Part shown: positions 1-64,000 of the stretch, one piece after another
How positions within the stretch are numbered: the stretch's first letter is position 1
How the letters are laid out: each line of letters begins with the position of its first letter
From: Clostridia bacterium
GTDB taxonomy: Bacteria > Bacillota > Clostridia > Christensenellales > UBA1242
Assembly: GCA_045639255.1 (NCBI GenBank)
Contig: JAZUCT010000011.1
Span: 14,357 to 78,356 of the forward strand
Length of the DNA: 64,000 nt
Direction: 5' to 3'
The notes under the pieces: model-generated
Seen by the model: the letters and a program-made list of their open reading frames with translations, nothing else
Databases searched by the model: none
What the model was told of the DNA's origin: nothing
Program-made: the position numbers and the translations under genes

Positions 1-811
1 AATATTTGTTATGTTTTTTAATTTCATCAAGCGCAAAATCTTTTATTGAAACTGAATTTTCGTCCACAAATTTAACACTTACTTTGCGTTTGAAAATATC
101 AAGGTAACTTACAGTGCCTTCGCCCAACTCTGTTTTAACTTTTGAATTAATTTTTGGCATATCTTTAAGCAATTCTTTATAAAGTTCATTTTCATAAGAA
201 AGGCAACACATAAGTCTGCCACACAATCCACTTATTTTTTGTGGGTTCAAACTTAAATTCTGTGTTTTTGCCATTTTTATTGAAACATTGGCAAATTCGG
301 TTAAATGCCCCTTGCAACAACATATTCTTCCACAAGGGCCCAATCCACCAAGAGTTTTAACTTCATCGCGAACACCAATTTGTTTAAGCTCAATTCTTAC
401 TTTAAAATTGCTTGCCATAAGTTTAACAAGTTCCCTGAAATCCACCCTATCTTCGCTTACATATAAAAACAAAGCTTTCGAACCATCAAAACTTACGGTA
501 ACTTCAACAAGTTTCATATCGAGTTTAAGTTTTTCAATAAGTTTTTCGGTTTCAATTCTTAAATTTTTTGCTTTTTCTTTGTTTTCTTCAATGCGTTGTT
601 CATCTTCACGGGTAAGAACCCTGTTAATGCTTAATTGTTCGGTGCAAACTTGTTCTTCAACCTTATGATTTGCTTTTTTTATTTTTGCAACTTTAAGGCC
701 TTCTTCGGTGTTAACCAAAACCTTTTGATTAACTTCATAGCTTCTGTTTGCAACACAAAAAGAAAGTTGATTTGTGTTTTCAAAACTTAAAATAACAACT
801 TCTATTTCCAT
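1..811 (-). CDS. ricT: PSP1-domain protein RicT/YaaT; 3' end runs off the window
   Basis: Not in the ORF track because no stop lies in the window. My translation from ATG 811..809 gives MEIEVVILSF...FKVRIELKQIGVRDEVKTLGGLGPCGRICCCKGHLTEFANVSIKMAKTQNLSLNPQKISGLCGRLMCCLSYE, the Cys-rich PSP1 core. The ATG overlaps the holB stop (ATGGAAATAG). The holB-yaaT order matches that of Bacilli and Clostridia. Confidence 0.8.
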   Translation of the reverse strand, partial: MEIEVVILSFENTNQLSFCVANRSYEVNQKVLVNTEEGLKVAKIKKANHKVEEQVCTEQLSINRVLTREDEQRIEENKEKAKNLRIETEKLIEKLKLDMKLVEVTVSFDGSKALFLYVSEDRVDFRELVKLMASNFKVRIELKQIGVRDEVKTLGGLGPCGRICCCKGHLTEFANVSIKMAKTQNLSLNPQKISGLCGRLMCCLSYENELYKELLKDMPKINSKVKTELGEGTVSYLDIFKRKVSVKFVDENSVSIKDFALDEIKKHNKY

Positions 812-1806
812 TTATACTTCTCCTCTAAGAACTTTAAAACAAACATATCCACAACACTGTTAATGTTGCAGTTAAATTGCAATTTTTCCTTTGCAATTGC
901 AATTTGATTGTTTATTGCGTTTAAACTTAATGTTGAAAATTTTTCGCTTATTTCAACAATTTCATTAATATCTTCTTTATCGGCATTTTTAACCATTAAT
1001 GCTTTGTTAACAACAATTTCAATAAGTTCAAAAATGGTGTTTAAATTGCCTTTATATTTTAAAATGTTATTAACTGCAAAAAGCATATCACTTGATTTGT
1101 TACAATTTAAAAATAAATCAAACACAACCTTAATTAAATCGTGAAACATTGGGTTATTTATGTTGCTTATTGCTGAACCAATGTTGCCGTTTGAAAAAAT
1201 GCTTATAACTTGTGCTTGTTCATTGCTGTAACCATTGCTTACCAAAAAACTTTGCAATTTTTCATTGCTGAAATTATCGGCATTAACAATTTTGCATCTG
1301 GATTTTATTGTTTGAAGCACCATTGCTGAATTTGAAACACTTAAAATTAAATGTGTGTTTGCAGGTGGTTCTTCAAGCGTATTTAAAATTTTGTTTTGTG
1401 CTGTTTGGTTTGCGTTTTCAAAATTTTTAAGCAAAAACACTTTTTCTGTTCCTTCAATGCTTGTTTTGAAAGCATTTTCGGTTATATCAGAAATATCTTC
1501 CACCATAATGTTTTTGTTTTTAGGATACACTTTAAAATCTGCATTGCTTCCACTAAGTGCTTTTTTGCAATTTTCACATTGAAGGCAAGCAGTTTTATGT
1601 TTGCATAGAATTTTGAAAGCAAAAAACCTTGCAAACATATTTGCAGTTTCGCTTTCGCCCGCAACAATCATGTAAGCATGATGAATTTGATTTTTATCAA
1701 TATCATGCTGAATAACATTTGCACAGGCAGTGTTATTTAAAAAAGAAAAATAGTTATGTTCTTTCATAAACATAACCATTATACAATATTTCAGTTTTTT
1801 TAACAA
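802..1806 (-). CDS. holB: DNA polymerase III delta' subunit (HolB)
   Basis: 334-aa ORF with the AAA+ clamp-loader delta' pattern (IHHAYMIVAGE..., CxxCxxC zinc module 'CLQCENCKK', 'NKILNTLEEPP', 'SRC' sensor motif). Sits upstream of ricT. TAG stop. The start could instead be an internal Met (M10, M12 or M14). Confidence 0.75.
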   Translation of the reverse strand: MLKKLKYCIMVMFMKEHNYFSFLNNTACANVIQHDIDKNQIHHAYMIVAGESETANMFARFFAFKILCKHKTACLQCENCKKALSGSNADFKVYPKNKNIMVEDISDITENAFKTSIEGTEKVFLLKNFENANQTAQNKILNTLEEPPANTHLILSVSNSAMVLQTIKSRCKIVNADNFSNEKLQSFLVSNGYSNEQAQVISIFSNGNIGSAISNINNPMFHDLIKVVFDLFLNCNKSSDMLFAVNNILKYKGNLNTIFELIEIVVNKALMVKNADKEDINEIVEISEKFSTLSLNAINNQIAIAKEKLQFNCNINSVVDMFVLKFLEEKYKWK

Positions 1807-1810
1807 TCGT

Positions 1811-3118
1811 TTAACTTAAAACTTCTTGGGCAATTTCGCCAATATCACCTGCACCAACAAACACAACATTAATGTTTTTTTGTGAAAGTTCGTTAACAAC
1901 CTTTTTTAACTTTGTTTTTGTGCCAATATAGGTAACATTGTTAAGTTGATTGCAAAGTTCTTTTGCACTTAATCCCATGCTTTTCGATTCTCGGGCTGAA
2001 TATGTTTTATAAATAATAATGTTATTATTTTTGTTAAAAAGTTCTTTAAAATCATTAAGCAGTTTAAGTGTGCGTGAATAAGTGTGCGGTTGAAAAATAA
2101 TAACATAAGGTTTGTTAAGTTCTTTTAAGGTGTTAATTGTGCTTTGAATTTCTGTTGGGTGATGTGCATAATCGCGAATTATGTTGCAATTGTTAAGTTT
2201 TCCAAGCACTTCAAATCGCCTTTTAACACCTTTGAAATTGTTAAGCCCTTTTTCAATATCGTTTTCACCAATTCCACAAAGTTTGCAAATGGCAATTGCA
2301 CAAAGTGCATTGTTTATATTATGTTTACCGACCACCGATAAGTTAATGTTTAAGTTTGTGCTTTCGTTAACAACTGAAAACGAATAACAACCATTTTCGT
2401 TCAGTGTTACATTAATTGGCACATATCTTGAAAGATAGTTAATGTGTTTTTTTATTTTATCGTTGGAATTTCAAATGGAAAACTTTGCAGTTTTTTGAAA
2501 TTTAATAAAGCAATTTTTAAGGTGATTTAAATTTTTATAGCATTCCATATGGTCGGGTTCAACATTTAAAACTGCACTTATTGTTGGTTTAAGTTTAAGC
2601 AGGTGTTTTTTATATTCACAAGCTTCGGTTATAAAATATTTATTGGCGCCAATTAAATAATTGGAATTGAACTGATTAATTATTCCGCCAATATGCGCTG
2701 TTGGGTTTAACCCCGCATAATAAAACACGCTGGCAAGCATGCCACAAGTTGTGGTTTTTCCATGCGTTCCAGAAACCGCAATAACTGTTTTATATTGGCT
2801 GGCAATAAGGTTTAAAAAATCGGCACGCTCCAAAACAATTTTGCACTTTTTTTGTGCAGTAACAAGTTCGCAATTTTGTTCACTAACAGCGCTGGTGAAC
2901 ACAACCATATCTAAGTTGTTATGTATGTTTTCGCTTTTATGTTTTAAATAAATTTTAACCCCTGCATTTTTAAGGTTATTAATGGTTTCGCTGTTTGCCC
3001 TGTCACTGCCAGAAACATTCATGCCCATGTTCAAACAATAATGTGCCAAAGCACTCATGCTTATTCCACCAATGCCAATGAAATGAATGTTTTTTATGTT
3101 GTTAAAAAAATTTCTCAT
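1811..3118 (-). CDS. murC: UDP-N-acetylmuramate--L-alanine ligase MurC, interrupted by one in-frame TGA (2473..2471)
   Basis: ORFs 2471..3118 (N-terminal half: IHFIGIGGISMSALA, GTHGKTTT, EPDHMECY) and 1811..2422 (C-terminal half: GKHNINNALCAIA, RRFE, DYAHHPTEI) are in the same frame (3118 and 2422 differ by 696 nt). Only the TGA separates them. The 16 codons after it (NSNDKIKKHINYLSRY) continue the MurC 'DD' strand region. Confidence 0.8.
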
Positions 3119-3191
3119 ATTTCATTTTATGAATTGGTGTTTTTTTTAGTTAAATAAATTTTTTAATGTTGCAAATTTTTAATTAATTTAG

Positions 3192-3221
3192 TTGCTTTTA
3201 ACATTAAATTTGTTTTATAAT
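3192..3221 (+). promoter_or_regulatory. Candidate sigma-A promoter for spoVG
   Basis: TTGCTT (3192-3197), 18-nt spacer, TATAAT (3216-3221), about 40 nt upstream of the spoVG ATG. The SD AAAGGGG precedes the ATG. Confidence 0.35.
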
Positions 3222-3261
3222 TTGTTTAAGCCAAAAAAAGCAAATAAAGGGGATTAACAAA

Positions 3262-3525
3262 ATGAAAATTACAGACATTCGTGTTCGCATTGTTAACAAA
3301 GATAAATTAAAGGCTTCTGTAAGCGTTACTTTTAACGATTGCTTTGTTGTGCACGACATTAAACTTATTGAAGGAAACAATGGCTTATTCATGAGCATGC
3401 CTTCAAGAAAAACTTCAACAGGTGAATTTAAAGATGTTGCACATGCAATAAATTCAGAAACAAGGCAATGGCTTGAAAAAGCAGTGCTTGATGCTTATAA
3501 TCAAGAACTTCAAAAAGCAGAATAG
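3262..3525 (+). CDS. spoVG: Septation/regulatory protein SpoVG
   Basis: 87 aa. MKITDIRVR...[36 protein letters not shown] is the canonical SpoVG N-terminus. Confidence 0.9.
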
Positions 3526-3554
3526 AGTTCTTAAACTGGCTTATTTAAACGAAA

Positions 3555-3583
3555 CAAAAAAGAGTGGTGTTCCACTCTTTTTT
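3555..3583. terminator. Bidirectional rho-independent terminator
   Basis: AAGAGTGG-TGTT-CCACTCTT stem-loop (3560-3579) flanked by an A-run and a T-run, between convergent spoVG and the 3594..6224 gene. Confidence 0.7.
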
Positions 3584-3593
3584 GTGTTTAATA

Positions 3594-6224
3594 TTAATAT
3601 TTGCAGTTTAAAAGTTTTGGATATTCATCAAGGTTAAATTCCCAAATATCAGTTTTAAAACCACGGCTTGTGAATGTTGAGCCTGATTCATAACCAACGC
3701 ATTTTTCATATGAAGTTGCACCATCTTTATCCACTGGAAGAATTGAATTTTCAAAAAGCACCCAGCGTTTTGCATTGTTCATTGTGTCAACATCGAACAC
3801 AATTAAATCGGTTGGAATGCCTGTTGGGTTCCATTCCCAAGGCCAAGCAGTGTTTGTGCAATGATAACTTGTTACAAAGTTGTTAAATGTGTTAAATGTT
3901 ACTGCAAGGAACATTGTGCCACAATAACTGTTTTCGTTTTCAAAAAGTTCAACTGCAATTCCTGCGCAAATGCTTTCGTCTGCCATGCCTTGCATTGTGC
4001 AAACAACGCTTACATTGTTAATTGTTATTTCTGGTGCAGTGTATGCAACACCACCAACTGCTGAACCGATTAAGTTGCCTTCAACAAAGGTTTCAACAAT
4101 GTTTGCTTTTTGTGAATATGCAACAACACCACCAACAAAACATGCTTCAATGCTTCCATCAAAGTGGCATTTTGAAATTTTTGCATAACTTGAAGCAAAA
4201 CCGCTTATTCCGCCTGCATAGTTTGTTGAATTCATGTCGGCTGTTATTGAGCCATTGAACAATGCATAACTTATGGTTGAAGTTGTTGTTCCAGCAATTC
4301 CACCAACATAAATATTGTTTGTGCCTGTTACTGAAATTTCAGAGTTACAAGAAATGTTGTGAACAACTCCATTATTCAAACCTGCAATTCCACCAACATT
4401 AACAATTTTTTCAGCGGTTTGTGCTGAAATTTTGTTGTTAACTGTGCAGTTTGAAACTGTGCCATTGTTAACACCACAAATTCCGCCAAGATTTTTAACA
4501 ATTCCGCCACCAATTGAGTTTTGGCTGGTTACAACACAGTTTGAAACCAATCCGTTATTTGTTCCAACAACAGTTCCAATGTTTTCACCCGCTGTGATTG
4601 AAACATTTTCAATTGTTAAGTTTAAGATTTGTGCTGTTTTGCCTGTTTCAGCAATTAAAGCACTGTTTTCGTTATTTGAAGTTATGTTTAAGTTTGAAAT
4701 TTTATAATATCTGTTTTCCGATTCGTTCCAGCCTGCTTCAAAAGTTCCGTTAAACACAAAGCAGTTTGTGTTTGTTAAACCAAGCGGTTTAAAATCTGCA
4801 TAGCCAGAAAGATCTAGGTCGGCCATAAGAACATATCTGTCGGTTGAAACCGATGCTTTTGCAAACACAGCAATTAAGTTTTCAACAGTTTTAATTTCAC
4901 CTTTAATTATTGCACTTGTGAAGTTATCTGCAACTGCTGGTGCAAGGAAGTCTATTTGTGGGTAACCATTGTTTTCTGCATTAATTAACCAAACAGAATT
5001 ATCCCATTTAATAAGTGAATTATCGAATGAAACATAAGAAACAAGGTTGTTTAAATCTTTAAGTTGTTCACTTGTTAAAATTTCATAGTTATAGTTTGAA
5101 CTTGCAATGCCAGTTACACCAACATCACATAGGGTTTCGGCTTCAACAAAATAGCAACCCATAATTATGTTTTCACGGTTATAACCGTTTGTGTTTTTAT
5201 AAATTAAACTTGCCCTGCCAATGCTGTTTGTGCTTATTTTTGAAATGCTGTAACAATCTTTAACATAGCAATCAAAATCGCCATAACTTTCGTTAAAGGT
5301 TATAAGCCCAGCAATGTTTGTGCTAACATTCGATGCGTTAAGATTACCTTTTGAATAACTGTTTATAATAATTCCGCCCTTATTGTTAACACAAATGCCA
5401 GCAACAGAGTTTCTTGCTGTTATTTCAACATCGCTTGCAACCCTATCAATTCTTGCAGAGGTTGTGCCTGTGCTTTGGTTAATGCAAGCAACACCAGCAG
5501 TTTTGCCGTTTGAAGCAGTGTTTGAAATTTGTGATGAAACAATGTTAATATTTGAAATTGTTCCAAAGTTTTCAGCGGTAACAATTGCAACTTGTGCAAA
5601 AGAACCTGTGTAAGAAAAGTTTGAAAGATTTAAATTATAAATTTCTGCACCACTTGCAACTTTTTCAAATAAGCCAAAATTTGTTACTGAACTTTCAGTT
5701 ACATTGTAAGTTGCGTTGCTTATTGTGCAGTTATTTCCATCAAAAGTGCCAGTTAAAGTGCCAAATCCAGCAAAATTTTCACCGGTTAAATCAATATCGT
5801 TAACCATTTTATAGTGGCTTGAAAGTGGCCTTTCTGCACTGCCAATGCTTAACAAATCTTGTTTGGTTTTAACAAAGAATGGATATTTTTCTGTTCCATC
5901 GCCAACAACCACTGAAACTGAAAAACTTTTATAGTTTTTGTTGGTTGTTTCAATTTTAAAAGTATATTCGCCACCTTTAACGGCTTTAAAAACATTTTCT
6001 TGGCTGGTTGTTTCAAGGCCTTCACCTGAAAGAATATAAGAATATTCAGTTTGCCTTTTTTTGTTAACAACATCGAAATTAATTTCAATTTCGTCGCCAT
6101 TATTTACATAAAAGTTTGCTTGAAGCAAGGTTATTTGTTCGTTATTCTTTAAAAACGCATAAGTTGTGAAACCCAAACTTACTGTAACAATAAGAACAAC
6201 AATAAACACCAAAAATCTTTTCAT
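3594..6224 (-). CDS. Large membrane-anchored or secreted surface protein with GLUG-type repeats
   Basis: 876 aa with an N-terminal hydrophobic anchor (FLVFIVVLIVTVSLGF). Many spaced GG(I/V)(A/C/S)G motifs (LGGICGVNNG, VGGIAGLNNG, VGGIAGTTTS, AGGISGFASS), typical of GLUG-repeat adhesin or IgA-protease-like proteins. Confidence 0.6.
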   Translation of the reverse strand: MKRFLVFIVVLIVTVSLGFTTYAFLKNNEQITLLQANFYVNNGDEIEINFDVVNKKRQTEYSYILSGEGLETTSQENVFKAVKGGEYTFKIETTNKNYKSFSVSVVVGDGTEKYPFFVKTKQDLLSIGSAERPLSSHYKMVNDIDLTGENFAGFGTLTGTFDGNNCTISNATYNVTESSVTNFGLFEKVASGAEIYNLNLSNFSYTGSFAQVAIVTAENFGTISNINIVSSQISNTASNGKTAGVACINQSTGTTSARIDRVASDVEITARNSVAGICVNNKGGIIINSYSKGNLNASNVSTNIAGLITFNESYGDFDCYVKDCYSISKISTNSIGRASLIYKNTNGYNRENIIMGCYFVEAETLCDVGVTGIASSNYNYEILTSEQLKDLNNLVSYVSFDNSLIKWDNSVWLINAENNGYPQIDFLAPAVADNFTSAIIKGEIKTVENLIAVFAKASVSTDRYVLMADLDLSGYADFKPLGLTNTNCFVFNGTFEAGWNESENRYYKISNLNITSNNENSALIAETGKTAQILNLTIENVSITAGENIGTVVGTNNGLVSNCVVTSQNSIGGGIVKNLGGICGVNNGTVSNCTVNNKISAQTAEKIVNVGGIAGLNNGVVHNISCNSEISVTGTNNIYVGGIAGTTTSTISYALFNGSITADMNSTNYAGGISGFASSYAKISKCHFDGSIEACFVGGVVAYSQKANIVETFVEGNLIGSAVGGVAYTAPEITINNVSVVCTMQGMADESICAGIAVELFENENSYCGTMFLAVTFNTFNNFVTSYHCTNTAWPWEWNPTGIPTDLIVFDVDTMNNAKRWVLFENSILPVDKDGATSYEKCVGYESGSTFTSRGFKTDIWEFNLDEYPKLLNCKY

Positions 6225-6304
6225 ATTGCACCTCTATAAATTTAAGCATATTATAAACCATAATGTTTGTTATGTCAATAGTGACTTTTTTAAAAAAGGC
6301 ATAT

Positions 6305-6330
6305 AAAAAAGCCAAAACAATTTGGCTTTT
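6305..6330 (-). terminator. Rho-independent terminator downstream of 6334..7047
   Basis: AAAGCCAAA-ACAA-TTTGGCTTT hairpin (6308-6329), followed by a T-run on the minus strand. Confidence 0.6.
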
Positions 6331-6333
6331 GAA

Positions 6334-7047
6334 TTAATTAAATTTCATGTTTACAAAATATTTCTGCAAATATTCTTGCGGAAGATATTTATCCAGCAAT
6401 CTTCCAATAAAGGTTAATGGTTCAACGCCACTTCGTGCAAGAAAACATCTTATAAGTGCTGCCCAAGATATTATCATTATTGTTGAAAACACAACAATAA
6501 TAATTATGGTAACAATGTTTCCAATTTTATATGGAATTTTTTCCAGCATTTTTACAACAAGCGGATAAACATATCGAACAAGTGCAAAACCCATAAAACC
6601 CCAAGCAAGCGAAAACACAACAGTTGTTCTTCCATCAATGTTTGTGAACACATTGGAATAATCCCACGAAGTTGTGTTGGTTAAAATTTCTTGCAACCAC
6701 GAACAAATATATTCCACAGCCCCGCCAACAATTGCGCCATATGTTATTTGGTGATACCATTCTTTAAACCTTGAAAGCACCAACACAAACCCCACAACAC
6801 CAAATCCATAAAGTGGGTTAAATGGAAGCCACAATGTTCCTGCCCTGGATTCCCATGAACCAGTTGCAAGAATTGTTAAAATTTCTTCATATAAAGTGCC
6901 TAAAAAACCACCCAACAGAAACATATAAACATAACTATATTTCGCCATTGTGTGTTTGTTTTTTTTATTGTTAAGTTTATTTCTGGTTTCTTGTTCGTTA
7001 TTTTTATAACTTTCAAAAGTTAAAGGTTGCTTTTGCGCATTAACCAT
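6334..7047 (-). CDS. Polytopic membrane protein (resembles the 'putative ABC-transporter type IV'/DUF1113 family)
   Basis: 237 aa with several hydrophobic helices. The motif FLLGGFLGTLYEEI...RAGTLWLPFNPLYGFGVVG recalls that family. Assigned from memory only. Confidence 0.4.
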   Translation of the reverse strand: MVNAQKQPLTFESYKNNEQETRNKLNNKKNKHTMAKYSYVYMFLLGGFLGTLYEEILTILATGSWESRAGTLWLPFNPLYGFGVVGFVLVLSRFKEWYHQITYGAIVGGAVEYICSWLQEILTNTTSWDYSNVFTNIDGRTTVVFSLAWGFMGFALVRYVYPLVVKMLEKIPYKIGNIVTIIIIVVFSTIMIISWAALIRCFLARSGVEPLTFIGRLLDKYLPQEYLQKYFVNMKFN

Positions 7048-7174
7048 AACCCAAAAATCTCCTTACTAAAAATTTTATGATATTTTAACATATTAAGTTA
7101 ATTTTTTGCAACTTTATTAATTATTAAAATAAAAAAAATCAAACTTTGAAATTTGATTTTTTTAAAGTTTATTT

Positions 7175-7600
7175 CTAGTTAAATTTTCTAAGCACGGTTT
7201 GAACATCTTTCATATCCACTTTTCCAGCATATTCTGCTTTAAACTTTTTCATAACGGTTGGAACAGATTTATCTGGCATAGGTGCAATAATTTGTTCAAT
7301 TTCTTCCAAACTTAGCATTTTTGGAAGATAAGCCTTAACAATTTCAATTTGTTTTGAAATGTTTTCAACTTCTTCGGTGTTATTAACTTTTTTATAGTTT
7401 TCACATTCATCGGTAAGTTCTTTAACAGTTTTTTGTAAAATTGCAACAAGGTGAACATCTGTAACGCTTTCGCCTTTTTCACGAAGTTTAACTTCTTCAA
7501 GCAAGGCTTTGTTCATAAGCACACTTAAAATGCTTCTGGCTACTGCGTTTTTTTCTTTGAATGCTTTTATGTTATCTTTTTTAATTTGTTCAAGTATCAT
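7175..7600 (-). CDS. yqeY: GatB/YqeY domain protein
   Basis: 141 aa. The sequence from MILEQIKKDNIKAFKEKN to AYLPKMLSLEEIEQII and KAEYAGKVDMKDV fits the YqeY pattern. Confidence 0.75.
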   Translation of the reverse strand: MILEQIKKDNIKAFKEKNAVARSILSVLMNKALLEEVKLREKGESVTDVHLVAILQKTVKELTDECENYKKVNNTEEVENISKQIEIVKAYLPKMLSLEEIEQIIAPMPDKSVPTVMKKFKAEYAGKVDMKDVQTVLRKFN

Positions 7601-7739
7601 ATTTGTTTATCTCCTTAACATTAATAATAGCATATTTAATTGAAATTTGTTAACAAAATATTTAATCTTTTTAAAAATTTAATTGCCAAAAGTGTTAAAC
7701 TTACCTAAAATATTAATAATTATTTTAAAGGAGTTTTTT

Positions 7740-8450
7740 ATGAGCACAGTTCATAATTCAGCAAAGGTTGGCGAAATTGCAAAAAATGTTATAATGGCGG
7801 GCGACCCTTTGCGTGCAAAATTTATTGCAGAAAATTTTTTAAAAGACGCAAAACTTGTTAACCAAATAAGAAACATGCTTTGTTTCACTGGCACATATAA
7901 CAACAAACCAGTTACTGTTATGGGAAGTGGAATGGGTATGCCAAGCATGGCAATTTATTCACACGAACTTTTCAGTGTTTATGGTGTTGAGAATATAATT
8001 CGAGTTGGTTCGTGCGGGGCAATGCAAAAAAATTTAAAATTGTTTGATACAATTATTGTTAAAAATGCTTTCACAACCAGCAATTTTGGTGAACAAGTGG
8101 GGGTTGGAAAAACAAGAAAACTTGAAAGTTCACCTGTTCTTTTTGAAAAAGCAAAGCAACTTGCAAACAACAAGCCAAACCATGTTTGTGGCGATATTTT
8201 AACAAGTGATGTTTTTTATACTCCAAACAACAAAGCAACTTCAAAGTTTGCAAAAAAAGGTTGCCTAGGCGTTGAAATGGAAACTTTTGGTTTGTTTGCT
8301 GTAAGCAAAATTAACAAGAAAAATGCTTTAACAATTTTAACTGTTTCAGATATTATTGGCTCAACCGAACAAACAACACCACAGCAAAGACAAACAGCAT
8401 TCACAAACATGATTTCGCTTGCACTTAACACCCTTAATGAACTTAATTAA
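7740..8450 (+). CDS. deoD: Purine nucleoside phosphorylase DeoD-type
   Basis: Motifs MGSGMGMPSMAIYSHEL, RVGSCGA and GVEMETFGLF. Start moved to ATG 7740, preceded by AAAGGAG (7727-7733). The longer ORF start at 7683 has no RBS. Confidence 0.85.
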   Translation: MSTVHNSAKVGEIAKNVIMAGDPLRAKFIAENFLKDAKLVNQIRNMLCFTGTYNNKPVTVMGSGMGMPSMAIYSHELFSVYGVENIIRVGSCGAMQKNLKLFDTIIVKNAFTTSNFGEQVGVGKTRKLESSPVLFEKAKQLANNKPNHVCGDILTSDVFYTPNNKATSKFAKKGCLGVEMETFGLFAVSKINKKNALTILTVSDIIGSTEQTTPQQRQTAFTNMISLALNTLNELN

Positions 8451-8514
8451 TGCTTGAAAAAATAAAATTGATGTGATAAACTGATTCCGTTTATTTTAAT
8501 TTAAAGGAATTTCT

Positions 8515-9387
8515 ATGAAAGATTTTATAATAACAACCGATTCCACCACAGATTTAACCGATGAGTTTTTGCAACAAAACAATGTTGTGGTGTTGCCTGT
8601 TCCGTTCAGTTGCGATGGCGTTCAATATGCAGGAACAAAGGAAAACAGGCTTTATGGCAAACAGTTTTTTGATAAGGTAAGAAAAGGCTCGATGCCATTA
8701 ACTTCACTTATTTCGCCCGACATTGCAAGGGAATATTTTGAAAAAATTTTAAAGCAAGGCAAAGATGTTTTGCATTTAAGTTTTTCAAGCGGTTTAAGTG
8801 GAACTTTTAACGCTTGCAGAATGGCTGGGGAAGAACTTAATGAAGTTTACCCTGCAAAAGTGCATGTGGTAGATACACTTTCTGCAAGTTTGGCGCTTGG
8901 TTTGTTGGTTAAAGAAGCGGTTAAACTTAAATCACTTGGTGCAAGCATTAACGATGTTATTGAACACATAAACAACCTTTCACCACACCTTGTTCACGCA
9001 ATAACTGTTGATGATTTGTTTCATTTGCAAAGGGGTGGCAGAATTTCAAAAGCAAAAGCCGTTATTGGTTCAGCACTTAACTTTAAACCACTTATTTACA
9101 TGAACGATGAAGGCAAACTTGTTAACTTTTCAAAAACCATTGGCAGAAAAAAATCGCTTATGGCTTTGTGCGATTGGGTTGTTAAAAAGCGCGACGCTTC
9201 AATTCACCCAGAAGTTTTAATTGTTCATGGCGATTGTGAAGAAGATGCACAATTTCTTGCAAAAATGTTAAATGAAAAAGCAAGCATTAATGTTAGCGAA
9301 ATTAACATGCTTAGTTGTATTTTGGGTGCTCACTGTGGTGCGGGAATGTGCGCTGTGGTGTTTGCAAGCAAAACAAGGCAACCATAA
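8515..9387 (+). CDS. DegV family fatty-acid-binding protein
   Basis: 290 aa. IITTDSTTDL N-terminus and the overall DegV pattern (HLSFSSGLSGTFN). Confidence 0.8.
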   Translation: MKDFIITTDSTTDLTDEFLQQNNVVVLPVPFSCDGVQYAGTKENRLYGKQFFDKVRKGSMPLTSLISPDIAREYFEKILKQGKDVLHLSFSSGLSGTFNACRMAGEELNEVYPAKVHVVDTLSASLALGLLVKEAVKLKSLGASINDVIEHINNLSPHLVHAITVDDLFHLQRGGRISKAKAVIGSALNFKPLIYMNDEGKLVNFSKTIGRKKSLMALCDWVVKKRDASIHPEVLIVHGDCEEDAQFLAKMLNEKASINVSEINMLSCILGAHCGAGMCAVVFASKTRQP

Positions 9388-9421
9388 TGAAAAATTAAAA
9401 AATAAGATTATTAAAATATAT

Positions 9422-9452
9422 AAAAAACTCTTATTAATCTAAGAGTTTTTTT
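9422..9452. terminator. Bidirectional terminator between degV and spoIIE
   Basis: ACTCTTA-TTAATC-TAAGAGT hairpin (9427-9446) flanked by an A-run and a T-run. Confidence 0.6.
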
Positions 9453-9459
9453 GTTTATA

Positions 9460-11748
9460 TTAAAGTTCAAAAATTTTAAGCACAAGCACGGTCATATCGT
9501 CCTTAGGTGCATCGCTGTTGTTTTTTATTGCACGGTTTAAAATTGTTTCGGCAACTTCTTGTGGGTTAAAACTTGCAACATTGTTAACATAGTTTGCAAA
9601 ACTTTCAATGTTTTCAAAACTATCCACAACACCATCACTGCACAACACAAGCATATTTCCACTTGAAAGCGATAGTTTAAATATGCTTGGCTTAATTTCT
9701 TCCAAAATTCCAAGTGGCAGGCTGGAAGCAATAAATTGTTCCACTCTGTCAGCAGTTTTAAGCACTGATGCACTGCTTCCAATTTTAATTAAATCGGCTG
9801 TTGCGGTGGATAAATCCACAACACAAATATCAAGCGCAGAAAATTGTTCTTCTTGACTTAAAGTAAGCAGTTTGTTTGCGCTGGATAAAATAATATCATC
9901 ACTGAAACCTGCTTTATAGAAATTTTCAATTAAACTTATTGAAAGATTGCTTATTTTTTCGGCTTTTTGCCCACTGCCCATTCCATCGCAAAGTGCAAAC
10001 ATAATTTTGTTTCCGCTAAGGCGAATTGCACTGTGAGTATCGCCACTTACTGTTTGCATTGCCTTGCAACAACTTGCACAACCATAACTTATATCAAAGT
10101 TCGGTGCAGGTTTAAGCGATACTAAACTAAGCCCTGAATATTCCGATTGTTCTTTTGTAACAATCATCATTCTTGCGCCGGTAACTTTGCTTACAACTTT
10201 TGCAATATCTTTGTTAACATCACAATTTCTAACAAGCACCGAAACTGAATAATCGTTTGCATTTTGTTCATAAATAATAACTTGGTTTGCAATAATGTTG
10301 TTTGCACTTAATTCTTGCATAACCCGTTCTTCCTTAAAATAATCAAAGGTAACATTTCGTTTGGTTTCTTCCGCCAAAGTTAACAGAAGTTTTGAAACAC
10401 CATTAAGTTGGTCGGCAATTAACACCCTTGAACCGTCCATATTTGTTATCATGCTGGCATATTGCTTATAGTTTTCCAACAAATTGTTAAGTTTTGTAAG
10501 AAGTGGATTAACCTTTCCGCACCTTGTTGTAAGGCTGGCAGGAACATCAACAATTGTTGTTTTGCCCTTATCAAAGCCCACTTGTGTTAAGCCTTTTAAA
10601 ATTGCATTTGTTTCCCGTTCCAAAGTTCTGTGGCAACGGGCATGTTCGGGGCAAGAAGTGCAAACTTTTTCTTTAAGTTCGTTAATTATCATTTGTTCCA
10701 CTTCTTCTTTGGGAAGCCCACCTTTAACCATGTTTCTGAAAACACAATTCATTTCTTGAAACACTGCGCTTAGTTCCGTCATGCGTTTTGTAAGGCCTTC
10801 GCGTGAACGGTTAACAATGTTTCTTAGCATTGTGTTTTCTTTTGCTTCGCCAAACAGGTTATAAACTTCACTGCACCATTTAAGTGGCAACACCAAAAAC
10901 ACAAGGCAAGCAAGCACGGTTGGTGCAATTGTTAAAAGTGTTTGTGTTTGATACACTTTAAAATAAAAACATAACACAATTTCGGTAAGAATTAATGCAA
11001 GCACAGAATAAATTTTCTTTTCGCCTTTAAAGGCAACAATGGTTAATGCAAACAATGAAAACACACTTACATAAGTTAAGTTATTAAAATAAAGGCTTGC
11101 ACCAATTCCCAAACATAACCCACACAAAATGCCAATTAAGTTTGAAAAACTGAATGTAACAAACAGCACCAAAAGTGTGCCAACAAACATAAGCATAAAG
11201 TTGTTATAAAAATTAAAACTTGCAAGCCCTATGCCCATAACCACAATTAAAATGCCCGCACAAATGCTTTCATCAAGCGTAAGTTTTGTGTTAATTCCCC
11301 TTTCAAACAAACTTGAAAGCACATTAACACTGCTAAGCAAAAATGCAACACCAATAAGCACTGAAACACATTCAAGCAATAAGTTTAAATTGTTTGCATA
11401 TGCAAAATAAACAAGCGGAACTGCTGAAAGCACACAAAACACACAATAAACAATAACATTTTTTGCACTGCCCTTTTTTATGTAAATTAACTGCACCAAA
11501 CTGCCCAGCAACACAACCGAAGTTAAATGTGCAAGATTTTCAATGTTTATTCCGTTTGGCAACATTGCCATCACAAACATCAAACTTAAAGGCAATGTTT
11601 TTGCACCACAAAACAACAAAGCAAAATAAAGTGCATAACTAAATGGCGAAGTTATTTGTCCAATATGTGCCTGCTTTAACAAAAAGAAACATAGCCCCGC
11701 CAAACAATAACAAATTATTTGTTTATAGTTTTTCTTTAAACTTTGCAT
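9460..11748 (-). CDS. spoIIE: Stage II sporulation protein E (SpoIIE), polytopic membrane PP2C phosphatase
   Basis: About 10 N-terminal TM helices followed by a C-terminal PP2C domain (SGDTHSAI...FALCDGMGSGQKA...CSDGV...DDMTVLVL). Start set at ATG 11748, preceded by GGAAGG. The ORF stays open up to 11811. Confidence 0.8.
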   Translation of the reverse strand: MQSLKKNYKQIICYCLAGLCFFLLKQAHIGQITSPFSYALYFALLFCGAKTLPLSLMFVMAMLPNGINIENLAHLTSVVLLGSLVQLIYIKKGSAKNVIVYCVFCVLSAVPLVYFAYANNLNLLLECVSVLIGVAFLLSSVNVLSSLFERGINTKLTLDESICAGILIVVMGIGLASFNFYNNFMLMFVGTLLVLFVTFSFSNLIGILCGLCLGIGASLYFNNLTYVSVFSLFALTIVAFKGEKKIYSVLALILTEIVLCFYFKVYQTQTLLTIAPTVLACLVFLVLPLKWCSEVYNLFGEAKENTMLRNIVNRSREGLTKRMTELSAVFQEMNCVFRNMVKGGLPKEEVEQMIINELKEKVCTSCPEHARCHRTLERETNAILKGLTQVGFDKGKTTIVDVPASLTTRCGKVNPLLTKLNNLLENYKQYASMITNMDGSRVLIADQLNGVSKLLLTLAEETKRNVTFDYFKEERVMQELSANNIIANQVIIYEQNANDYSVSVLVRNCDVNKDIAKVVSKVTGARMMIVTKEQSEYSGLSLVSLKPAPNFDISYGCASCCKAMQTVSGDTHSAIRLSGNKIMFALCDGMGSGQKAEKISNLSISLIENFYKAGFSDDIILSSANKLLTLSQEEQFSALDICVVDLSTATADLIKIGSSASVLKTADRVEQFIASSLPLGILEEIKPSIFKLSLSSGNMLVLCSDGVVDSFENIESFANYVNNVASFNPQEVAETILNRAIKNNSDAPKDDMTVLVLKIFEL

Positions 11749-11847
11749 ATAAAAAAACCTTCCTATGTTCATTTTAGAACAAGAAGGTTTGTTATGTTTT
11801 TGCAATTTCAATAATATTTTAGCAAAAAAGAGTGATTAAGTTATTAT

Positions 11848-12231
11848 TTAACATAAAATTGTTGAAAGCCATATTCCATGCAGGTTGCAACTTGCTTGCA
11901 CTTCCACTTTGCCTTTCCATTCGCCATAAAATTCAACACAAGGTTTATCTTTTGCAGAAAGCACAACACCTTGTGTGCGTGTTCCACACTTAACATAAAT
12001 CCAATCGATATAGTGCTGTTCTGATTGAATGTGCTCCACAACCCCCACTTGAACAGTAAGTTTATTTCCTTCAACTTTAACAACTGGAACGTGTTTTTCC
12101 ACACTTGCTTCCATCGAGTTTGGCATAAGTTCTTTAAGTTTTGTTCCGCAACAAGTAAGTTCTTTGTTATCTTCACCGAACTGGTGAACAACAAGCCCAC
12201 AATGTTCACATTTTAAAAATTTTGAGTTCAT
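11848..12231 (-). CDS. dfx: Desulfoferrodoxin (2Fe superoxide reductase)
   Basis: 127 aa. N-terminal desulforedoxin-type CxxC...CC (CEHCG...CCG) followed by EKHVPV, HYIDWI and CNLHGIW centre II ligand motifs. Confidence 0.8.
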   Translation of the reverse strand: MNSKFLKCEHCGLVVHQFGEDNKELTCCGTKLKELMPNSMEASVEKHVPVVKVEGNKLTVQVGVVEHIQSEQHYIDWIYVKCGTRTQGVVLSAKDKPCVEFYGEWKGKVEVQASCNLHGIWLSTILC

Positions 12232-12397
12232 AATTATCCCCTTAATAATGTATATTTATTATACCAAATTTTTATGAAAAAATCAAATTTTCTTACTTTT
12301 ACAAACTTATTTTTTAACAAATTTTCTAAGAAATTATTTATTAAAAAAATCGCCATTTTTTTGGCGATTTTAGTTGACTTTTTTTTATTTGTTTTTA

Positions 12398-13888
12398 TTA
12401 ACTGAAAATATCTGTTAAATCACTGTTATCTTCAAGCGGAGTTATTGGTGGCAGATTTTCAAACGGAATATCATCATCAATAATTCCATCACTTGATTTG
12501 TTCGGTTTAACTTGCGGCGCTGAATTTTCAAGCGATTGCAAGTTCATATCACTTTCCAAATTTTCAAAACTTGTAGTTGCGCCATTCCACCTTAACCTAA
12601 CAGTGCCTTGCGGACCATTTCTATGTTTTGCAACAATAAGTTCAGCAACATCACGGTCGGCTTGACCTTCGGTATCTTTATATTGGTCAGGGCGATAAAT
12701 AAACATAACAATATCGGCATCTTGTTCAATTGAACCCGACGACCTTAAATCGCTAAGCACGGGTCTGTGGCCACCATCGGCATCTTTTCTGCTTTCAACC
12801 CCACGCGATAATTGGCTTAGTGCAATAACTGGAACATTAAGTTCTTTTGCAATAATTTTAAGGTTCTTAGAAATATCTTGAACTTCGGCTTGTTCATTGC
12901 CTTCCAATGCTTTTTTGCCTGATTTCATAAGTTGCAAATAGTCAATCATAACAAGGTCAAGCCCACCTTCTTTAAGGGCAAGTCGCCTGCACTTTGAAAG
13001 AATATCCATTGGAGTGTTGGTTGATTTATCGTCAACATAAAGTTTAGCATTGCTAAGTTTTGCGTTTGCACCCCAAAGCAATTTCCATTCGTCTGTTGTA
13101 AGTTCGCCTTTAAGTGCTTTTTCCATGCTTACGCCAGAAACTGAACACAAACTTCTTTGCGCAAGTTGAACCTTAGGCATTTCCAAACTGAACACTGCAA
13201 CTTTTGCACCATTAAGGGCAGCATGATTTAAAATGTTCATGCTTAAACTTGTTTTTCCGGCACCTGGACGGGCAGCAACAATAATAAGGTCGCTTCGTTG
13301 CAAACCATTTGTTATCCTATCAAGCCCAGCAAAGCCAGTGGATAATCCCCTTAAAGAGTTTCTGTCCCTTGCAATTGTATCGAATTTTTTAATAACTTCT
13401 TTTAAACTTTCTGTAAGCAAAGTTAAATCGCTTGCACTTTCTTCTTTTGAAATATCAAATATGCTTTTTTCAGCAAATTGCAAGGCTTCTTGCTTGCTTG
13501 CATTGTTATAAGAAAGGTCAATAATTTCACTGCTTGCTTTAATTAATTTCCTTAACACACATGCATCTTTAACAATGTTAAGATAAGTGTTAAAGTTAAC
13601 AGCACTTGGAACAATGTAAGTAAGGCTTGTTATATAATCAATTCCGCCCACTTCACCAAGTTTTCCGGATTTTTCAAGGCTGTCCACAAGTGTTACAAAA
13701 TCAATTGGTTTCCTTGTGTTATAAAGTTCTTGCATATGCGAAAAAACAATTTGATGCGCTTGTGAATAGAAATGCTCGTCTGTTAGCACAGGAACAATAT
13801 CCATTGAAATTGTGTTATCAATAAGAACACAACAAAGCAGTGCTTGTTCTGCTTCAATGCTGTGTGGCATGGTTTTTGCAATTGCCAT
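12398..13888 (-). CDS. dnaB: Replicative DNA helicase DnaB with an acidic C-terminal extension
   Basis: PHSIEAEQALLCCVL N-terminus, Walker A ARPGAGKTS, and the IDYLQLM, SQLSR and IEQDADIV motifs. Confidence 0.9.
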   Translation of the reverse strand: MAIAKTMPHSIEAEQALLCCVLIDNTISMDIVPVLTDEHFYSQAHQIVFSHMQELYNTRKPIDFVTLVDSLEKSGKLGEVGGIDYITSLTYIVPSAVNFNTYLNIVKDACVLRKLIKASSEIIDLSYNNASKQEALQFAEKSIFDISKEESASDLTLLTESLKEVIKKFDTIARDRNSLRGLSTGFAGLDRITNGLQRSDLIIVAARPGAGKTSLSMNILNHAALNGAKVAVFSLEMPKVQLAQRSLCSVSGVSMEKALKGELTTDEWKLLWGANAKLSNAKLYVDDKSTNTPMDILSKCRRLALKEGGLDLVMIDYLQLMKSGKKALEGNEQAEVQDISKNLKIIAKELNVPVIALSQLSRGVESRKDADGGHRPVLSDLRSSGSIEQDADIVMFIYRPDQYKDTEGQADRDVAELIVAKHRNGPQGTVRLRWNGATTSFENLESDMNLQSLENSAPQVKPNKSSDGIIDDDIPFENLPPITPLEDNSDLTDIFS

Positions 13889-14163
13889 TATTTATTATTC
13901 TCCTTTTGTTTCTTTCGTTCAATTTTTGCTTGTTCGGCTTCAATTTCTGCTTTAAGCATTTGTTTGTTTCTTATGCTAACATAAATTGCTTCGCCAATGA
14001 AACCACATGCAATAAAAATCAGAATTGAAATAATTGTTAAAAGCCATTCTTTTAAAATTCCTGAACAGAAATAATATAAAAACAGGTTTGGAATAATTCC
14101 AATTAACATAAATTTAAAAATTCTTATATAACTGCGTTTTAATTCTTTTTTGTTAACCGCCAT
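13888..14163 (-). CDS. Small two-TM membrane protein, unknown function
   Basis: Start at ATG 14163, preceded by AAAGGTGA. Its stop overlaps the dnaB ATG (TAATG). Hydrophobic core followed by a Lys/Glu-rich tail. Confidence 0.5.
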   Translation of the reverse strand: MAVNKKELKRSYIRIFKFMLIGIIPNLFLYYFCSGILKEWLLTIISILIFIACGFIGEAIYVSIRNKQMLKAEIEAEQAKIERKKQKENNK

Positions 14164-14225
14164 AATTTCACCTTTCGTTTTTGATTTTAACATTAATTAA
14201 CTTTAATGTCAATTAAGGCATAACA

Positions 14226-14252
14226 AGAAAAAAGTGGAATTTTTATTCCACT
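14226..14252 (-). terminator. Rho-independent terminator after the PPIase-like gene
   Basis: AGTGGAAT-TTTT-ATTCCACT hairpin (14233-14252), followed by a T-run on the minus strand. Confidence 0.6.
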
Positions 14253-15908
14253 TTATTTCATTAATGCTTTATAAACATTTTTGTTATATTTAATTGTTAA
14301 ACCTTCTTTAAGTGAATCAATAAGGTTTGTTTGATAACTTGAATATCTGGTTGAACTTAATGAAGAATAAAGTTCATCATAAAGTTTATCAAACAAAGTT
14401 TTATCTTCACCCGCTTGAAGTTTAACACTTGCAAGTTTATCAATTGTGATATTTTCAAGGTTTGAATATGAAATAACATTTTCAACATTTCCAACAAACA
14501 TAATTATATGTGCGCCATATTCAGTGTAAGCAATGTTTGTGTTTTCATCAACAATTTGAAGTGCATCAAGTTTGAAAAGATTTCTGCAAGTTATGTTAAA
14601 TTCTTCAACCATTGCACTGTGATTGTTTCCAACAACATAGTTATAGTCAGTGTTCATAATGCCAGGGTCTGAATTATATTTATAAATTAATTTGTTAAAT
14701 GCTTCTGCTTTATTTTCAGCACCATTAACTGCGTTTTTAACTTCGTTAAAGATTGCGCTTACATTTTTTGAATTTCCATAAAGATTGCCTTCGCTATCTC
14801 TTGCTTGTGTTGCAAGTTGAGTTTTAATCCAAGCCATGTTGCTATCATAATCTGCTTGCGAAATTCTGCCAGAATTTAAATCTGATTTCCATTTTTCAAT
14901 TTGTGCTGTTTGTTCTTCGGTATATTGAACCAAAATGTGTGTTACATATTTAAATTCATTATCTGGGTGATAATAAACTTTGCTTGAATCATCTGTCATG
15001 TCGCTATAATAATTTTCAATGGTTAAGTTATATTTATCATAGCTTGCTTTAACAAGTGATTTATAATAATCAATCACTTCTTGTTTGGTTATAAGGTTTT
15101 GTTTATAATATTCAGTTTGAAGTTTTTGAACATATAAGTTGCCTTCTTGAACATCATAAATTCTTTTAAGTTCCCTTGTTAACACATCTTTATCGGCAGT
15201 TGAAAGGCGTCTGCCTTCTTCATTTGCTTTAAGGTTTGAAATATATCTTGTTAATGCAAGGTCAGAAATTTCTTGGGTTGAAATTTTTCTGTATTTCATA
15301 AAACTGCCATATAAATCTTCGGTGTTGCCAATAAGTTCGGCATTTGGGTTGCCTGTGTAGCCATTATCCTTTGCTTCTTCGTTAAGAACAATTTCGCCAT
15401 TAACAACAAATGCTTTTGGGGTGTAAGTTTCTTTTTTTGTTTTTTCGGCAGTTTCTTCTTCCTCACTGTCTGCTGGTGTTGAAATGCCTTTTTCTTCCCT
15501 TATTTCTTTTTCATATTGTGCAAGCACATTGTTAACATAATTGTAAGTGTTTTGCCAAACAATGTTTCGTTCAGCGTTTGTTATTGAACTTTCATAAAGT
15601 GATTTTGATTCTGCAATTGCCAAACGGCGTTGAATTTCATATTCCAAAGTTTCTTTAATTGCTTCTTCACGGCTTAAACCATCGTTAGTTTCATATTCAT
15701 AGCCATAACTGTTAAATGCAATAATTAAATCTTCCAAAGAAAGTTTCAAACTGTTTTCGCCTGAAACGGTTGCAACGGTTTGCCCCAAATATTTACCCAT
15801 GTTTTTTTCAAATGCTGTTAAATCAGAAAGTTCGCAACCACAAAAAGTTACAGGAACAACTGAAAGCAATGCAAAAACAAATAATTTTTTAAAATTTAGC
15901 TTTTTCAA
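14253..15908 (-). CDS. Parvulin-type peptidyl-prolyl isomerase-like lipoprotein (PrsA/SurA-like)
   Basis: Lipobox VTFCGC. Parvulin signatures THILVQY, YNSDPG, MVEEF and YGAHIIMFVG. Start placed at TTG 15908, 6 nt after GGAGG. Position downstream of mfd matches Clostridia. Confidence 0.7.
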   Translation of the reverse strand: MKKLNFKKLFVFALLSVVPVTFCGCELSDLTAFEKNMGKYLGQTVATVSGENSLKLSLEDLIIAFNSYGYEYETNDGLSREEAIKETLEYEIQRRLAIAESKSLYESSITNAERNIVWQNTYNYVNNVLAQYEKEIREEKGISTPADSEEEETAEKTKKETYTPKAFVVNGEIVLNEEAKDNGYTGNPNAELIGNTEDLYGSFMKYRKISTQEISDLALTRYISNLKANEEGRRLSTADKDVLTRELKRIYDVQEGNLYVQKLQTEYYKQNLITKQEVIDYYKSLVKASYDKYNLTIENYYSDMTDDSSKVYYHPDNEFKYVTHILVQYTEEQTAQIEKWKSDLNSGRISQADYDSNMAWIKTQLATQARDSEGNLYGNSKNVSAIFNEVKNAVNGAENKAEAFNKLIYKYNSDPGIMNTDYNYVVGNNHSAMVEEFNITCRNLFKLDALQIVDENTNIAYTEYGAHIIMFVGNVENVISYSNLENITIDKLASVKLQAGEDKTLFDKLYDELYSSLSSTRYSSYQTNLIDSLKEGLTIKYNKNVYKALMK

Positions 15909-15988
15909 AGTATGCCTCCAAAGTAATTTAATAAAATAACTAAATAAGTATAACAAAACTTATAAGATTTTGCAAATATTTTTTATTG

Positions 15989-18900
15989 TTATTTTTCGGT
16001 TGCCAAAGTTAAAATTTCAATAAGAGTTTTGGCTTGTTTTAAAGTGCTAACACCTTTTAAGTGCATATTAATTATTGGCATTTTTGAATAATTAATAACA
16101 CATTTTTCGCCCAATGTTTTAAAGGCTTTTTCCACCTTAGATGTTATTTCACTTGTTTCATAGAACATAACATAGCATTCATCGGGTTTAAGTTTAACCC
16201 TGCTTATGCCAAGTTGTTGCGATAAATTTTTTATTAAAGCAATATATCCCAAATTTTTAATTTGTTCTGGGCTTGTGCCATAGGCATTATCAATTTGATT
16301 AATTGCATTTTCAAGTTCTTGAACCGAACCAACTTCTGCAAGAAGTGAATAAATTTTAATGCGGTCGTTATTATTTTCACAATAACTGTTTGGCACGGTG
16401 GCATCAAGTGAAACATCAAGTTTAACATCTTTAAATTGTTTAACTTTTTGCCCATTAATTTCTTTAATTGCCATGTTAAGCAATTTGCAATACATATCGT
16501 AACCAACCTTTTCCATATGCCCGTGCTGTTCGCCACCAAGCACATTGCCTGCGCCCCTTAATTCCAAATCACGCATTGCTATTTTGAAACCACTGCCCAA
16601 TGCAACAAATTCTTGTAAGGCTTGCAAGCGCTTATATGCTGTTTCGGTTAAGTTTTTATCGGCTTGATAGGTAAAATATGCATAACCCAGCCTTGAACTT
16701 CTGCCCACTCGGCCTTTTAACTGATAAAGTTGGCTTAACCCCAATTTATCTGCGTTGCAAACAATAAGCGTGTTTGCGTTAGGTAAGTCAACCCCATTTT
16801 CAATTAAGGTTGTTGCAACCAATATTTTTGTTTCACCACTGAAAACTTTTAAAATTTCGTTTTCAAGCATTCTTTCACTCATTTGGCCGTGTGCAACACC
16901 CACATTAACATCTGGGAACATTTGCCTTATTTTGTGTGCAAATTCCAAAATGCTTTCAACTCGGTTATAAACAATAAGAATTTGCCCGTTGCGGTTAAGT
17001 TCTTTTGTTATTGCATCGGTTATAAGTGCATCGGAATATTCTGTTACATATGTTTGCACTGGCAACCTTTCGTTTGGTGGGGTTTCAATAACTGAAATAT
17101 CCCTTATTCCCACCATGCTCATGTGCAAGGTGCGTGGAATTGGTGTTGCTGAAAGCGTAAGCACATTAACATTGGTTTTTAATTGCTTAATTTTTTCCTT
17201 ATCTTTAACACCAAAGCGTTGTTCTTCATCTAGCACAAGCAAACCCAAATCTTTAAAGTTAACATCTTGGCTAAGCATTCGGTGTGTGCCACAAATAACA
17301 TCAATTTTGCCAAGCATTAAGTCAGATATAACTTTTTCTTGCTGTGCTTTTGTTTGAAATCGGTTAAGTTTTGCAATGTTGATTGCAAAAGGCGAAAATC
17401 GTTCTTGCATGGTTTTAAAATGTTGCTCGCACAGAATGGTGGTTGGAACAAGCATTGCAACTTGTTTTCCAGCCAAAATTGTTTTATAAGCAGCACGCAA
17501 TGCAACTTCTGTTTTCCCATAGCCAACATCACCGCAAACAAGCCTGTCCATAACCTTTCCCGCCTGCATATCTTCTTTTATATCTGCAACCGCTTTAAGT
17601 TGATCTTGCGTTTCAGAATGTGCAAAACTTTGTTCAAACTCTTGCATTTCAATGTTATCTTCTGGATAAACAAAGCCTTTTAAACTTTTTCGTTGGTTAT
17701 AAAGTTTAACAAGTTCAATTGCAATTTTTGAAACATTTTCTTTAACCCTTTCTTTTGCCTTTTCAAATTCTTTTCCGCCAAGTTTGTTAAGTTTTGGCTG
17801 TTTTTCATTGCCAAGGTAAAGGCTTAGGCTTTCAATGTTTTCGGTTGGTAAATAAAGCACATCACTGCCTTTAAATTTAATAACCAAATAATCTTTTTCA
17901 TAGCCATTTAAGGTTAAAGTTTTAATGCCATCGCAAAGCCCAATGCCGTGCACATCGTGAACAACATATTCGCCCACTTGTGGCATTTGAAAGGTTTTCT
18001 TTTTGTTTTTTGAAACAAGCACACCTTTTTTCTTTCTGTTGGTTAAATCGCTGGAAGAAATTAACACAATTTCGTTGCTAAGCAGTGCAACAGAATATGT
18101 TAATGGAAGTGGAACAATGTTAATTGCATTTTCAGTTATTTGTTCAAGGCTTTCGCTTTTAACAACGCTTATGCCGTTTCTTGCAAGATTTGTTGCAAGG
18201 CGTTCCATAAATTCGTTATCCAATGCAAACAAAACAACTGTGAACTTATCTTCACTAAACCAATTAAGGTCTTTAATAAGTTGATTGAAATTATAGTTAT
18301 AATTAATAATCGGCATTGTGTTAACATTAATAACTTGTTGCGAAGAAAAAATTTGATTGTTTGAATTTATGTTTTGAAAACTTATTTGTGGAAGTTTGCA
18401 ATTAAAAATTTCGCTTTCAGTTAAATAAAAATTCTTGTGTGAAAAATTCAGTTCACCTGCACTTTCCAACATTTTAAAACTGGCTTCACTTTCTTTTGTA
18501 AGGTTTGAAATTGTATCCTTAATTTTTTTAGGTTCATCATAAACCACGCAAAAATTTGAATTTAAAAAATCGAAAATGCAGTTATTAAAATCTTCAACAT
18601 AAGAAAGCAAATAAACAAAATCAAAATTTCCACTTTCAGCATTTACCATAATTTGTTCAAAAATTTCGGCTTGCTTTTGTTTTGCTTCATAACTTAAATT
18701 TGGGTTTTGTTCACTTTTTAACTTGCTTAAAACATTATCGGTGTTGCCAAGCATAAGTGTGTTTGGAATAATTGAAATTTGGTTAATATTTTCAATTTTT
18801 GCAAAACTTTCTGTTTCAAAAAAGTGCAAACTTTCAATTTCATCATCGAAAAAACTTATTCTTACAGGGTTTTCATTTCCTACAATAAACACATCGCAAA

Positions 18901-19405
18901 CATCACCACGCAAACTGAATTGCCCATTGTGTGAACATACTTCTGCTTTTTTATAGCCCATTTTTAAAAGGCTTGAAACAAGTTCTTGCCTGTTTTGTGT
19001 TGAATTTACGCTTAATTTAAGAATATTTTTAGTAAAATTAGCGAATGATGGCAATTTTTGTGTTAAAAAGTCGGGTGTTATTATGTTAATTTTGTGTGTT
19101 TGCAACTTATAAAGAAAGGTGCAAATATCACTTACAAGAGTGTTAAGTGAATAGTTTGAAAATCCAATATTTGTTATTCTGTTGGTTATTATGTTAACTG
19201 ATTGGCCTAAATAAGAAAATTGCTCGTAAAGTTTTGTTGCGGTTATAACATCGTTTGCAACATAAAGCACTTGTTTGTTTAAGCACGCAGTAAGAAAACT
19301 TTTTTCACCATATCCACAACCAAAAACAGTTGTGTTTAAATTATTTTCACAACCATTTATTATTTTTCTTTCATTTAAGTTTAACAGTTTTTTTAATTTT
19401 TCCAT
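15989..19405 (-). CDS. mfd: Transcription-repair coupling factor Mfd
   Basis: 1138 aa. CGDVGYGKTEVA Walker A, DEEQRFGV, and the TRG-type C-terminal helicase motifs (GRVGRS). Confidence 0.95.
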   Translation of the reverse strand: MEKLKKLLNLNERKIINGCENNLNTTVFGCGYGEKSFLTACLNKQVLYVANDVITATKLYEQFSYLGQSVNIITNRITNIGFSNYSLNTLVSDICTFLYKLQTHKINIITPDFLTQKLPSFANFTKNILKLSVNSTQNRQELVSSLLKMGYKKAEVCSHNGQFSLRGDVCDVFIVGNENPVRISFFDDEIESLHFFETESFAKIENINQISIIPNTLMLGNTDNVLSKLKSEQNPNLSYEAKQKQAEIFEQIMVNAESGNFDFVYLLSYVEDFNNCIFDFLNSNFCVVYDEPKKIKDTISNLTKESEASFKMLESAGELNFSHKNFYLTESEIFNCKLPQISFQNINSNNQIFSSQQVINVNTMPIINYNYNFNQLIKDLNWFSEDKFTVVLFALDNEFMERLATNLARNGISVVKSESLEQITENAINIVPLPLTYSVALLSNEIVLISSSDLTNRKKKGVLVSKNKKKTFQMPQVGEYVVHDVHGIGLCDGIKTLTLNGYEKDYLVIKFKGSDVLYLPTENIESLSLYLGNEKQPKLNKLGGKEFEKAKERVKENVSKIAIELVKLYNQRKSLKGFVYPEDNIEMQEFEQSFAHSETQDQLKAVADIKEDMQAGKVMDRLVCGDVGYGKTEVALRAAYKTILAGKQVAMLVPTTILCEQHFKTMQERFSPFAINIAKLNRFQTKAQQEKVISDLMLGKIDVICGTHRMLSQDVNFKDLGLLVLDEEQRFGVKDKEKIKQLKTNVNVLTLSATPIPRTLHMSMVGIRDISVIETPPNERLPVQTYVTEYSDALITDAITKELNRNGQILIVYNRVESILEFAHKIRQMFPDVNVGVAHGQMSERMLENEILKVFSGETKILVATTLIENGVDLPNANTLIVCNADKLGLSQLYQLKGRVGRSSRLGYAYFTYQADKNLTETAYKRLQALQEFVALGSGFKIAMRDLELRGAGNVLGGEQHGHMEKVGYDMYCKLLNMAIKEINGQKVKQFKDVKLDVSLDATVPNSYCENNNDRIKIYSLLAEVGSVQELENAINQIDNAYGTSPEQIKNLGYIALIKNLSQQLGISRVKLKPDECYVMFYETSEITSKVEKAFKTLGEKCVINYSKMPIINMHLKGVSTLKQAKTLIEILTLATEK

Positions 19406-19408
19406 AAC

Positions 19409-19963
19409 TTATTTATTAACATTTTGAATGTTGCCGTTATTTATAACATAACTTTTAATAATTTCAACTGCCCGCTCAATTGCTGGCAAAATTTGTTCTT
19501 TTGAATTGTTATCAATTTTTGAAAGCACATAGTCGGCAAGCATTTCTTTTCGTTCAGGTTTTCCTGCACCAATTCTTATGCGTGCAATATTGTTTGTGCC
19601 AAGGCAGGCAATAATATTTTTCATTCCGTTATGAGTTCCGCCACTGCCATCTTTTTTAAATCTTAAACTTCCTTTTTCAAGGTCGATATCATCATACACA
19701 ACAACAATATTTTCTGTTGGCAATTTAAACATTCTTTTAAATTCACTTACACTTTGCCCACTTAAATTCATGTAGGTAAGCGGTTTTGCAATTATAACTT
19801 TTTCGCCAGCAATAATTGTTTCGGCAATTTTTGCTTTGCATTTTGTTTTTGAAAAAGTTGCACCAACGCTTTCGGCAAACATATCTGCCACCATAAAACC
19901 AAGGTTATGATAAGTGTTTAAATATTGTGGCTCATAATTTCCCAACCCAACAACAAGATACAT
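19409..19963 (-). CDS. pth: Peptidyl-tRNA hydrolase
   Basis: 184 aa. LVVGLGNYEPQYLNTYHNLGF and GGTHNGMKNI motifs. Confidence 0.9.
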   Translation of the reverse strand: MYLVVGLGNYEPQYLNTYHNLGFMVADMFAESVGATFSKTKCKAKIAETIIAGEKVIIAKPLTYMNLSGQSVSEFKRMFKLPTENIVVVYDDIDLEKGSLRFKKDGSGGTHNGMKNIIACLGTNNIARIRIGAGKPERKEMLADYVLSKIDNNSKEQILPAIERAVEIIKSYVINNGNIQNVNK

Positions 19964-19975
19964 AGTTTTATCCTT

Positions 19976-21346
19976 TTATATTTTTTCAATTGTGTAACCT
20001 TCACGGCTATCAAGCACTTTAAAGCCAAGTGCAGAAATTTTATCACGCAATTCGTCACTTAAAGCCCAATTTTTTTGTTGCCTTGCAATTTTTCGTTGTT
20101 CGCAAAGGTCTTTAACATCTTGCGGAATTTCGGTTTTTTCTTCTGCAACTTCATCAAGTTTTAAGCCCAAAACCTTATCAAAAACAAGGCACATTTCATA
20201 AACATTTTTGTTTGGTTCAAGTTTAACAAGTTCCCATAACACGCCAACTGCAAGTGGAATGTTAACATCATCGTTAATTGCGCTAACAAATTTTTCAAAA
20301 TATGCAGTTAAATCCACAAATTCGCTGTGTGCATTTTTATGTTTAAGAACAAGTTCGTTTAACCTTTGCCTTGCAACTTTTGCACCATTTATTGCTTCAA
20401 AAGTGAAATTAAGTTTTTTGCGATAATGCGTGTTTAAGCAAAAATACCTATAATCAAGTGGGCTGTAACCCATTTTTTCAAGGTCTGCAATTGTATAGCA
20501 ATTTCCCAAACTTTTGCTCATTTTTCCGCCGTCAACTTGCAAAAATTCACCATGCAACCAAGTGTTAACAGTTTTATGGCCATTTAAAGCATCGTTTTGT
20601 GCAATTTCGTTTTCGTGGTGAACTGGCAAATGGTCAATTCCACCAGTGTGAATATCAATGTTTTCGCCAAAGAAATGTTTGCCCATTGCTGAACATTCAA
20701 TATGCCAACCAGGGCAACCAACACCCCAAGGGCTTTGCCATTTCATAATATGGTTTGGTGAAACAAATTTCCAAAGTGCAAAATCGCATGGGTTAAGTTT
20801 TTCGGTGTTAACTTCCACCCTTGCACCTGCAAGTTTATCTTCAAGTTTTGCACCGCTAAGCAATCCATATTTTGAAAATTTTGCAGTGTTAAAATAAACA
20901 CCATCGCTTATTGTGTATGTGAAACCTTTTTCTTCCAACCCTTTAACAAAATTAATCATAGGTTCAATAAACTCGGTTGCCTTTGCAATATGTTCTGGTT
21001 TTGAAATGTTAAGTTTTTCCAAATCTTCAAAAAAGAACTTTGTGTAATATTCAGCAATTTCAAGTGGTGATTTGTTTTGTTTTCTTGCACTTTGTTCCAT
21101 TTTATCTTCGCCACTGTCGGCATCGTCGGTTAAATGCCCAACATCTGTTATGTTCATAACACCATCAAGTTCATAGCCATTAAATTGAAGAACCCTTCTT
21201 ACAAGGTCCATAAAAACATAACTTCGCATGTTTCCAATATGAGCATAATAATAAACAGTTGGCCCGCAAGAATACATTGTTACCTTTTCTTTTTGCGGAA
21301 TAAATTCTTCTTTTTTGCGTGTTAGTGAATTATATAATTTAAGCAT
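19976..21346 (-). CDS. cysS: Cysteine--tRNA ligase
   Basis: 456 aa. CGPTVYYYAHIGN (HIGH-type) and KMSKSLGN motifs. Confidence 0.95.
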   Translation of the reverse strand: MLKLYNSLTRKKEEFIPQKEKVTMYSCGPTVYYYAHIGNMRSYVFMDLVRRVLQFNGYELDGVMNITDVGHLTDDADSGEDKMEQSARKQNKSPLEIAEYYTKFFFEDLEKLNISKPEHIAKATEFIEPMINFVKGLEEKGFTYTISDGVYFNTAKFSKYGLLSGAKLEDKLAGARVEVNTEKLNPCDFALWKFVSPNHIMKWQSPWGVGCPGWHIECSAMGKHFFGENIDIHTGGIDHLPVHHENEIAQNDALNGHKTVNTWLHGEFLQVDGGKMSKSLGNCYTIADLEKMGYSPLDYRYFCLNTHYRKKLNFTFEAINGAKVARQRLNELVLKHKNAHSEFVDLTAYFEKFVSAINDDVNIPLAVGVLWELVKLEPNKNVYEMCLVFDKVLGLKLDEVAEEKTEIPQDVKDLCEQRKIARQQKNWALSDELRDKISALGFKVLDSREGYTIEKI

Positions 21347-21505
21347 TTAAGCACCTTCTTTTTAAAAGTTTAATTTGTTCAATTAATAGTATATATGTTT
21401 TTTAACTTTTTTTCAACCTTATTTAAAACCGCTTTTAAACATTTTGTAAGTTTTTGATTAATAAAAAACATATGCATAATGTTATTCTTGCCATACAACA
21501 TTAAA

Positions 21506-21533
21506 AGTGAAAAAACTCGCGGGGCGAGTTTTT
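21506..21533 (-). terminator. Rho-independent terminator after 21534..23138
   Basis: AAACTCG-CGGGG-CGAGTTT hairpin (21512-21530) with a T-run on the minus strand. Confidence 0.6.
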
Positions 21534-23138
21534 TTATTTTGTGTTTATTTTTATTTGTTCAATAATTTTTTCTGCTGTGTTAATTCCATCAACGCCTGCA
21601 CTAACAATTCCACCTGCATAACCGCAACCTTCACCGCACGGATAAACCCCAAAAATGTTAACGCTTTGGCCATTTTCATTTCTTAAAACTCTTACTGGGC
21701 AAGAACTTCTTGTTTCAATTCCAGTAAGAATTGCTGTGGACGAAGCAAAACCTTTAATTTTTTTATTAAATTCAATTAATGCTTTTTCAATGCTTTCGCT
21801 AACAAAATCTGGCAAACATTTATGCAAATCGCATTTAACCGTGTTTGGCTTATACGATGGCGTAACGGATTTATAGTTTTCACATTTAACGCCTAAAAAA
21901 TCTTCCACAGTTTGAACTGGTGCGTTAAAGGTGTTTCCGTTTGGGTTTGCAAGTTCATATGCCTTTCGTTCCCAACTTTCTTGAAAATCAATTCCGCTTA
22001 ACACATTTGTTCCATACATGAAATCTTGCGGATTAACATTAACCAAAATGGCACTGTTCGAATTTTTTTCGTTTCGTGCAAAATAACTCATTCCATTAAC
22101 ATTAATTGTTCCGGGTTGATGCATTGCAGGAACAACAACTCCGCCCGGGCACATACAAAATGTGTAAGCACCACGGCCGTTATTCAAATGCACCGAAAGT
22201 TTATAGTCAGCGGTTGGCAAACCTGCAAAATAACCTAAACCATATTGGCTTTGGTTAATAAGTTCCCTATCGTGTTCAATTCTTACGCCCATTGAAAATG
22301 CTTTTGGTTGCATTTCAAAGTTAAGCAAATTTAACATTCTTAATGTGTCGCGGGCAGAATGACCAATTGCAAGCACAAGGTGATTGGTTTTAAATTCTTT
22401 TTCGCCCAATGGTGTGCTTACTTTAATGCTTTCAATTTTTCCATTGTTAATGTTAATGTGTTCAAGTTTATGTTCAAACAAAACTTTTCCACCTTTTTGA
22501 ATTATTTTTCGCCTTAGGTTTTTAACAACATTTTTAAGGTTATCACTGCCTATATGTGCCTTTGCCATATATTCAATTTGTTGCGGTGCACCACATTCAA
22601 CAAAGGTTCTTAAAAGTTTTTTAATGTGCGGGCTGTTAATTCCGGTGGTAAGTTTTCCATCGCTGAAAGTTCCGGCACCACCTTCTCCAAACAGCACATT
22701 GCTTTCAGGGTTAAGCGTGCCAAACTGCATAAGGTCAGAAATATCTTTTTGCCTGTTTTCTGCATCTTTGCCCCTTTCAATAAGAATTGGTTTTAACCCA
22801 GCAAGTGCAAGCCTGTAAGCACAAAACATTCCAGCAGGCCCACAACCAACAACAATTGGTGAAAATTGTGAAAATAAATTGCTTTCTTCAAAATAAAAAT
22901 CTTTTTCGCATTCTTCAAACTGTTCAAATCTGCGGCGAATTTTAAGTTTTTCTTTCAATTCAACTGCAACAGAAAACACATAAAAAATGTGTGGTTTATG
23001 TCGGCTGTCAATGCTTTGTTTTAAAATTTTTATTTTTCCAAGTTTTTCAACTGGCAAGCAAACAATGTTTGAAATTTCTTGCTTTAAACCGTCAATGCCC
23101 AATTCAACTGGCACTTTTATATCTGTTAGTTTTATCAT
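21534..23138 (-). CDS. FAD-dependent dehydrogenase (COG2509-type NAD(FAD)-utilising protein)
   Basis: 534 aa. Rossmann motif VVGCGPAGMFCA and C-terminal GEGCGYAGGIVSAGVDG, typical of this family. Confidence 0.65.
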   Translation of the reverse strand: MIKLTDIKVPVELGIDGLKQEISNIVCLPVEKLGKIKILKQSIDSRHKPHIFYVFSVAVELKEKLKIRRRFEQFEECEKDFYFEESNLFSQFSPIVVGCGPAGMFCAYRLALAGLKPILIERGKDAENRQKDISDLMQFGTLNPESNVLFGEGGAGTFSDGKLTTGINSPHIKKLLRTFVECGAPQQIEYMAKAHIGSDNLKNVVKNLRRKIIQKGGKVLFEHKLEHININNGKIESIKVSTPLGEKEFKTNHLVLAIGHSARDTLRMLNLLNFEMQPKAFSMGVRIEHDRELINQSQYGLGYFAGLPTADYKLSVHLNNGRGAYTFCMCPGGVVVPAMHQPGTINVNGMSYFARNEKNSNSAILVNVNPQDFMYGTNVLSGIDFQESWERKAYELANPNGNTFNAPVQTVEDFLGVKCENYKSVTPSYKPNTVKCDLHKCLPDFVSESIEKALIEFNKKIKGFASSTAILTGIETRSSCPVRVLRNENGQSVNIFGVYPCGEGCGYAGGIVSAGVDGINTAEKIIEQIKINTK

Positions 23139-23139
23139 G

Positions 23140-24348
23140 TTATTCCTTAATGTTATTAATAATTAATTTAACGCTTAAACCTGCGCTTGCAAGTGCAAAC
23201 ATAAGGTTATAGCCACCACAAACACCATCGATGTTAAGCATTTCACCGCTTAAATATAAGCCAGAAACAAGTTTCGATTGCGTTAAGTTAAGTTCATTAA
23301 CTTCCACTCCGCCACAAGTAACCTGATTGTTTTCGTAAGTGTCACAAACATCAAGTGCAAATTTTTTTATTTGCTTTGCAATTTGTTTTGGTGTTTTATG
23401 TTTTTCAAAAAGCCATTTAGCCAATGGTTTTGCAAACCAACCATAAAGGCAGTTAAGCATGTTTTCTGCACCTTGAACAAAAAAGTTATTTAATTTTTCT
23501 TCAATTTTTTCACACGGAACATCTGGCAATAAATCAAGATGCAACTTAAATTTTTGGTTATTGTTGCGTGCAACAACTGCACTTGCATTCATAACACAAA
23601 TTCCGCTTATGCCATTATCTTTAAAAATAATTTCACCAGTTTCAGCAAAAGTGTTTAAGGTTATTTCAACCAGTGGAGAATGTGAACTTTTTAAAATTTC
23701 ATTTTCAAATTCAACAAAAATTTTTGCTTTATGAACCCTAACACCACTTATTTGTTTTAAGTTTTGTGTTGTTTTAAAACCAACCAAACTTTTGGCAAGT
23801 GGTGTTATTGAATGCCCCAGTTCTTTGGCAAGGTTAACCGCACTTCCGCCACAACACAACAAAACATTTTTTGCTGAAATGTTTTGGTTGTTAACTTTTA
23901 ACTTAAAAATGTTGTTAACTTTTTCAATGCCCTTCACTTCACTTTCAAGCATTATTTCTGCACCAAATTTTGCAAGCGTGTTTGAAAGCACAGAAACAAC
24001 ACACGCACTGCTGTTGCTTGTTGGATAAACTCGGCCTTCGCTATCGGCATAAAAACTTAAACCCCATTCTTCAAGTTGAACAAGAATTGGTTTTGCAAAA
24101 TTTGTTAATTTTTCTTTGTTTGCAAATTTTTCAAAAATTTGCTTAACAAATTCTGAATTGTTATAACAATGACCATATAAGTTTGTGTTTGCAATGTTGC
24201 ATCGACCATTGCCAGTTGCCAAAAGTTTTTTGCCAAGTTTGTTTTCTTTTTCAATAATAAGTGTTTTTAAGTTGTTTTTGCTTGCAAGTGCACCTGCAAA
24301 CAAACCACCTGCACCACCGCCAACAATAACTAAATCGTAAGTTTTCAT
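23140..24348 (-). CDS. HI0933/BaiN-like flavoprotein (NAD(P)/FAD-dependent oxidoreductase)
   Basis: 402 aa. YDLVIVGGGAGGLFAG N-terminus, TGNGRCN motif, and C-terminal GGYNLMFALASG-like tail. Confidence 0.65.
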   Translation of the reverse strand: MKTYDLVIVGGGAGGLFAGALASKNNLKTLIIEKENKLGKKLLATGNGRCNIANTNLYGHCYNNSEFVKQIFEKFANKEKLTNFAKPILVQLEEWGLSFYADSEGRVYPTSNSSACVVSVLSNTLAKFGAEIMLESEVKGIEKVNNIFKLKVNNQNISAKNVLLCCGGSAVNLAKELGHSITPLAKSLVGFKTTQNLKQISGVRVHKAKIFVEFENEILKSSHSPLVEITLNTFAETGEIIFKDNGISGICVMNASAVVARNNNQKFKLHLDLLPDVPCEKIEEKLNNFFVQGAENMLNCLYGWFAKPLAKWLFEKHKTPKQIAKQIKKFALDVCDTYENNQVTCGGVEVNELNLTQSKLVSGLYLSGEMLNIDGVCGGYNLMFALASAGLSVKLIINNIKE

Positions 24349-24416
24349 TTTATTTTCCTTTGTGAATATTTTAATATATTGTTAAAATTTAAGCAACCAA
24401 ATAAAAAAACGCAAAT

Positions 24417-24516
24417 GAGATTTAAGGTTAGGACTTCGAAGTTTTACGCTACGCTAGATTCTCGTTCGCCATATAATGGCTCCGAGAATGACACAAGGGG
24501 GGGTAGTGCCTTGAAT
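24417..24516. repeat. Structured repeat, copy A (single arm 24447-24493 plus extra sequence)
   Basis: CGCTACGCTAGATTCTCG-TTCG-CCATataATGG-CTC-CGAGAATGACA matches the arms of the elements at 27487-27621 and 42184-42313. Flanked by the direct repeat CCAAATAAAAAAACGCAAAT (24397-24416 and 24522-24541). Confidence 0.7.
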
Positions 24517-24527
24517 GCAAACCAAAT

Positions 24528-24556
24528 AAAAAAACGCAAATTGCTTTGCGTTTTTA
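24528..24556 (-). terminator. rplL rho-independent terminator
   Basis: CGCAAA-TTGC-TTTGCG hairpin (24535-24550) with a T-run on the minus strand, 20 nt after the rplL stop. Confidence 0.7.
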
Positions 24557-24577
24557 AAAAGGTTCAATTGTTTAAAA

Positions 24578-24949
24578 CTATTTAAGTTCAACAGTTGCGC
24601 CAGCTTCTTTAAGTTTTGCTTCAAGAGCTTTTGCTTCGTCTGCTGAAACATTTTCTTTAAGTGTTGAAGGTGCACCATCAACAAGAGCTTTTGCTTCGCC
24701 TAGGCCAAGACCAGTTGCTTCACGAACTGCTTTAATAACTGCAATTTTGTTTGCTCCAACTTCTTTAAGAACAACATTAAATTCAGTTTTTTCTTCAACT
24801 GCTTCTGCAGCAGCACCAACTGCTGGACCAGCAACTGCCATAGCAGCAGCACTTACTCCAAATTTTTCTTCTAGCATTTTAACTAGGTCGTTAACTTCAA
24901 CCAAAGTTAAGCTTTCAATTTCTTCAACGATTTTATTTAAATCAGCCAT
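24578..24949 (-). CDS. rplL: 50S ribosomal protein L7/L12
   Basis: 123 aa. Ala-rich hinge followed by [27 protein letters not shown]. Confidence 0.97.
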
Positions 24950-25054
24950 TTTAAATTCTCCCTTATAATTAATATTTTTTTAATTTAAGTTTAACCATTC
25001 AACTTTAAAGGCAGGCAATTTTAACTTTTGCCAAAAGTTTTAAGTTTTGAAAAC

Positions 25055-25537
25055 CTATTTCTTTTCACTAACCTGAGAAAGCACGCAAGCCAAACTGCGA
25101 ACTGGTGCTTTAAGCATACCAAGCAATTGAGCAATAAGCACTTCTTTTGAAGGAAGTTTTGAAAGTTTTTCAATGTAACTTAATTCAACAGCTTTGCCGT
25201 TAACAATGCCACCTTTTGCAGAAAGTTCCTTAATATCTTTCATTGCGTTGTAAGCAATTCTTGGTGCGCCAACTTCATCTTCATAACTGAATGCAATTGA
25301 AGTGTTGCCTTCAAGAACTTTATCAAAGCCTTCAATGTTAAGGTCTTTTAAAGCAAGGTTAATAAGTCTGTTCTTATAAACTTTATATTCACCGTTTTCT
25401 TTTCTGAAAGCGTTTCTAACTTTGTTATCTTGTTCAACAGTTAAACCGGTGTAGTTAAGAAGAACAACTGATTTTGCATTGGAAATTTTTTCTTTAATTT
25501 CTTCAACAATTTGTTGTTTTGCTGTTTTGTTAGACAT
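25055..25537 (-). CDS. rplJ: 50S ribosomal protein L10
   Basis: 160 aa, immediately upstream of rplL. L10 pattern (VVLLNYTGLTVEQDNKVR). Confidence 0.95.
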   Translation of the reverse strand: MSNKTAKQQIVEEIKEKISNAKSVVLLNYTGLTVEQDNKVRNAFRKENGEYKVYKNRLINLALKDLNIEGFDKVLEGNTSIAFSYEDEVGAPRIAYNAMKDIKELSAKGGIVNGKAVELSYIEKLSKLPSKEVLIAQLLGMLKAPVRSLACVLSQVSEKK

Positions 25538-25708
25538 ACAATTTCCCCCTTTATAATTTAAGAAAAAAATAAACCCTTATGCCATATTAAAGCATAAGGG
25601 TTTTATAAAAAACACTTATAAATTAACCTCGGTAAGCAACCAAAATGGAAATTATATTGCATTGAATTGCAAAACTTACTGTCTATGGCAATAAAAACTT
25701 ATTAAATT
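25538..25708 (-). promoter_or_regulatory. rplJ leader with an intrinsic terminator/attenuator (candidate L10 leader)
   Basis: About 170-nt leader between the promoter and the SD. Contains the hairpin AAACCCTTATGC...GCATAAGGGTTT (25571-25603) followed by a T-run on the minus strand, about 25 nt before the rplJ ATG. Confidence 0.5.
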
Positions 25709-25715
25709 CTGAGAT

Positions 25716-25744
25716 ATTCTAGCACTAAAAAATAATATTGTCAA
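25716..25744 (-). promoter_or_regulatory. Sigma-A promoter of the rplJ-rplL operon
   Basis: The minus strand reads TTGACA (25744-25739), 17-nt spacer, TAGAAT (25721-25716). Confidence 0.7.
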
Positions 25745-25756
25745 GGGTTTTTAGCA

Positions 25757-25783
25757 ACAAAAAAACTCGCAATGCGAGTTTAT
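25757..25783 (-). terminator. rpsR operon terminator
   Basis: AAACTCGC-AAT-GCGAGTTT hairpin (25763-25781) plus a T-run on the minus strand. Confidence 0.65.
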
Positions 25784-25796
25784 TTTTAAAAAAACA

Positions 25797-26069
25797 TTAA
25801 TCTCCTACATAAGGTAGAAGTGCCATATTTCTTGCGCGTTTAATTGCAGTTGTAACTTCGCGTTGGTGTTTTGCGCAAGTGCCAGTTTGACGCCTTGAAA
25901 CAATTTTACCTTTTTCAGTGATATATTTTCTTAGTTTGTTAACATCTTTATAGTCAATGCATTCAACTTTATCAGCACAGAAAGCACAAACTTTTTTTCT
26001 TGACATTCTTTTTTTCTTGAAAACTTTTTCTTCTGATTTAACAAACTTTTCTTCTTGCATATCAGCCAT
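25797..26069 (-). CDS. rpsR: 30S ribosomal protein S18
   Basis: 90 aa. [15 protein letters not shown]...[25 protein letters not shown]. Confidence 0.97.
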
Positions 26070-26112
26070 TTAAATTTCTCCTTTTAATAAAATAATTAAT
26101 TCCGGTTAACAC

Positions 26113-26520
26113 CTAGAATGGAAGATCTTCATCATCAACAGGTTGAAGAGTTGGTTTAACATCTTCTTTTGGTTCTTGGCTGTATTCCCTTGAACCATCA
26201 TCTTGTTTAGGGCCAACAAATTCAACATCTTCAACAACCACTTCGGTTACTGTGCGTTTTGAACCATCGTTTGCTTCATAACTTCTGGTTTGCAAACTTC
26301 CAACAACGCCAATTCTTGAACCTTTTTTGAAATATTTGTTAACAAATTCTGCGTTGTTTCGCCATGCAACAAGATTAATAAAATCTGCTTCACGGTTGCC
26401 ATCGGCATTTGCAAATCTGCGTTGAACAGCAATTGAAAATCTTGCAAAAGCAACTCCGCTTGGTGTTGTTTGATATTCTGGATCACGGGTAAGGTTACCC
26501 ACTAAAATAACTTTATTCAT
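26113..26520 (-). CDS. ssb: Single-stranded DNA-binding protein
   Basis: 135 aa. MNKVILVGNLTRDPE OB-fold N-terminus and acidic tail DDEDLPF. Confidence 0.95.
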   Translation of the reverse strand: MNKVILVGNLTRDPEYQTTPSGVAFARFSIAVQRRFANADGNREADFINLVAWRNNAEFVNKYFKKGSRIGVVGSLQTRSYEANDGSKRTVTEVVVEDVEFVGPKQDDGSREYSQEPKEDVKPTLQPVDDEDLPF

Positions 26521-26540
26521 TTCTTAATCTCCTTAAATTC

Positions 26541-26822
26541 CTATTTTGCAATGCAAAGGCTTCTTAACACATGTTCGTTAATTTTAAAGAAGCTTTCAAT
26601 TTTAGCTGGAACAGTGCTGTCAGCAACAAAGTTCACAAGAACATAGAACCCTTCGTTTTTGAAATTAACAGTGTAAGCGAATTTTTTAAGGCCAGTTTTT
26701 TCAACTTCAACATCAGTTCCGCCGTTAGAAGCAATTATTTCAGTAACTTTGTTAATGATGCTTTCTCTTTCTTCATCAGAGATGCTTGGAGAAATGGCAA
26801 AATTCAATTCATACTTTTTCAT
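26541..26822 (-). CDS. rpsF: 30S ribosomal protein S6
   Basis: Start at ATG 26822 (MKKYELNF), preceded by GGGAGG. Sits in the rpsF-ssb-rpsR order. Confidence 0.9.
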   Translation of the reverse strand: MKKYELNFAISPSISDEERESIINKVTEIIASNGGTDVEVEKTGLKKFAYTVNFKNEGFYVLVNFVADSTVPAKIESFFKINEHVLRSLCIAK

Positions 26823-26946
26823 TTTTTTAACCTCCCTTTTGGACTTATGGTCAGTGCATTTAAGCACCAACAAGGAACAGTTTTTTAACTGCTACCAAGC
26901 ATTATAGCAAAAAGAAAAGAAAATTGCAAGTGTTATATTGTTTCTT

Positions 26947-27279
26947 TTATGAATCATATTTATAAGCAATTTTATTTTTCTTTTTTCCGTTTAAATTTAA
27001 TATGTAACCATCTTCAACTTTGCACCACCAATTCGGATTGTTTCCTGCAAGTGCATTTAAAATTTCATTATCTGTTATATCAGAACTTTTAACCAACTTT
27101 AAATGTTCTATTTTAATTTCTGCATTAATATCGTCTGCAAAAGTGATAGGGTCTTCACGAAAAAATTCAAATTTTCCATCTCTTATTTCAGCACTTAAAA
27201 TATGACCTTCATCACCGTAATAAATTCCAAATTTTTCATATTCATTTGAAATAATTTTTACTCTGTCTAAATATTTCAT
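26947..27279 (-). CDS. Small cytoplasmic protein, immunity/antitoxin-like (possible DUF4926-like fold)
   Basis: Start at ATG 27279 (MKYLDRVKII), preceded by AGGGAG. It sits directly after the stop of the toxin-like fragment. The family assignment is only a resemblance. Confidence 0.4.
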   Translation of the reverse strand: MKYLDRVKIISNEYEKFGIYYGDEGHILSAEIRDGKFEFFREDPITFADDINAEIKIEHLKLVKSSDITDNEILNALAGNNPNWWCKVEDGYILNLNGKKKNKIAYKYDS

Positions 27280-27290
27280 TTTTTCTCCCT

Positions 27291-27479
27291 TTACTCTGCC
27301 CAACCACCAAATGGAGTGTTATTATGCAATTTACCATTTGGATAAGCCGTCCAGCCTGTTATAAATCTATAAGTTTGTTTTTCTTTTAAACCCTTACCTT
27401 TTAATTCTAATTCAATATTAACTTTTTGTCCATAAATATTTAAATTTCCTAAAAAGCAAAAAGGTGACAAAATTTTTAA
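27291..27479 (-). pseudogene. 5'-truncated fragment, possibly the C-terminal end of a polymorphic-toxin-type protein
   Basis: 62 sense codons are open between TAA (27482-27480) and TAA (27293-27291), giving ...LGNLNIYGQKVNIELELKGKGLKEKQTYRFITGWTAYPNGKLHNNTPFGGWAE. There is no ATG or RBS. The 5' end lies 8 nt from repeat copy B. Confidence 0.3.
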
Positions 27480-27486
27480 TTATTTC

Positions 27487-27621
27487 TTATAGCTATCGCT
27501 AGATTCTCGCTTCGTGGAACAAGTTCCACTTTGCAAGAATGACAATAAGAGAAATATAACCAATTCCTGTCATTCTTGGAGCGAACATAGTGAGTGAACG
27601 AGAATCTAGCGATAGCGATAA
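27487..27621. repeat. Structured inverted-doublet repeat, copy B (REPIN/MITE-like)
   Basis: 23-nt terminal inverted repeats TTATAGCTATCGCTAGATTCTCG and CGAGAATCTAGCGATAGCGATAA with 1 mismatch. Each arm continues into an inner hairpin and (C/T)AAGAATGACA. The central spacer is about 25 nt. Confidence 0.75.
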
Positions 27622-27650
27622 AACAAAAAACAGCGTAATGCTGTTTATTT
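27622..27650 (-). terminator. recR terminator
   Basis: AACAGC-GTAAT-GCTGTT hairpin (27629-27645) flanked by an A-run and a T-run. Confidence 0.6.
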
Positions 27651-27652
27651 TT

Positions 27653-28246
27653 TTATAACATTTTTCGTTCGCTTAGGGCTTTTCCAAGAGTTACTTCATC
27701 GGCAAATTCAAGGTCAGAACCCATTGAAATTCCTTGTGCAATTCGGCTAACTTTAATTTCAAGTGGTTTTAAAAGTTTTGCAATATACATTGCTGTTGCT
27801 TCGCCTTCCACATCTGGATTGGTTGCAAGCACAACTTCTTCCACTTCGCCAGCATTAACCCTTTGCAAAAGTTCTTTAATTCTTATATCGTTTGGACCTT
27901 TGTTGTTAAGCGGATTTAACACACCGTGCAAAACATGATATACACATTCAAAATTTTTAACTTTTTCAAGTGCAATAATATCTTTTGGATAAGCAACCAC
28001 ACAAACAATTTTTGAACTTCTGTTTGCACAAATATAGCATGGTTGAACATCGGTGAAATTTCCACAACAAGAACAATATTTCACTTCGTTTTTAACACGC
28101 ATAATGTTTTCGGCAAAATCTTTTGCATCTTGTTCTGGCATGTTAATAACAGCATAGGCATAGCGAGATGCTGTTTTTCTGCCCACTCCACCAAGTTTTG
28201 TGAAACTGTTTGTTAACTTTTCCAAACTTTCAATATAGTTTTTCAT
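27653..28246 (-). CDS. recR: Recombination protein RecR
   Basis: 197 aa. Helix-hairpin-helix N-terminus (LPGVG-like GGVGRKTASR), C4 zinc finger (CSCCGN...CYIC) and Toprim domain. Confidence 0.95.
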   Translation of the reverse strand: MKNYIESLEKLTNSFTKLGGVGRKTASRYAYAVINMPEQDAKDFAENIMRVKNEVKYCSCCGNFTDVQPCYICANRSSKIVCVVAYPKDIIALEKVKNFECVYHVLHGVLNPLNNKGPNDIRIKELLQRVNAGEVEEVVLATNPDVEGEATAMYIAKLLKPLEIKVSRIAQGISMGSDLEFADEVTLGKALSERKML

Positions 28247-28249
28247 TTT

Positions 28250-28567
28250 TTAAAACATACCATTCAAACCTGATGGCATTCCTCCCATTGTTTCTTGTTG
28301 AGTTTCTTTCAAGGTTGAAATTGCATCGTTATAAGCGGCAATAATCATATCTTCCAGCATTTCTGTATCGTCTGGGTCCACAATTTTAGGGTCGATTTTA
28401 AGTTGTTCAATTTCATACTTGCCGCTAACTTGAATGGTTACAAGCCCATTGCCAGAAACACCTTCAAAAACAGTTTCTTCAAGTTCTTGTTGTGCTTTTT
28501 CCATTTGTTCTTTCATTGCTTGCGCTTGTTTCATTAAGTTTTGCATATTAAAATTATTCATTGCCAT
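28250..28567 (-). CDS. ybaB: Nucleoid-associated protein YbaB/EbfC
   Basis: 105 aa. MQNLMKQAQAMKEQMEKAQQEL... and the conserved dnaX-ybaB-recR order. Confidence 0.9.
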   Translation of the reverse strand: MAMNNFNMQNLMKQAQAMKEQMEKAQQELEETVFEGVSGNGLVTIQVSGKYEIEQLKIDPKIVDPDDTEMLEDMIIAAYNDAISTLKETQQETMGGMPSGLNGMF

Positions 28568-28571
28568 ATTT

Positions 28572-30091
28572 TTATTCCTTTTTTATTATAAGTTTATTTC
28601 CAAATAATCGTTTTAAAACCTGCAATTTTTTATTTTTTTCGGTTTTTTGGTCTGTTTCAATTAATATATCATGGTTTGGCAGATATTTTGAAACAATATT
28701 TTGCAAAGTTTTAAGGTTTTCTGGCACTTCCATAAGATTTTTATTGCTTTCACCAGCAAAAATTATGAACTTATTGTTTTCAATTTTCACTTCGGTAACT
28801 TCACCACAAGCAACAAACAAAATGCCAGTTTTATTGTTTCTAAGTTCGGTTATCACCTTGCCCCACACTGAATTAGGTGAAACTTGTGAACTTTGTTTTG
28901 GCAAAGCGGGGCTTTGCTTTGCCTTTATTCGTTTTTTAGTATGTCTGCAATTTGTTGTTCAATTTTGTTAAAGCGATTTTCAATATCTTGCAAATTAAAG
29001 TTATTTTCGGTTAAAATTGCTTCCAAACTTATTGTTTCAAAAGCAATTCGTGGATTGCTTGCAAATTTTAAAGTTTGCTCGGCATTGCCAAACTTTTCAA
29101 GGCAAGAAAGCAATTTTGAAACGCTTGCAGTTTTTGCTTGCTGTTGCATTTTTTCAAAAACATCGGCTGGCAGGTTAAGAAGCAAGTTTGCATTTTCGCA
29201 ACTGTTAATAAGCACCAAATCTCTGAAATGATTGGTTAAATCACGGTTTAACATATTAACACTTTTTCCGCCCGATAGAATTTCGGTAAGAAGTGTTATA
29301 TAAGCATTAACATTTTTGTTTAAAATATATCCAACAAGTGAAATTAAAGTTTCTTTGCTGGCAGATCCCAACACTTGCAAGGTTTTTGAAAAAGTTACAT
29401 TGTTTGCACAGTAACTTGCACACATATCGGCAACTGAAAGTGCATCACGCACACTGCCTTCGCCCGCTTTTGCAATAAGGTCAAGGGCAGGTTCTTCATA
29501 ACTTATTCCGCTTTCGGCATAAACTTTGCCAATGTGTTTTGCAAGTTCAACATAATCCACCAATCTGAAATCAAACCTCATGCAACGGCTTAAAATTGTT
29601 GCAGGAAGTTTTTGAACTTCGGTGGTTGCCAAAATGAAAACTGCGTGTGCAGGTGGTTCTTCCAAAGTTTTTAAAAGTGCGTTAAATGCACTGTCGGTTA
29701 GCATATGAACTTCATCGATTATATAAACTTTATATTTGCCAACAACTGGTGCATATTTAACTTTTTCCCTTATTTCCCTGATTTCATCAACACGGTTATT
29801 GCTGGCAGCATCAATTTCCAAAATATCCATATTTGCTGGGTTAGAAAGTGCTTTGCAGGCTTCACATTCAAGGCAAGGTGAACCGTTAACCGAATGCAAG
29901 CAATTAATGGCTTTTGCAAAAATTTTTGCGCAAGAAGTTTTGCCTGTTCCCCTTGTTCCAGTGAATAAATAAGCATGGCTTATTGCATTGTTTTTAATTT
30001 GGTTTTGCAATGTTGTTGTTATGTGATTTTGCCCCACAACTTCTTCAAAAGTTTTTGGGCGATATTTTCTGTAAAGTGCCAAATAACTCAT
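28572..30091 (-). CDS. dnaX: DNA polymerase III tau/gamma (DnaX). Two frames joined by a putative -1 frameshift at 28937..28931
   Basis: ORF1 (28925..30091; start ATG 30091 after AAAGGAAG) carries the AAA+ clamp-loader domains (GTRGTGKTS, zinc module CxxCxxC, DEVHML, SRC). ORF2 (28572..28904, open upstream in the -1 frame) has the pattern I associate with the DnaX C-terminal domain (VWGKVITELRNN...). The frames meet at A_AAA_AAC. Confidence 0.8.
28900..28937 (-). promoter_or_regulatory. Candidate -1 programmed ribosomal frameshift signal in dnaX
   Basis: The minus strand reads CTA_AAA_AAC GAA TAA. The heptamer A AAA AAC is at 28937-28931, followed by a 7-nt spacer and the hairpin GGCAAAGC-AAAGCCCC-GCTTTGCC (28923-28900). 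Confidence 0.6.
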
Positions 30092-30204
30092 ATAATGCTT
30101 CCTTTTAAATTTCAAAAAATATTATATCATTTTTGCATTTATTTAGCAAATAAATATGTTGGGCAAACAAACAAAAAAGTTGATAAAAATATCAACTTAA
30201 TTGT

Positions 30205-30459
30205 TTATTTTTTTCCATCTTGTTTAAGTGAATTTTCAAGTTGTTTAATTTTATCAAAGTTTTCTTGCATTTTGGAAAGCAAAATTTCACTTTCAAGTTC
30301 TAGGGCAAGCACTTGTTTATCGAATTCAACAATATTTCTATCTTGCTTAACTTTTTGCAAAACATCGTTTCGTTTTTGTTTAAGTTCGTTTAACTGCAAA
30401 ATAAGTTTTTGTTGAATATCCAATGCTTTTTCATATTCTTTAAATTGTTCTTTATTCAT
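30205..30459 (-). CDS. Small coiled-coil protein, unknown function
   Basis: 84 aa, heptad-rich and K/E/Q/L-rich, with no recognisable motif. Lies 4 nt downstream of the LRR paralog. Confidence 0.4.
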   Translation of the reverse strand: MNKEQFKEYEKALDIQQKLILQLNELKQKRNDVLQKVKQDRNIVEFDKQVLALELESEILLSKMQENFDKIKQLENSLKQDGKK

Positions 30460-30463
30460 ATTG

Positions 30464-33403
30464 TTACCTCTCTAACTCGTCACTTTTATAAACAACATAT
30501 TGGTTATCAAAACTATCCCCCGCATAACCTTTGCCATCTAAATCATACGATCCATAGTTAATTGGCTTATACACTTTGCTTTTTTTGTTATATTTCAAAA
30601 TAACACTTGTTAAATCGTTTCTGCCCATTCCAACAGTTATTATTTTAAGCGGTTTTTTGTTTTCTTGGTTATATTGTTCCATAAATGCCCTTGCACCAAG
30701 CATAAACTTTTCATAAATTTCTTCTTCATCGTTTTCATAAATGTTAAAGTTGCAAACTTCAACATTGTTAAACACTGCATAACCTTGTTCTTTGTTAACA
30801 TAAAGGGTGGATTTTGCAATAATGGTTCCTTTATTGTTTCTTATAACCAAATTTTGCACGCTTGGGTGAATAATGCTGGCACTCATAATGCCTGCGCCCA
30901 TACCTTCAAGGTGTGCACAGCAGTTGCAAAGCTTGCCCAAAACAAAGTTGAGTGGGTCGGCTTTGTTTAACCATTCAAAAGTGAAGTTTTCTGCCGTGTT
31001 AACAGCGCTGTTAACTGAATTGAAACAAAAATTTTCGCATTTGTTAAGGTTTGAATCAAGTTTGCTAAGTTTATTCAAATAAATATCTTCATTAAGTGGT
31101 GAAGACAAAATGTTATCCTTAATTTTTTCTTTAAAGTTAATATATTTTTTATGTTTTTTTATTTCTTTAAGGTTGCCCGATTCAATGGCTGCAAGAACTT
31201 CATACATTTTAATAAGGCTCAAATTATTTTTCAGTTCATAACCCATTTTGTTGGCATTAATTATTCTTGCATTATTAAATGCCCTTTGTGAATCGTCAGC
31301 AGCAAAATATTTAAGCACAACTTTTGCAATATGTTGGTTGTGTTCGTTAACCCCAATAAGTTGCCTTAATGCATAGTTATAGAAATGTTCAACCGTTGGT
31401 TTAAGTTGGCGTTGCGAACCTTTATTGCTGGTGTTAGATTCTTGAATTTCTTCAAAGTTGTTATAACTTCTTGAAATAAAGCCTGTAACTTCTTTTTCCG
31501 CTTTCCACATTTCATCAAAAATATATGTGTGCTTATCCTTTTTGGAAATCAAGAAGTCTGTGAATTCTTTTTTAAATCCATAAATTTTCATATCCTTAAA
31601 TGCATCAACCAAATCTTCAACGGTTATATTTCTGTTGGTTAAAATAAAGGTTAAAAATTCTGAAATTTTTTGGTCGTAACTTATTTGCGTAACTTTTCCG
31701 CTTGCCGATTTGGTTTCATATGTTAAATTTTGAAAACCACCAAGATTATAGAAAAGCACACTTAAAAATTCCTTATCAAAACTGCCAAGCGCATACATAT
31801 TATCGAACTTCTTTTTAAGGGTTGCAATGAATTTATCGAACCAATCGAAGTTTAACAAATTAATAAATTCAACAAAACTTTTGCTTTGGTTGAGATGTTC
31901 TTTTGGAATAAAAATTAAGGAATTAACATAATCAATGTTTTTAATAATTTTTTGAAGATTTGAGTTGTTCCAATTGTTTAAAAAATCGAAAATAGTGCAA
32001 TTATAAGCGGTGTTTAATCTTTCTTGTGCTAAATTAATTTTTTCGAAATTTTTTAAACCAATTTTTTCATAATTTTCCCTGAACTGCATATCGTTCCAAT
32101 TTCTTAAAAAGAAATTTGCAAACCCGCTTCCCCTTACTTCAACATAATCGTTGCTTATTATTTTATTTGAAGTGAAAAACTTGTCGCCAATTTTACAAAT
32201 ATATTTTAATGCGCCACCTTTTTCAATGTTGCAAGTTGGCGAAATTTCAAAATAATCAAGTTTATGGCTATCTTCAAATGCATTTTCTTGAATGTTATAA
32301 AGGTTTGTTGGCATATTAATAATTTTTTCAATGTTAAAACAACAGTTGAAACAATCTTCTTCAATAAGTTTAAGGTTTGAACCTTCTTCAAATTCAACAG
32401 TTTTAAGTTTTTTGCAAATAAAAAATAATGATTTTGAAAGTGATGTTGCTTTGTTTGGAATTATAACACTTTCAAGGTTTGAACAAAGTCTAAAAACTTC
32501 GTTTGAAAAAGTGAAACTGTTTTCAAGTTTTGAAATGTTTACAGTTTTTAAGTTTGTGCAAGTATCAAAAGCATTGTTTTCAATTCTTTCAAGTTCGCCA
32601 GAAATGTTAACGCTTTCAATGTTTGATTCTGCAAAAGCAAACGAACCAATTTGTTTAAGTTTTTTAGAAAACTGAACTTCTGTTAAACTTTTACAACTGT
32701 AAAAAGCATTTTCGTTAATAAAAGTTACTTGCGATAAATCTGCACTTTTCAAACTTTCACACATTTTAAAACAATCAATGCCAACATAGTTAACAGAACT
32801 TAAATTTTCAAGTTCTTCAAGGTTAACACAATTTTTAAAGCAATCGTTTTCAAGTTTAATGCCTTCACTGAATTCAAGCCCATTTTTTAAAGCAAATTCT
32901 TGTTTTTGGTTTTGCGTTTTAAATTGAACCTGTTTTAAATTTTTGCAACCAAAAAATGCACCGCATTTTATTTGGTTAAGCATTTCAGGCAATGTTATTT
33001 GTTCCAAACCGCAATTATAAAAAACATGTTCTTCAATAACTTTCATTGTGCTTGGCAGTTGAATTGATTTAAGATTTGCACAATCTGCAAAAGCAAACTC
33101 GTTAATAAGTTTAACTGTTTTTGGCAAAACAACTTCTTGCAAACTTTTGCAATAATTAAAAGCATACTTGCCAATTTCAAGTTCAGGGTTTTTAAAAACA
33201 ACTTTTTTTACAGGCGAAAACGAAAATGCTTTGTTGTTAAGCGAAACATTTTCAGGAACTTCAATTTCAAATTCTTGTTGGCAATTTTCAAAAGCATTTG
33301 AGCCAATAAATCTTACCCCTTTCCAAAACTTTTCAGGATTTTTTGAAAGCAGTTTTAAATCGGCATCGGTAACTTTTAAAAGAACACCATTTTTCTTTTT
33401 CAT
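30464..33403 (-). CDS. Large BspA-type leucine-rich-repeat (LRR_5) protein with an unrecognised conserved C-terminal region, paralog 1
   Basis: 979 aa with no signal peptide. The N-terminal ~400 aa consists of repeats of the form AF.nC.sL..i.lP..v..I...aF. The C-terminal half is collinear with 35313..38189 (GSQRQLKPTVEHFYN; FEWLNKADPLNFVLGKLCNCCAHLEG). Confidence 0.65.
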   Translation of the reverse strand: MKKKNGVLLKVTDADLKLLSKNPEKFWKGVRFIGSNAFENCQQEFEIEVPENVSLNNKAFSFSPVKKVVFKNPELEIGKYAFNYCKSLQEVVLPKTVKLINEFAFADCANLKSIQLPSTMKVIEEHVFYNCGLEQITLPEMLNQIKCGAFFGCKNLKQVQFKTQNQKQEFALKNGLEFSEGIKLENDCFKNCVNLEELENLSSVNYVGIDCFKMCESLKSADLSQVTFINENAFYSCKSLTEVQFSKKLKQIGSFAFAESNIESVNISGELERIENNAFDTCTNLKTVNISKLENSFTFSNEVFRLCSNLESVIIPNKATSLSKSLFFICKKLKTVEFEEGSNLKLIEEDCFNCCFNIEKIINMPTNLYNIQENAFEDSHKLDYFEISPTCNIEKGGALKYICKIGDKFFTSNKIISNDYVEVRGSGFANFFLRNWNDMQFRENYEKIGLKNFEKINLAQERLNTAYNCTIFDFLNNWNNSNLQKIIKNIDYVNSLIFIPKEHLNQSKSFVEFINLLNFDWFDKFIATLKKKFDNMYALGSFDKEFLSVLFYNLGGFQNLTYETKSASGKVTQISYDQKISEFLTFILTNRNITVEDLVDAFKDMKIYGFKKEFTDFLISKKDKHTYIFDEMWKAEKEVTGFISRSYNNFEEIQESNTSNKGSQRQLKPTVEHFYNYALRQLIGVNEHNQHIAKVVLKYFAADDSQRAFNNARIINANKMGYELKNNLSLIKMYEVLAAIESGNLKEIKKHKKYINFKEKIKDNILSSPLNEDIYLNKLSKLDSNLNKCENFCFNSVNSAVNTAENFTFEWLNKADPLNFVLGKLCNCCAHLEGMGAGIMSASIIHPSVQNLVIRNNKGTIIAKSTLYVNKEQGYAVFNNVEVCNFNIYENDEEEIYEKFMLGARAFMEQYNQENKKPLKIITVGMGRNDLTSVILKYNKKSKVYKPINYGSYDLDGKGYAGDSFDNQYVVYKSDELER

Positions 33404-33474
33404 ATTTTAACTCCGTTAATATTATAAAACACCATTAAGTTAAAGTCAATATCCACTTTGTTTTATTGATATAA

Positions 33475-34077
33475 CTAAAACAAACTTTTTAAAAAACTTA
33501 GTTTTTGTTTTATGCGTGAAATGCTGTTATAAACACTTTTTGGTGTGGTGTTTAAAACAGAAGATATTTCTGAAATTGAAACACCTTCAATATATAAATT
33601 AAAAACTTTTTGTTCGGCCTTTGAAAGTTTTTGTTTAATGTTTTCTAAAATTTCTTGTGCCTGACTTTTTGAAATATATTCTTCTTCTGGTGAATTATCG
33701 CTTGAAGGCAACACAACAAATTGCGGGGTGTTGTTTTCTTGCATAATTTTAACTTTACCATCTTCGGTAACTTCCATAAACTCGTTAAGTGGTAAGTTTT
33801 TAAGGCGGTTTGCACTTTTAACTGCATCTTGAATGTTTCGTTCAATGCACAAAGTTGCAAAAGTTTTAAAACTGCAATTTTGCTGTGCCGAAAAATGCGT
33901 GATTGCACTGAAAAGCCCTATCATGCCTTCCTGAATTAAATCGTCAATTGTGCCACCAACAAGAAAATATCTGCGGGCAATTTTGTTAACAAGTTGCTTG
34001 TTATCTTCCAGCAAAAAGGCAATTTCTTGCTGAGTTAAGCAATCGAAATTTAAATTTTCATACTTAAAATTGTTCAT
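33475..34077 (-). CDS. sigH: RNA polymerase sigma factor SigH-like (sigma-70 family)
   Basis: 200 aa. ...RRYFLVGGTIDDLIQEGMIGLFSAITHF...SFKTFATLCIERNIQDAVKSANRLKNLPLN parallels B. subtilis SigH. The context mrnC-rlmB-sigH is conserved in Firmicutes. Confidence 0.8.
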   Translation of the reverse strand: MNNFKYENLNFDCLTQQEIAFLLEDNKQLVNKIARRYFLVGGTIDDLIQEGMIGLFSAITHFSAQQNCSFKTFATLCIERNIQDAVKSANRLKNLPLNEFMEVTEDGKVKIMQENNTPQFVVLPSSDNSPEEEYISKSQAQEILENIKQKLSKAEQKVFNLYIEGVSISEISSVLNTTPKSVYNSISRIKQKLSFLKSLF

Positions 34078-34080
34078 AGC

Positions 34081-34803
34081 CTAACACCTTTGCCTGTTTG
34101 CTTCAAACACCGCCACCCCACAAGCAACGCTTGCGTTAAGGCTGTTAACTTTGCCTTGCATTGGAAGTGTTAACACTGCATCGCACAAGTTTTTTGTAAG
34201 TTTTGAAACACCAAAACCTTCACTTCCAACAACAATTGCAATTGCACCTGTTAGGTTTTGTGAATAAATGTTTTCGCCACCAAGTTCAAGGGCATAAACC
34301 CAAACATTTTGTTGTTTCAAACTTTCAATTGCATTGTTAAGGTTTGTTACCCTTGCAATTTTAACATGGTTAATTGCACCAGCACTTGTTCGGCTTACGG
34401 TTTCTGTTACACCAACACTGCGGTGTTTTGGAATAATTATGCCATCAACATTTGCACATTCGCAAACACGAATAATGCTTCCAAAATTGTGCGGATCTTG
34501 AATTCCATCAAGAATAACAATAAATGGTGGTTTGTTTTTTTGTTTTGCGTTTTGCAAAATATCTTCCACTTCGCAATAATCAAATTCTTGTGTGAATGCA
34601 ATAAAATTTTGGTGGTGTTTTGTTTTGGATTTGCTATCAAGCACCGATTTTGAAACATATTGAATGTTCACTTTTTGTTCCCTTGCCATTCTTAAAATGC
34701 GGGCACTCATGTTATCGGTGGGATTTGCAACTGTTAAAATTTTATCCAATTCCCTTTTTGCTGAAAGTGCTTCGAAAACACTGTTTTTTCCTTCAAGTTG
34801 CAT
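34081..34803 (-). CDS. rlmB: TrmH-family 23S rRNA 2'-O-methyltransferase (RlmB/YacO)
   Basis: 240 aa. SpoU motifs ILDGIQDPHNFGSIIR, IVVGSEGFGVS and SLNASVACGV. Confidence 0.85.
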   Translation of the reverse strand: MQLEGKNSVFEALSAKRELDKILTVANPTDNMSARILRMAREQKVNIQYVSKSVLDSKSKTKHHQNFIAFTQEFDYCEVEDILQNAKQKNKPPFIVILDGIQDPHNFGSIIRVCECANVDGIIIPKHRSVGVTETVSRTSAGAINHVKIARVTNLNNAIESLKQQNVWVYALELGGENIYSQNLTGAIAIVVGSEGFGVSKLTKNLCDAVLTLPMQGKVNSLNASVACGVAVFEANRQRC

Positions 34804-35207
34804 TAAAAATTCTCCTTAAACAAAATTTCAAAAATTTCTTCAATTCGTGTGTTTTGATTTGAAATATATAAATAACCAATAAGTGCTTCAAATCCCGTTG
34901 CGTTCTTATAATCTTGAAGTGAACTGTGTTTTGCTTTGTTGTTGGTTTTATAGTTAACTGCACGACGAACCACATCTTGTTCTTCTTGTGTTAAATGTGG
35001 TGTTAAATTTTTAATCATTTCACATTGTGCGCTTGCTTTAACAAAAGTGTTTGCTGTTTTGTGAAGTGCGTTTGTTTTTTGGTTGCCTTTTGAAACAAGC
35101 CTGCTTCGAACATAAACCGAAAACACTGCATCGCCAACAAAAGCAAGTTCTTGGCTGTTAATAAGGCTTGCTTGAAATGGCGAAAAATTTTTAAATTGTT
35201 CAAACAT
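34803..35207 (-). CDS. mrnC: Mini-ribonuclease III
   Basis: 134 aa. LAFVGDAVFSVYVR RNase III signature and small size. Its stop overlaps the rlmB start. Confidence 0.8.
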   Translation of the reverse strand: MFEQFKNFSPFQASLINSQELAFVGDAVFSVYVRSRLVSKGNQKTNALHKTANTFVKASAQCEMIKNLTPHLTQEEQDVVRRAVNYKTNNKAKHSSLQDYKNATGFEALIGYLYISNQNTRIEEIFEILFKENF

Positions 35208-35312
35208 AATTAAATATTTCCTTTAATAATTAATTATAGCATTTAACTTAACAAAACGCAACCTTAAAAATTTAACAAAAAACAAGGCAATGCCTTGTTT
35301 TAAATTTATAAT

Positions 35313-38189
35313 TTAAAGTTCAATTTCTGCATCGGTAAGTTTAACAAGCACATGTTGTTTATCAAGGCTGTCACCGGTGTAGCCACATTTATCAACATCA
35401 TATTCGCCATAGTCAATGGATTTATATATTTTTGATGAAGCGTGGTTTGCCCTTATAATATCATATAAATCATTCCTATCCATTCCCACAGTTAAAATTT
35501 CAAGTGGTTTTGAATTTTCTTTGTTATATTGCTTAAAAAATGCCCTTGCACCAAACAAAAGTTTTTCATAAATTTGTTGTTTGTTTTCGTTTTGATTAAA
35601 AGCAACTTGAACGGTGTTGAACACGCCATAGCCTTGTTTTCTGTTAACATAAAGGGTGGCTTTTGCAACAATTTTGCCTTCGCCATCACGCACAACCAAA
35701 TTTTGAACATCTGGGTGAATTATGCTTGCATTCATAATGCCATATCCTGCACCTTCAAGGTGTGCACAGCAATTGCAAAGTTTGCCAAGCACCAAATTAA
35801 GCGGGTCGGCCTTGTTAAGCCATTCGAAAGAAAATTCGTTGTTTGCAATGTTTGTTAAGTTCTGCAAAGTTTTAACGCTTAAATCTTGGCATTGTTTAAT
35901 TTTTGCATCTAAAACACTAAGTTTATCCAAACAATCTTTTTCGCTAAGGCTTGTTGAAAGAATGTTTTCGCCAGCAATTTCGCTTTGCTTTTTAAGTTTA
36001 TAATGCATTCTTAATTTTCTTAATTGCTCTTTGTTACCCGATTCAATGGCATCAAAAATTTCTTTCTTCTTTTCTGCGCTTATGTTTTCTTTCAGTTCAT
36101 AACCCAAACGATTTGCATTAATTTCCCTTGCAAAATCAAAGGCTTGTTGGGCAAAACTGCCTTGATAATATTTTTTAACAATTTTTGCAATATGTGTGTT
36201 GTGTTCAGTTATTCCATCTATTTTAAGAAAAATGTTATAAAAACTTTCAACGGTTGGTTTAAGTTGTTCTTGCGAACCACGATTTCTGGTGTTTGCCAAT
36301 TGCACTTCTTCAAAGCAGTTATAACTTTCAGCAATGAACGAATCGAATTCTTTTGAAACTTGCATCATTTCATCAAAAGTTAAAGTGTGCCTATCTTTTC
36401 GGCTTAAAAGAAAATCTGTGAATTCTTGTTTAAAACCTTCAATTCGCATATCATAAAACTTATAAACAAGTTTTTTGGTTGTAAGTTTTCCGCTTAAAAT
36501 TAAGTTTGAAAAAAATTCACTTACTTTTTGGCCATAATCAACTTCGCCATGCGGGGTTTCAACAATTTTTTCCATTCCGCCAAGGTTAAAAAATATTTTA
36601 AACAAAATTTCTTTTTCAAAGTTTGAAAGAAATTCAATTCCAATATCCTTTTTTCTAAGCGTTGAAACAAAAGTGTTAAACCATTTAAGCGAAAGTTCGT
36701 TTGCAACATCAACAATGTTTTTGTTTTGCCAATTACTTACAACTTTATAAACATCAATATTAAGAAACTCGGCATTTTTTATTAATAATTTAACGCTTGG
36801 TAAATCGCGTTTATCAATCAAATCGGTTAAAACTGTTGAAAACTTAAAAACATCTTCTGCATAAAATTTTTTTGCAACTGTTAGTATTTTGTTAAGTTCA
36901 TCTTCACTTATTTTTTCAAAGTTTTGCCTGAAAGTTTTGTTATTCCAGTTTTCAATAACCGAAACTGCAACACCTGAATTTATGCCAAGTTTAACCCAAT
37001 CGTTGCCCATTGGTTCTGATGAAGTAAAGAACTTGCCATTCACTTTGCACAAATAAGTTAAAAGCGCACCTTGGCTTATGTTATTGTTGTTTAAGTTGTT
37101 AATGTTGCGTGGAATTTCAAAACATTTAAGTTTTGAACAACCAGCAATTGCATCTTTTTTAATAATTAAATTTTGTGGTTTAAAATTTTCAAACTGTTCA
37201 AGTTCACAGCAGTTTTTAAAGCAATCGGCTTCAAACAACATTATATGTGCATCTTCAAATGTAACTTTTTTAAGATTGGTGCAATTTTCAAACAATCCCC
37301 TTGAAATTGTGGTTAATTTTTCTGGAATATAAATTTGTTTTAAATTTTCACAATCGGCAAAACATCTTTCACGAATATATATTGATGAATATGCACTTTT
37401 GTTGTTAAGATTAATGTTTTCAATAAACTTACATTTTGCAAATGCAAATTTTCCCAACACCCAAAGTTTTGTGTTTGAAAAATCAACGCTTGTAAGTTCG
37501 GTGTTATAAAAAGCATTATCTTCAATTGCGTGCAATTCTTCATAGAATTTAACTTTGCTAAGCGACATGCAATTCATAAACGCTTTTTTAGGAATAAGTT
37601 TTAATAAAGATAAATCTATTTCTTTTAATTCAAAACAATTTTCAAAACAAGCATCTTCAATGTTAATAACATTTTCAAAATTTTTAACTTCTTCAAGGCT
37701 TACACAATTTTTAAAGGCTTCGTTTTTAATAAAAATAACATTTGTGAAAATTTCAGTGTTTTCTTGTTGTTTTGGAAACTCAACTTTTTTTAACTTTAAA
37801 CAATTTTTAAATGCAAAATCACCAACCGATTTAACAGAATTTGGCAAAGTTATTTCTTTAAGCCCACTTCCGTTAAAGCAATTAACACCAATTTCTGCAA
37901 TTGTGTTGGGCAATTCAACCTTTCTAAGTTGCGAACAACCCATGAACAAACTTTCTGGCAACTTAACAAGTTTTCTGTTAATTTTAACAAAGTTAACATT
38001 GCTTTGGGCAAATGCATAGTTAAAAACATTAACCATTGCAGGCACTTCAATATCAAACGATTTAAGGCATTTTTTAAATGCATATTCGCCAATTGCCAAA
38101 ACATTTTCCCAGAATCTATCTGGGTTTTTGTTAAGCAATTCTAAATCGGCATCTTTAACTTCTGTTAAAATGTGATTTATTATTTTCAT
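35313..38189 (-). CDS. Large BspA-type LRR protein with the same conserved C-terminal region, paralog 2
   Basis: 958 aa, collinear with 30464..33403 from the N-terminus (VKDADLELLNKNPDRFW) to the C-terminus (FEWLNKADPLNLVLGKLCNCCAHLEGAGYGIMNASIIHP). Confidence 0.65.
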   Translation of the reverse strand: MKIINHILTEVKDADLELLNKNPDRFWENVLAIGEYAFKKCLKSFDIEVPAMVNVFNYAFAQSNVNFVKINRKLVKLPESLFMGCSQLRKVELPNTIAEIGVNCFNGSGLKEITLPNSVKSVGDFAFKNCLKLKKVEFPKQQENTEIFTNVIFIKNEAFKNCVSLEEVKNFENVINIEDACFENCFELKEIDLSLLKLIPKKAFMNCMSLSKVKFYEELHAIEDNAFYNTELTSVDFSNTKLWVLGKFAFAKCKFIENINLNNKSAYSSIYIRERCFADCENLKQIYIPEKLTTISRGLFENCTNLKKVTFEDAHIMLFEADCFKNCCELEQFENFKPQNLIIKKDAIAGCSKLKCFEIPRNINNLNNNNISQGALLTYLCKVNGKFFTSSEPMGNDWVKLGINSGVAVSVIENWNNKTFRQNFEKISEDELNKILTVAKKFYAEDVFKFSTVLTDLIDKRDLPSVKLLIKNAEFLNIDVYKVVSNWQNKNIVDVANELSLKWFNTFVSTLRKKDIGIEFLSNFEKEILFKIFFNLGGMEKIVETPHGEVDYGQKVSEFFSNLILSGKLTTKKLVYKFYDMRIEGFKQEFTDFLLSRKDRHTLTFDEMMQVSKEFDSFIAESYNCFEEVQLANTRNRGSQEQLKPTVESFYNIFLKIDGITEHNTHIAKIVKKYYQGSFAQQAFDFAREINANRLGYELKENISAEKKKEIFDAIESGNKEQLRKLRMHYKLKKQSEIAGENILSTSLSEKDCLDKLSVLDAKIKQCQDLSVKTLQNLTNIANNEFSFEWLNKADPLNLVLGKLCNCCAHLEGAGYGIMNASIIHPDVQNLVVRDGEGKIVAKATLYVNRKQGYGVFNTVQVAFNQNENKQQIYEKLLFGARAFFKQYNKENSKPLEILTVGMDRNDLYDIIRANHASSKIYKSIDYGEYDVDKCGYTGDSLDKQHVLVKLTDAEIEL

Positions 38190-38274
38190 TGTGTATCTCC
38201 ATTTTTATTATAAATAATAACCCCCTGAAAGTCAATATCCAATTTTTTAACAACGCTTATTTTAAAAATATAAT

Positions 38275-38303
38275 TTGACTTAATTATTTAATGTTGATAT
38301 AAT
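38275..38303 (+). promoter_or_regulatory. Strong sigma-A promoter upstream of metG
   Basis: TTGACT (38275-38280), 17-nt spacer ending in TGa, TATAAT (38298-38303). Confidence 0.7.
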
Positions 38304-38384
38304 TTAAGCATGAAAACAAATTTTCAAGTGCAACAACAACTTTAAAAAGCATAGCGCCCCTATGCATTTTTGTGATAAAAAATG

Positions 38385-38431
38385 TGTTGCCAATCAAATA
38401 AATTTTAAGGCAACAAGCAGTTGCCTTTTTT
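38385..38431 (+). promoter_or_regulatory. Candidate attenuator in the metG leader (mutually exclusive hairpins)
   Basis: GGCAACA (38409-38415) can pair with the upstream TGTTGCC (38385-38391). Alternatively AAGGCAAC (38407-38414) pairs with the downstream GTTGCCTT (38420-38427), which is followed by a T-run. The SD GGAG is at 38436. Confidence 0.4.
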
Positions 38432-38446
38432 AATTGGAGAATTTTT

Positions 38447-40450
38447 ATGGAACTTGATGAAAGATTAAAACGCATGATGGAAAACCGCCCTAAGTTTAAA
38501 CCCCGTGCAATAATAACTGGCGGAATGCCTTATGGAAACAAAGAACTTCACTTTGGGCACATTGGTGGAATGTTTGTTTTTGCCGATGTGTATGCAAGAT
38601 TTTTGCGTGATAGAATTGGCAAAGAAAATGTTATTTTTGTTTCGGGCACCGATTGTTACGGAAGCCCTGCAATGGAAGGCCACAGAAAACTTGTTGAAGC
38701 AGGTAAGTTTTGTGGAAGCATTGCAGACTATGTTAAATCTAACCACCTAAAACAAGTTGAAACCTTTAAGGATTATGAAATTTCGCTTAACTTTTTTGGT
38801 GCAAGTGGGTTTGGTGAAGCAAAAGAAATTCACGCACAAATGGGAAAAGATATTTTTTCGGCACTATATAAAGCAGGTGCAATTAAAAAACTTGAAACTT
38901 TGCAGTTCTTCGATGAACAAGCAAAAACCTTTCTTAACGGCAGGCAGGTTGTTGGAAAATGCCCAGTTGAAGGTTGCCAAAGCGAAAAAGCATATGCTGA
39001 TGAATGCGATTTAGGGCATCAGTTTATGCCAAAAGAACTTATTAACCCAGTAAGCACCCTATCTGGTTCAACACCAGTGCTTAAAGCAATTGCAAATTGG
39101 TATTTCAGCCTTGAAAACTTTATTCCACAATTAAAGGAATGGAATGATTTAAACACAAAACTTCCATTTGCACGCAGTTATGCGCATAAGGAAATGAACG
39201 AGTTTTTGAAGAAACCTGAAATTTATATTAAAAAGGAAAGTTTGGAAACTTTTAAACAACTTATGCCACAACTTGCACCTTGCGAAATAACCGATTTAAA
39301 CAAACCAAGTTTCACAGTTATTTTTGATAGGTTGGAAGATAGGGAACAGGCTTGTGAAGTTTTAACCACCAAAGGTGTTCGATATAGAACTGGCAAAACA
39401 TTAACACCGTTCCGCCTTTCTGGCAACATTGAATGGGGTGCGCCTATTCCTGAAATTGAAAATCACCCAGAAATGAATGGTTTAACATTTTATGTTTGGC
39501 CAGAAAGTTTGTGGGCACCAATAAGTTTCACAAAAACATATTTAACCAAACTTGGCAAACCTGAAAACGAATGGAAAAATTGGTGGTGCAGTGAAGATTG
39601 TGAAATACATCAGTTCATTGGCGAAGATAACCTTTATTTCTATGGCCCAGCGCAACACGCAATGTGGTTTGCAATGAAAAACGATGATGTTATGGGCGGG
39701 CTTAACAGTTCAAGAATTATTTCAAACAAGCATATATTATTCTTAAACACAAAAGCAAGTTCCAGCGGTGCGGTTAAACCACCAATGGCACACGAACTTT
39801 TAAATTTCTACACCGCAGAACAACTTAGGGCACATTTCTTGGGTTTGGCACTTGGAAACAACAATGTTTCATTCATGCCAAAACCATATAACCCAAATGC
39901 AACCGCAGAAGAAGTGGACCCAGTTTTAAAAGATGGCAATTTGTTCACCAATGCCTTTAACCGTGCAGTAAGAACTTTATTCTATACAGTTCAAAAAGAG
40001 TTTAACGGGGTTCTTCCAACCGGCGAAGTGGATAACGAAGTTTATTCAACCTGCATTAATGCAATTTTGAATTATGAACGATTTATGTATCAAAACAAAT
40101 TCCACCAAGTAAGTTATGTTTTAGATGAATTTATAAGGGGAATAAATAAATACTATACAAAAGCACAAAAGGTTTATGAAGAAACACAAAACATTGCCGA
40201 CCTTAAAACTGCAATTGTAAATTTGGCAGAACTTGTTAAAGTTGCAACCATTCTTTGCCACCCAGTTGTGCCAAGCGGAAGTGAAAAAATTTGCGAATAT
40301 TTAAATGTTAACAAAGAAAAATTTTATAACTGGAATTTCATTTTTGAACCACTTTCATTCTTCTGTGAAAACAATCATAAGTTAAAAGAAATTCCTCCAC
40401 GCTTCGATTTCTTCAAAAAACATGAAAGTCAATTTGAAAACAAGGAATAA
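38447..40450 (+). CDS. metG: Methionine--tRNA ligase-like class I aaRS (divergent KMSKS)
   Basis: 667 aa. PYGNKELHFGHIGG (HIGH region), a knuckle GKCPVEGCQSEKAYADECDLGH, and WPESLWAP. The KMSKS position reads KASSS (39752-39766). Confidence 0.75.
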   Translation: MELDERLKRMMENRPKFKPRAIITGGMPYGNKELHFGHIGGMFVFADVYARFLRDRIGKENVIFVSGTDCYGSPAMEGHRKLVEAGKFCGSIADYVKSNHLKQVETFKDYEISLNFFGASGFGEAKEIHAQMGKDIFSALYKAGAIKKLETLQFFDEQAKTFLNGRQVVGKCPVEGCQSEKAYADECDLGHQFMPKELINPVSTLSGSTPVLKAIANWYFSLENFIPQLKEWNDLNTKLPFARSYAHKEMNEFLKKPEIYIKKESLETFKQLMPQLAPCEITDLNKPSFTVIFDRLEDREQACEVLTTKGVRYRTGKTLTPFRLSGNIEWGAPIPEIENHPEMNGLTFYVWPESLWAPISFTKTYLTKLGKPENEWKNWWCSEDCEIHQFIGEDNLYFYGPAQHAMWFAMKNDDVMGGLNSSRIISNKHILFLNTKASSSGAVKPPMAHELLNFYTAEQLRAHFLGLALGNNNVSFMPKPYNPNATAEEVDPVLKDGNLFTNAFNRAVRTLFYTVQKEFNGVLPTGEVDNEVYSTCINAILNYERFMYQNKFHQVSYVLDEFIRGINKYYTKAQKVYEETQNIADLKTAIVNLAELVKVATILCHPVVPSGSEKICEYLNVNKEKFYNWNFIFEPLSFFCENNHKLKEIPPRFDFFKKHESQFENKE

Positions 40451-40455
40451 TAATT

Positions 40456-40959
40456 ATGGAAAATAACATTAATAATCAAAACCAGAACGAAAATGAAAAT
40501 GAAAACGAAAACAAAGATTTTGATTTTAAATCACTTTCAAAACCACAAAAAACAGGCATAATTGTTATAATTGTTGCAATTGCAATTGTTGCAATAATTC
40601 ACGAATTTTGTGTTACATTTTTAACAAAAACCACATTCAGCATTGCAACTGCACTTGAACCTGTTTTGTTTGGTTTAATTGGGCTTTTGGTGCTTTATTC
40701 AATTGTTGTTGGTGCAAAACAATCCAAAAAACAAAAAGAAGATATAAAACATTCAGCCGATATTTTTGAAAACAGCATTAACCATGATATTTTTAAAACA
40801 AGCGAAAATCTTAAAGAAACTTCACACAAAGCCGAACATGTTATTAACAACGAAAAATGCGAAGTTATAATTGAAAAACCCACAAAAAAATGTTCGTTTT
40901 GTGGTGCAAGCAATCCAACATCTGCAAAACATTGTGATTGCTGTGGAAAAAGGCTTTAA
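40456..40959 (+). CDS. Membrane protein with an Asn/Glu-rich N-terminus and a C-terminal zinc ribbon
   Basis: 167 aa with two TM helices and a C-terminal CSFCG...CDCCG. The N-terminal NQNQNENENENEN is encoded by a hexanucleotide repeat. Confidence 0.5.
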   Translation: MENNINNQNQNENENENENKDFDFKSLSKPQKTGIIVIIVAIAIVAIIHEFCVTFLTKTTFSIATALEPVLFGLIGLLVLYSIVVGAKQSKKQKEDIKHSADIFENSINHDIFKTSENLKETSHKAEHVINNEKCEVIIEKPTKKCSFCGASNPTSAKHCDCCGKRL

Positions 40960-40963
40960 TAAA

Positions 40964-40996
40964 TAAAAAAAAGAACCGCATTGGTTCTTTTTTTGT
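40964..40996. terminator. Bidirectional terminator
   Basis: AAGAACC-GCATT-GGTTCTT hairpin (40971-40989) between an A-run and a T-run, between convergent genes. Confidence 0.65.
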
Positions 40997-40999
40997 TTT

Positions 41000-42097
41000 T
41001 TAAACATTAAATCTGAAAAGCATAACATCGCCATCTTGAACAACATATTCTTTGCCTTCAATTCGAACTTTGCCAAGTTCTTTTGCTTTAACATAACTGC
41101 CCGCATTTAAAAGGTCAACATAATTAACAACTTCGGCTTTAATAAAGCCCCTTTCAAAATCGGTGTGAATAACACCTGCGGCTTGTGGTGCTTTTGCACC
41201 TTTAACAATTGTCCAAGCCCTAACTTCTTTTTCGCCAGCAGTTAAAAAACTCATAAGCCCCAACAAACTGTAACTTGCTTTAATAAGTTTTTCCAAACCA
41301 CTTTCTTCAATGCCAAGGTCTGCCATGAACATTTGTTTTTCTTCAAGTTCAAGGTTTGAAAGTTCTTCTTCAATTTTGCAACTTATGGCAATGCATTGGG
41401 CATTTTCACTTTCAGCAAATTGTTTAACTTTGTTTGCAAGTGGCAATTGTTCAAAACTTTTGCCTGCATCATCATCGCTTATGTTTGCAACATAAATAAC
41501 TGGTTTTGAAGTTATTAAGAAAAACCCTTTAACAATTTTTTGTTCTTCTTCACTGAAAGCAATGCTTCTTGCTGGTTTTTCGTTTTTAAGTGCTTCAAGA
41601 ATTTTTTCAAGCAGTTCACATTCTTTAACTGCATTCTTATCGTTGCCCCTTGCAAGTTTAATTGCTTTATCATATCTCTTTTGTGCACTTTCAAGGTCGG
41701 CAAGAATAAGTTCCAAATTTATAACTTCAATATCTCGAACAGGGTTAACGGTTTCTGCCACATGAATAATGTTTGAATTTTCAAAACACCTTACAACATG
41801 CACAATTGCATCAACTTCCCTTATATGTGCCAAAAACTTATTGCCCAAACCTTCGCCTTGCGATGCACCTTTAACAAGCCCAGCAATATCAAAAAATTCA
41901 ATGCTTGCAGGAACAATGTTTTGTGTGCTGTAAAAATCTGCCAACAATTTCAATCTGTTATCTGGCACAGCAACAACACCAACATTTGGCTCGATTGTGC
42001 AAAAAGGATAGTTTGCACTTTCTGCCCCAGCATTTGTTATTGCATTAAATAATGTGCTTTTGCCAACATTTGGCAAACCAACAACCCCAAGTTTCAT
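41000..42097 (-). CDS. ychF: Ribosome-binding ATPase YchF
   Basis: Start at ATG 42097 ([19 protein letters not shown]), preceded by AAAGGGGA. The C-terminus has the TGS-type fold ending [11 protein letters not shown]. Confidence 0.95.
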
Positions 42098-42183
42098 TTT
42101 AATCCCCTTTTTTACATGAAGCATTTTAGCAAATAATAATGTTTTTTGCAACTTTTGAATAGCATAATTTGTAAATTACAGTT

Positions 42184-42313
42184 TGAGATTCTCGCTGCGG
42201 TGACAAGTCACCAATGACACGGGGAGTGGAGAATTATGTTTTATGGATTTTAACCATTTCCTTATGTCATTCTCGGAGCGGGTTTATACCCCGAACGAGA
42301 ATCTAGCGGTAGC
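42184..42313. repeat. Structured inverted-doublet repeat, copy C (left arm degraded)
   Basis: The right arm TGTCATTCTCGGAGC-GGGTttatACCC-CGAACGAGAATCTAGCGGTAGCG is the reverse complement of the copy A arm with a different inner hairpin. The left arm is GAGATTCTCG-CTGCG-GTGACaaGTCAC-C-AATGACA. Confidence 0.7.
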
Positions 42314-42375
42314 GTTATTAAAGACATCTTTTTTAAAATAAGAAAAAATTTAGTAAAAAATTTTAAAAAAGGGTA

Positions 42376-42404
42376 TTTACAAATTAAAACTTTGGTGCTA
42401 TAAT
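42376..42404 (+). promoter_or_regulatory. Sigma-A promoter with an extended -10
   Basis: TTTACA (42376-42381), 17-nt spacer ending in TGc, TATAAT (42399-42404). Confidence 0.6.
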
Positions 42405-42409
42405 AACCA

Positions 42410-42494
42410 TGCTTAATCATTTTTTCGTTTAGATAAGCACATATATTTTAATTAAAAGAACCAACTTTTTGCTTTTTGTTGGTTCTTTTTTTTG
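42410..42494 (+). ncRNA. Candidate ~85-nt small RNA or terminated leader upstream of uppP
   Basis: Bounded by the promoter above and the intrinsic terminator GAACCAAC-(12-nt loop)-GTTGGTTC (42458-42485) plus T9. An internal hairpin TGCTTA...TAAGCA is present. uppP starts 95 nt further on. Confidence 0.35.
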
Positions 42495-42589
42495 TTAAAA
42501 TTTGCAAAAAATACAAGGTTTTTATTAAATTATTTCTTAAAAACTGCTTATATGTTTTAAATTTAAGCATTAATGCATAAATTATAAAT

Positions 42590-43345
42590 ATGTTATTAAT
42601 AATTATTATTCTTGCACTTGTTCAAGGTTTTTGTGAATTTTTGCCAGTTTCATCAAGTGGGCATATTGTGTTGTTGCACAATGTTTTTAATTTGCAATGC
42701 GATATTGTTTCGCTTAACATAATTTTGCACCTTGCAACTGCTTTTTCGGTTATTGTTATATATAGAAAACAACTTTGGTGGCTTATAACTCACCCACTTT
42801 CAAAACAAACCTTAAACCTTGTGCTTGCAACAATTGTAACTGTTGTTTTTATTTTAATTTTTAAACCTTTCATAGACGATGCTTTGGGCGGAAAATTTTT
42901 GGCAGTAAGTTTTTTAATAACCGCTGGCATTTTAATTGTTGCAACAATTGTTAACAAAAAATATTTAAGTGTTTCGCCTATAACCACAAAAACAGCACTT
43001 ATTATGGGTCTGTTTCAAGGCATAGCAGTTCTTCCGGGCATTTCAAGAAGTGGCACAACTTTATGCAGTGGTTTGGTGTGTGGAAGTGAAAAAGGTGCTG
43101 TTGCAGATTTTTCGTTTTTAATGAGTTTGCCAATTATAATTTTAGGTGCTGTTTACGATTTAATTTTTGAAACAGCAAATTTCAGTGGTTTTTCATGGTG
43201 GCAATTATTAATTGGTTTTGTGGTTGCTTTTATCAGCGGAATTGTTTCAATTAAGCTTACAAAAGCCTTGGCACAAAAAACAAAACTTTGGGTTTTCAGC
43301 ATTTATTTAGTTTTTTTAAGCATTGTTTGTTTTGTTATTTTGTAA
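42590..43345 (+). CDS. uppP: Undecaprenyl-diphosphate phosphatase
   Basis: 251 aa, polytopic. EFLPVSSSGH and GISRSGTT signature motifs. Confidence 0.9.
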   Translation: MLLIIIILALVQGFCEFLPVSSSGHIVLLHNVFNLQCDIVSLNIILHLATAFSVIVIYRKQLWWLITHPLSKQTLNLVLATIVTVVFILIFKPFIDDALGGKFLAVSFLITAGILIVATIVNKKYLSVSPITTKTALIMGLFQGIAVLPGISRSGTTLCSGLVCGSEKGAVADFSFLMSLPIIILGAVYDLIFETANFSGFSWWQLLIGFVVAFISGIVSIKLTKALAQKTKLWVFSIYLVFLSIVCFVIL

Positions 43346-43419
43346 GTTTAAAAAAAGTTGAAGTTCAACTTTTTTTGTTTTTAATTTGTTATTTTGTTTA
43401 AATAATATATAATAGAAAC

Positions 43420-45252
43420 ATGAACGAAAACATTAAGCAAAAACTTTCTTTATTGCCGTCATGCCCTGGCAGTTATCAAATGCTTGATGCTGGTGGCAAC
43501 ATTATTTATGTTGGAAAGGCTGTTAACTTAAAAAACCGAGTTAGCAGTTATTTTGTTAATTTAAGTTCACACAACGAAAAAACCAAGGCACTTGTTAAAA
43601 ATATTGCCGATTTTAACTATATTGTTACACCAACTGAACTTGATGCTTTGTGTTTGGAAGCCAACCTTATTAAAAAACATCAACCTTACTATAACATTTT
43701 GCTTAAAGATGGAAAGCAATTTGCATATATAAAAATTAACACAAAAGCACCCTATCCAAAAATTGAAGTGGTAAGAAAAGTTAAAAACGATGGCTTTAAA
43801 TATTTTGGGCCATACTTTAATGGGGTTTACTATAAAGAAATTATTGAACTTATTTCATATGCATTTAACTTGCGCACTTGCAATTTTAAGTTCAGTGCAG
43901 AAAAGCCGTTAAAACGCCCTTGCTTAAACTTTGATATGGGCTTGTGTTGTGCCCCTTGTGTTAACAAAGTTTCACAACAAGAATATTTAAGTAAGGTTAA
44001 GCAAACAATTGATTTTTTAAACGGAAACACTTTAAATATTAAACAAATTTTAACACAAAAAATGCAACATTTTGCAAGCAAACAAAATTTTGAAACAGCA
44101 CTTATTTATCGCAACTTGTTAAACACTGTTAACAAGTTAGATAACAAAGTTCACACTCAACTTACTTCAACTCTTGAAGGCGATGTTATTGGTTTTTGCA
44201 CAAATGGTGTTTATTCCTGCGTAAGTGTTGCAACAATTATAAGCGGAAAAATTTTAGGTGTTGAAAATTTTATTCTTAATTCAGTAAGCGAAAATTCTGG
44301 TGAAATTATTGCTGAATTTTTAACACAATATTATACTTCAAACAAAATTATTCCAAAGCAAATTTTGGTGCCTTGCCAAATAAAAGATAGCGAAATTTTA
44401 AAACAATATTTAACATCACTTAAAGGCACAAATGTTAACATTGTTTATGTGCAAAAAGGCGAAAAGAAAAAGGTTGTTGAAATTGCGAACCAAAATGCAG
44501 AAGAATTTTTGCAAAAAAACATTGAAAAAGAAAAACAGCAAGAGTTATTAACACTTGGTGCTTGCAAACAGTTGCAAGAATATTTGGGGCTTAAAGAACT
44601 TCCGCTAAGAATTGAAGGCTATGATATTTCAAACATATCTGGAACAAACAAAGTTGCCAGCATGGTGGTGTTTATTAACGGAAAACCTGCAAAACAGCAC
44701 TATCGAAAGTTTAAAATTGATGATATTGAAGGGCAAAACGATTTTGCTTGCATGAACGAAGTTTTGTTGCGCCGTGCAAACGAACTTAAAAAAGCAACCG
44801 ATTTAAGTTTTTCGCAAAAACCAAACCTTATTTTAATCGATGGTGGAAAAGGTCAGTTAAGTTCTGCACTTGCCAGCATTAAGCCAAACATAGATTGCGA
44901 TGTTATTTCACTTGCCAAGCGGTTGGAAGAAGTTTTTAAGCCAAACAGTTCTGTTCCAATTGTGTTAAGCCATTCAACCTATGCCCTAAGGTTGTTGCAA
45001 CGGGTGCGTGATGAAAGCCACAGGTTTGCAATAACTTTTCACAGGCAACGCAGAAACAAGCAAACACTTAAAAACACTCTTGGTGAAATTAAAGGCATTG
45101 GAAAAACCAAGCAACAACATTTGTTTAACCACTTTAAAAGTTTTGAAAAAATAAAAAATGCATCTGTTTATGAACTTATGCAAGTTAACCGAATTTCAAA
45201 AACAGACGCTGTTAACATTTTTAATTTTTATCATAAGGATATTTCAGAATAG
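43420..45252 (+). CDS. uvrC: Excinuclease ABC subunit C
   Basis: 610 aa. GIY-YIG domain (GSYQMLDAGGNIIYVGKAVNLKNR), UVR domain, RDESHRFAITFHR, and a C-terminal HhH. Confidence 0.95.
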   Translation: MNENIKQKLSLLPSCPGSYQMLDAGGNIIYVGKAVNLKNRVSSYFVNLSSHNEKTKALVKNIADFNYIVTPTELDALCLEANLIKKHQPYYNILLKDGKQFAYIKINTKAPYPKIEVVRKVKNDGFKYFGPYFNGVYYKEIIELISYAFNLRTCNFKFSAEKPLKRPCLNFDMGLCCAPCVNKVSQQEYLSKVKQTIDFLNGNTLNIKQILTQKMQHFASKQNFETALIYRNLLNTVNKLDNKVHTQLTSTLEGDVIGFCTNGVYSCVSVATIISGKILGVENFILNSVSENSGEIIAEFLTQYYTSNKIIPKQILVPCQIKDSEILKQYLTSLKGTNVNIVYVQKGEKKKVVEIANQNAEEFLQKNIEKEKQQELLTLGACKQLQEYLGLKELPLRIEGYDISNISGTNKVASMVVFINGKPAKQHYRKFKIDDIEGQNDFACMNEVLLRRANELKKATDLSFSQKPNLILIDGGKGQLSSALASIKPNIDCDVISLAKRLEEVFKPNSSVPIVLSHSTYALRLLQRVRDESHRFAITFHRQRRNKQTLKNTLGEIKGIGKTKQQHLFNHFKSFEKIKNASVYELMQVNRISKTDAVNIFNFYHKDISE

Positions 45253-45283
45253 AAGTTATTAAACAATTCATAAAATTCAAAAT

Positions 45284-45310
45284 AAAAAAACACCCGATTG
45301 GGTGTTTTTT
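45284..45310. terminator. Bidirectional terminator
   Basis: ACACCC-GATT-GGGTGT hairpin (45290-45305) between A7 and T6. Confidence 0.65.
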
Positions 45311-46733
45311 AACTTTGTGATTTAATTGTTATTTTTCCGCTTGTTGATGTGATTGTAAGTTTGGTTTCTGTGTTTTCAGTTGCACCTGAAATTAATGCAT
45401 TTTCAACATTCGATTTTGAAATTAAATCTGCATAAGCAATATCTTTTTCGCCGTTACCTGAAACATTAAGCACACACGCTTTAATTGGTGCAACAACGCT
45501 TACATTTCCCTTTTGAGCATTAATAACATTTTCGCCAACAAGATTTTTAAAGTTAAGTGTTAAAATGCAATAGCCATCGTTTTCAACATTAACCGTTGTT
45601 TTAAATGGAATGTTGTTTGCTGTAAGCGAACCATTTTTTGCCATGAAATTAAATTCTGCATTGGTTTCAACTTGATTTGAAAAATCAACTTTGCAAATGC
45701 CCGATGTGGTTTTAACATTAACACCACAAGCAATGTTTTTAAGTGTTATGTTTGCAATTGTTGTTTCAACATTAACACCACCTGTTGCCTTGTTAATTTC
45801 CACTTCGCCACTGGTGCTTTTTGATTCAACACTTCCAACCGCATTTTCAATTTTAAGTTTTGCGTTTGTTCTGTTTAAATCGGTGTAAGTGCCGTTCAAT
45901 GTTGTTATGGTTGTTTTAACATTTCCAGTTACTGAAATGTTGCCACTTTCGTTAAAATTAATAATGCCTTTTTTTGAAACAAAATTTGTTTGTTCAACCT
46001 TGTTTGCTTTAAGTTGCAAATTTTCGGCTTCAACATTAAGAATTTTAATATTGTTAAATTCAAAGTTTGAAGTGTTTGTTTTTATATCCAATTTAAGTGC
46101 TATGTTTGGCACAATTTTAACTGTGTTATTGTTTGAATTAATGGTTGCTTGTGATATATCATTTTTCAATTTTCCAACAACAATCTTCGAGTTATTAACA
46201 TCGAAAAACAAACTTTGAATATCCAGCAAGTTATTTCCGCCACCAACTGTTATGGTTGAATTTTCGCCAACAACATATAAGTTTTTTGCAGAATAATCCC
46301 TTGTTAATTGCAAGTGAAGGTTTGAAATTTTTCTGTTAAAAAAGAAACCTTCTGGTTCAGTAACAGTTATTTTTAAAATTCTGTTTTTAATTTCATAACT
46401 TTTGCCATATTTAACACCTTTTTCAACTTTTGCAAAGCCCCACATTCTGTTGTTATTGTTAAATTGCATATATCCACCGGCGTTAAGGCACGAAACTTCA
46501 ACATCAAGGCTTTTAACATTAAATTCAATTGCATCAAAATCTTCATCGTTAAAAAGCAACGAGTGTTTGCCTTTATCACTGTAATCAAAATAAGCATAGC
46601 CAAAAATTTTAATTGGGTTATCTGGGTTTATTTTTGCAGAAACAAACATAATGCCAATTGTTACAAGCAACACTGAAAATGCAATAATTGCCAACAATGC
46701 AACATATTTTAAAATATTTTTAATAAGTTTCAT
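45309..46733 (-). CDS. Membrane-anchored beta-strand-repeat protein (DUF4097/LiaG-like putative adhesin)
   Basis: 474 aa with an N-terminal TM helix. Repetitive segments of the form G.I.v....g.v.v.t.sG.i (TTSGICKV, STSGEVEI, STSGKITI). Confidence 0.5.
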   Translation of the reverse strand: MKLIKNILKYVALLAIIAFSVLLVTIGIMFVSAKINPDNPIKIFGYAYFDYSDKGKHSLLFNDEDFDAIEFNVKSLDVEVSCLNAGGYMQFNNNNRMWGFAKVEKGVKYGKSYEIKNRILKITVTEPEGFFFNRKISNLHLQLTRDYSAKNLYVVGENSTITVGGGNNLLDIQSLFFDVNNSKIVVGKLKNDISQATINSNNNTVKIVPNIALKLDIKTNTSNFEFNNIKILNVEAENLQLKANKVEQTNFVSKKGIINFNESGNISVTGNVKTTITTLNGTYTDLNRTNAKLKIENAVGSVESKSTSGEVEINKATGGVNVETTIANITLKNIACGVNVKTTSGICKVDFSNQVETNAEFNFMAKNGSLTANNIPFKTTVNVENDGYCILTLNFKNLVGENVINAQKGNVSVVAPIKACVLNVSGNGEKDIAYADLISKSNVENALISGATENTETKLTITSTSGKITIKSQS

Positions 46734-46800
46734 AATTAATTCCCCTTTATATTAATTAATTATATCATAAAACTTTATATTGTCAATATCTGCAATTTTG

Positions 46801-47187
46801 CTAGTTTATTGTTTTTCCGTTGTTAATTTTAACTTGGTTAACGCAGTTTTTTTCAAGAATATATTCATATCCCTTGTTTTGCATATCAAGTGCAGTAAGA
46901 ATTTTAAAAATATCCCAATGCCCATTGGCAGACTCTTTACAAATGCAATATGCAACAGGTTTTTCTTCCACCAACAAAACACAGCAAAAAGTGTTTTGGT
47001 TATAAATGTTTTTAAGTTCTTTAAGCACTTCTTGTTTTTTTTCTTGAACAATTTGCGCAATGTTTTCGGTGTAGGTTTGAACTTCGGTGTTATAAGATGA
47101 AATCACATTGAAAATATGATTAACAAGTTCTTCGGTTTTTTCTTCAAATTCTTTAAAAGTGTAAGTTTTTAATTTATAGTCCAACAT
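46801..47187 (-). CDS. Hypothetical protein (weak GNAT-like C-terminal half)
   Basis: 128-aa ORF with the longest frame and good coding periodicity. No firm motif. Confidence 0.35.
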   Translation of the reverse strand: MLDYKLKTYTFKEFEEKTEELVNHIFNVISSYNTEVQTYTENIAQIVQEKKQEVLKELKNIYNQNTFCCVLLVEEKPVAYCICKESANGHWDIFKILTALDMQNKGYEYILEKNCVNQVKINNGKTIN

Positions 47188-47196
47188 AATTAATTC

Positions 47197-48282
47197 CTAA
47201 AATTTTTCCTCAATAATGCCACCACCTAAGCAATAAGTTTGGTCATAAAAAACCACCCATTGACCTTCTGTTATGGCTTTTTGTTTTTCTTTAAATGTAA
47301 CTTTAACATGGCCGTTATCCAAAATTTCAACAGTAACAGGTTGTTCTTCTTGCCTGTAACGGAATTTTGCCCAGCAGTTAAATTTTTTCTGTTCTGGTTG
47401 TTTTGGAATCCAGTTAACCTTATAGGTTATAAGCCCGTTTGAATAAAGGCAATCTTGAAGTCCGTTTGAAACATAAAGGGTGTTAGTGTTTAAATCCTTT
47501 TTGGCAACAAACCAACGGTTTGCCTCTTCCCCCTTAACACCGCCAATGCCAAACCCACGGCGTTGGCCAAGTGTGTAATACATTAATCCATCGTGCTTAC
47601 CCAACACTTTGTTGGTTTGAATATCCACAATGTTACCTTGATTTGCAGGCAAATATGTTTTTAAAAATTGTTTAAAGTTTCGTTCACCAATAAAGCAAAT
47701 GCCAGTGCTATCCTTTTTAGTTGCAGTTGCAAGTTCGTGCTTTTCTGCAATTTCCCTAAGTTCTGGTTTAAGCATATCGCCAATTGGAAACATAACATCT
47801 TTAAGTTGTGCTTGGCTAAGTTGATTTAAAAAATAAGTTTGATCTTTGTTTGCATCAACTGCTTTTTTTAAATAAACAAGCCCATCTTTGTGTTCCACCC
47901 TTGCATAGTGCCCTGTGGCAATATAATCGGCACCAATGCGTTTTGCATATTCCAAAAATGGCCCAAACTTAATTTCACGGTTGCACAAAACATCTGGGTT
48001 AGGTGTTCTGCCCCTTTTATATTCTTCCAAAAAGTATGAAAAAACCCTGTCCATATATTCTTTTGAAAAGTTAACCGTATAATATGGAATGCCAATTTTA
48101 GCACATACCCTTTTAACATCTTCATAGTCGGCTTCGCTGGTGCAATGGCCAGTGGCATCTTTTTCTTCCCAGTTTTTCATAAACAAGCCAATAACATTAT
48201 ATCCTTGTTGTTTAAGTTTAAGTGCAACCACGCTGGAATCCACACCACCACTCATGCCAACAACAACTGTTTTGTTTTGCAT
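47197..48282 (-). CDS. mnmA: tRNA-specific 2-thiouridylase MnmA
   Basis: 361 aa. PP-loop [13 protein letters not shown], plus the NPDVLCN and [10 protein letters not shown] motifs. Confidence 0.95.
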
Positions 48283-48297
48283 AAAACTTCTCCTTCC

Positions 48298-48744
48298 CTA
48301 TTTTTCCATAACATATGGAAATGGATATTTTTTAAAAATAACTTTAAACACATCAAAAATCCAAGTTGCAAACGGAAACAATAAAATTAATCCACTAATT
48401 GTTCCAAAACCAACCAAAATATTTTCAATGGTTAAAATTCCAATTATTTCAGCAACAATAAAACAAACCATTTTTGCAATGCCAAGTTTCTTTTTGCCAA
48501 CATATAAATCGTGTGCGCCAAACAAACCCAAAAATATGGTGAACAGCAAAAGTTTTTTTCGGCTTATTTCTTTTGGGATTTTATGGCTGTAAAAAATCTT
48601 TTCTTTTTCATAAAGATTTCCCTTATTTAAAATTTCAACGGCTTTTTCATAACTTGCATTTTCAATGTCGGCAACCTTTGTTCCGCAAATTTCACAAACA
48701 TATTTTCCGTCTTTAATTTTTCCATCACAATTTGGGCAACGCAT
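48298..48744 (-). CDS. Zinc-ribbon plus TM2-domain membrane protein
   Basis: 148 aa. N-terminal CPNCDG...CEICG. TM2-like FLGLFGAHDLYVGKKKLG. Confidence 0.6.
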   Translation of the reverse strand: MRCPNCDGKIKDGKYVCEICGTKVADIENASYEKAVEILNKGNLYEKEKIFYSHKIPKEISRKKLLLFTIFLGLFGAHDLYVGKKKLGIAKMVCFIVAEIIGILTIENILVGFGTISGLILLFPFATWIFDVFKVIFKKYPFPYVMEK

Positions 48745-48878
48745 TTAAACACATTCTCCTTCATTTTATATTTTATCACAAAAATCGGCTTATAGTCAAA
48801 CAAGCAACACCTTAAAAAAGTTAACTCTGTTTTGTTAAAGTCTTTATTTTAAGTTTGAATTGTGCTATAATTTAAGAA

Positions 48879-49508
48879 ATGAAACAAAACAATTATCAAA
48901 TTTTTTTATCAACACTTTCAAAAGTTAAAGGGCTTGAAAAAAAGCCCACACTTTTGTTGCATTGCTGTTGCGCACCATGTTCCACCGCCAGCATTTTGCA
49001 AATTAAAGATTATTTTGATATAACAGTTTTCTATTATAACCCAAACATTTCGCCAAAAGAAGAATATTTAAAACGCAAAACCGAACAAATTAATTATATT
49101 AAAGCAATTGCACCAAATAACGAAATTAAGTTTGAAGATTGCGATTATGTTCCAACCGAATTTTTTAACATTGCAAAGGGTTTGGAACATTGTGCCGAAA
49201 AAGGCGAAAGGTGCCTTAAATGCTATGAACTAAGAATGGAAAAAACTTGCAAAGTTGCCAAAGAAAAGGGGTTTGATTTTTTTGCAACCACCCTTACACT
49301 AAGCCCACTTAAAGAAGAAACTGCAATTAACGAAATTGGGTTAAAATTGCAACAAAAACATCAAATGCCCTACTTGGTTTCAAACTTTAAAAAGAACAAT
49401 GGATATTTAAAAAGCATTGAACTTTCAAAGCAGTTTAACTTATACAGGCAAGATTATTGTGGTTGTGTTTATTCAAAACTTAACAAAAATAAGCACTTTG
49501 AAAATTAA
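48879..49508 (+). CDS. queH: Epoxyqueuosine reductase QueH (DUF208)
   Basis: 209 aa. LLLHCCCAPCS and the C-terminal YRQDYCGC signature. Confidence 0.8.
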   Translation: MKQNNYQIFLSTLSKVKGLEKKPTLLLHCCCAPCSTASILQIKDYFDITVFYYNPNISPKEEYLKRKTEQINYIKAIAPNNEIKFEDCDYVPTEFFNIAKGLEHCAEKGERCLKCYELRMEKTCKVAKEKGFDFFATTLTLSPLKEETAINEIGLKLQQKHQMPYLVSNFKKNNGYLKSIELSKQFNLYRQDYCGCVYSKLNKNKHFEN

Positions 49509-49529
49509 ATAAATAAAGGATTTTTTAAA

Positions 49530-50640
49530 ATGTTAATTGAAGATATAAAAAACAAAACAAGTGAAATAAGTGAAACTTTAAGTTATATAAAGGAGTGTCT
49601 TTGACTATTCAAAACTTATTGAACAGCGAAACACACAAAAACAGTTAACCGAAGGTGCAGATTTTTGGCTTAACCCAGAAAATGCACAAACACAACTTAA
49701 AAAACTTAACCAACTTGAAAACAAAATTGCCAACATTTTAAAACTTGAAAAAATGTTGGAAAATGTTACTTTTATGTTGGAACTTTATGAACTTGAAAAC
49801 AATTCAGAAACTTTTAACTTGCTTGAAAAAGAAGTTATTGAATGTTTGCAGTTTGCAGATAACCTTAAAACATCAACACTTCTTAACGGAAAGTATGATA
49901 ACAATCCGGCAATTGTAACCATTCACGCAGGAAGTGGTGGAACAGAAAGTCAGGATTGGGCAGAAATGCTGTTAAGAATGTATGCAAGGTTTTGCGAACG
50001 AAATGGTTTTGAAATGGAAATAACCGACCATATTGCTGGCTTAGGCGCTGGAATTAAAAGTGTTGAATTTTTGGTTAAAGGCGAAAATGCTTTTGGCGTG
50101 TTAAGTGCCGAAAAAGGTGTGCACAGGCTTGTGCGAATAAGTCCGTTTGATAGCAATGCACGCAGGCACACTTCGTTTGCCAGCGTTGAAGTTATTCCTG
50201 AAATTGAAGATATAAAGGGTGTTGAAATTAACCCAGATGATTTGCGAATTGATACTTTCAGGGCAAGCGGTGCTGGTGGCCAACACATTAACAAAACCGA
50301 CAGTGCTGTGCGCATAACACATTTACCAACAGGCATTGTTGTTTCCAGCCAAAATCAGCGAAGCCAAATTCAAAACAAAGAAACCGCATATCAAATGCTG
50401 GTTTCGAAACTTATAAGTTTGCAAATTCAGCAGAAAAAAGAAAACATCAAGCAAATTCAGGGCGAAGTTAAGGCAAACGAGTGGGGAAGCCAAATTCGAA
50501 GTTATGTTTTTTGCCCTTACACAATGGTTAAAGACCATCGCACAAACTTTGAAACCAGCAATGTTTCGGCTGTGCTTGATGGCGAAATTATGGAATTTAT
50601 TAACGCATATTTAAAGGTGCGTGCAAAGGAGAAAAATTAA
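49530..50640 (+). CDS. prfB: Peptide chain release factor 2, with the canonical +1 programmed frameshift at CTT TGA C (49599-49605)
   Basis: ATG 49530 opens 24 codons ending ...KECL, then TGA at 49602. The +1 frame (from 49603) runs on into ORF 49753..50640 ([21 protein letters not shown]). An SD-like AAGGAG (49590-49595) lies 3 nt before CTT. Confidence 0.9.
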
Positions 50641-51695
50641 TGAGTTACAACATGAAACTTGAAATTGAAAAACTTCAAAAGCAAAAAGATGTAACAATTC
50701 TTGCAATTGAAAGCAGTTGTGATGAAACCAGCATTGCCGTTGTAAGAAATGGCCGAGAAGTTCTTTCAAATGTTATTTCCAGCCAGATTGAAATTCACAA
50801 ACGCTTTGGTGGTGTTGTGCCAGAAGTGGCAAGCCGAAATCACACAATGTGCATTTCGTCTGTTCTTAACCAAGCGCTTGAACAAGCAAACCTAACTTTA
50901 AACCAAATTGATGCAATTGCTGTAACTTATGGTGCTGGGCTTGTGGGGGCGTTGCTTGTGGGTGTTAGTTTTGCAAAATCGCTTGCCTATGCACTTAAAA
51001 AACCGCTTATTGCAGTTAACCATATTCGTGGCCATGTAAGTGCAAACTTTATTGCTCATAAAGAGTTAACACCGCCTTTTGTTTGCCTTATTGTAAGCGG
51101 TGGACATTCAGCCATTGTTAAGGTTAATAACTATGTTGATTATTCGCTTATTGGCACCACGCAAGACGATGCTGTTGGCGAAGCAACCGATAAAATTGCA
51201 AGGGTTATGGGGCTAAGTTACCCCGGCGGGCCTAAGGTGGATAAACTTGCAAAAGAAGGCAAAAATGTTATTAAGTTTGTGAACTCTAACACTTTTGCCG
51301 ATAGTTATAACTTTTCATTTTCTGGCCTAAAAACTGCTGTTATAAACTATATTCACAAACAAAAACAAAATGGCGTGGAACTTAACATACCTGATATATG
51401 CTGTTCGTTTCAACACCAAGCAATTGATGGTTTGGTGGATAAAACAATTTTGGCTTGCAAACAACATAACATTAACAAAGTTGCAATTGCAGGCGGTGTT
51501 AGTGCAAACTCTTATTTAAGGGAACAACTTTCACTTAAAGCACAACAAAACAACATAACTGCTTACATTCCACCATTTGAATTTTGCACCGATAATGCTG
51601 CCATGATTGGTTCAATGGCATACTATAACTTAATTAACAATGTTGGGTTAAGCGATTTAACACTTAACGCAGTTCCAAACATTCCACTTGAATAA
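50640..51695 (+). CDS. tsaD: tRNA N6-adenosine threonylcarbamoyltransferase TsaD
   Basis: 351 aa. [20 protein letters not shown] and GGVSAN motifs. The ATG overlaps the prfB stop (TAATG). Confidence 0.95.
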
Positions 51696-51717
51696 AATTT
51701 TATTTAAAGTTAAAGAA

Positions 51718-51746
51718 ACAAAAAACAGCCGTTTGGCTGTTTTTTA
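51718..51746. terminator. Bidirectional terminator (repeated module AACAAAAAACAGCCGTTTGGCTGTT)
   Basis: AACAGCC-GTTT-GGCTGTT hairpin (51724-51741) between an A-run and a T-run. The same 25-mer recurs at 58770-58794. Confidence 0.65.
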
Positions 51747-52376
51747 ATTAAAGAATGTTTTAATATATTCAAACAATTCGCTTCCACTTGTTTGTGTTAT
51801 TATGTGGAACGATGATGCTTGGTTTGAGTTAATGAAATAAATTTTTGACGATGTTAAACTTTCGTTGTTGTTAATTTCAATTAAAATTTTAACATATTTT
51901 TTGCTGGCAGAACTTAAATCGTTTGAGTTATATTCTTCGCCATTAAGCATTATATGTTGTTCTTCACTGAATGAAAGGCACGCATATTTAACACTTTCGT
52001 TTGTGTTCATTGCAATGTTTGAAAGAATTGATGGTTCATAGTCATACACAATTTCATCTTTTGCAAAAAGTTTTCCGCTGAATAATGCATATGCCAAATT
52101 ATCTGTTCTAAGTGTGTTTTTAATTTTGTTAACCGCTTGGTTATATTTTTCAGTGTTTGAATCTTTCCAAATTTGAGTTGAAACACCGCCATTTTGATAA
52201 AACGAAACTGATTGAACTTTATCAAAATTAAAATTCACTGCAAGTTTAACTGGAATAAAGTTTAAGCAAATTAATGCAATTCCCACAACTGCAATAACAA
52301 TAAACATTATTTTAAGAAGAAGATTTTTTTTGCTTGGAACTTCTTCAATAATTAAATCTTTGTTAATTTCTTCCAT
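51744..52376 (-). CDS. Membrane-anchored hypothetical protein
   Basis: 210 aa with a single N-terminal TM helix (LLLKIMFIVIAVVGIALICL). Lies directly downstream of ftsH. No motif recognised. Confidence 0.45.
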   Translation of the reverse strand: MEEINKDLIIEEVPSKKNLLLKIMFIVIAVVGIALICLNFIPVKLAVNFNFDKVQSVSFYQNGGVSTQIWKDSNTEKYNQAVNKIKNTLRTDNLAYALFSGKLFAKDEIVYDYEPSILSNIAMNTNESVKYACLSFSEEQHIMLNGEEYNSNDLSSASKKYVKILIEINNNESLTSSKIYFINSNQASSFHIITQTSGSELFEYIKTFFN

Positions 52377-52379
52377 AAG

Positions 52380-54452
52380 TTATTTATCCTTTCTTTGTTT
52401 TTTAAGCATTTCATCAAGTTGTTCTGGGGTTATAAGCCCGCTTTGTTCAATTTGCTTTTTAAGTTCAAGTTCTTGCTCTTTTAACTTGCGTTCTTCTTCG
52501 GCTTGTTTTTCAGCAATCTCTTTTGCTTTTTTTATTGCTTCTTCATCTTTTTGTTTTCTTTCTTCATCTTTTTTTGCCATAAATTCAAAAATTTCTTCTT
52601 TTGAATTTCCAGCAATAATCATATCAACTTCATCACGATAAATTGTTTGTTTTTCCAAAAGCACTTGTGCCATTGTTTCAAGTTTATCAAGGTTAGCAGT
52701 TAAAATTTCTTTTGCTTGCTTATAGTTTTCATCAAGTATCTTTTTAATTTCGGCATCGATTTCAGCGGCATATTTTTCGCTGTAATTGTTTTGGCTTTGA
52801 TAGTTTCTGCCAATAAACACTTCGCCATGGCTTCCAAAATTAAAGAAACCAAGTTTTTGGCTCATACCCCATTCAGTAACCATTTTTCTTGCAATTTCAG
52901 TTGCACGCATAATATCGTTTGAAGCGCCTGTTGAAACATCCTTGAAAATAAGTTCTTCGGCAACTCTTCCGCCCATAATCATTGAAATTTGGCTGTTAAG
53001 ATAGTTATAAGTTAAGTGGTTATCGTCAGTGTCTGGCCTTGAAAGAGTGTATCCCGCAGCCATACCCCTTGAAATAATTGAAACTTCTTCAACCGCATCT
53101 TTTAAGTGTGGCAAAAGTTTGCCCAAAATTGCGTGGCCACTTTCGTGGTAAGCAGTTATTTTGTTATCTCTTTCAGTAACAACACGGCTTTTCTTTTGTG
53201 GGCCCATAATAACTTTTGAAATGCTGTCGGTTATATCAACCATACGAATAAGTTTTCGGTTTTCACGGGCAGTTAAAATTGCTGCTTCGTTTAAAAGATT
53301 TTGCAAATCTGCACCACTGAAACCACTTGTTAACCTTGCAAGAGTGGTGAAATCCACATCTTCATCAAGCGGTTTGTTGCGTGCGTGAACTTTCATAATT
53401 TCTTCACGGCCCTTAACATCTGGCATGTGAATATATATTTGGCGGTCGAACCTGCCCGGGCGAAGAAGTGCAGGGTCCAAAACATCGGCACGGTTGGTTG
53501 CTGCCATAACAATAACACCATCGTTATTTTCAAAACCGTCCATTTCAGTAAGCAATTGGTTTAAGGTTTGTTCCCTTTCATCGTTTTGCGAACCAAGGCC
53601 AGTTCCCCTTTGCCTGCCCACAGCATCAATTTCATCAATGAACACAATACAAGGTTTGTGGCGTTTTGCTTTATCAAACAAGTCTCTTACACGGCTTGCA
53701 CCAACACCAACAAACATTTCAACAAAATCACTGCCTGTTATTGAAAAGAATGGCACACCGCCTTCACCTGCAACGGCTTTTGCAAGCAAGGTTTTACCAG
53801 TTCCTGGGTTACCAACAAGCAACACACCTTTTGGAATTTTTGCACCAACTTCGGTGAATTTTTTAGGGTTCTTTAAGAATTCAACAACTTCTTGAAGTTC
53901 TTTCTTTTCTTCATCGGCACCAGCAACATCGCTAAAACGCACCTTACTGCCTTTAACAACATCGTTTTTTGTTTTGCCAAAACTTGCTGCGTTAGAGTTC
54001 GATTTTGAAATCATTCGAACAATAAACATAACCCCAAACACAGAAATTAAAATATAAAACACTGGCATTAAATAGTTCCAAACAGGAGTGCTGTCTGGCT
54101 TATCTGCATATGAAATTGTAAGGTTGTGTGTTTTGTTAATTTCATCAATTCTTGCAAACAAATCGTAAACCAACTCTTTGTTGGAATAGGTTGCATAATA
54201 AGCATGTTTTTTTGCATCAACGCTGGTGTAGATATAAACATTGTTGTTTTGCGCAACAATTTTTGCAATTTTGCAATCGTCATAATTTCCATCGCCATTT
54301 GGATCCAACATTTCAATGCTGGTTATTTCACTGAATTCCAAATATTTAACACCATTATCTTGGCTGGCTTGCCAAAAAATTGAAACACCACCAATAATAA
54401 GTGCGGCAATAACTAATATTTTAAAAACAGAAACTTTTTTCTTTTTCTTCAT
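52380..54452 (-). CDS. ftsH: ATP-dependent zinc metalloprotease FtsH with a Lys/Glu-rich C-terminal tail
   Basis: 690 aa. Walker A GNPGTGKT, the SRH region, and zinc motif HESGHAI. Confidence 0.95.
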
Positions 54453-54699
54453 AATTTCTCCTTAATATAATTATTATATATAACAAACTGAATAAAAGTT
54501 TAACATTAAAATGCTAAAAAATCAAATAAATTTTAAGTTTAAGGTGTTTACATGCTTATTATTTACAAATTTAAAAAATAATAAAATGTTTTAATTTGTT
54601 AATTTTTGAACATAATGAACATATCAAACCAAAATTTTCTATTTACAATTCTTTTTTTTATTGTTATAATTATTTAACAAAATTTATGGGGGAATGTTT

Positions 54700-55488
54700 A
54701 TGCATTATATTGATATAATTCTTCTTGTTATTATTTTAATTTTTGCAATAGTTGGCTTAAAAAATGGTTTTGTTGATGCAATTCTTTCACTTTTTGGAAC
54801 AGTGGTTTCAATTGTGCTTGCGTTCTTTGCATCAAAACCTTTTGCTGGGTTCTTGCAACAATGCTTTAAAATTAACGAGTTTTTAACACAAAATATTTAT
54901 AATATGTTGGTGCGTTGGCACGCATCGTTTGGCGAAGCAGTAACATCTGCCGTAACAGGCAGTCAGGCAATTTCAGCATCTGGCATAAGCGAATGGCAAC
55001 AAACAATTTTAAAACTTATTGTGGGCGAATGTGCAATTGAAACTGGCACAGCACCAGCAACTGTGTTTGCAAACATAATTGCCCCAACTGCGCTTATTGT
55101 TATTGCTGGCATTCTTGCATTTTTCCTTATTAAACTTGCAGTTTGGTTGCTTACAAAACTGTTCGATGCACTTAAAAGAAATGGTGCAGTTAATGCATTC
55201 GATAAAGTTCTTGGTGTTCTTTTGGGCGCTGTTAAAGGTGCATTGTTCATCTGCATTTTAATGGGCATAACAATTTTTATTCCTAACGATAAAATTATTC
55301 AAGAAATTGATAAAACTTCAATAACCAAAGTTGTTTACACACCTGTTACAGATTTCATTCGTGTTAACATTGCCGATAAACTTAACGAATGGGCCAATGA
55401 TATTGTTAACAAAGGTAACGATGATGGTGGAACGCAAGAAACTTCTTACACAATTGTTGTTCCGCAAGATAGCGTTATTAACAATTAA
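54700..55488 (+). CDS. cvpA: CvpA-family membrane protein
   Basis: Start at ATG 54700, 6 nt after GGGGGAA (the ORF is also open from 54694). The N-terminal IDIILLVIILIFAIVGLKNGF fits the CvpA pattern. About 4-5 TM helices. Confidence 0.65.
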   Translation: MHYIDIILLVIILIFAIVGLKNGFVDAILSLFGTVVSIVLAFFASKPFAGFLQQCFKINEFLTQNIYNMLVRWHASFGEAVTSAVTGSQAISASGISEWQQTILKLIVGECAIETGTAPATVFANIIAPTALIVIAGILAFFLIKLAVWLLTKLFDALKRNGAVNAFDKVLGVLLGAVKGALFICILMGITIFIPNDKIIQEIDKTSITKVVYTPVTDFIRVNIADKLNEWANDIVNKGNDDGGTQETSYTIVVPQDSVINN

Positions 55489-55638
55489 AAATTTAAAAAG
55501 CACACCTTTAAGTGTGTTTTTTTGTTAATTATTTAAGAAAAAACTGCTTAAAAACAAGTCGTATAATTTATTATTTGTTTGTTATTTAGGTTATTTTGTG
55601 ATAAACTATGAATAATAAAGTTTTTTAAGGAGTTATTT

Positions 55639-58311
55639 ATGAGATTTATACCCAAGAAAACAAAAGTAAAAATGGAACTTGTTAGGAATGTTTCGTTTTT
55701 GGATATTTTCATTGCGTTGTTTGTTATTGCAGTAAGTGTTTTAATTGCAACAAGTAACTTCTGGCCAAATAACAACAATGAAATTTATATTGCACTTGCA
55801 TTTTTAAGTTTTGGTGTTGTTTCACTTTTGCCTATGGAAGATGGGGTTCGAACTTATAAATCCATTGTTATATTGTTTCAATATGCTGCATACAGAAAGC
55901 ACTTTAAAAAAGATGCTGTTATTTCAAAATCGAAAGCAGTTGATATTAAAGAAATTGTGCCATATGAAAGCATTGAACGCGATATGTATATTAACTATAA
56001 AGAATATTATGCACAAGTTATTGAAGTTTTTCCGCTGGAATTTGGCTTGTTGGAAGAAGATAAGCAAAACGGCATGATTAACACATTTGCCAATGCTTTA
56101 AAAAGGTTGGGAAATGGCCAAAGCGGAAGTTTGGTTAAAATTAACAAGGCAATGATTCTTGATGATTTTATTCAATATGAAGATGATAAATATGAAGCCG
56201 TTTTAAGAATGCAAGAAGAAGGCCAAATGGGTGAACGCGAAGTTGAAGCTCGTGCACCAGTGTTTGAAGGCCGTGTTGCACACCTTGAAGAATTTAACCG
56301 TGATAATAAAATTTATAAAGACCATTTCTATATTGTTGTTTACGATAAAGAAATGAATTCGCTTAACGATACAGTTGAAGGTATGATGAGTGATTTAAGG
56401 CGTTCAGTAACACCGCTTAATTGCAGGCGTTGCACCGGAAAAGACCTTGCTGTGTTTTTAAGAAGTAACTATTCAAAAGAATTTGATGAACGCGAACTTG
56501 ATTTAATAACCAGAAACGAATATTGTGATTGGGCAACACCAAACAGTGTGGATTTTAAAGTTAACTCTGTAACTGTTGACGGCCAAAGTTATGCAAACTT
56601 TTTAATAACCGACTATCCACTTAATGTTGCAAACGCATGGGGCTATCCATTTTTCAGCCAAGACAGAACAAAGGTTGTTGTTAATTTCAGCCCTATGGAT
56701 AAATATAAGGCAGAAAAACAAATTGATAACGCCATAATTGAAATGGAACTTAGGTCGAATAAAGCAATGAAATCGTCTGCCGCAATTGAAGTTCAAACTC
56801 ACCTTGACACTTTAAGAACTTTGTTAAGAGATTTAAAAACAAGCAACGAAGCATTATTTAATGTTAACACCATAATAACTTGTGAAGCCGCTGCAAGAAA
56901 AGAAATGCGTGCAGTTCTTAAACAAAATGGTTTCCGTTACACCGAACTTTTTGGAAGGCAAGTTGAAGGCTTTATAACTTCAAACATTTCAAGGCGTGAT
57001 GCACTTGAAAGCAATTTAAGGGGAATTCACACTTCAAGTTTGGCTGCAATATTCCCATTCATAAGTTCAGCATTGCAAGATGATAAAGGTTTTTATCTTG
57101 GCGATAACGAATATCCTGTGTTTGTGGATTTCTTTAAGCGTGATAACGAACGCGTTAACAGTAACATGATGATAATTGGTAAATCTGGTTCAGGTAAATC
57201 GTTTGCAACAAAAACATTGCTTACAAACCTTGCCAGCGATAATGCCAGAATTTTTATTCTGGACCCCGAAGATGAATATACCAACCTTGCACGAAATGTT
57301 TATGGAAAAATTATTGATGTTGGTTCAAGTGTTAACGGTATTTTAAATCCGTTCCATGTTATGACAAACCTTAGGGACGATGATAACGAAGATGCGGGCG
57401 ACGATTCATTTAAACAACACTTACAGTTCCTTGAACAATTCTTTAAAATAATTTTCGAAGGTATGGCATCTGACCCGTTTGAACTTTTAAACACAATTTG
57501 TGTTGAAGTGTATAAAAACAAAGGCATTGATGAAAACACCATTTTGGAAACCTTAACACCAGACGATTATCCAATATTCGATGATATGATGGCACTTGTT
57601 AGGGAAAAACTTAAAGGTGCAACCGAAGAATATTATAAGCGTAACCTTATGGTTATTGAAACATACTTGCAAAAATTCTCAACAGGTGGCCGTAACTCGA
57701 ACTTGTGGAATGGCCCAACCAGCATTGAAACAAGTGAAAACTTTGTTTCCTTTAACTTCCGTTCATTGCTTGCAAACCGAAACGATACAATTGCAAACGC
57801 GCAAATGCTTTTGGTTTTCAAATATCTTGATAACGAAATTATAAGAAATAAGGATTTTAACGATAACAACATGGGTGCCGACCCTTATAAAAGGCGTAAG
57901 ATTATTATTGCAGTTGATGAAGCGCACGTTTTCATTAACCCAAAACACCCAATTGCGCTTGACTTTATGGCGAACATGGCAAAGCGTATAAGAAAATATG
58001 ATGGAATGCAAATAATAATCACACAAAATATTAAAGACTTTGTTGGTAGCCCAGAAATTCAAAGGCAATCATCAGCAGTTATTAATGCCTGCCAATATTC
58101 AGTTATATTCTCGCTTTCACCTAACGATATAACCGACCTTGTTGAACTTTATAGGAATGCAGGTCAGATTAACGAAACCGAGCAAGATAGCATTGTTACA
58201 GCAGGCCGTGGTCAGTGTTTCTTAATAACAAGTGCGTTGTTCAGAACATCGTTCCAAATAACACCAATTCCTGTTGTTCAATATACCTTTGAAACAAAGA
58301 AAAAACGATAA
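55639..58311 (+). CDS. VirB4/TrsE-family type IV secretion ATPase fused to an N-terminal PrgI/VirB3-like membrane segment
   Basis: 890 aa. The N-terminal ~90 aa contain two TM helices. Walker A GKSGSGKS and Walker B IIIAVDEAH, with the AAA_10-type C-terminal half. AAGGAG RBS. Confidence 0.7.
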   Translation: MRFIPKKTKVKMELVRNVSFLDIFIALFVIAVSVLIATSNFWPNNNNEIYIALAFLSFGVVSLLPMEDGVRTYKSIVILFQYAAYRKHFKKDAVISKSKAVDIKEIVPYESIERDMYINYKEYYAQVIEVFPLEFGLLEEDKQNGMINTFANALKRLGNGQSGSLVKINKAMILDDFIQYEDDKYEAVLRMQEEGQMGEREVEARAPVFEGRVAHLEEFNRDNKIYKDHFYIVVYDKEMNSLNDTVEGMMSDLRRSVTPLNCRRCTGKDLAVFLRSNYSKEFDERELDLITRNEYCDWATPNSVDFKVNSVTVDGQSYANFLITDYPLNVANAWGYPFFSQDRTKVVVNFSPMDKYKAEKQIDNAIIEMELRSNKAMKSSAAIEVQTHLDTLRTLLRDLKTSNEALFNVNTIITCEAAARKEMRAVLKQNGFRYTELFGRQVEGFITSNISRRDALESNLRGIHTSSLAAIFPFISSALQDDKGFYLGDNEYPVFVDFFKRDNERVNSNMMIIGKSGSGKSFATKTLLTNLASDNARIFILDPEDEYTNLARNVYGKIIDVGSSVNGILNPFHVMTNLRDDDNEDAGDDSFKQHLQFLEQFFKIIFEGMASDPFELLNTICVEVYKNKGIDENTILETLTPDDYPIFDDMMALVREKLKGATEEYYKRNLMVIETYLQKFSTGGRNSNLWNGPTSIETSENFVSFNFRSLLANRNDTIANAQMLLVFKYLDNEIIRNKDFNDNNMGADPYKRRKIIIAVDEAHVFINPKHPIALDFMANMAKRIRKYDGMQIIITQNIKDFVGSPEIQRQSSAVINACQYSVIFSLSPNDITDLVELYRNAGQINETEQDSIVTAGRGQCFLITSALFRTSFQITPIPVVQYTFETKKKR

Positions 58312-58350
58312 TAACATAACAAAAAACAGCCTGAAAAATTGGCTGTTTTT

Positions 58351-58662
58351 TTATTTTTCTTTTTGGCATGCTCTTTTTAAATAATGTTCTTTAACATTGC
58401 TATAAAGTTCTTTAATGCTTTGAACATCGTTTTTGTTTAAATATTCTTCAAAAATTTCAACAAGTGCATTGCTTATAATTTCTGTATAATTGTTTGCATG
58501 GTGTTTAATTTCAAGCATTTTCTTAGAAATTTTTTTGCTGTAATGCCAGCTACTGCTTTTTGCATTAAAAACATAATATAAATAATTATTTAATGTTCTT
58601 AATAAATAATATTCACAACTGTTACCCAAGTTATATTCAAGAATAATATATCGATATTGCAT
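58351..58662 (-). CDS. Hypothetical protein
   Basis: 103 aa, Tyr/Asn-rich, with no motif. Bracketed by two copies of the AACAAAAAACAGCC...GGCTGTT hairpin. Confidence 0.35.
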   Translation of the reverse strand: MQYRYIILEYNLGNSCEYYLLRTLNNYLYYVFNAKSSSWHYSKKISKKMLEIKHHANNYTEIISNALVEIFEEYLNKNDVQSIKELYSNVKEHYLKRACQKEK

Positions 58663-58792
58663 AATTATATCTCCCCTTATTAATTTATTTTATAACAGCA
58701 GTATAATAAAAATCAATGCTGAATTTTTGAAAAAAATGTTAAATTTTGCCTAATTTTAGCGAAATAAAAAACAAAAAACAGCCGTTTGGCTG

Positions 58793-61700
58793 TTATTTAT
58801 ATATAATAAACTTTTCGTCAATAAAACCTTTAAGTTCGTTAATAAGATGTGGGCAATAGTTAACTGTGCCCAAACTGAATGCTTTGTTTTGAACACTGCA
58901 TTTAACCACCACAGGCACACTGCCCTTATAGTGAGCAAGAATGTCCCTTATTTTGTTTGCAAGTTCGGTGTTTGTTAAATCAAACATCAAATAAAGTTTA
59001 TCAACATGTTTTTTTGGTGTTATAAGGTCCACCTTTTCTTCTTTAATTATTTTTGAAACTTCCTTTTCGGTGCTCCAAAATTCAAGGCTATCGCCCAAAA
59101 CAACGGCTTCTTCGCCTTCTTTAATGCTGATTTTACCTTTAACGGTAACAAGGTCGTCGCCTTCAAGTTTGTTCTTATATTTTGCCCAAACATTTGGGAA
59201 CATAAGCACACTGAATGCACCATATAAATCTTCAATGGTTAACACAGCCATTTCTTTTCCGCTGGTTTTTGAGTTAAGTTTTCTTATTTCGCTAACAATT
59301 CCACCGGTGATAACAGGTTGTTCATTTTCAAGGTGTTCATAAACCTTAATTGTTTCAACATTGCTAACACTATCTTCATCAACATAATCGTCGGTGTTAT
59401 CGGTGTCGGCATCGCTTAAACTTTCAACCGGAACTTCTTCGGCAATAAACATTGTGCTGTTAACTGTGAACTGGCTTAACTTATCCTTATGTTCATCAAG
59501 TGGGTGGCCCGACATATAAAGCCCCAAAACTTCTTTTTCAAATTTAAGCCTTGATTTCATATCATAGTCGGCAATTTTTGGATATTGAACATACATATTT
59601 TGTTGGTCTTGTTCGCCCAACATATCAAAAATTGAAAATTGGCCACTTAATTGTTTTTTGCTGTCAACTTTGCAACGCTCAATAATGGTATCGTAAACAC
59701 CCATAAGTTGGCTTCGTTTTTTGCCAAAGCAATCGAACGCACCGCTGAATATGAATGCTTCAAAACACCTTTTGTTAATGGTGGTGTTAATGGTTCGTTT
59801 AACAAAATCAACAATATCTTTAAACTCGCCATTTCTTTCGCGCTCGGCAATAATTTCTTTGCAAACGCCTTCGCCAACACCTTTTAAAGCACACAAGCCA
59901 TATCTTATTTTGCCATCATCGGCATTAAAGAACACATCACTTTTGTTAATATCTGGTGGCAAAACTTCAATGCCCTGACTTCTTGCATAAGCAACATATT
60001 GCTTAACTTTATCTATGTTGGTTATGCGGTTATTCAAATATGCCGAAAGCCAATAAACCGGATAATATAACCTTAGCCAAGCAGTCATGTAAGTTATGTG
60101 CGAATATGCCGCTGCGTGCGATTTGTTAAAGGCATATTTTGCAAAATTTTCCATTTGCGAGAAAACTTTGTTTGCAACTTCTTCGCTAACGCCTTTGCTT
60201 AATGCACCGCAAATGCTGTGTTTTCCGGTTGGGTCAGAATATCCATAAATAAATTTTTGGCGTTCTTCTGCCATTTTTTCAACTTTTTTCTTACCCATAA
60301 TTCGCCTTACATTATCGGCTTGACCAAGCGAATAGCCACCCATATCTTGCACAATTTTCATAACTTGTTCTTGGTAAACAATGCAACCATAAGTAACATT
60401 TAAAATTGGCTCTAAAATTGGGTGCGCATATTCAACTTTATCGGGGTTATGTTTGTTGCGAATATAGGTTGGAAACTCTTCCATAGGGCCCGGCCTATAA
60501 AGTGAAACCGCCGCAATAATATCTTCAATGCTATCTGGTTTAAGTTCTTTAAGGTTCTTTTTAAAACCACCCGATTCAATTTGGAAAATTGTGTCGGTGT
60601 TTCCGGTGGAAATAAATTCATAAACCTTAGGGTCGTCAACCCCCAATTTTTTAAAATCAATAACCTTGCCTGTGTTTCGCTTAATCATGTTAAGGCAAAG
60701 TTCAATATCGGTTAGGTTTCTTAAACCTAAAAAGTCCATTTTCAAAAGCCCCAAACTTTCAAGTTCTGCACCAGTAAGTTGGGTGGTAACTTCATCGCCA
60801 TTTCGTTGAAGTGGAATAATGTTTGAAACATCCTCGGGTGCAATAAGCACACCGCAGGCATGAGTTGTGGTGTTTCGTGGGCAACCTTCAATTTTCGATG
60901 CAATTGTAAGCACTTTTTTAAGTGTTTCATCGCCATCATAAAGTTCACGAAGGTCAGGCAAAATATATTTTTCTTTGCCTTCTTCGCCAGATATTCCTAA
61001 ATAATATTTTAAAACTGGCGGTTTTTTAATGCCATCTGGCAATTGGCGGGGTATCATTTTTGTTATTTTATCCCTTTCAGCAAAAGGCACATTTAACACC
61101 CTTCCAACATCTTTAACCGCCGCCCTTGTTGCCATTGTTCCATAAGCAATTATGTGTGCAACATGGCTGGCTGAATATTTTCGCCTTGCATAGTCAATAA
61201 CTTCCATACGCCTATCTTTGCAAAAGTCAATATCAAAATCGGGCATTGAAACACGGTCTTTATTAATAAACCTTTCAAAGAATAAGTTATATTTAATTGG
61301 GTCAATGTCGGTTATTCCGGTAGTGTAAGCAACAATGCTTCCTGCACCAGAGCCACGGCCCGGGCCAACAGATATGCCTTGGCTTCTTGCCCAGTTAATA
61401 TAATCCCAAACCACCAAGAAATAATCCACAAACCCCAAAGTGTGAATGGTATCCAATTCATATTCAAATCTATCCCTTATTTCTTGTGTTAGGTTTGGAT
61501 ATTTTTCTTTTAAGCCATTTTCGGCAACCTTTCTTAAATATTCATAGTTTGAAGTTCCGTCTGGATTTTCATAGTGCGGAATAAAGTTTTTGTTTGCTGG
61601 CAAAATATATTCATCATCAAGCACAACATGGCATTCATCAAACGAATGACCTTTCGATTGAATAACAACATTGCATTTTTCGGCAATTTCCAAAGTTGTG

Positions 61701-62488
61701 TCAAGGCACTCGGTAAAACCAGAAAGTGCTTTTTCCATTTCTTGCCTTGTTTTGAAATAAAACTCTTCGGTTTGAAATTTTAATCTCATAGGGTCGTCAA
61801 CAGTTTTTTGCTGTTGAACACACATTAAAATATCTTGCAGTTCTGCATCTTCTTTATCAATATAATGCACATCGTTTGTTCCAACAGTTTTAACGCCAAT
61901 CTTTTTTGCAAGTGCATCAAGTTTAGGCAAAACATCAAGTTGTTCAGGAATATTGTGATTTTGAAGTTCAATATAAAAATCGCCAGGGGCAAACATATTT
62001 TTAAGGCGAAGTGCAAGTTTTTCGGCTTCGTCCCACTCATTATTCAATAACAGTTTTGGAATATCGCCCGCCAAACACGCAGAAAGGCAAATAAGCCCTT
62101 CGCTGTGTTTTTCCAGCAAATCATAATCTATGCGTGGTTTATAGTGAAAACCATCAACAAAAGCAATGGAATCAAGTTTAAATAAGTTTTTAAGCCCTGC
62201 ATTATTTTTTGCAAGCAAAACAAGGTGAGCATATTTTTGCTTACCTATTTTGTTTTTATAATCGTTAGCAACATAAAATTCGCAACCAATAATTGGTTTA
62301 ACACCTTGCACCAAACATTCGGTATAAAATTTTAAATATACATACATATTGCCATGGTCAGTTATAGCAACGGCTGGCATGTTAAGTTTTTTTGCTTTTT
62401 TAATTAAATCTTTATATCTTGCAATTCCATCAAGCAAACTGAACTCGGTGTGATTATGCAAATGCACAAAGTTTTTCTGTTGTTCCAT
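58793..62488 (-). CDS. dnaE: DNA polymerase III alpha subunit, DnaE type
   Basis: PHP domain FVHLHNHTEFSLLDG, polymerase core (PDFDIDF, GLLKMDFLGL) and a C-terminal OB fold. Start set at ATG 62488 after AAAGGAA (the ORF is open to 62521). Confidence 0.9.
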   Translation of the reverse strand: MEQQKNFVHLHNHTEFSLLDGIARYKDLIKKAKKLNMPAVAITDHGNMYVYLKFYTECLVQGVKPIIGCEFYVANDYKNKIGKQKYAHLVLLAKNNAGLKNLFKLDSIAFVDGFHYKPRIDYDLLEKHSEGLICLSACLAGDIPKLLLNNEWDEAEKLALRLKNMFAPGDFYIELQNHNIPEQLDVLPKLDALAKKIGVKTVGTNDVHYIDKEDAELQDILMCVQQQKTVDDPMRLKFQTEEFYFKTRQEMEKALSGFTECLDTTLEIAEKCNVVIQSKGHSFDECHVVLDDEYILPANKNFIPHYENPDGTSNYEYLRKVAENGLKEKYPNLTQEIRDRFEYELDTIHTLGFVDYFLVVWDYINWARSQGISVGPGRGSGAGSIVAYTTGITDIDPIKYNLFFERFINKDRVSMPDFDIDFCKDRRMEVIDYARRKYSASHVAHIIAYGTMATRAAVKDVGRVLNVPFAERDKITKMIPRQLPDGIKKPPVLKYYLGISGEEGKEKYILPDLRELYDGDETLKKVLTIASKIEGCPRNTTTHACGVLIAPEDVSNIIPLQRNGDEVTTQLTGAELESLGLLKMDFLGLRNLTDIELCLNMIKRNTGKVIDFKKLGVDDPKVYEFISTGNTDTIFQIESGGFKKNLKELKPDSIEDIIAAVSLYRPGPMEEFPTYIRNKHNPDKVEYAHPILEPILNVTYGCIVYQEQVMKIVQDMGGYSLGQADNVRRIMGKKKVEKMAEERQKFIYGYSDPTGKHSICGALSKGVSEEVANKVFSQMENFAKYAFNKSHAAAYSHITYMTAWLRLYYPVYWLSAYLNNRITNIDKVKQYVAYARSQGIEVLPPDINKSDVFFNADDGKIRYGLCALKGVGEGVCKEIIAERERNGEFKDIVDFVKRTINTTINKRCFEAFIFSGAFDCFGKKRSQLMGVYDTIIERCKVDSKKQLSGQFSIFDMLGEQDQQNMYVQYPKIADYDMKSRLKFEKEVLGLYMSGHPLDEHKDKLSQFTVNSTMFIAEEVPVESLSDADTDNTDDYVDEDSVSNVETIKVYEHLENEQPVITGGIVSEIRKLNSKTSGKEMAVLTIEDLYGAFSVLMFPNVWAKYKNKLEGDDLVTVKGKISIKEGEEAVVLGDSLEFWSTEKEVSKIIKEEKVDLITPKKHVDKLYLMFDLTNTELANKIRDILAHYKGSVPVVVKCSVQNKAFSLGTVNYCPHLINELKGFIDEKFIIYK

Positions 62489-62653
62489 TGTTGTTCCTTT
62501 TAAGTGTTTTAATTCTAGCATATTATGTGTGTTTTTGCAAAAGAAAAATTTTGGTTTTATTTATTAAATAAAATTTTAAAAATTTTATATCACAAAAAAT
62601 AATTAACAAAACTCTTATAAATAAAAAACCTTGCAATTGCAAAGTTTTTTGTT

Positions 62654-64000
62654 TTATGCCACCAAATTTACGCTTGTAACATCAACATCAATTTGTTGTT
62701 CAACACCATTTCTTTCAACCGTTAAGGTTATTGTTGTGTTTGGTTTAACTGCAATAAGTTCTTCACTTAATTGAAACAAGCGTGTTAATGCCATTGTTTT
62801 GTTGTTATATGTGCAACTTTTAAGAACATCGTTAACTTTTAAACCAGCAATGCTTGCCACTGAATTTTCTGTAACAGTTGCAATTTTTAATTTTTGAACA
62901 ATTTCAACTTTTTGCGTTTGAGTGTTAAATTGTGCAATTGAATCTGCAACTTCCACCATTATTCCAAGCACCGCTTTTGTAACATTCACTGGTGTGCCGT
63001 TATATTTTGAAATAATGTTTTCTGCAACATATATTGCAAGGGTGTGCGGAATGGCATAACTTATGTTTTCAATTTCGGTTGCAACTGTTTTTGCATTAAC
63101 AATTCCAATAAGTTTTCCGTCTGCATTAAACAATCCACCGCCAGAGTTTCCGCCATTAACAGCAGCATCAATTCGCATAACCCTGAAATCAATTTCAGTT
63201 TTTTCATCGGCACCTAACATGGTAAGATATTCACTATCCACACTTACAATTCCGCTGGTTGCTGAAATGCCATAACCTTCTGGGTTTCCAATTGCAACTG
63301 CTGTGTCGCCAGCACTTGCAGGAAGTGAAGCCATTTCTGCTTTTGTTGCATTGCTGTTTTTAAGCACTTCGCTTGATTTAACTTGCAACACTGCAATATC
63401 ATATGTCATTGAACCACCCATATAAGTGCAATCAATTTCATAGCCCGAAAGTTGTTTACCATAAATATATGCAACAATTTTGTGGCTTATTTTGTTTTCG
63501 CCTGTGCTATCTTTGTTATAAACCACATGGAAGTTTGTTATAATAATTGCATTTCCATTTTGTTTATCAAGCGAATAAATAACACCTGAACCTGCTGATG
63601 TAACTGTGTTGGTTATTGTTTGACCCCAAAAATTTGTGGTTTGAATGTTATAATCACAAAAAATGCTTACCACACTTGTTATTGCTTTGTTAACCGCATA
63701 TTGCACAACCTGTGTTCCGCTTGGGCCTGTTGCACCAGTATCGCCTTTATCGCCCTTAACAAATTGCATTAAAAATTCATCAAATGTTCCACTAAATCCG
63801 TTTTGCTTTGCTTCTTCATAAAGCGATGTTATAACTTCGGCATCTTTGCCATCAACACCGTCCTTACCATCTTTGCCATCTTTTCCATCTGCACCTTTTA
63901 AACTTTCAAGCCATTCAGAAAGCGTGCCTTCAAAACCATTTTCAACAGCAAGTTCATATGCCGATTTTCCTTCAAAACTGCACCCTGTGAAACAAACAGT
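62654..64000 (-). CDS. HtrA/DegP-family serine protease with a PDZ domain, a collagen-like Gly-X-Y tract and a lipoprotein N-terminus (5' end at or beyond the window edge)
   Basis: Trypsin-like core (TNFHVV, DIAVLQV, GNSGGGLFN) plus PDZ. The frame stays open upstream of M63769 and reads ...VCFTGCSFEGKSAYELAVENGFEGTLSEWLESLKGADGKDGKDGKDGVDGKD...FVKGDKGDTGATGPSG. Confidence 0.75.
   Translation of the reverse strand, partial: TVCFTGCSFEGKSAYELAVENGFEGTLSEWLESLKGADGKDGKDGKDGVDGKDAEVITSLYEEAKQNGFSGTFDEFLMQFVKGDKGDTGATGPSGTQVVQYAVNKAITSVVSIFCDYNIQTTNFWGQTITNTVTSAGSGVIYSLDKQNGNAIIITNFHVVYNKDSTGENKISHKIVAYIYGKQLSGYEIDCTYMGGSMTYDIAVLQVKSSEVLKNSNATKAEMASLPASAGDTAVAIGNPEGYGISATSGIVSVDSEYLTMLGADEKTEIDFRVMRIDAAVNGGNSGGGLFNADGKLIGIVNAKTVATEIENISYAIPHTLAIYVAENIISKYNGTPVNVTKAVLGIMVEVADSIAQFNTQTQKVEIVQKLKIATVTENSVASIAGLKVNDVLKSCTYNNKTMALTRLFQLSEELIAVKPNTTITLTVERNGVEQQIDVDVTSVNLVA

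Follow-up and report, generated by a model that had tools for sequence, protein, structure and literature searches.

A lone in-frame TGA in murC of an uncultured Clostridia bacterium is very probably a point lesion under the standard genetic code

An in-frame UGA inside an otherwise intact bacterial gene has several described counterparts. In some lineages the codon has been reassigned, either to tryptophan (translation table 4: Mycoplasmatales, Hodgkinia, Zinderia, Nasuia, Stammera and the MGR clade of the Eggerthellaceae) or to glycine (table 25: Absconditabacteria and Gracilibacteria), and the marks by which UGA reassignment is recognized are UGA codons aligned with Trp, loss of prfB, the gene for release factor 2 (RF2), and a tRNA-Trp(UCA) (PMC13462651; gTranslate preprint). 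Bacterial selenoprotein genes have a single in-frame UGA, with a SECIS hairpin downstream of it, in an enzyme gene that is otherwise undamaged. In prfB itself RF2 is autoregulated through a cassette in which an SD-like element stands three bases upstream of a slippery CUU, followed by an in-frame UGA (PMC10798248). In draft genomes and MAGs, finally, internal-stop 'pseudogene' calls are made for intact, syntenic genes with a lone premature stop one step from the codon of the orthologue.

The subject of this comparison is the murC gene in a stretch of DNA of 64,000 nucleotides, analyzed over its whole length and referred to here as the window. With the table 4 systems it has in common an in-frame UGA in a housekeeping gene, a low GC content and the fact that no UGA-terminated gene is seen in the 64-kb window; it differs from them in that prfB is retained together with its UGA-dependent frameshift, the lone UGA stands at a serine position, UGG holds all the other 106 Trp codons, and relatives appear to use UGA stops. 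With the table 25 systems it shares an in-frame UGA, the location of this UGA in a gene of peptidoglycan synthesis and the low-GC, uncultured character of the bacterium, but it has one UGA in 51 genes, RF2 is present and the alignment column is not a Gly column. The likeness to selenoprotein genes lies in the single in-frame UGA of an otherwise intact enzyme gene, whereas the murC site has no SECIS-like structure, shows no Cys or Sec conservation among close orthologues and is non-catalytic. A textbook member of the prfB frameshift class is present in the window as well, with its TGA at 49602..49604; it is unrelated to murC and bears only on the question of UGA being read as a stop. When the murC site is set beside the internal-stop calls of draft genomes and MAGs, nothing substantive differs, and the case is unusual only in that murC is essential. 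The finding is an ordinary one, and the murC TGA is taken with high confidence to be a non-programmed point lesion in a gene read by the standard code.

The window has 33% GC and is 90% coding. It contains genes of replication and repair (holB, dnaB, dnaX, recR, dnaE, mfd, uvrC), translation (cysS, metG, pth, ribosomal proteins) and sporulation (spoIIE, spoVG), along with others such as ftsH and a desulfoferrodoxin gene, a content that assigns it to the chromosome of a walled, uncultured Firmicute of Clostridia type that forms spores. murC (UDP-N-acetylmuramate--L-alanine ligase; 1811..3118, minus strand) is read from 3118 to 1811 as a frame of 435 codons with a single internal stop and a terminal TAA. 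With the internal stop written as X, the protein matches the NCBIfam equivalog model TIGR01082 (murC) over residues 10–433 in one stretch, at 385.2 bits against a cut-off of 335.1. MurC homologues carry the Mur_ligase N-terminal, central and C-terminal domains (PF01225, PF08245 and PF02875), and the full-length match above the curated cut-off together with the three Mur_ligase domains places the gene among the MurC enzymes. Because the match runs as a single stretch above the cut-off, the two half-ORFs constitute one gene and not a chance juxtaposition. The original prediction had described these halves (2471..3118 and 1811..2422) as sharing a frame and being separated by the TGA, with no frameshift and no other lesion. 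Translation and the ORF list agree on the first point, the translation contains the one stop only, and the peptide context that had been quoted (...KFQKTAKFSI-stop-NSNDKIKKHINY...) is correct.

The TGA (2473..2471, minus strand) is murC codon 216, and the break comes after residue 215, within the central ATP-binding domain. In the 76 nt 3' of the TGA (2395..2470, minus strand) there is no SECIS-like hairpin, and no RBS or start for a separate C-terminal half; the next in-frame start past the TGA, a GTG at 2422, has no Shine-Dalgarno sequence. A split yet functional two-piece MurC was considered and is unlikely, given that the break lies inside the central domain and the second half has neither RBS nor start.

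Comparison with relatives establishes how the codon arose. In the protein collection the closer MurC lineages are P0002, P0003 and P0004, at 72%, 75% and 59% identity respectively, and all three, the closest lineages, have Ser at the aligned position; in the genome collection MurC is matched best by Clostridia MAGs, at no more than ~40% identity. At the nucleotide level the window has the codons ATT TGA AAT where sister-species contigs from independent runs (L017, L018, L019 and L021) have ATT TCA AAC, and the homologous codon is TCG in the locus that encodes P0003 (L032) and TCA in the one that encodes P0004 (L022). With TCA, TCG and TCA in the relatives, the TGA is the derived state, produced from the Ser codon TCA by a single C-to-G transversion at codon position 2. 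Among 119 homologues the column at codon 216 is occupied by V (32), I (32), A (11), Y (10), S (7), C (7), L (5) and T (5); these eight commonest residues cover 109 of the 119, and Trp and Gly are outside them. The suggestion that the TGA falls at a small or hydrophobic residue position is thus upheld by the column and by the Ser of the three closest relatives. Alignment against MurC orthologues had been named as a way of learning which residue the TGA replaces, and in the closest relatives the answer is Ser, not Trp or Gly.

The gene around the lesion is in good condition. At positions where the other three lineages agree, the window MurC has private changes at 4 of 103 in the N-terminal half and 3 of 101 in the C-terminal half; the same count in intact relatives gives 8 of 107 and 14 of 112 for P0002, and 6 of 105 and 7 of 105 for P0003. 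The dN/dS of murC against its relatives is ~0.1 in both halves. The signs of a decaying pseudogene (extra lesions, relaxed constraint, a C-terminal part in worse state than the rest) are absent from murC. The other 50 genes of the window are likewise intact, with no frameshift or nonsense lesion, and a search of the window for other lesions that would hint at sloppy assembly found none. A murC free of decay among intact neighbors means that the lesion is either extremely young or absent from most cells.

Only one sampling of the species is on record. The public copy of the window MurC, P0001, forms a singleton cluster with no second observation of the species in it, the 215-aa MurC fragment is not on record in the protein collection, and a scan of JGI metagenomes for MurC of the same species returned nothing above 57% identity. 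The other members of the DnaB cluster belong to a sister species, at 93–94% identity.

The course of events that best accommodates these observations would begin with a non-programmed C-to-G change that turned the ancestral Ser codon TCA into a stop. The allele as written would terminate after residue 215 and give an inactive MurC, bar trace near-cognate read-through; a walled Firmicute that forms spores needs murC, and the gene has neither other damage nor relaxed constraint. The change would then be absent from the bulk of the living population and would have entered the record as an error, or as a minority allele captured in the assembly of a once-sampled species. A viable population would not be expected to consist mainly of cells with a truncated essential gene, which favors an artefact or a minority allele, and for the same reason of essentiality an artefact or a very young allele is likelier than a settled pseudogene. 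We therefore infer that the lesion is artefactual or minority rather than fixed. Put in specific terms, the leading account is that a one-off assembly contains an error of sequencing or of the consensus, or has picked up a minority allele, and it commands about even confidence. The points against an artefact are that consensus substitution errors are uncommon and that, with the other 50 genes clean, the assembly looks clean.

Next most likely is a genuine, very recent nonsense mutation from TCA to TGA that is fixed or frequent in the population sampled, a serious contender that nevertheless falls short of even probability. The G is present in the deposited sequence, the rest of the window bears no sign of error-prone assembly, and the lack of decay in either half of murC is compatible with a lesion of very recent date. 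Survival of such a mutation would require either that near-cognate read-through of UGA by tRNA-Trp, at a low level, gives enough MurC or that the population was dying out. Termination at UGA is relatively weak when A comes next, and the context here is UGA-A; read-through of UGA in Bacillus subtilis, in work by Lovett et al. in 1991, is said to reach a few per cent. Set against this, the window has one copy of murC, a gene that walled bacteria cannot do without; the break in the central domain leaves a truncated product that would not work and no restart signal follows it, RF2 would compete with any read-through, and no second sampling of the species shows the allele persisting. Should the mutation prove both real and fixed, murC would offer a modest case from nature of an essential gene sustained by UGA read-through, and would hint that the lineage is primed for reassignment; nothing in the data demands this. 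The original prediction had listed four options for the TGA. Two of these, a recent nonsense mutation and a sequencing or assembly error, fit all the evidence; leaky read-through could play a part only as a by-product of a real mutation; and UGA as a sense codon fails on the presence of RF2, on the Ser alignment and on the single occurrence of the TGA.

This last option would have the lineage in an early 'ambiguous intermediate' state of UGA reassignment, to Trp or another residue, in which UGA stops have been purged, RF2 is retained and the murC TGA is translated; it is very unlikely, and the same low probability attaches to what it entails for murC, namely that the G at 2472 is real and fixed and that UGA is read at sufficient frequency, whether by tRNA-Trp(CCA) or by a tRNA(UCA) that went undetected, to keep the essential gene functional. 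Were it true, a spore-forming Clostridia lineage would stand at the threshold of stop-codon reassignment. In its favor are the low GC content of ~33%, the stop codons of the window (below), a public MurC entry that is full-length across the site, and the discussion, for another clade, of a hybrid state in which UGA is rare and prfB persists (PMC13462651).

The code is settled as standard by prfB, which is intact in the window and regulated by its frameshift. The gene (49530..50640, plus strand) is written in two frames joined by a programmed +1 frameshift, ORF1 (49530..49604) having 24 codons and ORF2 running from 49603 to 50640. The cassette at 49590..49605 (plus strand) reads AAGGAG TGT CTT TGA C, in which AAGGAG occupies 49590..49595, a 3-nt spacer follows, CTT occupies 49599..49601, TGA 49602..49604 and C 49605; the SD-like element, the CUU-UGA and a startless ORF2 in the +1 frame, by which this class of frameshift is defined, are thus all found there. 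In the ORF2 frame 54 open codons pass before an ATG, GTG or TTG is reached, and the PCRF and RF-1 domains lie in the ORF 49753..50640. The joined-frame product of 369 aa scores 484.7 bits on TIGR00020 (prfB), for which the cut-off is 370, while RF1 models stay below their cut-offs on the same product; both GGQ and the SPF motif specific to RF2 occur in it. RF2 is kept in 13 relatives at 75–87% identity, and the 16-nt cassette is identical in four of the related loci (L033, L034, L035 and L036), in which the rest of ORF1 is variable. An intact prfB with its SPF motif and with a UGA-dependent cassette under clear purifying selection argues against UGA as a sense codon.

Several features of the prfB region may be recorded beside this. 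The cassette TGA is the only in-frame TGA besides that of murC in real genes of the window. The entry in the protein collection, P0125, is a 295-aa fragment of ORF2 only, and annotation pipelines would call just ORF2. The block queH-prfB-tsaD (48879..52376) is conserved in comparison with L033, L035 and L036, and its flanks differ among relatives: downstream, L033 has rpmG-secE-nusG-rplK where the window has a 210-aa ORF and ftsH on the opposite strand, and in L035 dnaE and htrA lie upstream of the block. As judged from gene order, the differing flanks point to local rearrangements within the genus or family.

The distribution of TGA in other genes is consistent with the evidence of prfB. The murC TGA is the sole in-frame TGA in the 19,225 codons of the 51 window genes, against 106 TGG codons. 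Extending the count to ~122 long ORFs delimited by TAA or TAG, from the window and from non-redundant loci of the family, leaves it as the only mid-gene TGA; the remaining in-frame TGAs of these ORFs are just upstream of real starts, at extreme 3' ends or in antisense ORFs. By comparison, every gene of a true table 25 locus (L016, Ca. Vampirococcus) has 5–30 in-frame TGAs. The original prediction had held that a lack of other in-frame TGAs would favor a simple pseudogene or error, and as far as the window shows this is the situation. In place of the many UGAs aligned with Trp that a table 4 code would produce there is one UGA, at Ser, and prfB, whose loss accompanies such a code (PMC13462651), is intact at 49530..50640; for table 25, the frequent UGAs at Gly columns and the loss of prfB are likewise lacking. 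That all close relatives have Ser at the site, and that W and G are outside the eight commonest residues of the column, further argues against translation of the codon as either amino acid. Neither the window nor ten related loci contain any tRNA gene, which leaves some room for a tRNA with a UCA anticodon elsewhere in the genome. Reassignment of the kind in code 4 or code 25 was rejected, the grounds being prfB with its conserved cassette, the single occurrence of the TGA and the Ser alignment.

A point that stands against the standard code is the set of stop codons. The 51 confident genes of the window end in TAA (39) or TAG (12) and none in TGA, spoVG also ends in TAG, and this pattern resembles a TGA-free code. 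It is not a significant one. At the rate of distant low-GC Clostridia (3/65) the probability of finding 0 TGA stops in 54 is 0.08, at the family's own rate (2/75) it is 0.23, and when the lineage is set against the distant relatives in Fisher's test, p = 0.34; avoidance of TGA stops, being without significance against either the distant low-GC Clostridia or the family loci, was rejected as evidence of recoding. Among small intergenic genes no credible one ending in TGA was found in the window. The ORF 288..668 (plus strand) is the only ORF of at least 90 aa in the window that ends in TGA, and it was rejected as a TGA-terminated gene, being antisense to the PSP1 gene that comes after holB in relatives. 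Outside the window, one TGA-terminated gene was counted in L022, and in the sister species the homology of mnmG to solved MnmG structures ends at residue 615, with TGA as codon 620; the sister species probably ends mnmG with TGA, as read from this alignment, and relatives probably use TGA stops, which also weighs against UGA as a sense codon. As a general observation, TGA is a very rare terminator in the lineage (0/51 plus spoVG in the window, ~2/75 in the relatives L017–L022 and L033–L036), and RF2 is retained; in this small sample the rate does not differ significantly from that of other low-GC Clostridia. An intact RF2 with a UGA-dependent frameshift, a single TGA at a Ser position and the probable TGA stops of relatives together establish the standard bacterial code, in which UGA is a stop read by RF2.

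The public entry that seemed to support translation of the codon is P0001, a full-length MurC with W at the TGA site. In the same collection, calls on a sister-species locus (L033) also read through TGA: the mnmG call (1882..3774) overruns the natural end of the gene by 11 codons, and an SDR call (6869..7693) begins seven codons ahead of a TGA, with the obvious MKKLKIRNKTILITGGSSGIG start coming after that TGA. The metagenomic mode of Prodigal includes Mycoplasma table 4 models, and the gene caller evidently applied a model with TGA as sense to these low-GC contigs. This account of the W draws on the L033 read-through calls and on this property of Prodigal. With such a caller, the W is an annotation artefact and carries no evidence on the code. 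Large collections may contain mistranslated proteins from these low-GC Clostridia contigs. Two cautions follow from the case. A low-GC segment without TGA stops and with an in-frame TGA in an essential gene mimics a change of code, and one public gene caller translated the murC TGA as W and over-extended genes on sister contigs.

Less likely again is an older pseudogene made dispensable by another locus of the genome, either a second murC or the gene of an Mpl-type ligase, a reading that is left some room by a view of 64 kb of that genome. A second Mur ligase was not found within the 64-kb window, and the order spoVG-murC-holB-PSP1 is common to the window and to intact relatives, so that murC sits in the same context as its intact counterparts. 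The gene also has fewer lineage-specific substitutions than intact orthologues, equal halves and a dN/dS of ~0.1, and it contains neither a frameshift nor a second stop, all of which tells against an inactivation of long standing.

Programmed recoding of the TGA, as selenocysteine insertion or as regulated read-through, is the least probable explanation and scarcely credible, for all that selenoproteins are frequent in Clostridia and that 7 of the 119 homologues have Cys at the codon 216 column. When 86 nt around and after the TGA were folded, the MFE was -4.5 kcal/mol with z = 0.23, and 110 of 200 shuffles were as good; no SECIS stem-loop directly 3' of the UGA came out of the fold. Close relatives are all Ser, encoded by TCN and never by TGA or a Cys codon, and the column is variable (V/I/A/Y/S) and non-catalytic. 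There are no sel genes in the window, and an Rfam scan of the window found only an L10 leader and nothing at the murC TGA. Selenocysteine at the site was rejected for want of a hairpin and of Cys conservation, and the three results taken together (no hairpin, no Rfam match, no TGA or Cys in close relatives) make either selenocysteine or a conserved read-through site very unlikely.

Some other features of the window deserve mention. The L10 leader just referred to (RF00557; 25559..25706, minus strand) lies upstream of rplJ-rplL and scores 51.9 bits, the gathering score being 44. The dnaX gene (28925..30115, minus strand) is short, at 396 aa, with domains I–III only. After its TAA, at 28900..28923 (minus strand), there is a perfect 8-bp inverted repeat (GGCAAAGC ... 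GCTTTGCC), and the 3' arm of the repeat contains the TTG start of a 110-aa ORF (28572..28904) that has no family match. A frameshift lesion that had divided dnaX from this ORF was considered and rejected, as a clean stop lies between the two and there is no sign of a frameshift; the 110-aa ORF could be a separately encoded C-terminal part of tau or an unrelated small gene. Two BspA-type leucine-rich-repeat proteins, of 979 and 958 aa (30464..33403 and 35313..38189, both on the minus strand), flank a sigma-70-family factor, a SpoU methylase and mini-RNase III, and are probably surface proteins. Between a CvpA-like gene and dnaE, at 55639..58311 (plus strand), is a protein of 890 aa with a TraG P-loop, HerA (DUF87) and AAA_10, which may be the remnant of a conjugative or DNA-translocation module in an otherwise housekeeping context.

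Follow-up and report, generated by a model that had tools for sequence, protein, structure and literature searches.

In the neisserial intergenic mosaic elements (NIMEs), a short palindrome flanks other repeat modules in mosaic intergenic arrays. The Neisseria Transformation Sequence (NTS), CGTCATTCCCGCGMAVGCGGGAATCYRG, extends the dRS3 palindrome, ATTCCC-N8-GGGAAT, into an oriented motif, and a degenerate "Ssn-related motif" (SRM) takes in relatives of the NTS from many phyla (Chenal et al. 2025, PMC11893778). SsnA, a small single-domain GIY-YIG protein (cd10448), binds and cuts the motif solely as single-stranded DNA (ssDNA) and on one strand only, and it did not act on RNA (PMC11893778). 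For the Neisseria enzyme, the three nucleotides just before the palindrome affect cleavage most, binding depends above all on the C that immediately follows it, and the cut site in the NTS lies a few nucleotides 5' of the motif (PMC11893778). Homologs of Ssn have been reported mainly from Gram-negative bacteria. The ssnA gene is often flanked by repeats, and Chenal et al. have proposed the hypothesis that an NTS–ssnA–NTS arrangement resembles an insertion sequence that has been domesticated (PMC11893778). The SRM/NTS repeats and the Ssn nucleases were described only in 2025.

The window, by which we mean the whole 64-kb stretch of DNA that was analysed, is gene-dense, has a GC content of ~33%, and encodes SpoIIE and SpoVG, which marks its source as a spore-forming Firmicute; the best named relatives are Clostridia MAGs, at 55–70% protein identity. 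Five repeat arms lie in it at three intergenic loci, A (24446–24493), B (27487–27621), and C (42185–42316), four of them full and the fifth, C-left, truncated at its 5' end (Table 1). An earlier, sequence-only reading had reported this arrangement, and its description of a dispersed, extragenic, hairpin-forming repeat, with a constant outer part and an inner stem that varies but pairs, agrees with what we find. B and C are inverted doublets, as it had also stated, and 27487–27621 is doublet B exactly, 135 nt in all, with a 23-nt terminal inverted repeat that contains 1 mismatch. The 13-mer CGCTAGATTCTCG occurs in 4 exact copies, at 24452(+), 27497(+), 27599(-), and 42296(-), versus a mean of 0.18 in shuffled sequence, and a count of 4 was reached in 0 of 100 shuffles. 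A covariance model built on the four full window arms plus two arms of relatives gives these four E values of 4e-21 to 3.5e-17, as expected for a model that includes them. Besides these four, a scan of the 64 kb with the model yielded no match under E 0.6; it misses C-left, which is without the 5' half of the outer stem and without the CTAGCG tail. The repeat family in the window is real, far beyond chance. Oriented ssDNA hairpin repeats of the NTS/SRM type are already known; what is new here is an interrupted two-tier hairpin with a free inner stem, a TAGCG tail, doublets copied as units, and a Firmicute host.

Table 1. Repeat arms, spacers, and adjoining features of the three loci (positions in the window)
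Feature	Position	Strand	Remarks
22-nt exact direct repeat, copy 1	24395..24416		ATTTGCGTTTTTTTATTTGGTT on the minus strand; found by self-match
Arm A, 3' extension AAAACTTCGAAGTC	24432..24445	-	Common to arm A and the arm of relative L019
Arm A, type 1, single	24446..24493	-	TGTCA-ATTCTCG-gaGCCATtatATGGCgaa-CGAGAAT-CTAGCGTAGCGT; covariance-model match 24442-24496, E 1.8e-18
Arm A, 5' flank, GCACTACCCCCCCTTG before TGTCA	24494..24519	-	Read from sequence
22-nt exact direct repeat, copy 2	24520..24541		Overlaps rplL terminator 24530-24555
Arm B-left, type 2	27487..27544	-	TGTCA-ATTCTTGC-aaaGTGGAActtgTTCCACgaa-GCGAGAAT-CTAGCGATAGCTATAA; T.G wobble in outer stem on the TGTCA strand; model E 3.5e-17
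Doublet B spacer, 23 nt, ATAAGAGAAATATAACCAATTCC	27545..27567	.	Homologous to part of doublet C spacer
Arm B-right, type 1	27568..27621	+	Outer stem ATTCTTG/CGAGAAT, T.G wobble; model E 1.4e-20
recR intrinsic terminator	27628..27646	-	Directly beside doublet B; context, not repeat
Arm C-left, type 2, decayed	42185..42219	-	Keeps TGTCA flank, inner hairpin GGTGActtgTCACC, and 3' half-stem CGAGAAT
Doublet C spacer, 45 nt	42220..42264	.	Read from sequence
Arm C-right, type 1	42265..42316	+	TGTCA-ATTCTCG-gagcGGGTttatACCCcgaa-CGAGAAT-CTAGCGGTAGCGTT; model E 4.4e-21

On the strand opposite to the one first read, an arm runs TGTCA-ATTCTCG-internal loop-inner stem-loop-inner stem-internal loop-CGAGAAT-CTAGCG(N)TAGCG. 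Its constant parts are the 5' flank (T)GTC, the 7-bp outer stem ATTCTCG/CGAGAAT, and the 3' flank C-TAG-CG(N)TAGCG; within the outer stem lie a small internal loop, an inner stem of 3–6 bp whose sequence is free, and a loop of 3–4 nt. From TGTCA to CTAG the arms measure 41–47 nt, with 16–24 nt separating the half-stems where both survive, as they do in six arms (18–24 nt in the four such arms of the window). Two types can be told apart. Type 1 arms (A, B-right, and C-right) read ..TCGGAGC[hairpin]CGAACGA..., and type 2 arms (B-left and C-left) read ..T(T/-)GC..[hairpin with loop CTTG]..G(A/C)AGCGA.... Doublets B and C are alike in build, each consisting of a type 1 arm, a spacer, and a type 2 arm, and because they share part of the spacer (TAACCAATTCC-TGTCA in B versus TAACCATTTCCTTA-TGTCA in C), both descend from one doublet that was copied as a unit. 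The 5' flank of arm A, GCACTACCCCCCCTTG, is similar to that of C-left, CCACTCCCCG, both standing ahead of TGTCA. On its 3' side, arm A shares its extension with the arm of relative L019 (33 of 36 nt match over window positions 24432–24467; 3' module AAACTTC(G/A)AAGTC), so that what is repeated reaches beyond the hairpin.

The inner stems are GCCAT/ATGGC in A, GTGGAA/TTCCAC in B-left, GGTGA/TCACC in C-left, and GGGT/ACCC in C-right, and in B-right the stem is degenerate, much as the sequence-only reading had it. All are different among the seven known arms, six of which pair over at least 3 bp. Combined over the five window arms, pairing of the inner segment exceeds that of shuffled sequences (Fisher p ~0.002); the pairing of C-right by itself is not significant against shuffles. 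Folded as ssDNA, A, B-left, and C-right form the two-tier hairpin, with z of -2.2 to -3.2 (arm A at -9.3 kcal/mol, z -3.0), and B-left reaches -10.8 kcal/mol on the TGTCA strand versus -8.1 on the opposite strand. The two-tier hairpin is not formed by B-right, where the inner stem is lost and the fold is no better than shuffles (z +1.3), or by C-left, where half of the outer stem is lost. In six arms, the outer stem is unvarying save for one C-to-T change, read as a T.G wobble when the TGTCA strand folds and as a C.A mismatch when the opposite strand does; the stem pairs in 100% of cells and has zero covariation.

Selection on structure had been claimed from these stems. What stands is that the inner stem changes its sequence yet pairs; selection itself is no more than plausible, and the outer stem is without covariation. 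Because MAFFT leaves the inner stems out of register, covariation in them cannot be counted column by column, and we compared them from the loop outward instead; a set of seven arms is too small to test covariation statistically. Between the subtypes, the inner stems do not occupy homologous positions, and palindrome-templated mutation could be another way to keep them paired. A constant outside and an inside conserved in structure only are what would be expected if a protein read the flanks and the outer stem and the inner part stabilized the hairpin.

The family had been called undescribed, a term that does not hold. Read on the TGTCA strand, the arms, TGTCATTCTCG...CGAGAATCTAG, share their flanks and outer stem with the NTS/SRM, CGTCATTCCCGCG...GCGGGAATCYRG (PMC11893778). 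The 5' flank of the SRM, HGTCWY, appears as TGTCAT in all five window arms and in the arm of relative L018 (L019 has TGTAAT). The SRM inverted repeat ATTC...GAAT, 20–50 nt, is present as the 7-bp outer stem, and the length of the arms falls within that range. A C follows the palindrome in 5 of 5 window arms, and in 4 of these the junction is GAAT-CTAG, which fits CYRG; the corresponding sequences are GAAT-CTAG in L019, GAAT-CTAA in L018, and GAAT-CTCA in the decayed C-left. Like SRMs, moreover, the repeats are extragenic, clustered, and oriented.

The middle of the hairpin is where the two part. In the window arms, the stem is broken after 7 bp by an internal loop, beyond which comes the variable inner stem, and the middle is 16–24 nt long in the arms versus 0–5 nt in the SRM. 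The arms differ also in their 3' tail of tandem TAGCG, in their Firmicute host, and in having doublets that are copied as units. The published SRM pattern, HGTCWYN(0-2)YYVSBRHN(0-5)WNVSBRGN(0-2)RNCYNB, has no match in the window, and 0 of 7 arms match it even with the loop widened to 30 nt, whereas two controls, L006 and an NTS example, do match. The arms fail the pattern because the eighth, innermost stem position is G.G and because the middle is long.

A pattern for the arm ends was run over one genome per species, 596 Gb, and gave ten genome matches, 6 of which fit the published SRM pattern. By our own estimate, a 21-base gapped pattern would be met by chance about 8 times in 596 Gb, against the ten found, so only matches that lie inside SRM arrays and fit the published pattern carry weight. 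Such canonical SRMs with arm-type ends, for example GTCATTCTCGGGCGAAGACCCGAGAATCTAG, occur in Gammaproteobacteria RBG_16_37_9 (3 contigs), in Coxiellaceae, and in Fibrobacter; in these MAGs the matches are short perfect hairpins, for example TGTCATTCTCGGGCGAAGACCCGAGAATCTAGC, inside arrays of similar hairpins. Another match, in a Dehalococcoidales MAG, lies beside TGTCATTCCCGCGAAGGCGGGAATCCAG, a canonical NTS. Scored by the model built from the window, canonical SRMs obtain E values of 4e-7 to 9e-5. A scan of metagenomes for the long variant gave one match, the high-GC contig L011, where the repeat region matches L003 (Anaerolineae). To judge from sequence, then, the arms are probably an SRM-like variant and not a certified SRM member.

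Two further described systems resemble the arms in part. With dRS3 and the NIMEs they have in common an ATTC..-N-..GAAT palindrome and, among the window loci, shared spacer and flank modules; the strict dRS3 pattern ATTCCC-N8-GGGAAT is not present, the arms having ATTCTCG and 16–24 nt between the half-stems. The attC sites of integrons are no more than an analogy, as recombination sites folded from ssDNA in which the outer part is conserved and the central part is variable in sequence and length yet paired. The arms, however, are without the R''/L''–L'/R' core (GTTRRRY), without a cassette array, and without an integrase.

In our best reading, which we hold at about even confidence, the arms are DNA hairpins of the NTS/dRS3 SRM kind, in a long two-tier form peculiar to this low-GC, spore-forming Firmicute lineage, and would be read as ssDNA by a protein, the likeliest being an Ssn-type nuclease, with the inner stem stabilizing the hairpin. 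The DNA would turn single-stranded, for example as the lagging-strand template or as incoming DNA in transformation or conjugation, and the arm would fold. Its constant flanks and outer stem would be read by a sequence-specific protein that binds ssDNA hairpins, for which the likeliest candidate is a small GIY-YIG nuclease of the Ssn type encoded elsewhere in the genome. By analogy with the Neisseria NTS, this candidate nuclease might nick a few nucleotides 5' of GTCA. The inner stem would be needed just to stabilize the hairpin and hence could drift while still pairing. Arms exist singly or as doublets, the doublets were copied as units, and elements come and go in intergenic gaps; there may be consequences for recombination or for the spread of the repeats.

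The only hint that the arms might be cleaved as ssDNA on one strand is the T.G wobble on the TGTCA strand. In the three single arms (A, L018, and L019), the TGTCA strand is the gene-sense, leading-sequence strand (lagging-strand-template sequence); an orientation shared by 3 of 3 is a weak hint. Pfam and NCBIfam scans covering nearly all non-overlapping ORFs found no small single-domain GIY-YIG gene of the cd10448 type in the 64-kb window, where the sole GIY-YIG domain is that of the housekeeping multi-domain UvrC (43420–45252), and the precomputed Pfam lists for genes on ~60 kb of non-redundant sequence from relatives include no such gene. Searches of the window by regex and tblastn for GIY-YIG and RAYT proteins returned nothing and missed the real GIY-YIG domain of UvrC too, and we do not count them as evidence.

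The comparison with relatives shows gain and loss of the elements both between strains and between species, and a mosaic make-up like that of BIMEs and NIMEs. Doublet C is absent upstream of ychF in a relative with a YchF 89% identical, in which both sides align. The strain that comprises L018 and L020, from a sister species (DnaB 93% identical), has a type 2 arm between cysS and pth; L021, with a DnaB protein identical to that of L020, has a different filler of 49 nt there and no arm, and in the window the cysS–pth gap is 12 nt, again with no arm. L019 carries a type 1 arm in an insert of ~245 nt between two flavoprotein genes that only 1 nt separates in the window and 8 nt in L018; over 40 nt that include the inner stem, this arm and C-right are 92.5% identical. 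In L014, a more distant relative, the bacA–ychF gap holds three GTCA...AATC hairpin elements with different stems. L024 and L025 (DnaB 82% identical) have no arms. P0002, at first taken for a close relative, has a GC content of 43% and a fused ORF, and was set aside as uninformative.

These differences bear on the mobility that had been proposed for the repeats. Arms do sit at non-orthologous sites and do differ between strains with identical DnaB, and to this extent the proposal holds; the agency of a RAYT or a MITE, which it suggested, is not supported. One variant of our own reading, which we think unlikely, is that the doublet is the replicative unit of a non-autonomous element mobilized via its SRM-type ends by a GIY-YIG Ssn nuclease that serves as an ssDNA transposase, either domesticated or selfish. 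The relationship would resemble that of REPIN and RAYT but with another enzyme superfamily, and in Firmicutes. If it were true, the variable inner hairpin would offer a free "payload" site, and the gains and losses between strains would amount to the first direct indication of transposition by SRM/NTS repeats.

A GTAG/CTAC tetranucleotide next to the palindrome marks REPs and is reportedly needed for cleavage by RAYTs. If the arms were REPs or REPINs, as the sequence-only reading proposed, they would be extragenic palindromes that are bound as ssDNA hairpins and moved, as inverted doublets, by a RAYT (an IS200-like Y1 HUH transposase) with a single gene elsewhere in the genome. The tetranucleotide, however, is missing from the arms, and the flanks that take its place, GTCA and CTAG, are those of SRMs. 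The likeness is nevertheless considerable: the palindromic arms are 41–47 nt long and lie outside genes, inverted doublets that are homologous as units occupy two of the three loci, and the distribution among relatives is patchy. As in the REP/REPIN–RAYT systems and BIMEs of Proteobacteria, there are extragenic hairpins in mosaic arrays, and with REPINs there is the further likeness of an inverted doublet as the likely replicative unit and of a proposed recognition of ssDNA hairpins. But single arms are as common as doublets, and the window arms are situated after terminators, not inside 3' UTRs as in the REP/BIME case. No Y1 transposase (RAYT, Y1_Tnp) is encoded in the window or on the contigs of relatives. 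The window as a whole is without a transposase, as had been noted, in Pfam and NCBIfam scans of nearly all non-overlapping ORFs; the few ORFs outside these scans are inside dnaX, inside the arms, or the second LRR paralog. We consider a REP/REPIN origin improbable.

Similarly improbable, in our estimate, is that the arms are inert debris, relics of an old burst whose inner pairing is kept by mutation and not by selection, through intrastrand template switching in quasi-palindromes or through hairpin nicking and fill-in, processes that of themselves render the two halves complementary. In favor of this, 2 of 5 window arms have decayed, B-right in its inner stem and C-left in its outer stem; the density of arms in relatives is low and patchy, and the inner stems, being in different register, look like replaced palindromes and not like point-by-point compensation. 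Against this, the flanks and outer stem are nearly invariant across three species whose surrounding intergenic DNA is hard to align, and gain or loss at strain level points to recent activity.

The placement of the arms with respect to transcripts is relevant to whether they could function as RNA. According to promoter and terminator calls that are consensus scans only, arm A lies between the rplL terminator and a promoter-like site of the flavoprotein gene, doublet B between the recR terminator and a promoter-like site of a small hypothetical gene, and doublet C between the divergent promoter-like sites of ychF (42151–42123) and uppP (42376–42404). The three loci are all intergenic, intrinsic terminators adjoin A and B, as was said earlier, and the loci are outside predicted transcription units. 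A structured RNA, be it a small RNA or, for example, a hairpin for the stabilization or processing of mRNA, in which selection on RNA folding maintains the inner stem, is disfavored by the positions of the loci, downstream of a terminator and ahead of the next predicted promoter or else flanked by divergent predicted promoters, and by doublets that place arms on both strands. It has in its favor that the three single arms are sense to their flanking genes, two of them between co-oriented adjacent genes, that the lone variable position of the outer stem is G.U-compatible on the sense strand, and that the inner stems still pair despite their turnover. Rfam, however, has no match on the arms at the gathering score, nor any at E up to 5 over 24000–43000, and the flanks, constant and non-palindromic, are shared with a DNA motif cut by a nuclease that was inactive on RNA. 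We regard an RNA function as quite improbable.

The two copies of the 22-nt direct repeat enclose the arm A unit of ~100 nt, and copy 2 is the 3' half plus the T-run of the rplL terminator. Because L018 has a counterpart without an arm, in the form of two similar T-run motifs at the locus A site, we take the repeat as no more than a possible target-site duplication. A scan of viral contigs and BLAST searches of plasmids and phages found nothing relevant; the lone phage match, at E 0.4 in a tail-fibre gene, is due to chance. A MITE, the remaining suggestion of the sequence-only reading, would be a non-autonomous remnant of an insertion sequence, shortened by deletion and mobilized in trans by a DDE transposase able to read the 23-nt terminal inverted repeats, and is very unlikely, since the 135-nt length of doublet B, its terminal repeats with 1 mismatch, and the absence of elements at orthologous sites in relatives are outweighed by the facts that these "terminal repeats" are merely the two hairpin arms, that single arms (A, L018, and L019) are left unexplained, given that a MITE end would not persist or spread alone, that B and C have no target-site duplication and the repeat at A is paralleled in an arm-less relative, and that no similar sequence is found in plasmid, phage, or viral collections.

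Read as SRM-like DNA hairpins, the arms add recognition ends of the SRM type in an uncultured, spore-forming Firmicute. Their natural variants let one ask which part of the hairpin an Ssn-type enzyme reads, and the lineage is one in which the mobility of the repeats could be tested by comparing strains.

Two observations concern annotation and assembly. The arms create spurious ORFs at 24379–24585 and 42262–42420, and such arms should be masked in genome annotation. The contigs of relatives stop at the site orthologous to locus A; arms of this kind may break assemblies.

The contigs of relatives carry further repeats. The insert that hosts the arm, or hairpin repeat copy, in L019 (1237-1390) also contains a second hairpin type (CCCCAAAAAGTG-ATAAT-GCACTTTTCGGGG), as well as the motif TTCTCCTCTCCCC, which resembles TTCTCCACTCCCC in the spacer of the window's doublet C; the contents of this insert, together with that likeness, suggest mosaic modules. 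In the gap between bacA and ychF of another relative, L014, a 43-nt element (AGATTGCCACGCTTCRCTTTGTTTCGCTCTCRGGTGACATTAT) occurs in two direct copies that are 95% identical (3898-3942 and 4080-4124), with the two-tier hairpin TGTCATTACGAGGCGCATTTAATATGTGCCGTGGTAATC between them (3984-4023); taken together, these elements resemble a related family of repeats whose stems differ. The contigs L018, from a sister species, and L019 both stop where locus A has its orthologous site, just 5' of the flavoprotein gene (1-197 and 1-26, respectively), and the L018 end holds other hairpin repeats (GATTCCCCCGAAACCCC...GGGAAT). Repeats at this site may break assemblies.

In the window itself, the arm A unit of ~100 nt is flanked by an exact 22-nt direct repeat (24395-24416 and 24520-24541), which consists of the 3' half of the rplL terminator and its T-run. 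This repeat could be a target duplication. In L018, however, two similar T-run motifs lie at the corresponding place and the arm is absent. The sister species also has an insertion between cysS and the flavoprotein operon (L018 3068-3574, equivalent to L020 1700-2206, the two contigs being from one strain): a module of two genes, which encode an HTH_XRE repressor-like protein of 67 aa and a protein of 68 aa. An arm remnant, CGCTAGATTTGGC, adjoins this module after a terminator; the counterpart of the site in the window is only a 187-nt gap.

Genes near the arms, and other genes of the window
Feature	Window position	Strand	Remark
murC ORF	1811-2422	-	TIGR01082 positions 252-448
murC ORF	2471-3118	-	TIGR01082 positions 1-203
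68-aa ORF	24379-24585	+	spans arm A
Overlapping pair of small ORFs (59 aa and 118 aa)	26947-27470	-	directly adjoin doublet B
Large ORF, 979 aa	30464-33403	-	BspA-type leucine-rich-repeat protein, PF13306
Large ORF, 958 aa	35313-38189	-	paralog of the 979-aa ORF
52-aa ORF	42262-42420	-	spans arm C-right
UvrC	43420-45252	+	sole GIY-YIG-domain protein of the window; 1.1 kb from doublet C
890-aa protein	55639-58311	+	TraG/VirB4-type P-loop domain (PF19044, DUF87, FtsK-like)

The two ORFs called across arms are likely spurious, produced by the repeats. The pair beside doublet B had no match in Pfam or NCBIfam; by eye, its members look like a putative orphan C-terminal toxin fragment and, after it, an immunity-like protein. 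GIY-YIG is the domain of the Ssn nucleases, proposed partner enzymes of the arms. We take the proximity of UvrC to doublet C as a coincidence because UvrC is a normal multi-domain repair protein.

Farther from the arms, murC is divided between two ORFs (1811-3118, minus strand); the gene is either frameshifted, a pseudogene or misassembled. The two large paralogous ORFs, about 4.85 kb apart, have blocks of 70-80% DNA identity in common; the domain scan of this pair covered the 979-aa ORF, to which the PF13306 assignment belongs. The TraG/VirB4-type protein may be what remains of an element for conjugation or type IV secretion. The region around it is otherwise housekeeping.

Follow-up and report, generated by a model that had tools for sequence, protein, structure and literature searches.

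The two long genes that enclose the sigH-rlmB-mrnC cluster in the window, i.e. the whole 64,000-nucleotide stretch of Clostridia bacterium DNA analysed here, encode members of a large, unnamed family of predicted cytoplasmic proteins. Both join BspA-type LRR_5 repeats to a helical middle domain and a C-terminal domain for which a divergent GNAT fold is predicted. The LRR_5 and GNAT folds are already known. For their combination here, a cytoplasmic protein consisting of LRR_5 repeats, a helical domain and a GNAT fold without motif A but with a CxCCxH loop, together with a small partner, no description was found in Pfam, NCBIfam, PADLOC or the literature searched, and literature queries on LRR_5 with GNAT, on BspA with acetyltransferase and on PcfJ-like proteins found nothing relevant. 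The genes and their parts are:

30464..33403, minus strand: paralog 1, with LRR_5 domain, linker, helical middle domain and GNAT-fold domain (open reading frame, Pfam, AlphaFold2)
32204..33322, minus strand: paralog 1, BspA-type LRR_5 region, aa ~28-400 (PF13306, four stretches)
31799..32203, minus strand: paralog 1, variable linker, aa 401-535, mostly of low confidence or disordered in the model
30989..31798, minus strand: paralog 1, conserved helical middle domain, aa 536-805 (AlphaFold2 pLDDT 90.3)
31394..31435, minus strand: paralog 1, family-conserved middle-domain loop NTSNKGSQRQLKPT, aa 657-670
30467..30988, minus strand: paralog 1, predicted divergent GNAT-fold domain, aa 806-979 (AlphaFold2, Foldseek)
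30911..30928, minus strand: paralog 1, CNCCAH loop between a1 and a2, aa 826-831
35313..38189, minus strand: paralog 2, architecture as in paralog 1 (open reading frame, BLASTP, Pfam)
37056..38108, minus strand: paralog 2, LRR region
36639..37055, minus strand: paralog 2, linker
35841..36638, minus strand: paralog 2, middle domain
35316..35840, minus strand: paralog 2, GNAT-fold domain, with its CNCCAH at 35760..35777
30205..30459, minus strand: 84-aa helical, coiled-coil-like gene (open reading frame), 4 nt past the stop codon of paralog 1

An earlier note on this DNA had described two collinear paralogs of about 960-980 aa with a common N-terminus and some 400 aa of BspA-type repeats, and all of this is borne out. 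According to the list of open reading frames the proteins have 979 and 958 aa, and BLASTP aligns them collinearly over their full length in a single alignment with 419 of 998 positions identical (42%, 700 bits). Residues 1-30 are 57% identical between the two copies. From the LRR region (36%) to the GNAT-fold domain (64%) the identity climbs, with 31% in the linker. No third copy of the family was found in the window by tblastn. Pfam LRR_5 (PF13306) covers residues ~28-400 of both paralogs with 234 bits (E = 3.5e-70) for paralog 1 and 199 bits (E = 2.7e-59) for paralog 2 against a gathering cut-off of 27.7, so that these are bona fide LRR_5 repeats.

The absence of a signal peptide, TM helix or cell-wall anchor, which the note had also pointed out, extends to the family as a whole. 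Judged by simple hydropathy, a heuristic rather than a dedicated predictor, and by a motif check, neither paralog has a signal peptide, TM helix or LPXTG motif; the highest 19-residue Kyte-Doolittle means are 1.09 (paralog 1) and 0.87 (paralog 2), and both N-termini are charged. Among 210 full-length family members a hydrophobic N-terminal window occurs in one, a TM-like window in two and LPXTG in none, which leaves at least 207 that resemble the window proteins. The family proteins are predicted from their sequences to be cytoplasmic and not ordinary surface adhesins.

The region behind the repeats had been described as about 550 aa of conserved non-repeat sequence, and homology searches and structure prediction had been proposed for it. 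For the C-terminal ~580 aa no match was found in Pfam, NCBIfam, PADLOC or the PDB sequences, profile searches included (the profile search of the PDB sequences gave 0 matches for the C-terminal module), and comparison with PHROGs gave chance-level matches alone (E >= 0.17). The region is nevertheless not entirely uncharted, as its last ~175 aa take a GNAT fold by structure prediction only. The AlphaFold2 model of paralog 1 aa 401-979 (pLDDT 81.5, pTM 0.76, residues 140-579 mostly above 90) parses the region into a disordered linker, where residues 1-108 of the model mostly have pLDDT below 50, a helical domain of ~270 aa and a GNAT-fold domain of ~175 aa. For the middle domain no relative was detected by Foldseek in the PDB (best E = 0.7, every TM below 0.25). 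It contains the loop NTSNKGSQRQLKPT, in which G, Q and T vary little or not at all across alignments A1, A2 and A4.

In the last ~175 aa the predicted order of elements, b1-a1-a2-b2-b3-b4-a3-b5-a4-b6 with pLDDT above 90, is the GNAT core topology. The best 50 Foldseek matches in the PDB are all GNAT acyltransferases, among them 3lod, Gcn5/PCAF, SpeG, RimL and Naa40, with E about 1e-3 and target-normalised TM of 0.4-0.59, and in BFVD viral GNATs match the domain with TM up to 0.65. Similarity to GNATs was not found by any sequence or profile method (Pfam, NCBIfam, PDB profile search); even with Pfam at E <= 10, 17 family members gave no GNAT-family match. Motif A (Q/R-x-x-G-x-G/A), with which GNATs bind the pyrophosphate of acetyl-CoA at b4-a3, is absent: across 121 sequences the loop that connects predicted b4 (475-483) to a3 (490-514) shows no conservation and contains no glycine. 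The domain may therefore use another donor or be non-catalytic. Between a1 and a2 the domain adds a CxCCxH loop specific for the family, which the GNAT acyl-CoA N-acyltransferases do not share. In the numbering of the modelled region C428 and C429 are invariant, C426 and H431 are retained by 90% or more of the 121 sequences, and CxCC was found in 117 of 120 homologues. The C-terminal ~175 aa are predicted to form a divergent GNAT fold with a near-invariant CxCCxH loop, the Foldseek scores being weak.

With a threshold of E <= 1e-3 the family profile matches 1,054 representatives, each of which stands for a cluster at 50% identity; 472 of them pass E <= 1e-30. In 150 of the 150 matches listed the match reaches the C-terminus or stops within ~30 aa of it; the GNAT fold forms the C-terminal part of proteins of 570-1,350 aa, and the conserved module is nearly always preceded by LRRs. 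The family was seen here only in MAGs of uncultured low-GC gut Firmicutes of Clostridia and Bacilli type. The question whether homologues are paired, raised in the note, can be answered: the fetched loci contain 136 copies of the domain, and tandem pairs or arrays, usually of two to five genes, are the rule. One MAG holds at least 14 copies, each gene being ~3 kb long. Since dS is saturated between the window paralogs and their dN/dS therefore uninformative, pairs of orthologues were used to estimate selection. Their dN/dS is 0.02-0.35 in the GNAT-fold domain (0.02-0.2 in most pairs) and 0.1-0.33 in the LRR. By these ratios the orthologues, LRRs included, are under purifying selection.

The small coiled-coil gene that was reported to follow paralog 1 by 4 nt could be confirmed as an open reading frame. 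Its product is 48% identical (E = 3e-18) to an 80-aa product placed likewise after the closest homologue (locus L078), and a coiled-coil gene of 71-90 aa abuts the last copy of the array in 17 loci, i.e. the window, L078 and 15 further ones. It is missing from most arrays, including the entire "Bacilli" pair subfamily. Against an HMM of the other small proteins the 84-aa protein gives a weak score of 6.3 bits, which puts it at rank 3 of 501 in a comparison with shuffles. No Pfam match was obtained for it, and PADLOC gave noise matches only (E = 0.014-0.017). The recurrent position supports the small downstream gene as a genuine partner, as judged from gene order and sequence.

The best reading, which we consider quite possible and just short of probable, is that the proteins work in the cytoplasm as transferases or adaptors that are guided by their LRRs and have a small partner. 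The LRR domain would select a cytoplasmic protein target, on which the middle domain and the GNAT-fold domain would together perform a common chemical or binding step, most likely the transfer of an acyl or related group. The Cys/His loop may bind a metal or act in catalysis. The small helical protein would act on the conserved module as regulator or assembly factor, and this would account for one small gene per array being sufficient. A similar logic is known from the NEL E3 ligases of the IpaH/SspH type, in which an N-terminal LRR recognises the target and a C-terminal module with essential cysteine(s) is catalytic. However, the LRR of the window proteins is of a different type, there is no secretion-system context, and the proteins are predicted to remain in the bacterial cytoplasm. 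No NEL fold occurs among the top 50 matches listed of either PDB Foldseek search (two models).

Two other groups of proteins were compared with the family. In TacT-TacA and AtaT-AtaR a GNAT-fold protein is encoded beside a small partner, with reading frames that overlap or abut, and TacT and AtaT are toxins that acetylate aminoacyl-tRNA. The window likewise pairs the gene of a GNAT-fold protein with an abutting small gene. Here, however, the GNAT fold closes a protein of ~1,000 aa and is not a stand-alone toxin of ~170 aa, and the partner, which does not match the RHH/DUF1778-type antitoxins, is encoded downstream, is coiled-coil-like, has no Pfam match and is found in a minority of arrays.

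PcfJ-like proteins (PF14284) of Firmicutes phages and conjugative plasmids show a weak Foldseek resemblance to the window module over 400-550 columns (BFVD; E = 6e-3 to 3e-2, probability 0.35-0.97, TM at most 0.36). By eye, both end in a domain of ~150 aa whose first helix is followed by a Cys/His loop. While the PcfJ-like proteins are encoded by mobile elements, no copy of the C-terminal region of the window family was found in phages and plasmids by tblastn or in viral contigs by a scan. At the level of sequence the lead to PcfJ was rejected: the module does not match PF14284, which pCF10 PcfJ itself matches with 149 bits, and hhalign with two settings against pCF10 PcfJ and eight phage PcfJ-like proteins gave probabilities of 0.1-0.4%. 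A search for homologues with the PcfJ domain returned close Enterococcus relatives only.

Could the family be a conflict system of intracellular sensor-effectors or toxins, directed against phages or serving conflicts between genetic elements? An invader protein would be sensed by the LRR, the GNAT-fold module would be toxic as a transferase like TacT or AtaT, and the small protein would be its antitoxin or immunity factor. Tandem multi-copy arrays with divergent LRRs, the many copies in one MAG and the tight abutment of the small gene to the last copy would suit such a system, as would one family locus that sits among transposases. Among the viral structures in BFVD, an uncharacterised protein of a phage matches best (E = 5.5e-9) and several PcfJ-like proteins of phages and plasmids match too, and the PcfJ of pCF10 is located among anti-defence genes. 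On the other hand, PADLOC-DB v2 gives 0 families for both large proteins, the phage, plasmid and viral-contig collections contain no copy, and the link to PcfJ fails in Pfam and hhalign. The purifying selection on the LRRs, the conservation of defined pairs across many species and the embedding of loci in housekeeping operons (ileS, the ftsZ/dcw cluster, dnaX) also argue against it, and so does a downstream coiled-coil-like partner that matches no known antitoxin family. We regard a conflict system as unlikely.

A non-enzymatic role, with the GNAT fold as pseudo-enzyme or binding module and the proteins as LRR adaptors or assembly platforms, seems rather improbable as well. It is suggested by the missing motif A, by the lack of sequence similarity to active GNAT families and by the "Bacilli" subfamily, in which genes for an ankyrin protein and an AAA_5-type ATPase stay in synteny with the pair across at least 10 loci, even where identity has fallen to 40%; such proteins could be partners of the scaffold in some clades. 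However, the GNAT-fold domain is where many invariant or near-invariant polar or reactive residues (Cys, His, Lys, Asn, Gln, Tyr, Asp) concentrate, and most pairs have a very low dN/dS there, as an active site would predict.

A more specific form of the idea of LRR guidance, which we consider distinctly unlikely as it is worded here, is a repertoire of LRR receptors. The LRRs of the paralogs would recognise different intracellular proteins, of self or of invaders, and would deliver to them a novel type of Cys/His-dependent GNAT-fold transferase with an unprecedented helical domain. The small coiled-coil partner would tune the system, joined in one clade by the AAA+/ankyrin module.

That the proteins are BspA-like adhesins which reach the surface or are secreted by non-classical export is very unlikely. 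LRR_5 repeats are best known from surface proteins (BspA of Tannerella, LrrA, streptococcal HupY/LrrG), the host lineages are gut-associated, and the NCBIfam HupY/LrrG equivalog model gives a weak, partial match. With 74 and 47 bits this match is far below the cut-off of 1,250, and the repeats alone align. In contrast to the adhesins, the window proteins lack export signals, anchors and TM helices, as do nearly all of the 210 family members. They are rich in cysteine (25-26 per protein), and their conserved C-terminal module of ~450 aa, which the adhesins do not have, includes a fold that is enzyme-like in the model.

The genes between the paralogs, and the promoter-like sites in front of both, are:

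33475..35207, minus strand: bracketed housekeeping genes (SigH-like sigma factor, RlmB, mini-RNase III), outside the family module
33421..33455, minus strand: paralog 1 promoter-like site, TGGATATTGACTTT, N17 and TATAAT, with its end 18 nt upstream of the ATG
38207..38241, minus strand: paralog 2 promoter-like site, TATAAT and the same 14-mer TGGATATTGACTTT as in paralog 1, with its end 18 nt upstream of the ATG

The bracketing of sigH-rlmB-mrnC was described correctly, as all three genes could be identified, with the reservation that the sigma-70-family gene (33475..34077) is SigH-like: its best NCBIfam models are those of SigH with 130-132 bits, below their cut-offs of 208-295. RlmB (34081..34803) passes TIGR00186 (238 against 160 bits), and 34803..35207 encodes a mini-RNase III (Pfam Ribonuclease_3, E = 5e-25). 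Each paralog has its own near-consensus promoter, predicted from sequence; TTGACT-N17-TATAAT with the common 14-mer is found at these two genes only, and in paralog 1 it is followed by a GGAG Shine-Dalgarno.

The placement beside sigH, to which the earlier note had attached meaning, carries none in general. In 0 of 77 other loci does sigH lie within 10 kb of a family copy. The order at L078 is copy, copy, small gene, with nothing between the copies. In a near relative (84-86% nucleotide identity) synteny ends exactly at both paralogs, and a SecA-like and a Band_7 gene are the neighbours where it ends. Judged by these neighbourhoods the position around sigH is a local accident, the housekeeping genes lying between the copies in this genome only. 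The ancestral layout would have been copy, copy, small gene, and mrnC-rlmB-sigH would have come between the copies in this genome. The note's wider suggestion of a lineage-specific system instead of surface adhesins thus survives in a multi-copy family that is lineage-restricted and predicted to be cytoplasmic, and loses its argument from placement. That the paralogs are part of, or regulate, a translation- and sporulation-related sigH-rlmB-mrnC operon has next to no probability. The idea is largely refuted by this distribution, and the promoter-like site of each paralog speaks against it as well. In its favour, all these genes share one strand, the gaps between them are short, and nothing like a terminator separates paralog 2 from mrnC. 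RNA-modification genes also neighbour the family elsewhere: L003 has a PF10672 methyltransferase gene and one for a pseudouridine synthase (PseudoU_synth_2), the same 283-aa methyltransferase-like gene comes after a family copy in L016 and L021, and weak SpoU matches occur in L026, L045 and L047. Small genomes are, however, dense in translation genes, so that neighbours of this kind are expected by chance.

With ~1,050 clusters, at least 14 genes of ~3 kb in a single MAG and purifying selection, uncultured gut lineages therefore invest heavily in this family, which can occupy a notable share of small genomes. The family offers a defined structural and biochemical target, namely what the Cys/His GNAT-fold domain transfers or binds and what the LRRs recognise. 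If the repertoire of LRR receptors proves true, it would be a previously unknown system of protein targeting or surveillance that is specific to reduced-genome gut Firmicutes. The family may also show how these bacteria control or alter proteins, be they their own or an invader's.

The two collinear genes described in the earlier note are present on the minus strand and align end to end with 42% identity; no third family copy is found in the window. The small gene that follows paralog 1 by 4 nt is also present.

30464..33403, minus strand: paralog 1, ORF of 979 aa
35313..38189, minus strand: paralog 2, ORF of 958 aa
30205..30459, minus strand: ORF of 84 aa, starting 4 nt past paralog 1
33421..33455, minus strand: promoter-like site of paralog 1, near-consensus TTGACT-N17-TATAAT
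38207..38241, minus strand: promoter-like site of paralog 2, near-consensus TTGACT-N17-TATAAT

Pfam bears out the repeats of about 400 aa, LRR_5 being confined to the first ~400 residues of both proteins. The C-terminal ~580 aa give no match in Pfam, NCBIfam, PADLOC or PDB sequences, either as single sequences or as a 17-member profile, and only chance-level matches to PHROGs (E >= 0.17). By library search the region has no known domain, but its last part is GNAT-like by predicted structure. AlphaFold2, run with an alignment of 121 sequences, gave a model (pLDDT 81.5, pTM 0.76) that splits the region into three parts, given here in residues of paralog 1.

401-535: linker, low-confidence model, structural matches not applicable
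536-805: helical middle domain, pLDDT 90 when modelled alone
806-979: GNAT-fold domain, pLDDT > 90

The middle domain has no structural match in the PDB (best E = 0.7, TM < 0.25 throughout) and carries a conserved loop, NTSN(K/R)GSQRQLKPT. For the terminal domain the top 50 PDB matches are without exception GNAT acyltransferases (E about 1e-3, TM normalised to target 0.4-0.59), viral GNATs in BFVD match likewise, and the modelled strand-helix order is b-a-a-b-b-b-a-b-a-b; the predicted fold is thus GNAT-like. When conservation was mapped onto the model, the Q/R-x-x-G-x-G/A motif of GNATs was not seen, the b4-a3 loop being unconserved and glycine-free in the family. Full or almost full conservation is seen in a CxCCxH loop that lies between a1 and a2, and in the polar residues K414, N419, K424, Q450, N451, K464, T466, N470, Y475, N479, Y511, N512, N529, D563 and Q568 (numbers in paralog 1 are higher by 400). 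Neither membership in any GNAT sequence family nor the use of acetyl-CoA is supported. A non-catalytic scaffold is a less likely rival reading of this module; the missing motif speaks for it, the many conserved polar or reactive residues against it.

A single long BFVD match, to the uncharacterised phage protein A0A7G9A3X2 (E = 5.5e-9), stands beside weaker ones to PcfJ-like proteins. For comparison, PcfJ of pCF10 and PcfJ-like proteins of phages, eight in number, were examined: Pfam recognises PcfJ in them, which it does not in the family, and hhalign probabilities do not exceed 0.4%. PcfJ membership is not supported, and a distant structural relationship is possible. The pCF10 pcfJ gene (L081:15874-17984) overlaps a gene whose annotation is Cas9 inhibitor, AcrIIA9 family; ArdC-like and DpnD/PcfM genes are nearby. 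In Polaribacter phage Freya_3 (L090) the PcfJ-like gene comes after a PcfK-like one.

A query with the C-terminal region yielded more than 149 homologues, nearly all with LRR_5 followed by the module, which stands alone in a few short proteins; CxCC is found in 117 of 120. The exhaustive profile search gave 1,054 representatives at E <= 1e-3, of which 472 reach E <= 1e-30, with the module C-terminal in all 150 matches listed. In one-genome-per-species data the family is confined to uncultured MAGs, labelled Clostridia (Christensenella-like bins, Candidatus Onthoplasma, roe-deer and rabbit bins), Bacilli, "Tenericutes" or Erysipelotrichaceae, in agreement with the lineage-specific system proposed earlier.

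Among the fetched loci 136 copies of the C-terminal domain were counted, typically in tandem arrays of two to five genes. MAG RGIG3965 (JAFTMY01, roe-deer caecum) has at least 14 copies (loci L006, L013, L017, L018, L025, L028), and one contig of 49 kb carries eight of these. In 15 loci other than the window, a helical ORF of 71-90 aa lies -35 to +12 nt past the final copy; the 84-aa protein matches an HMM of these ORFs weakly (rank 3/501 against shuffles). At the locus of the closest homologue (L078) two copies are followed by an 80-aa gene, whose product is 48% identical to the 84-aa protein (E = 3e-18). Because of this recurrence and layout, the small gene is a true partner, and the tandem pair followed by it is the ancestral arrangement. 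A 90-aa ORF unrelated to the coiled-coil partner (L001:7510-7782, also in L002 and L013) lies 160 nt past a family copy and contains internal repeats of the type YE(I/V)xGxF(I/V)K.

Other neighbourhoods were also seen. In a subfamily from "Bacilli" MAGs (L055, L057, L059, L061, L064, L071, L077, L079, L095, L096; for example L095:1760-6173 and 13021-13737) the LRR-GNAT pair measures ~1230-1300 aa and ~995 aa. Upstream there is always a divergently transcribed cluster for a 244-aa ankyrin protein, a 595-aa ATPase of AAA_5 type, whose conservation extends down to 40% identity, and an uncharacterised protein of 288-459 aa, in most loci with an uncharacterised 119-aa gene in between; downstream there is usually an uncharacterised 238-aa protein. 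This cluster matches no PADLOC system and is absent from the window. In L037, L038 and L080 a family gene directly follows ftsZ and overlaps by 29-32 nt a 679-680-aa ORF (L080:12726-14765) with no Pfam match on record, after which come addB- and addA-like genes.

Identity between the two paralogs rises from 31% (linker) and 36% (LRRs) through 47% (middle domain) to 64% (GNAT fold), with saturated dS. Omega (dN/dS) was taken from 39 pairs of orthologues of related MAGs for which dS was usable: 0.1-0.33 for the LRRs, 0.06-0.27 for the middle domain (one outlier of 0.72) and 0.02-0.35 for the GNAT-fold domain. The family is under purifying selection and all protein parts are functional and constrained, the LRRs being more relaxed than the others. 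At gene-region scale the LRRs have no arms-race signature, and no copies were found in phage, plasmid and viral-contig collections. Both the purifying selection and this absence speak against a rival reading, a conflict or toxin system.

As the earlier note had it, the paralogs lack a hydrophobic N-terminus, TM-like segment or LPXTG motif. Export or anchoring signals are essentially absent across 210 full-length members and the predicted location is cytoplasmic, which speaks against the rival reading of a non-classically exported adhesin.

Both promoter-like sites end 18 nt before the ATG and share an identical 14-mer, TGGATATTGACTTT, an extended -35 block with no other copy in the window at 0 mismatches. 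It is kept identical despite saturated synonymous sites in the coding regions, and may reflect either a site for a common regulator or the signature of a strong promoter. Judged from these consensus matches, the sites are consistent with independent, possibly co-regulated expression.

Of the bracketed cluster, rlmB passes its own model's cut-off and a mini-RNase III gene is present; the sigma-70-family gene has SigH models as top matches, yet under their curated cut-offs. Functional coupling to sigH fares poorly, as in none of 77 other loci is a family copy 10 kb or less away from a sigH homologue; the contexts of these loci include ileS, the end of the dcw/ftsZ cluster and transposon-rich regions. 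Beyond the 84-aa ORF follow dnaX, a 110-aa ORF, ybaB and recR. A near relative (L091, L094), with recR 96% and dnaX 89% identical in amino acids, loses synteny with the window at position 30156, upstream of which its gene is SecA-like as judged by a C-terminal CPCGSGKKYKNCCGAK tail. On the side of metG, divergent and upstream of paralog 2, synteny is limited to 38274-40971, and in the relative a Band_7 gene precedes metG. With no sigH near the copies of those 77 loci and synteny broken on both sides, the bracketing is recent and local, and the placement has no general meaning.

Some neighbouring features deserve mention. The 110-aa ORF (28572..28904, minus strand) has a 71% identical counterpart in L091, with no Pfam match on record; within the dnaX-ybaB-recR operon it is a conserved insert that lacks annotation. 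A 167-aa ORF (40456..40959, plus strand) lies 5 nt past metG and is 49% identical to a counterpart in L094. Its N-terminal part has a low-complexity run, NQNQNENENEN, its middle is hydrophobic and its C-terminal CxxC...CxxC tail resembles a zinc ribbon; NCBIfam gives no match. L094 also contains an ORF of >2,196 aa (13919-20458) that extends past the contig end and whose LRR similarity to paralog 1 is weak (23% over ~340 aa). The sole Rfam family reaching its gathering score in the window is L10_leader (RF00557, 51.9 bits; 25559..25706, minus strand), upstream of rplJ (25055..25537).

The component folds are already known; the libraries and the literature searched contain no description of the architecture, the middle domain, the Cys/His variant of the GNAT fold lacking motif A or the partner gene. 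In the reading we prefer, the LRRs would select a protein target, the conserved middle and GNAT-fold module would carry out a common transfer or binding step via its Cys/His loop, and the small helical protein would act on that module.
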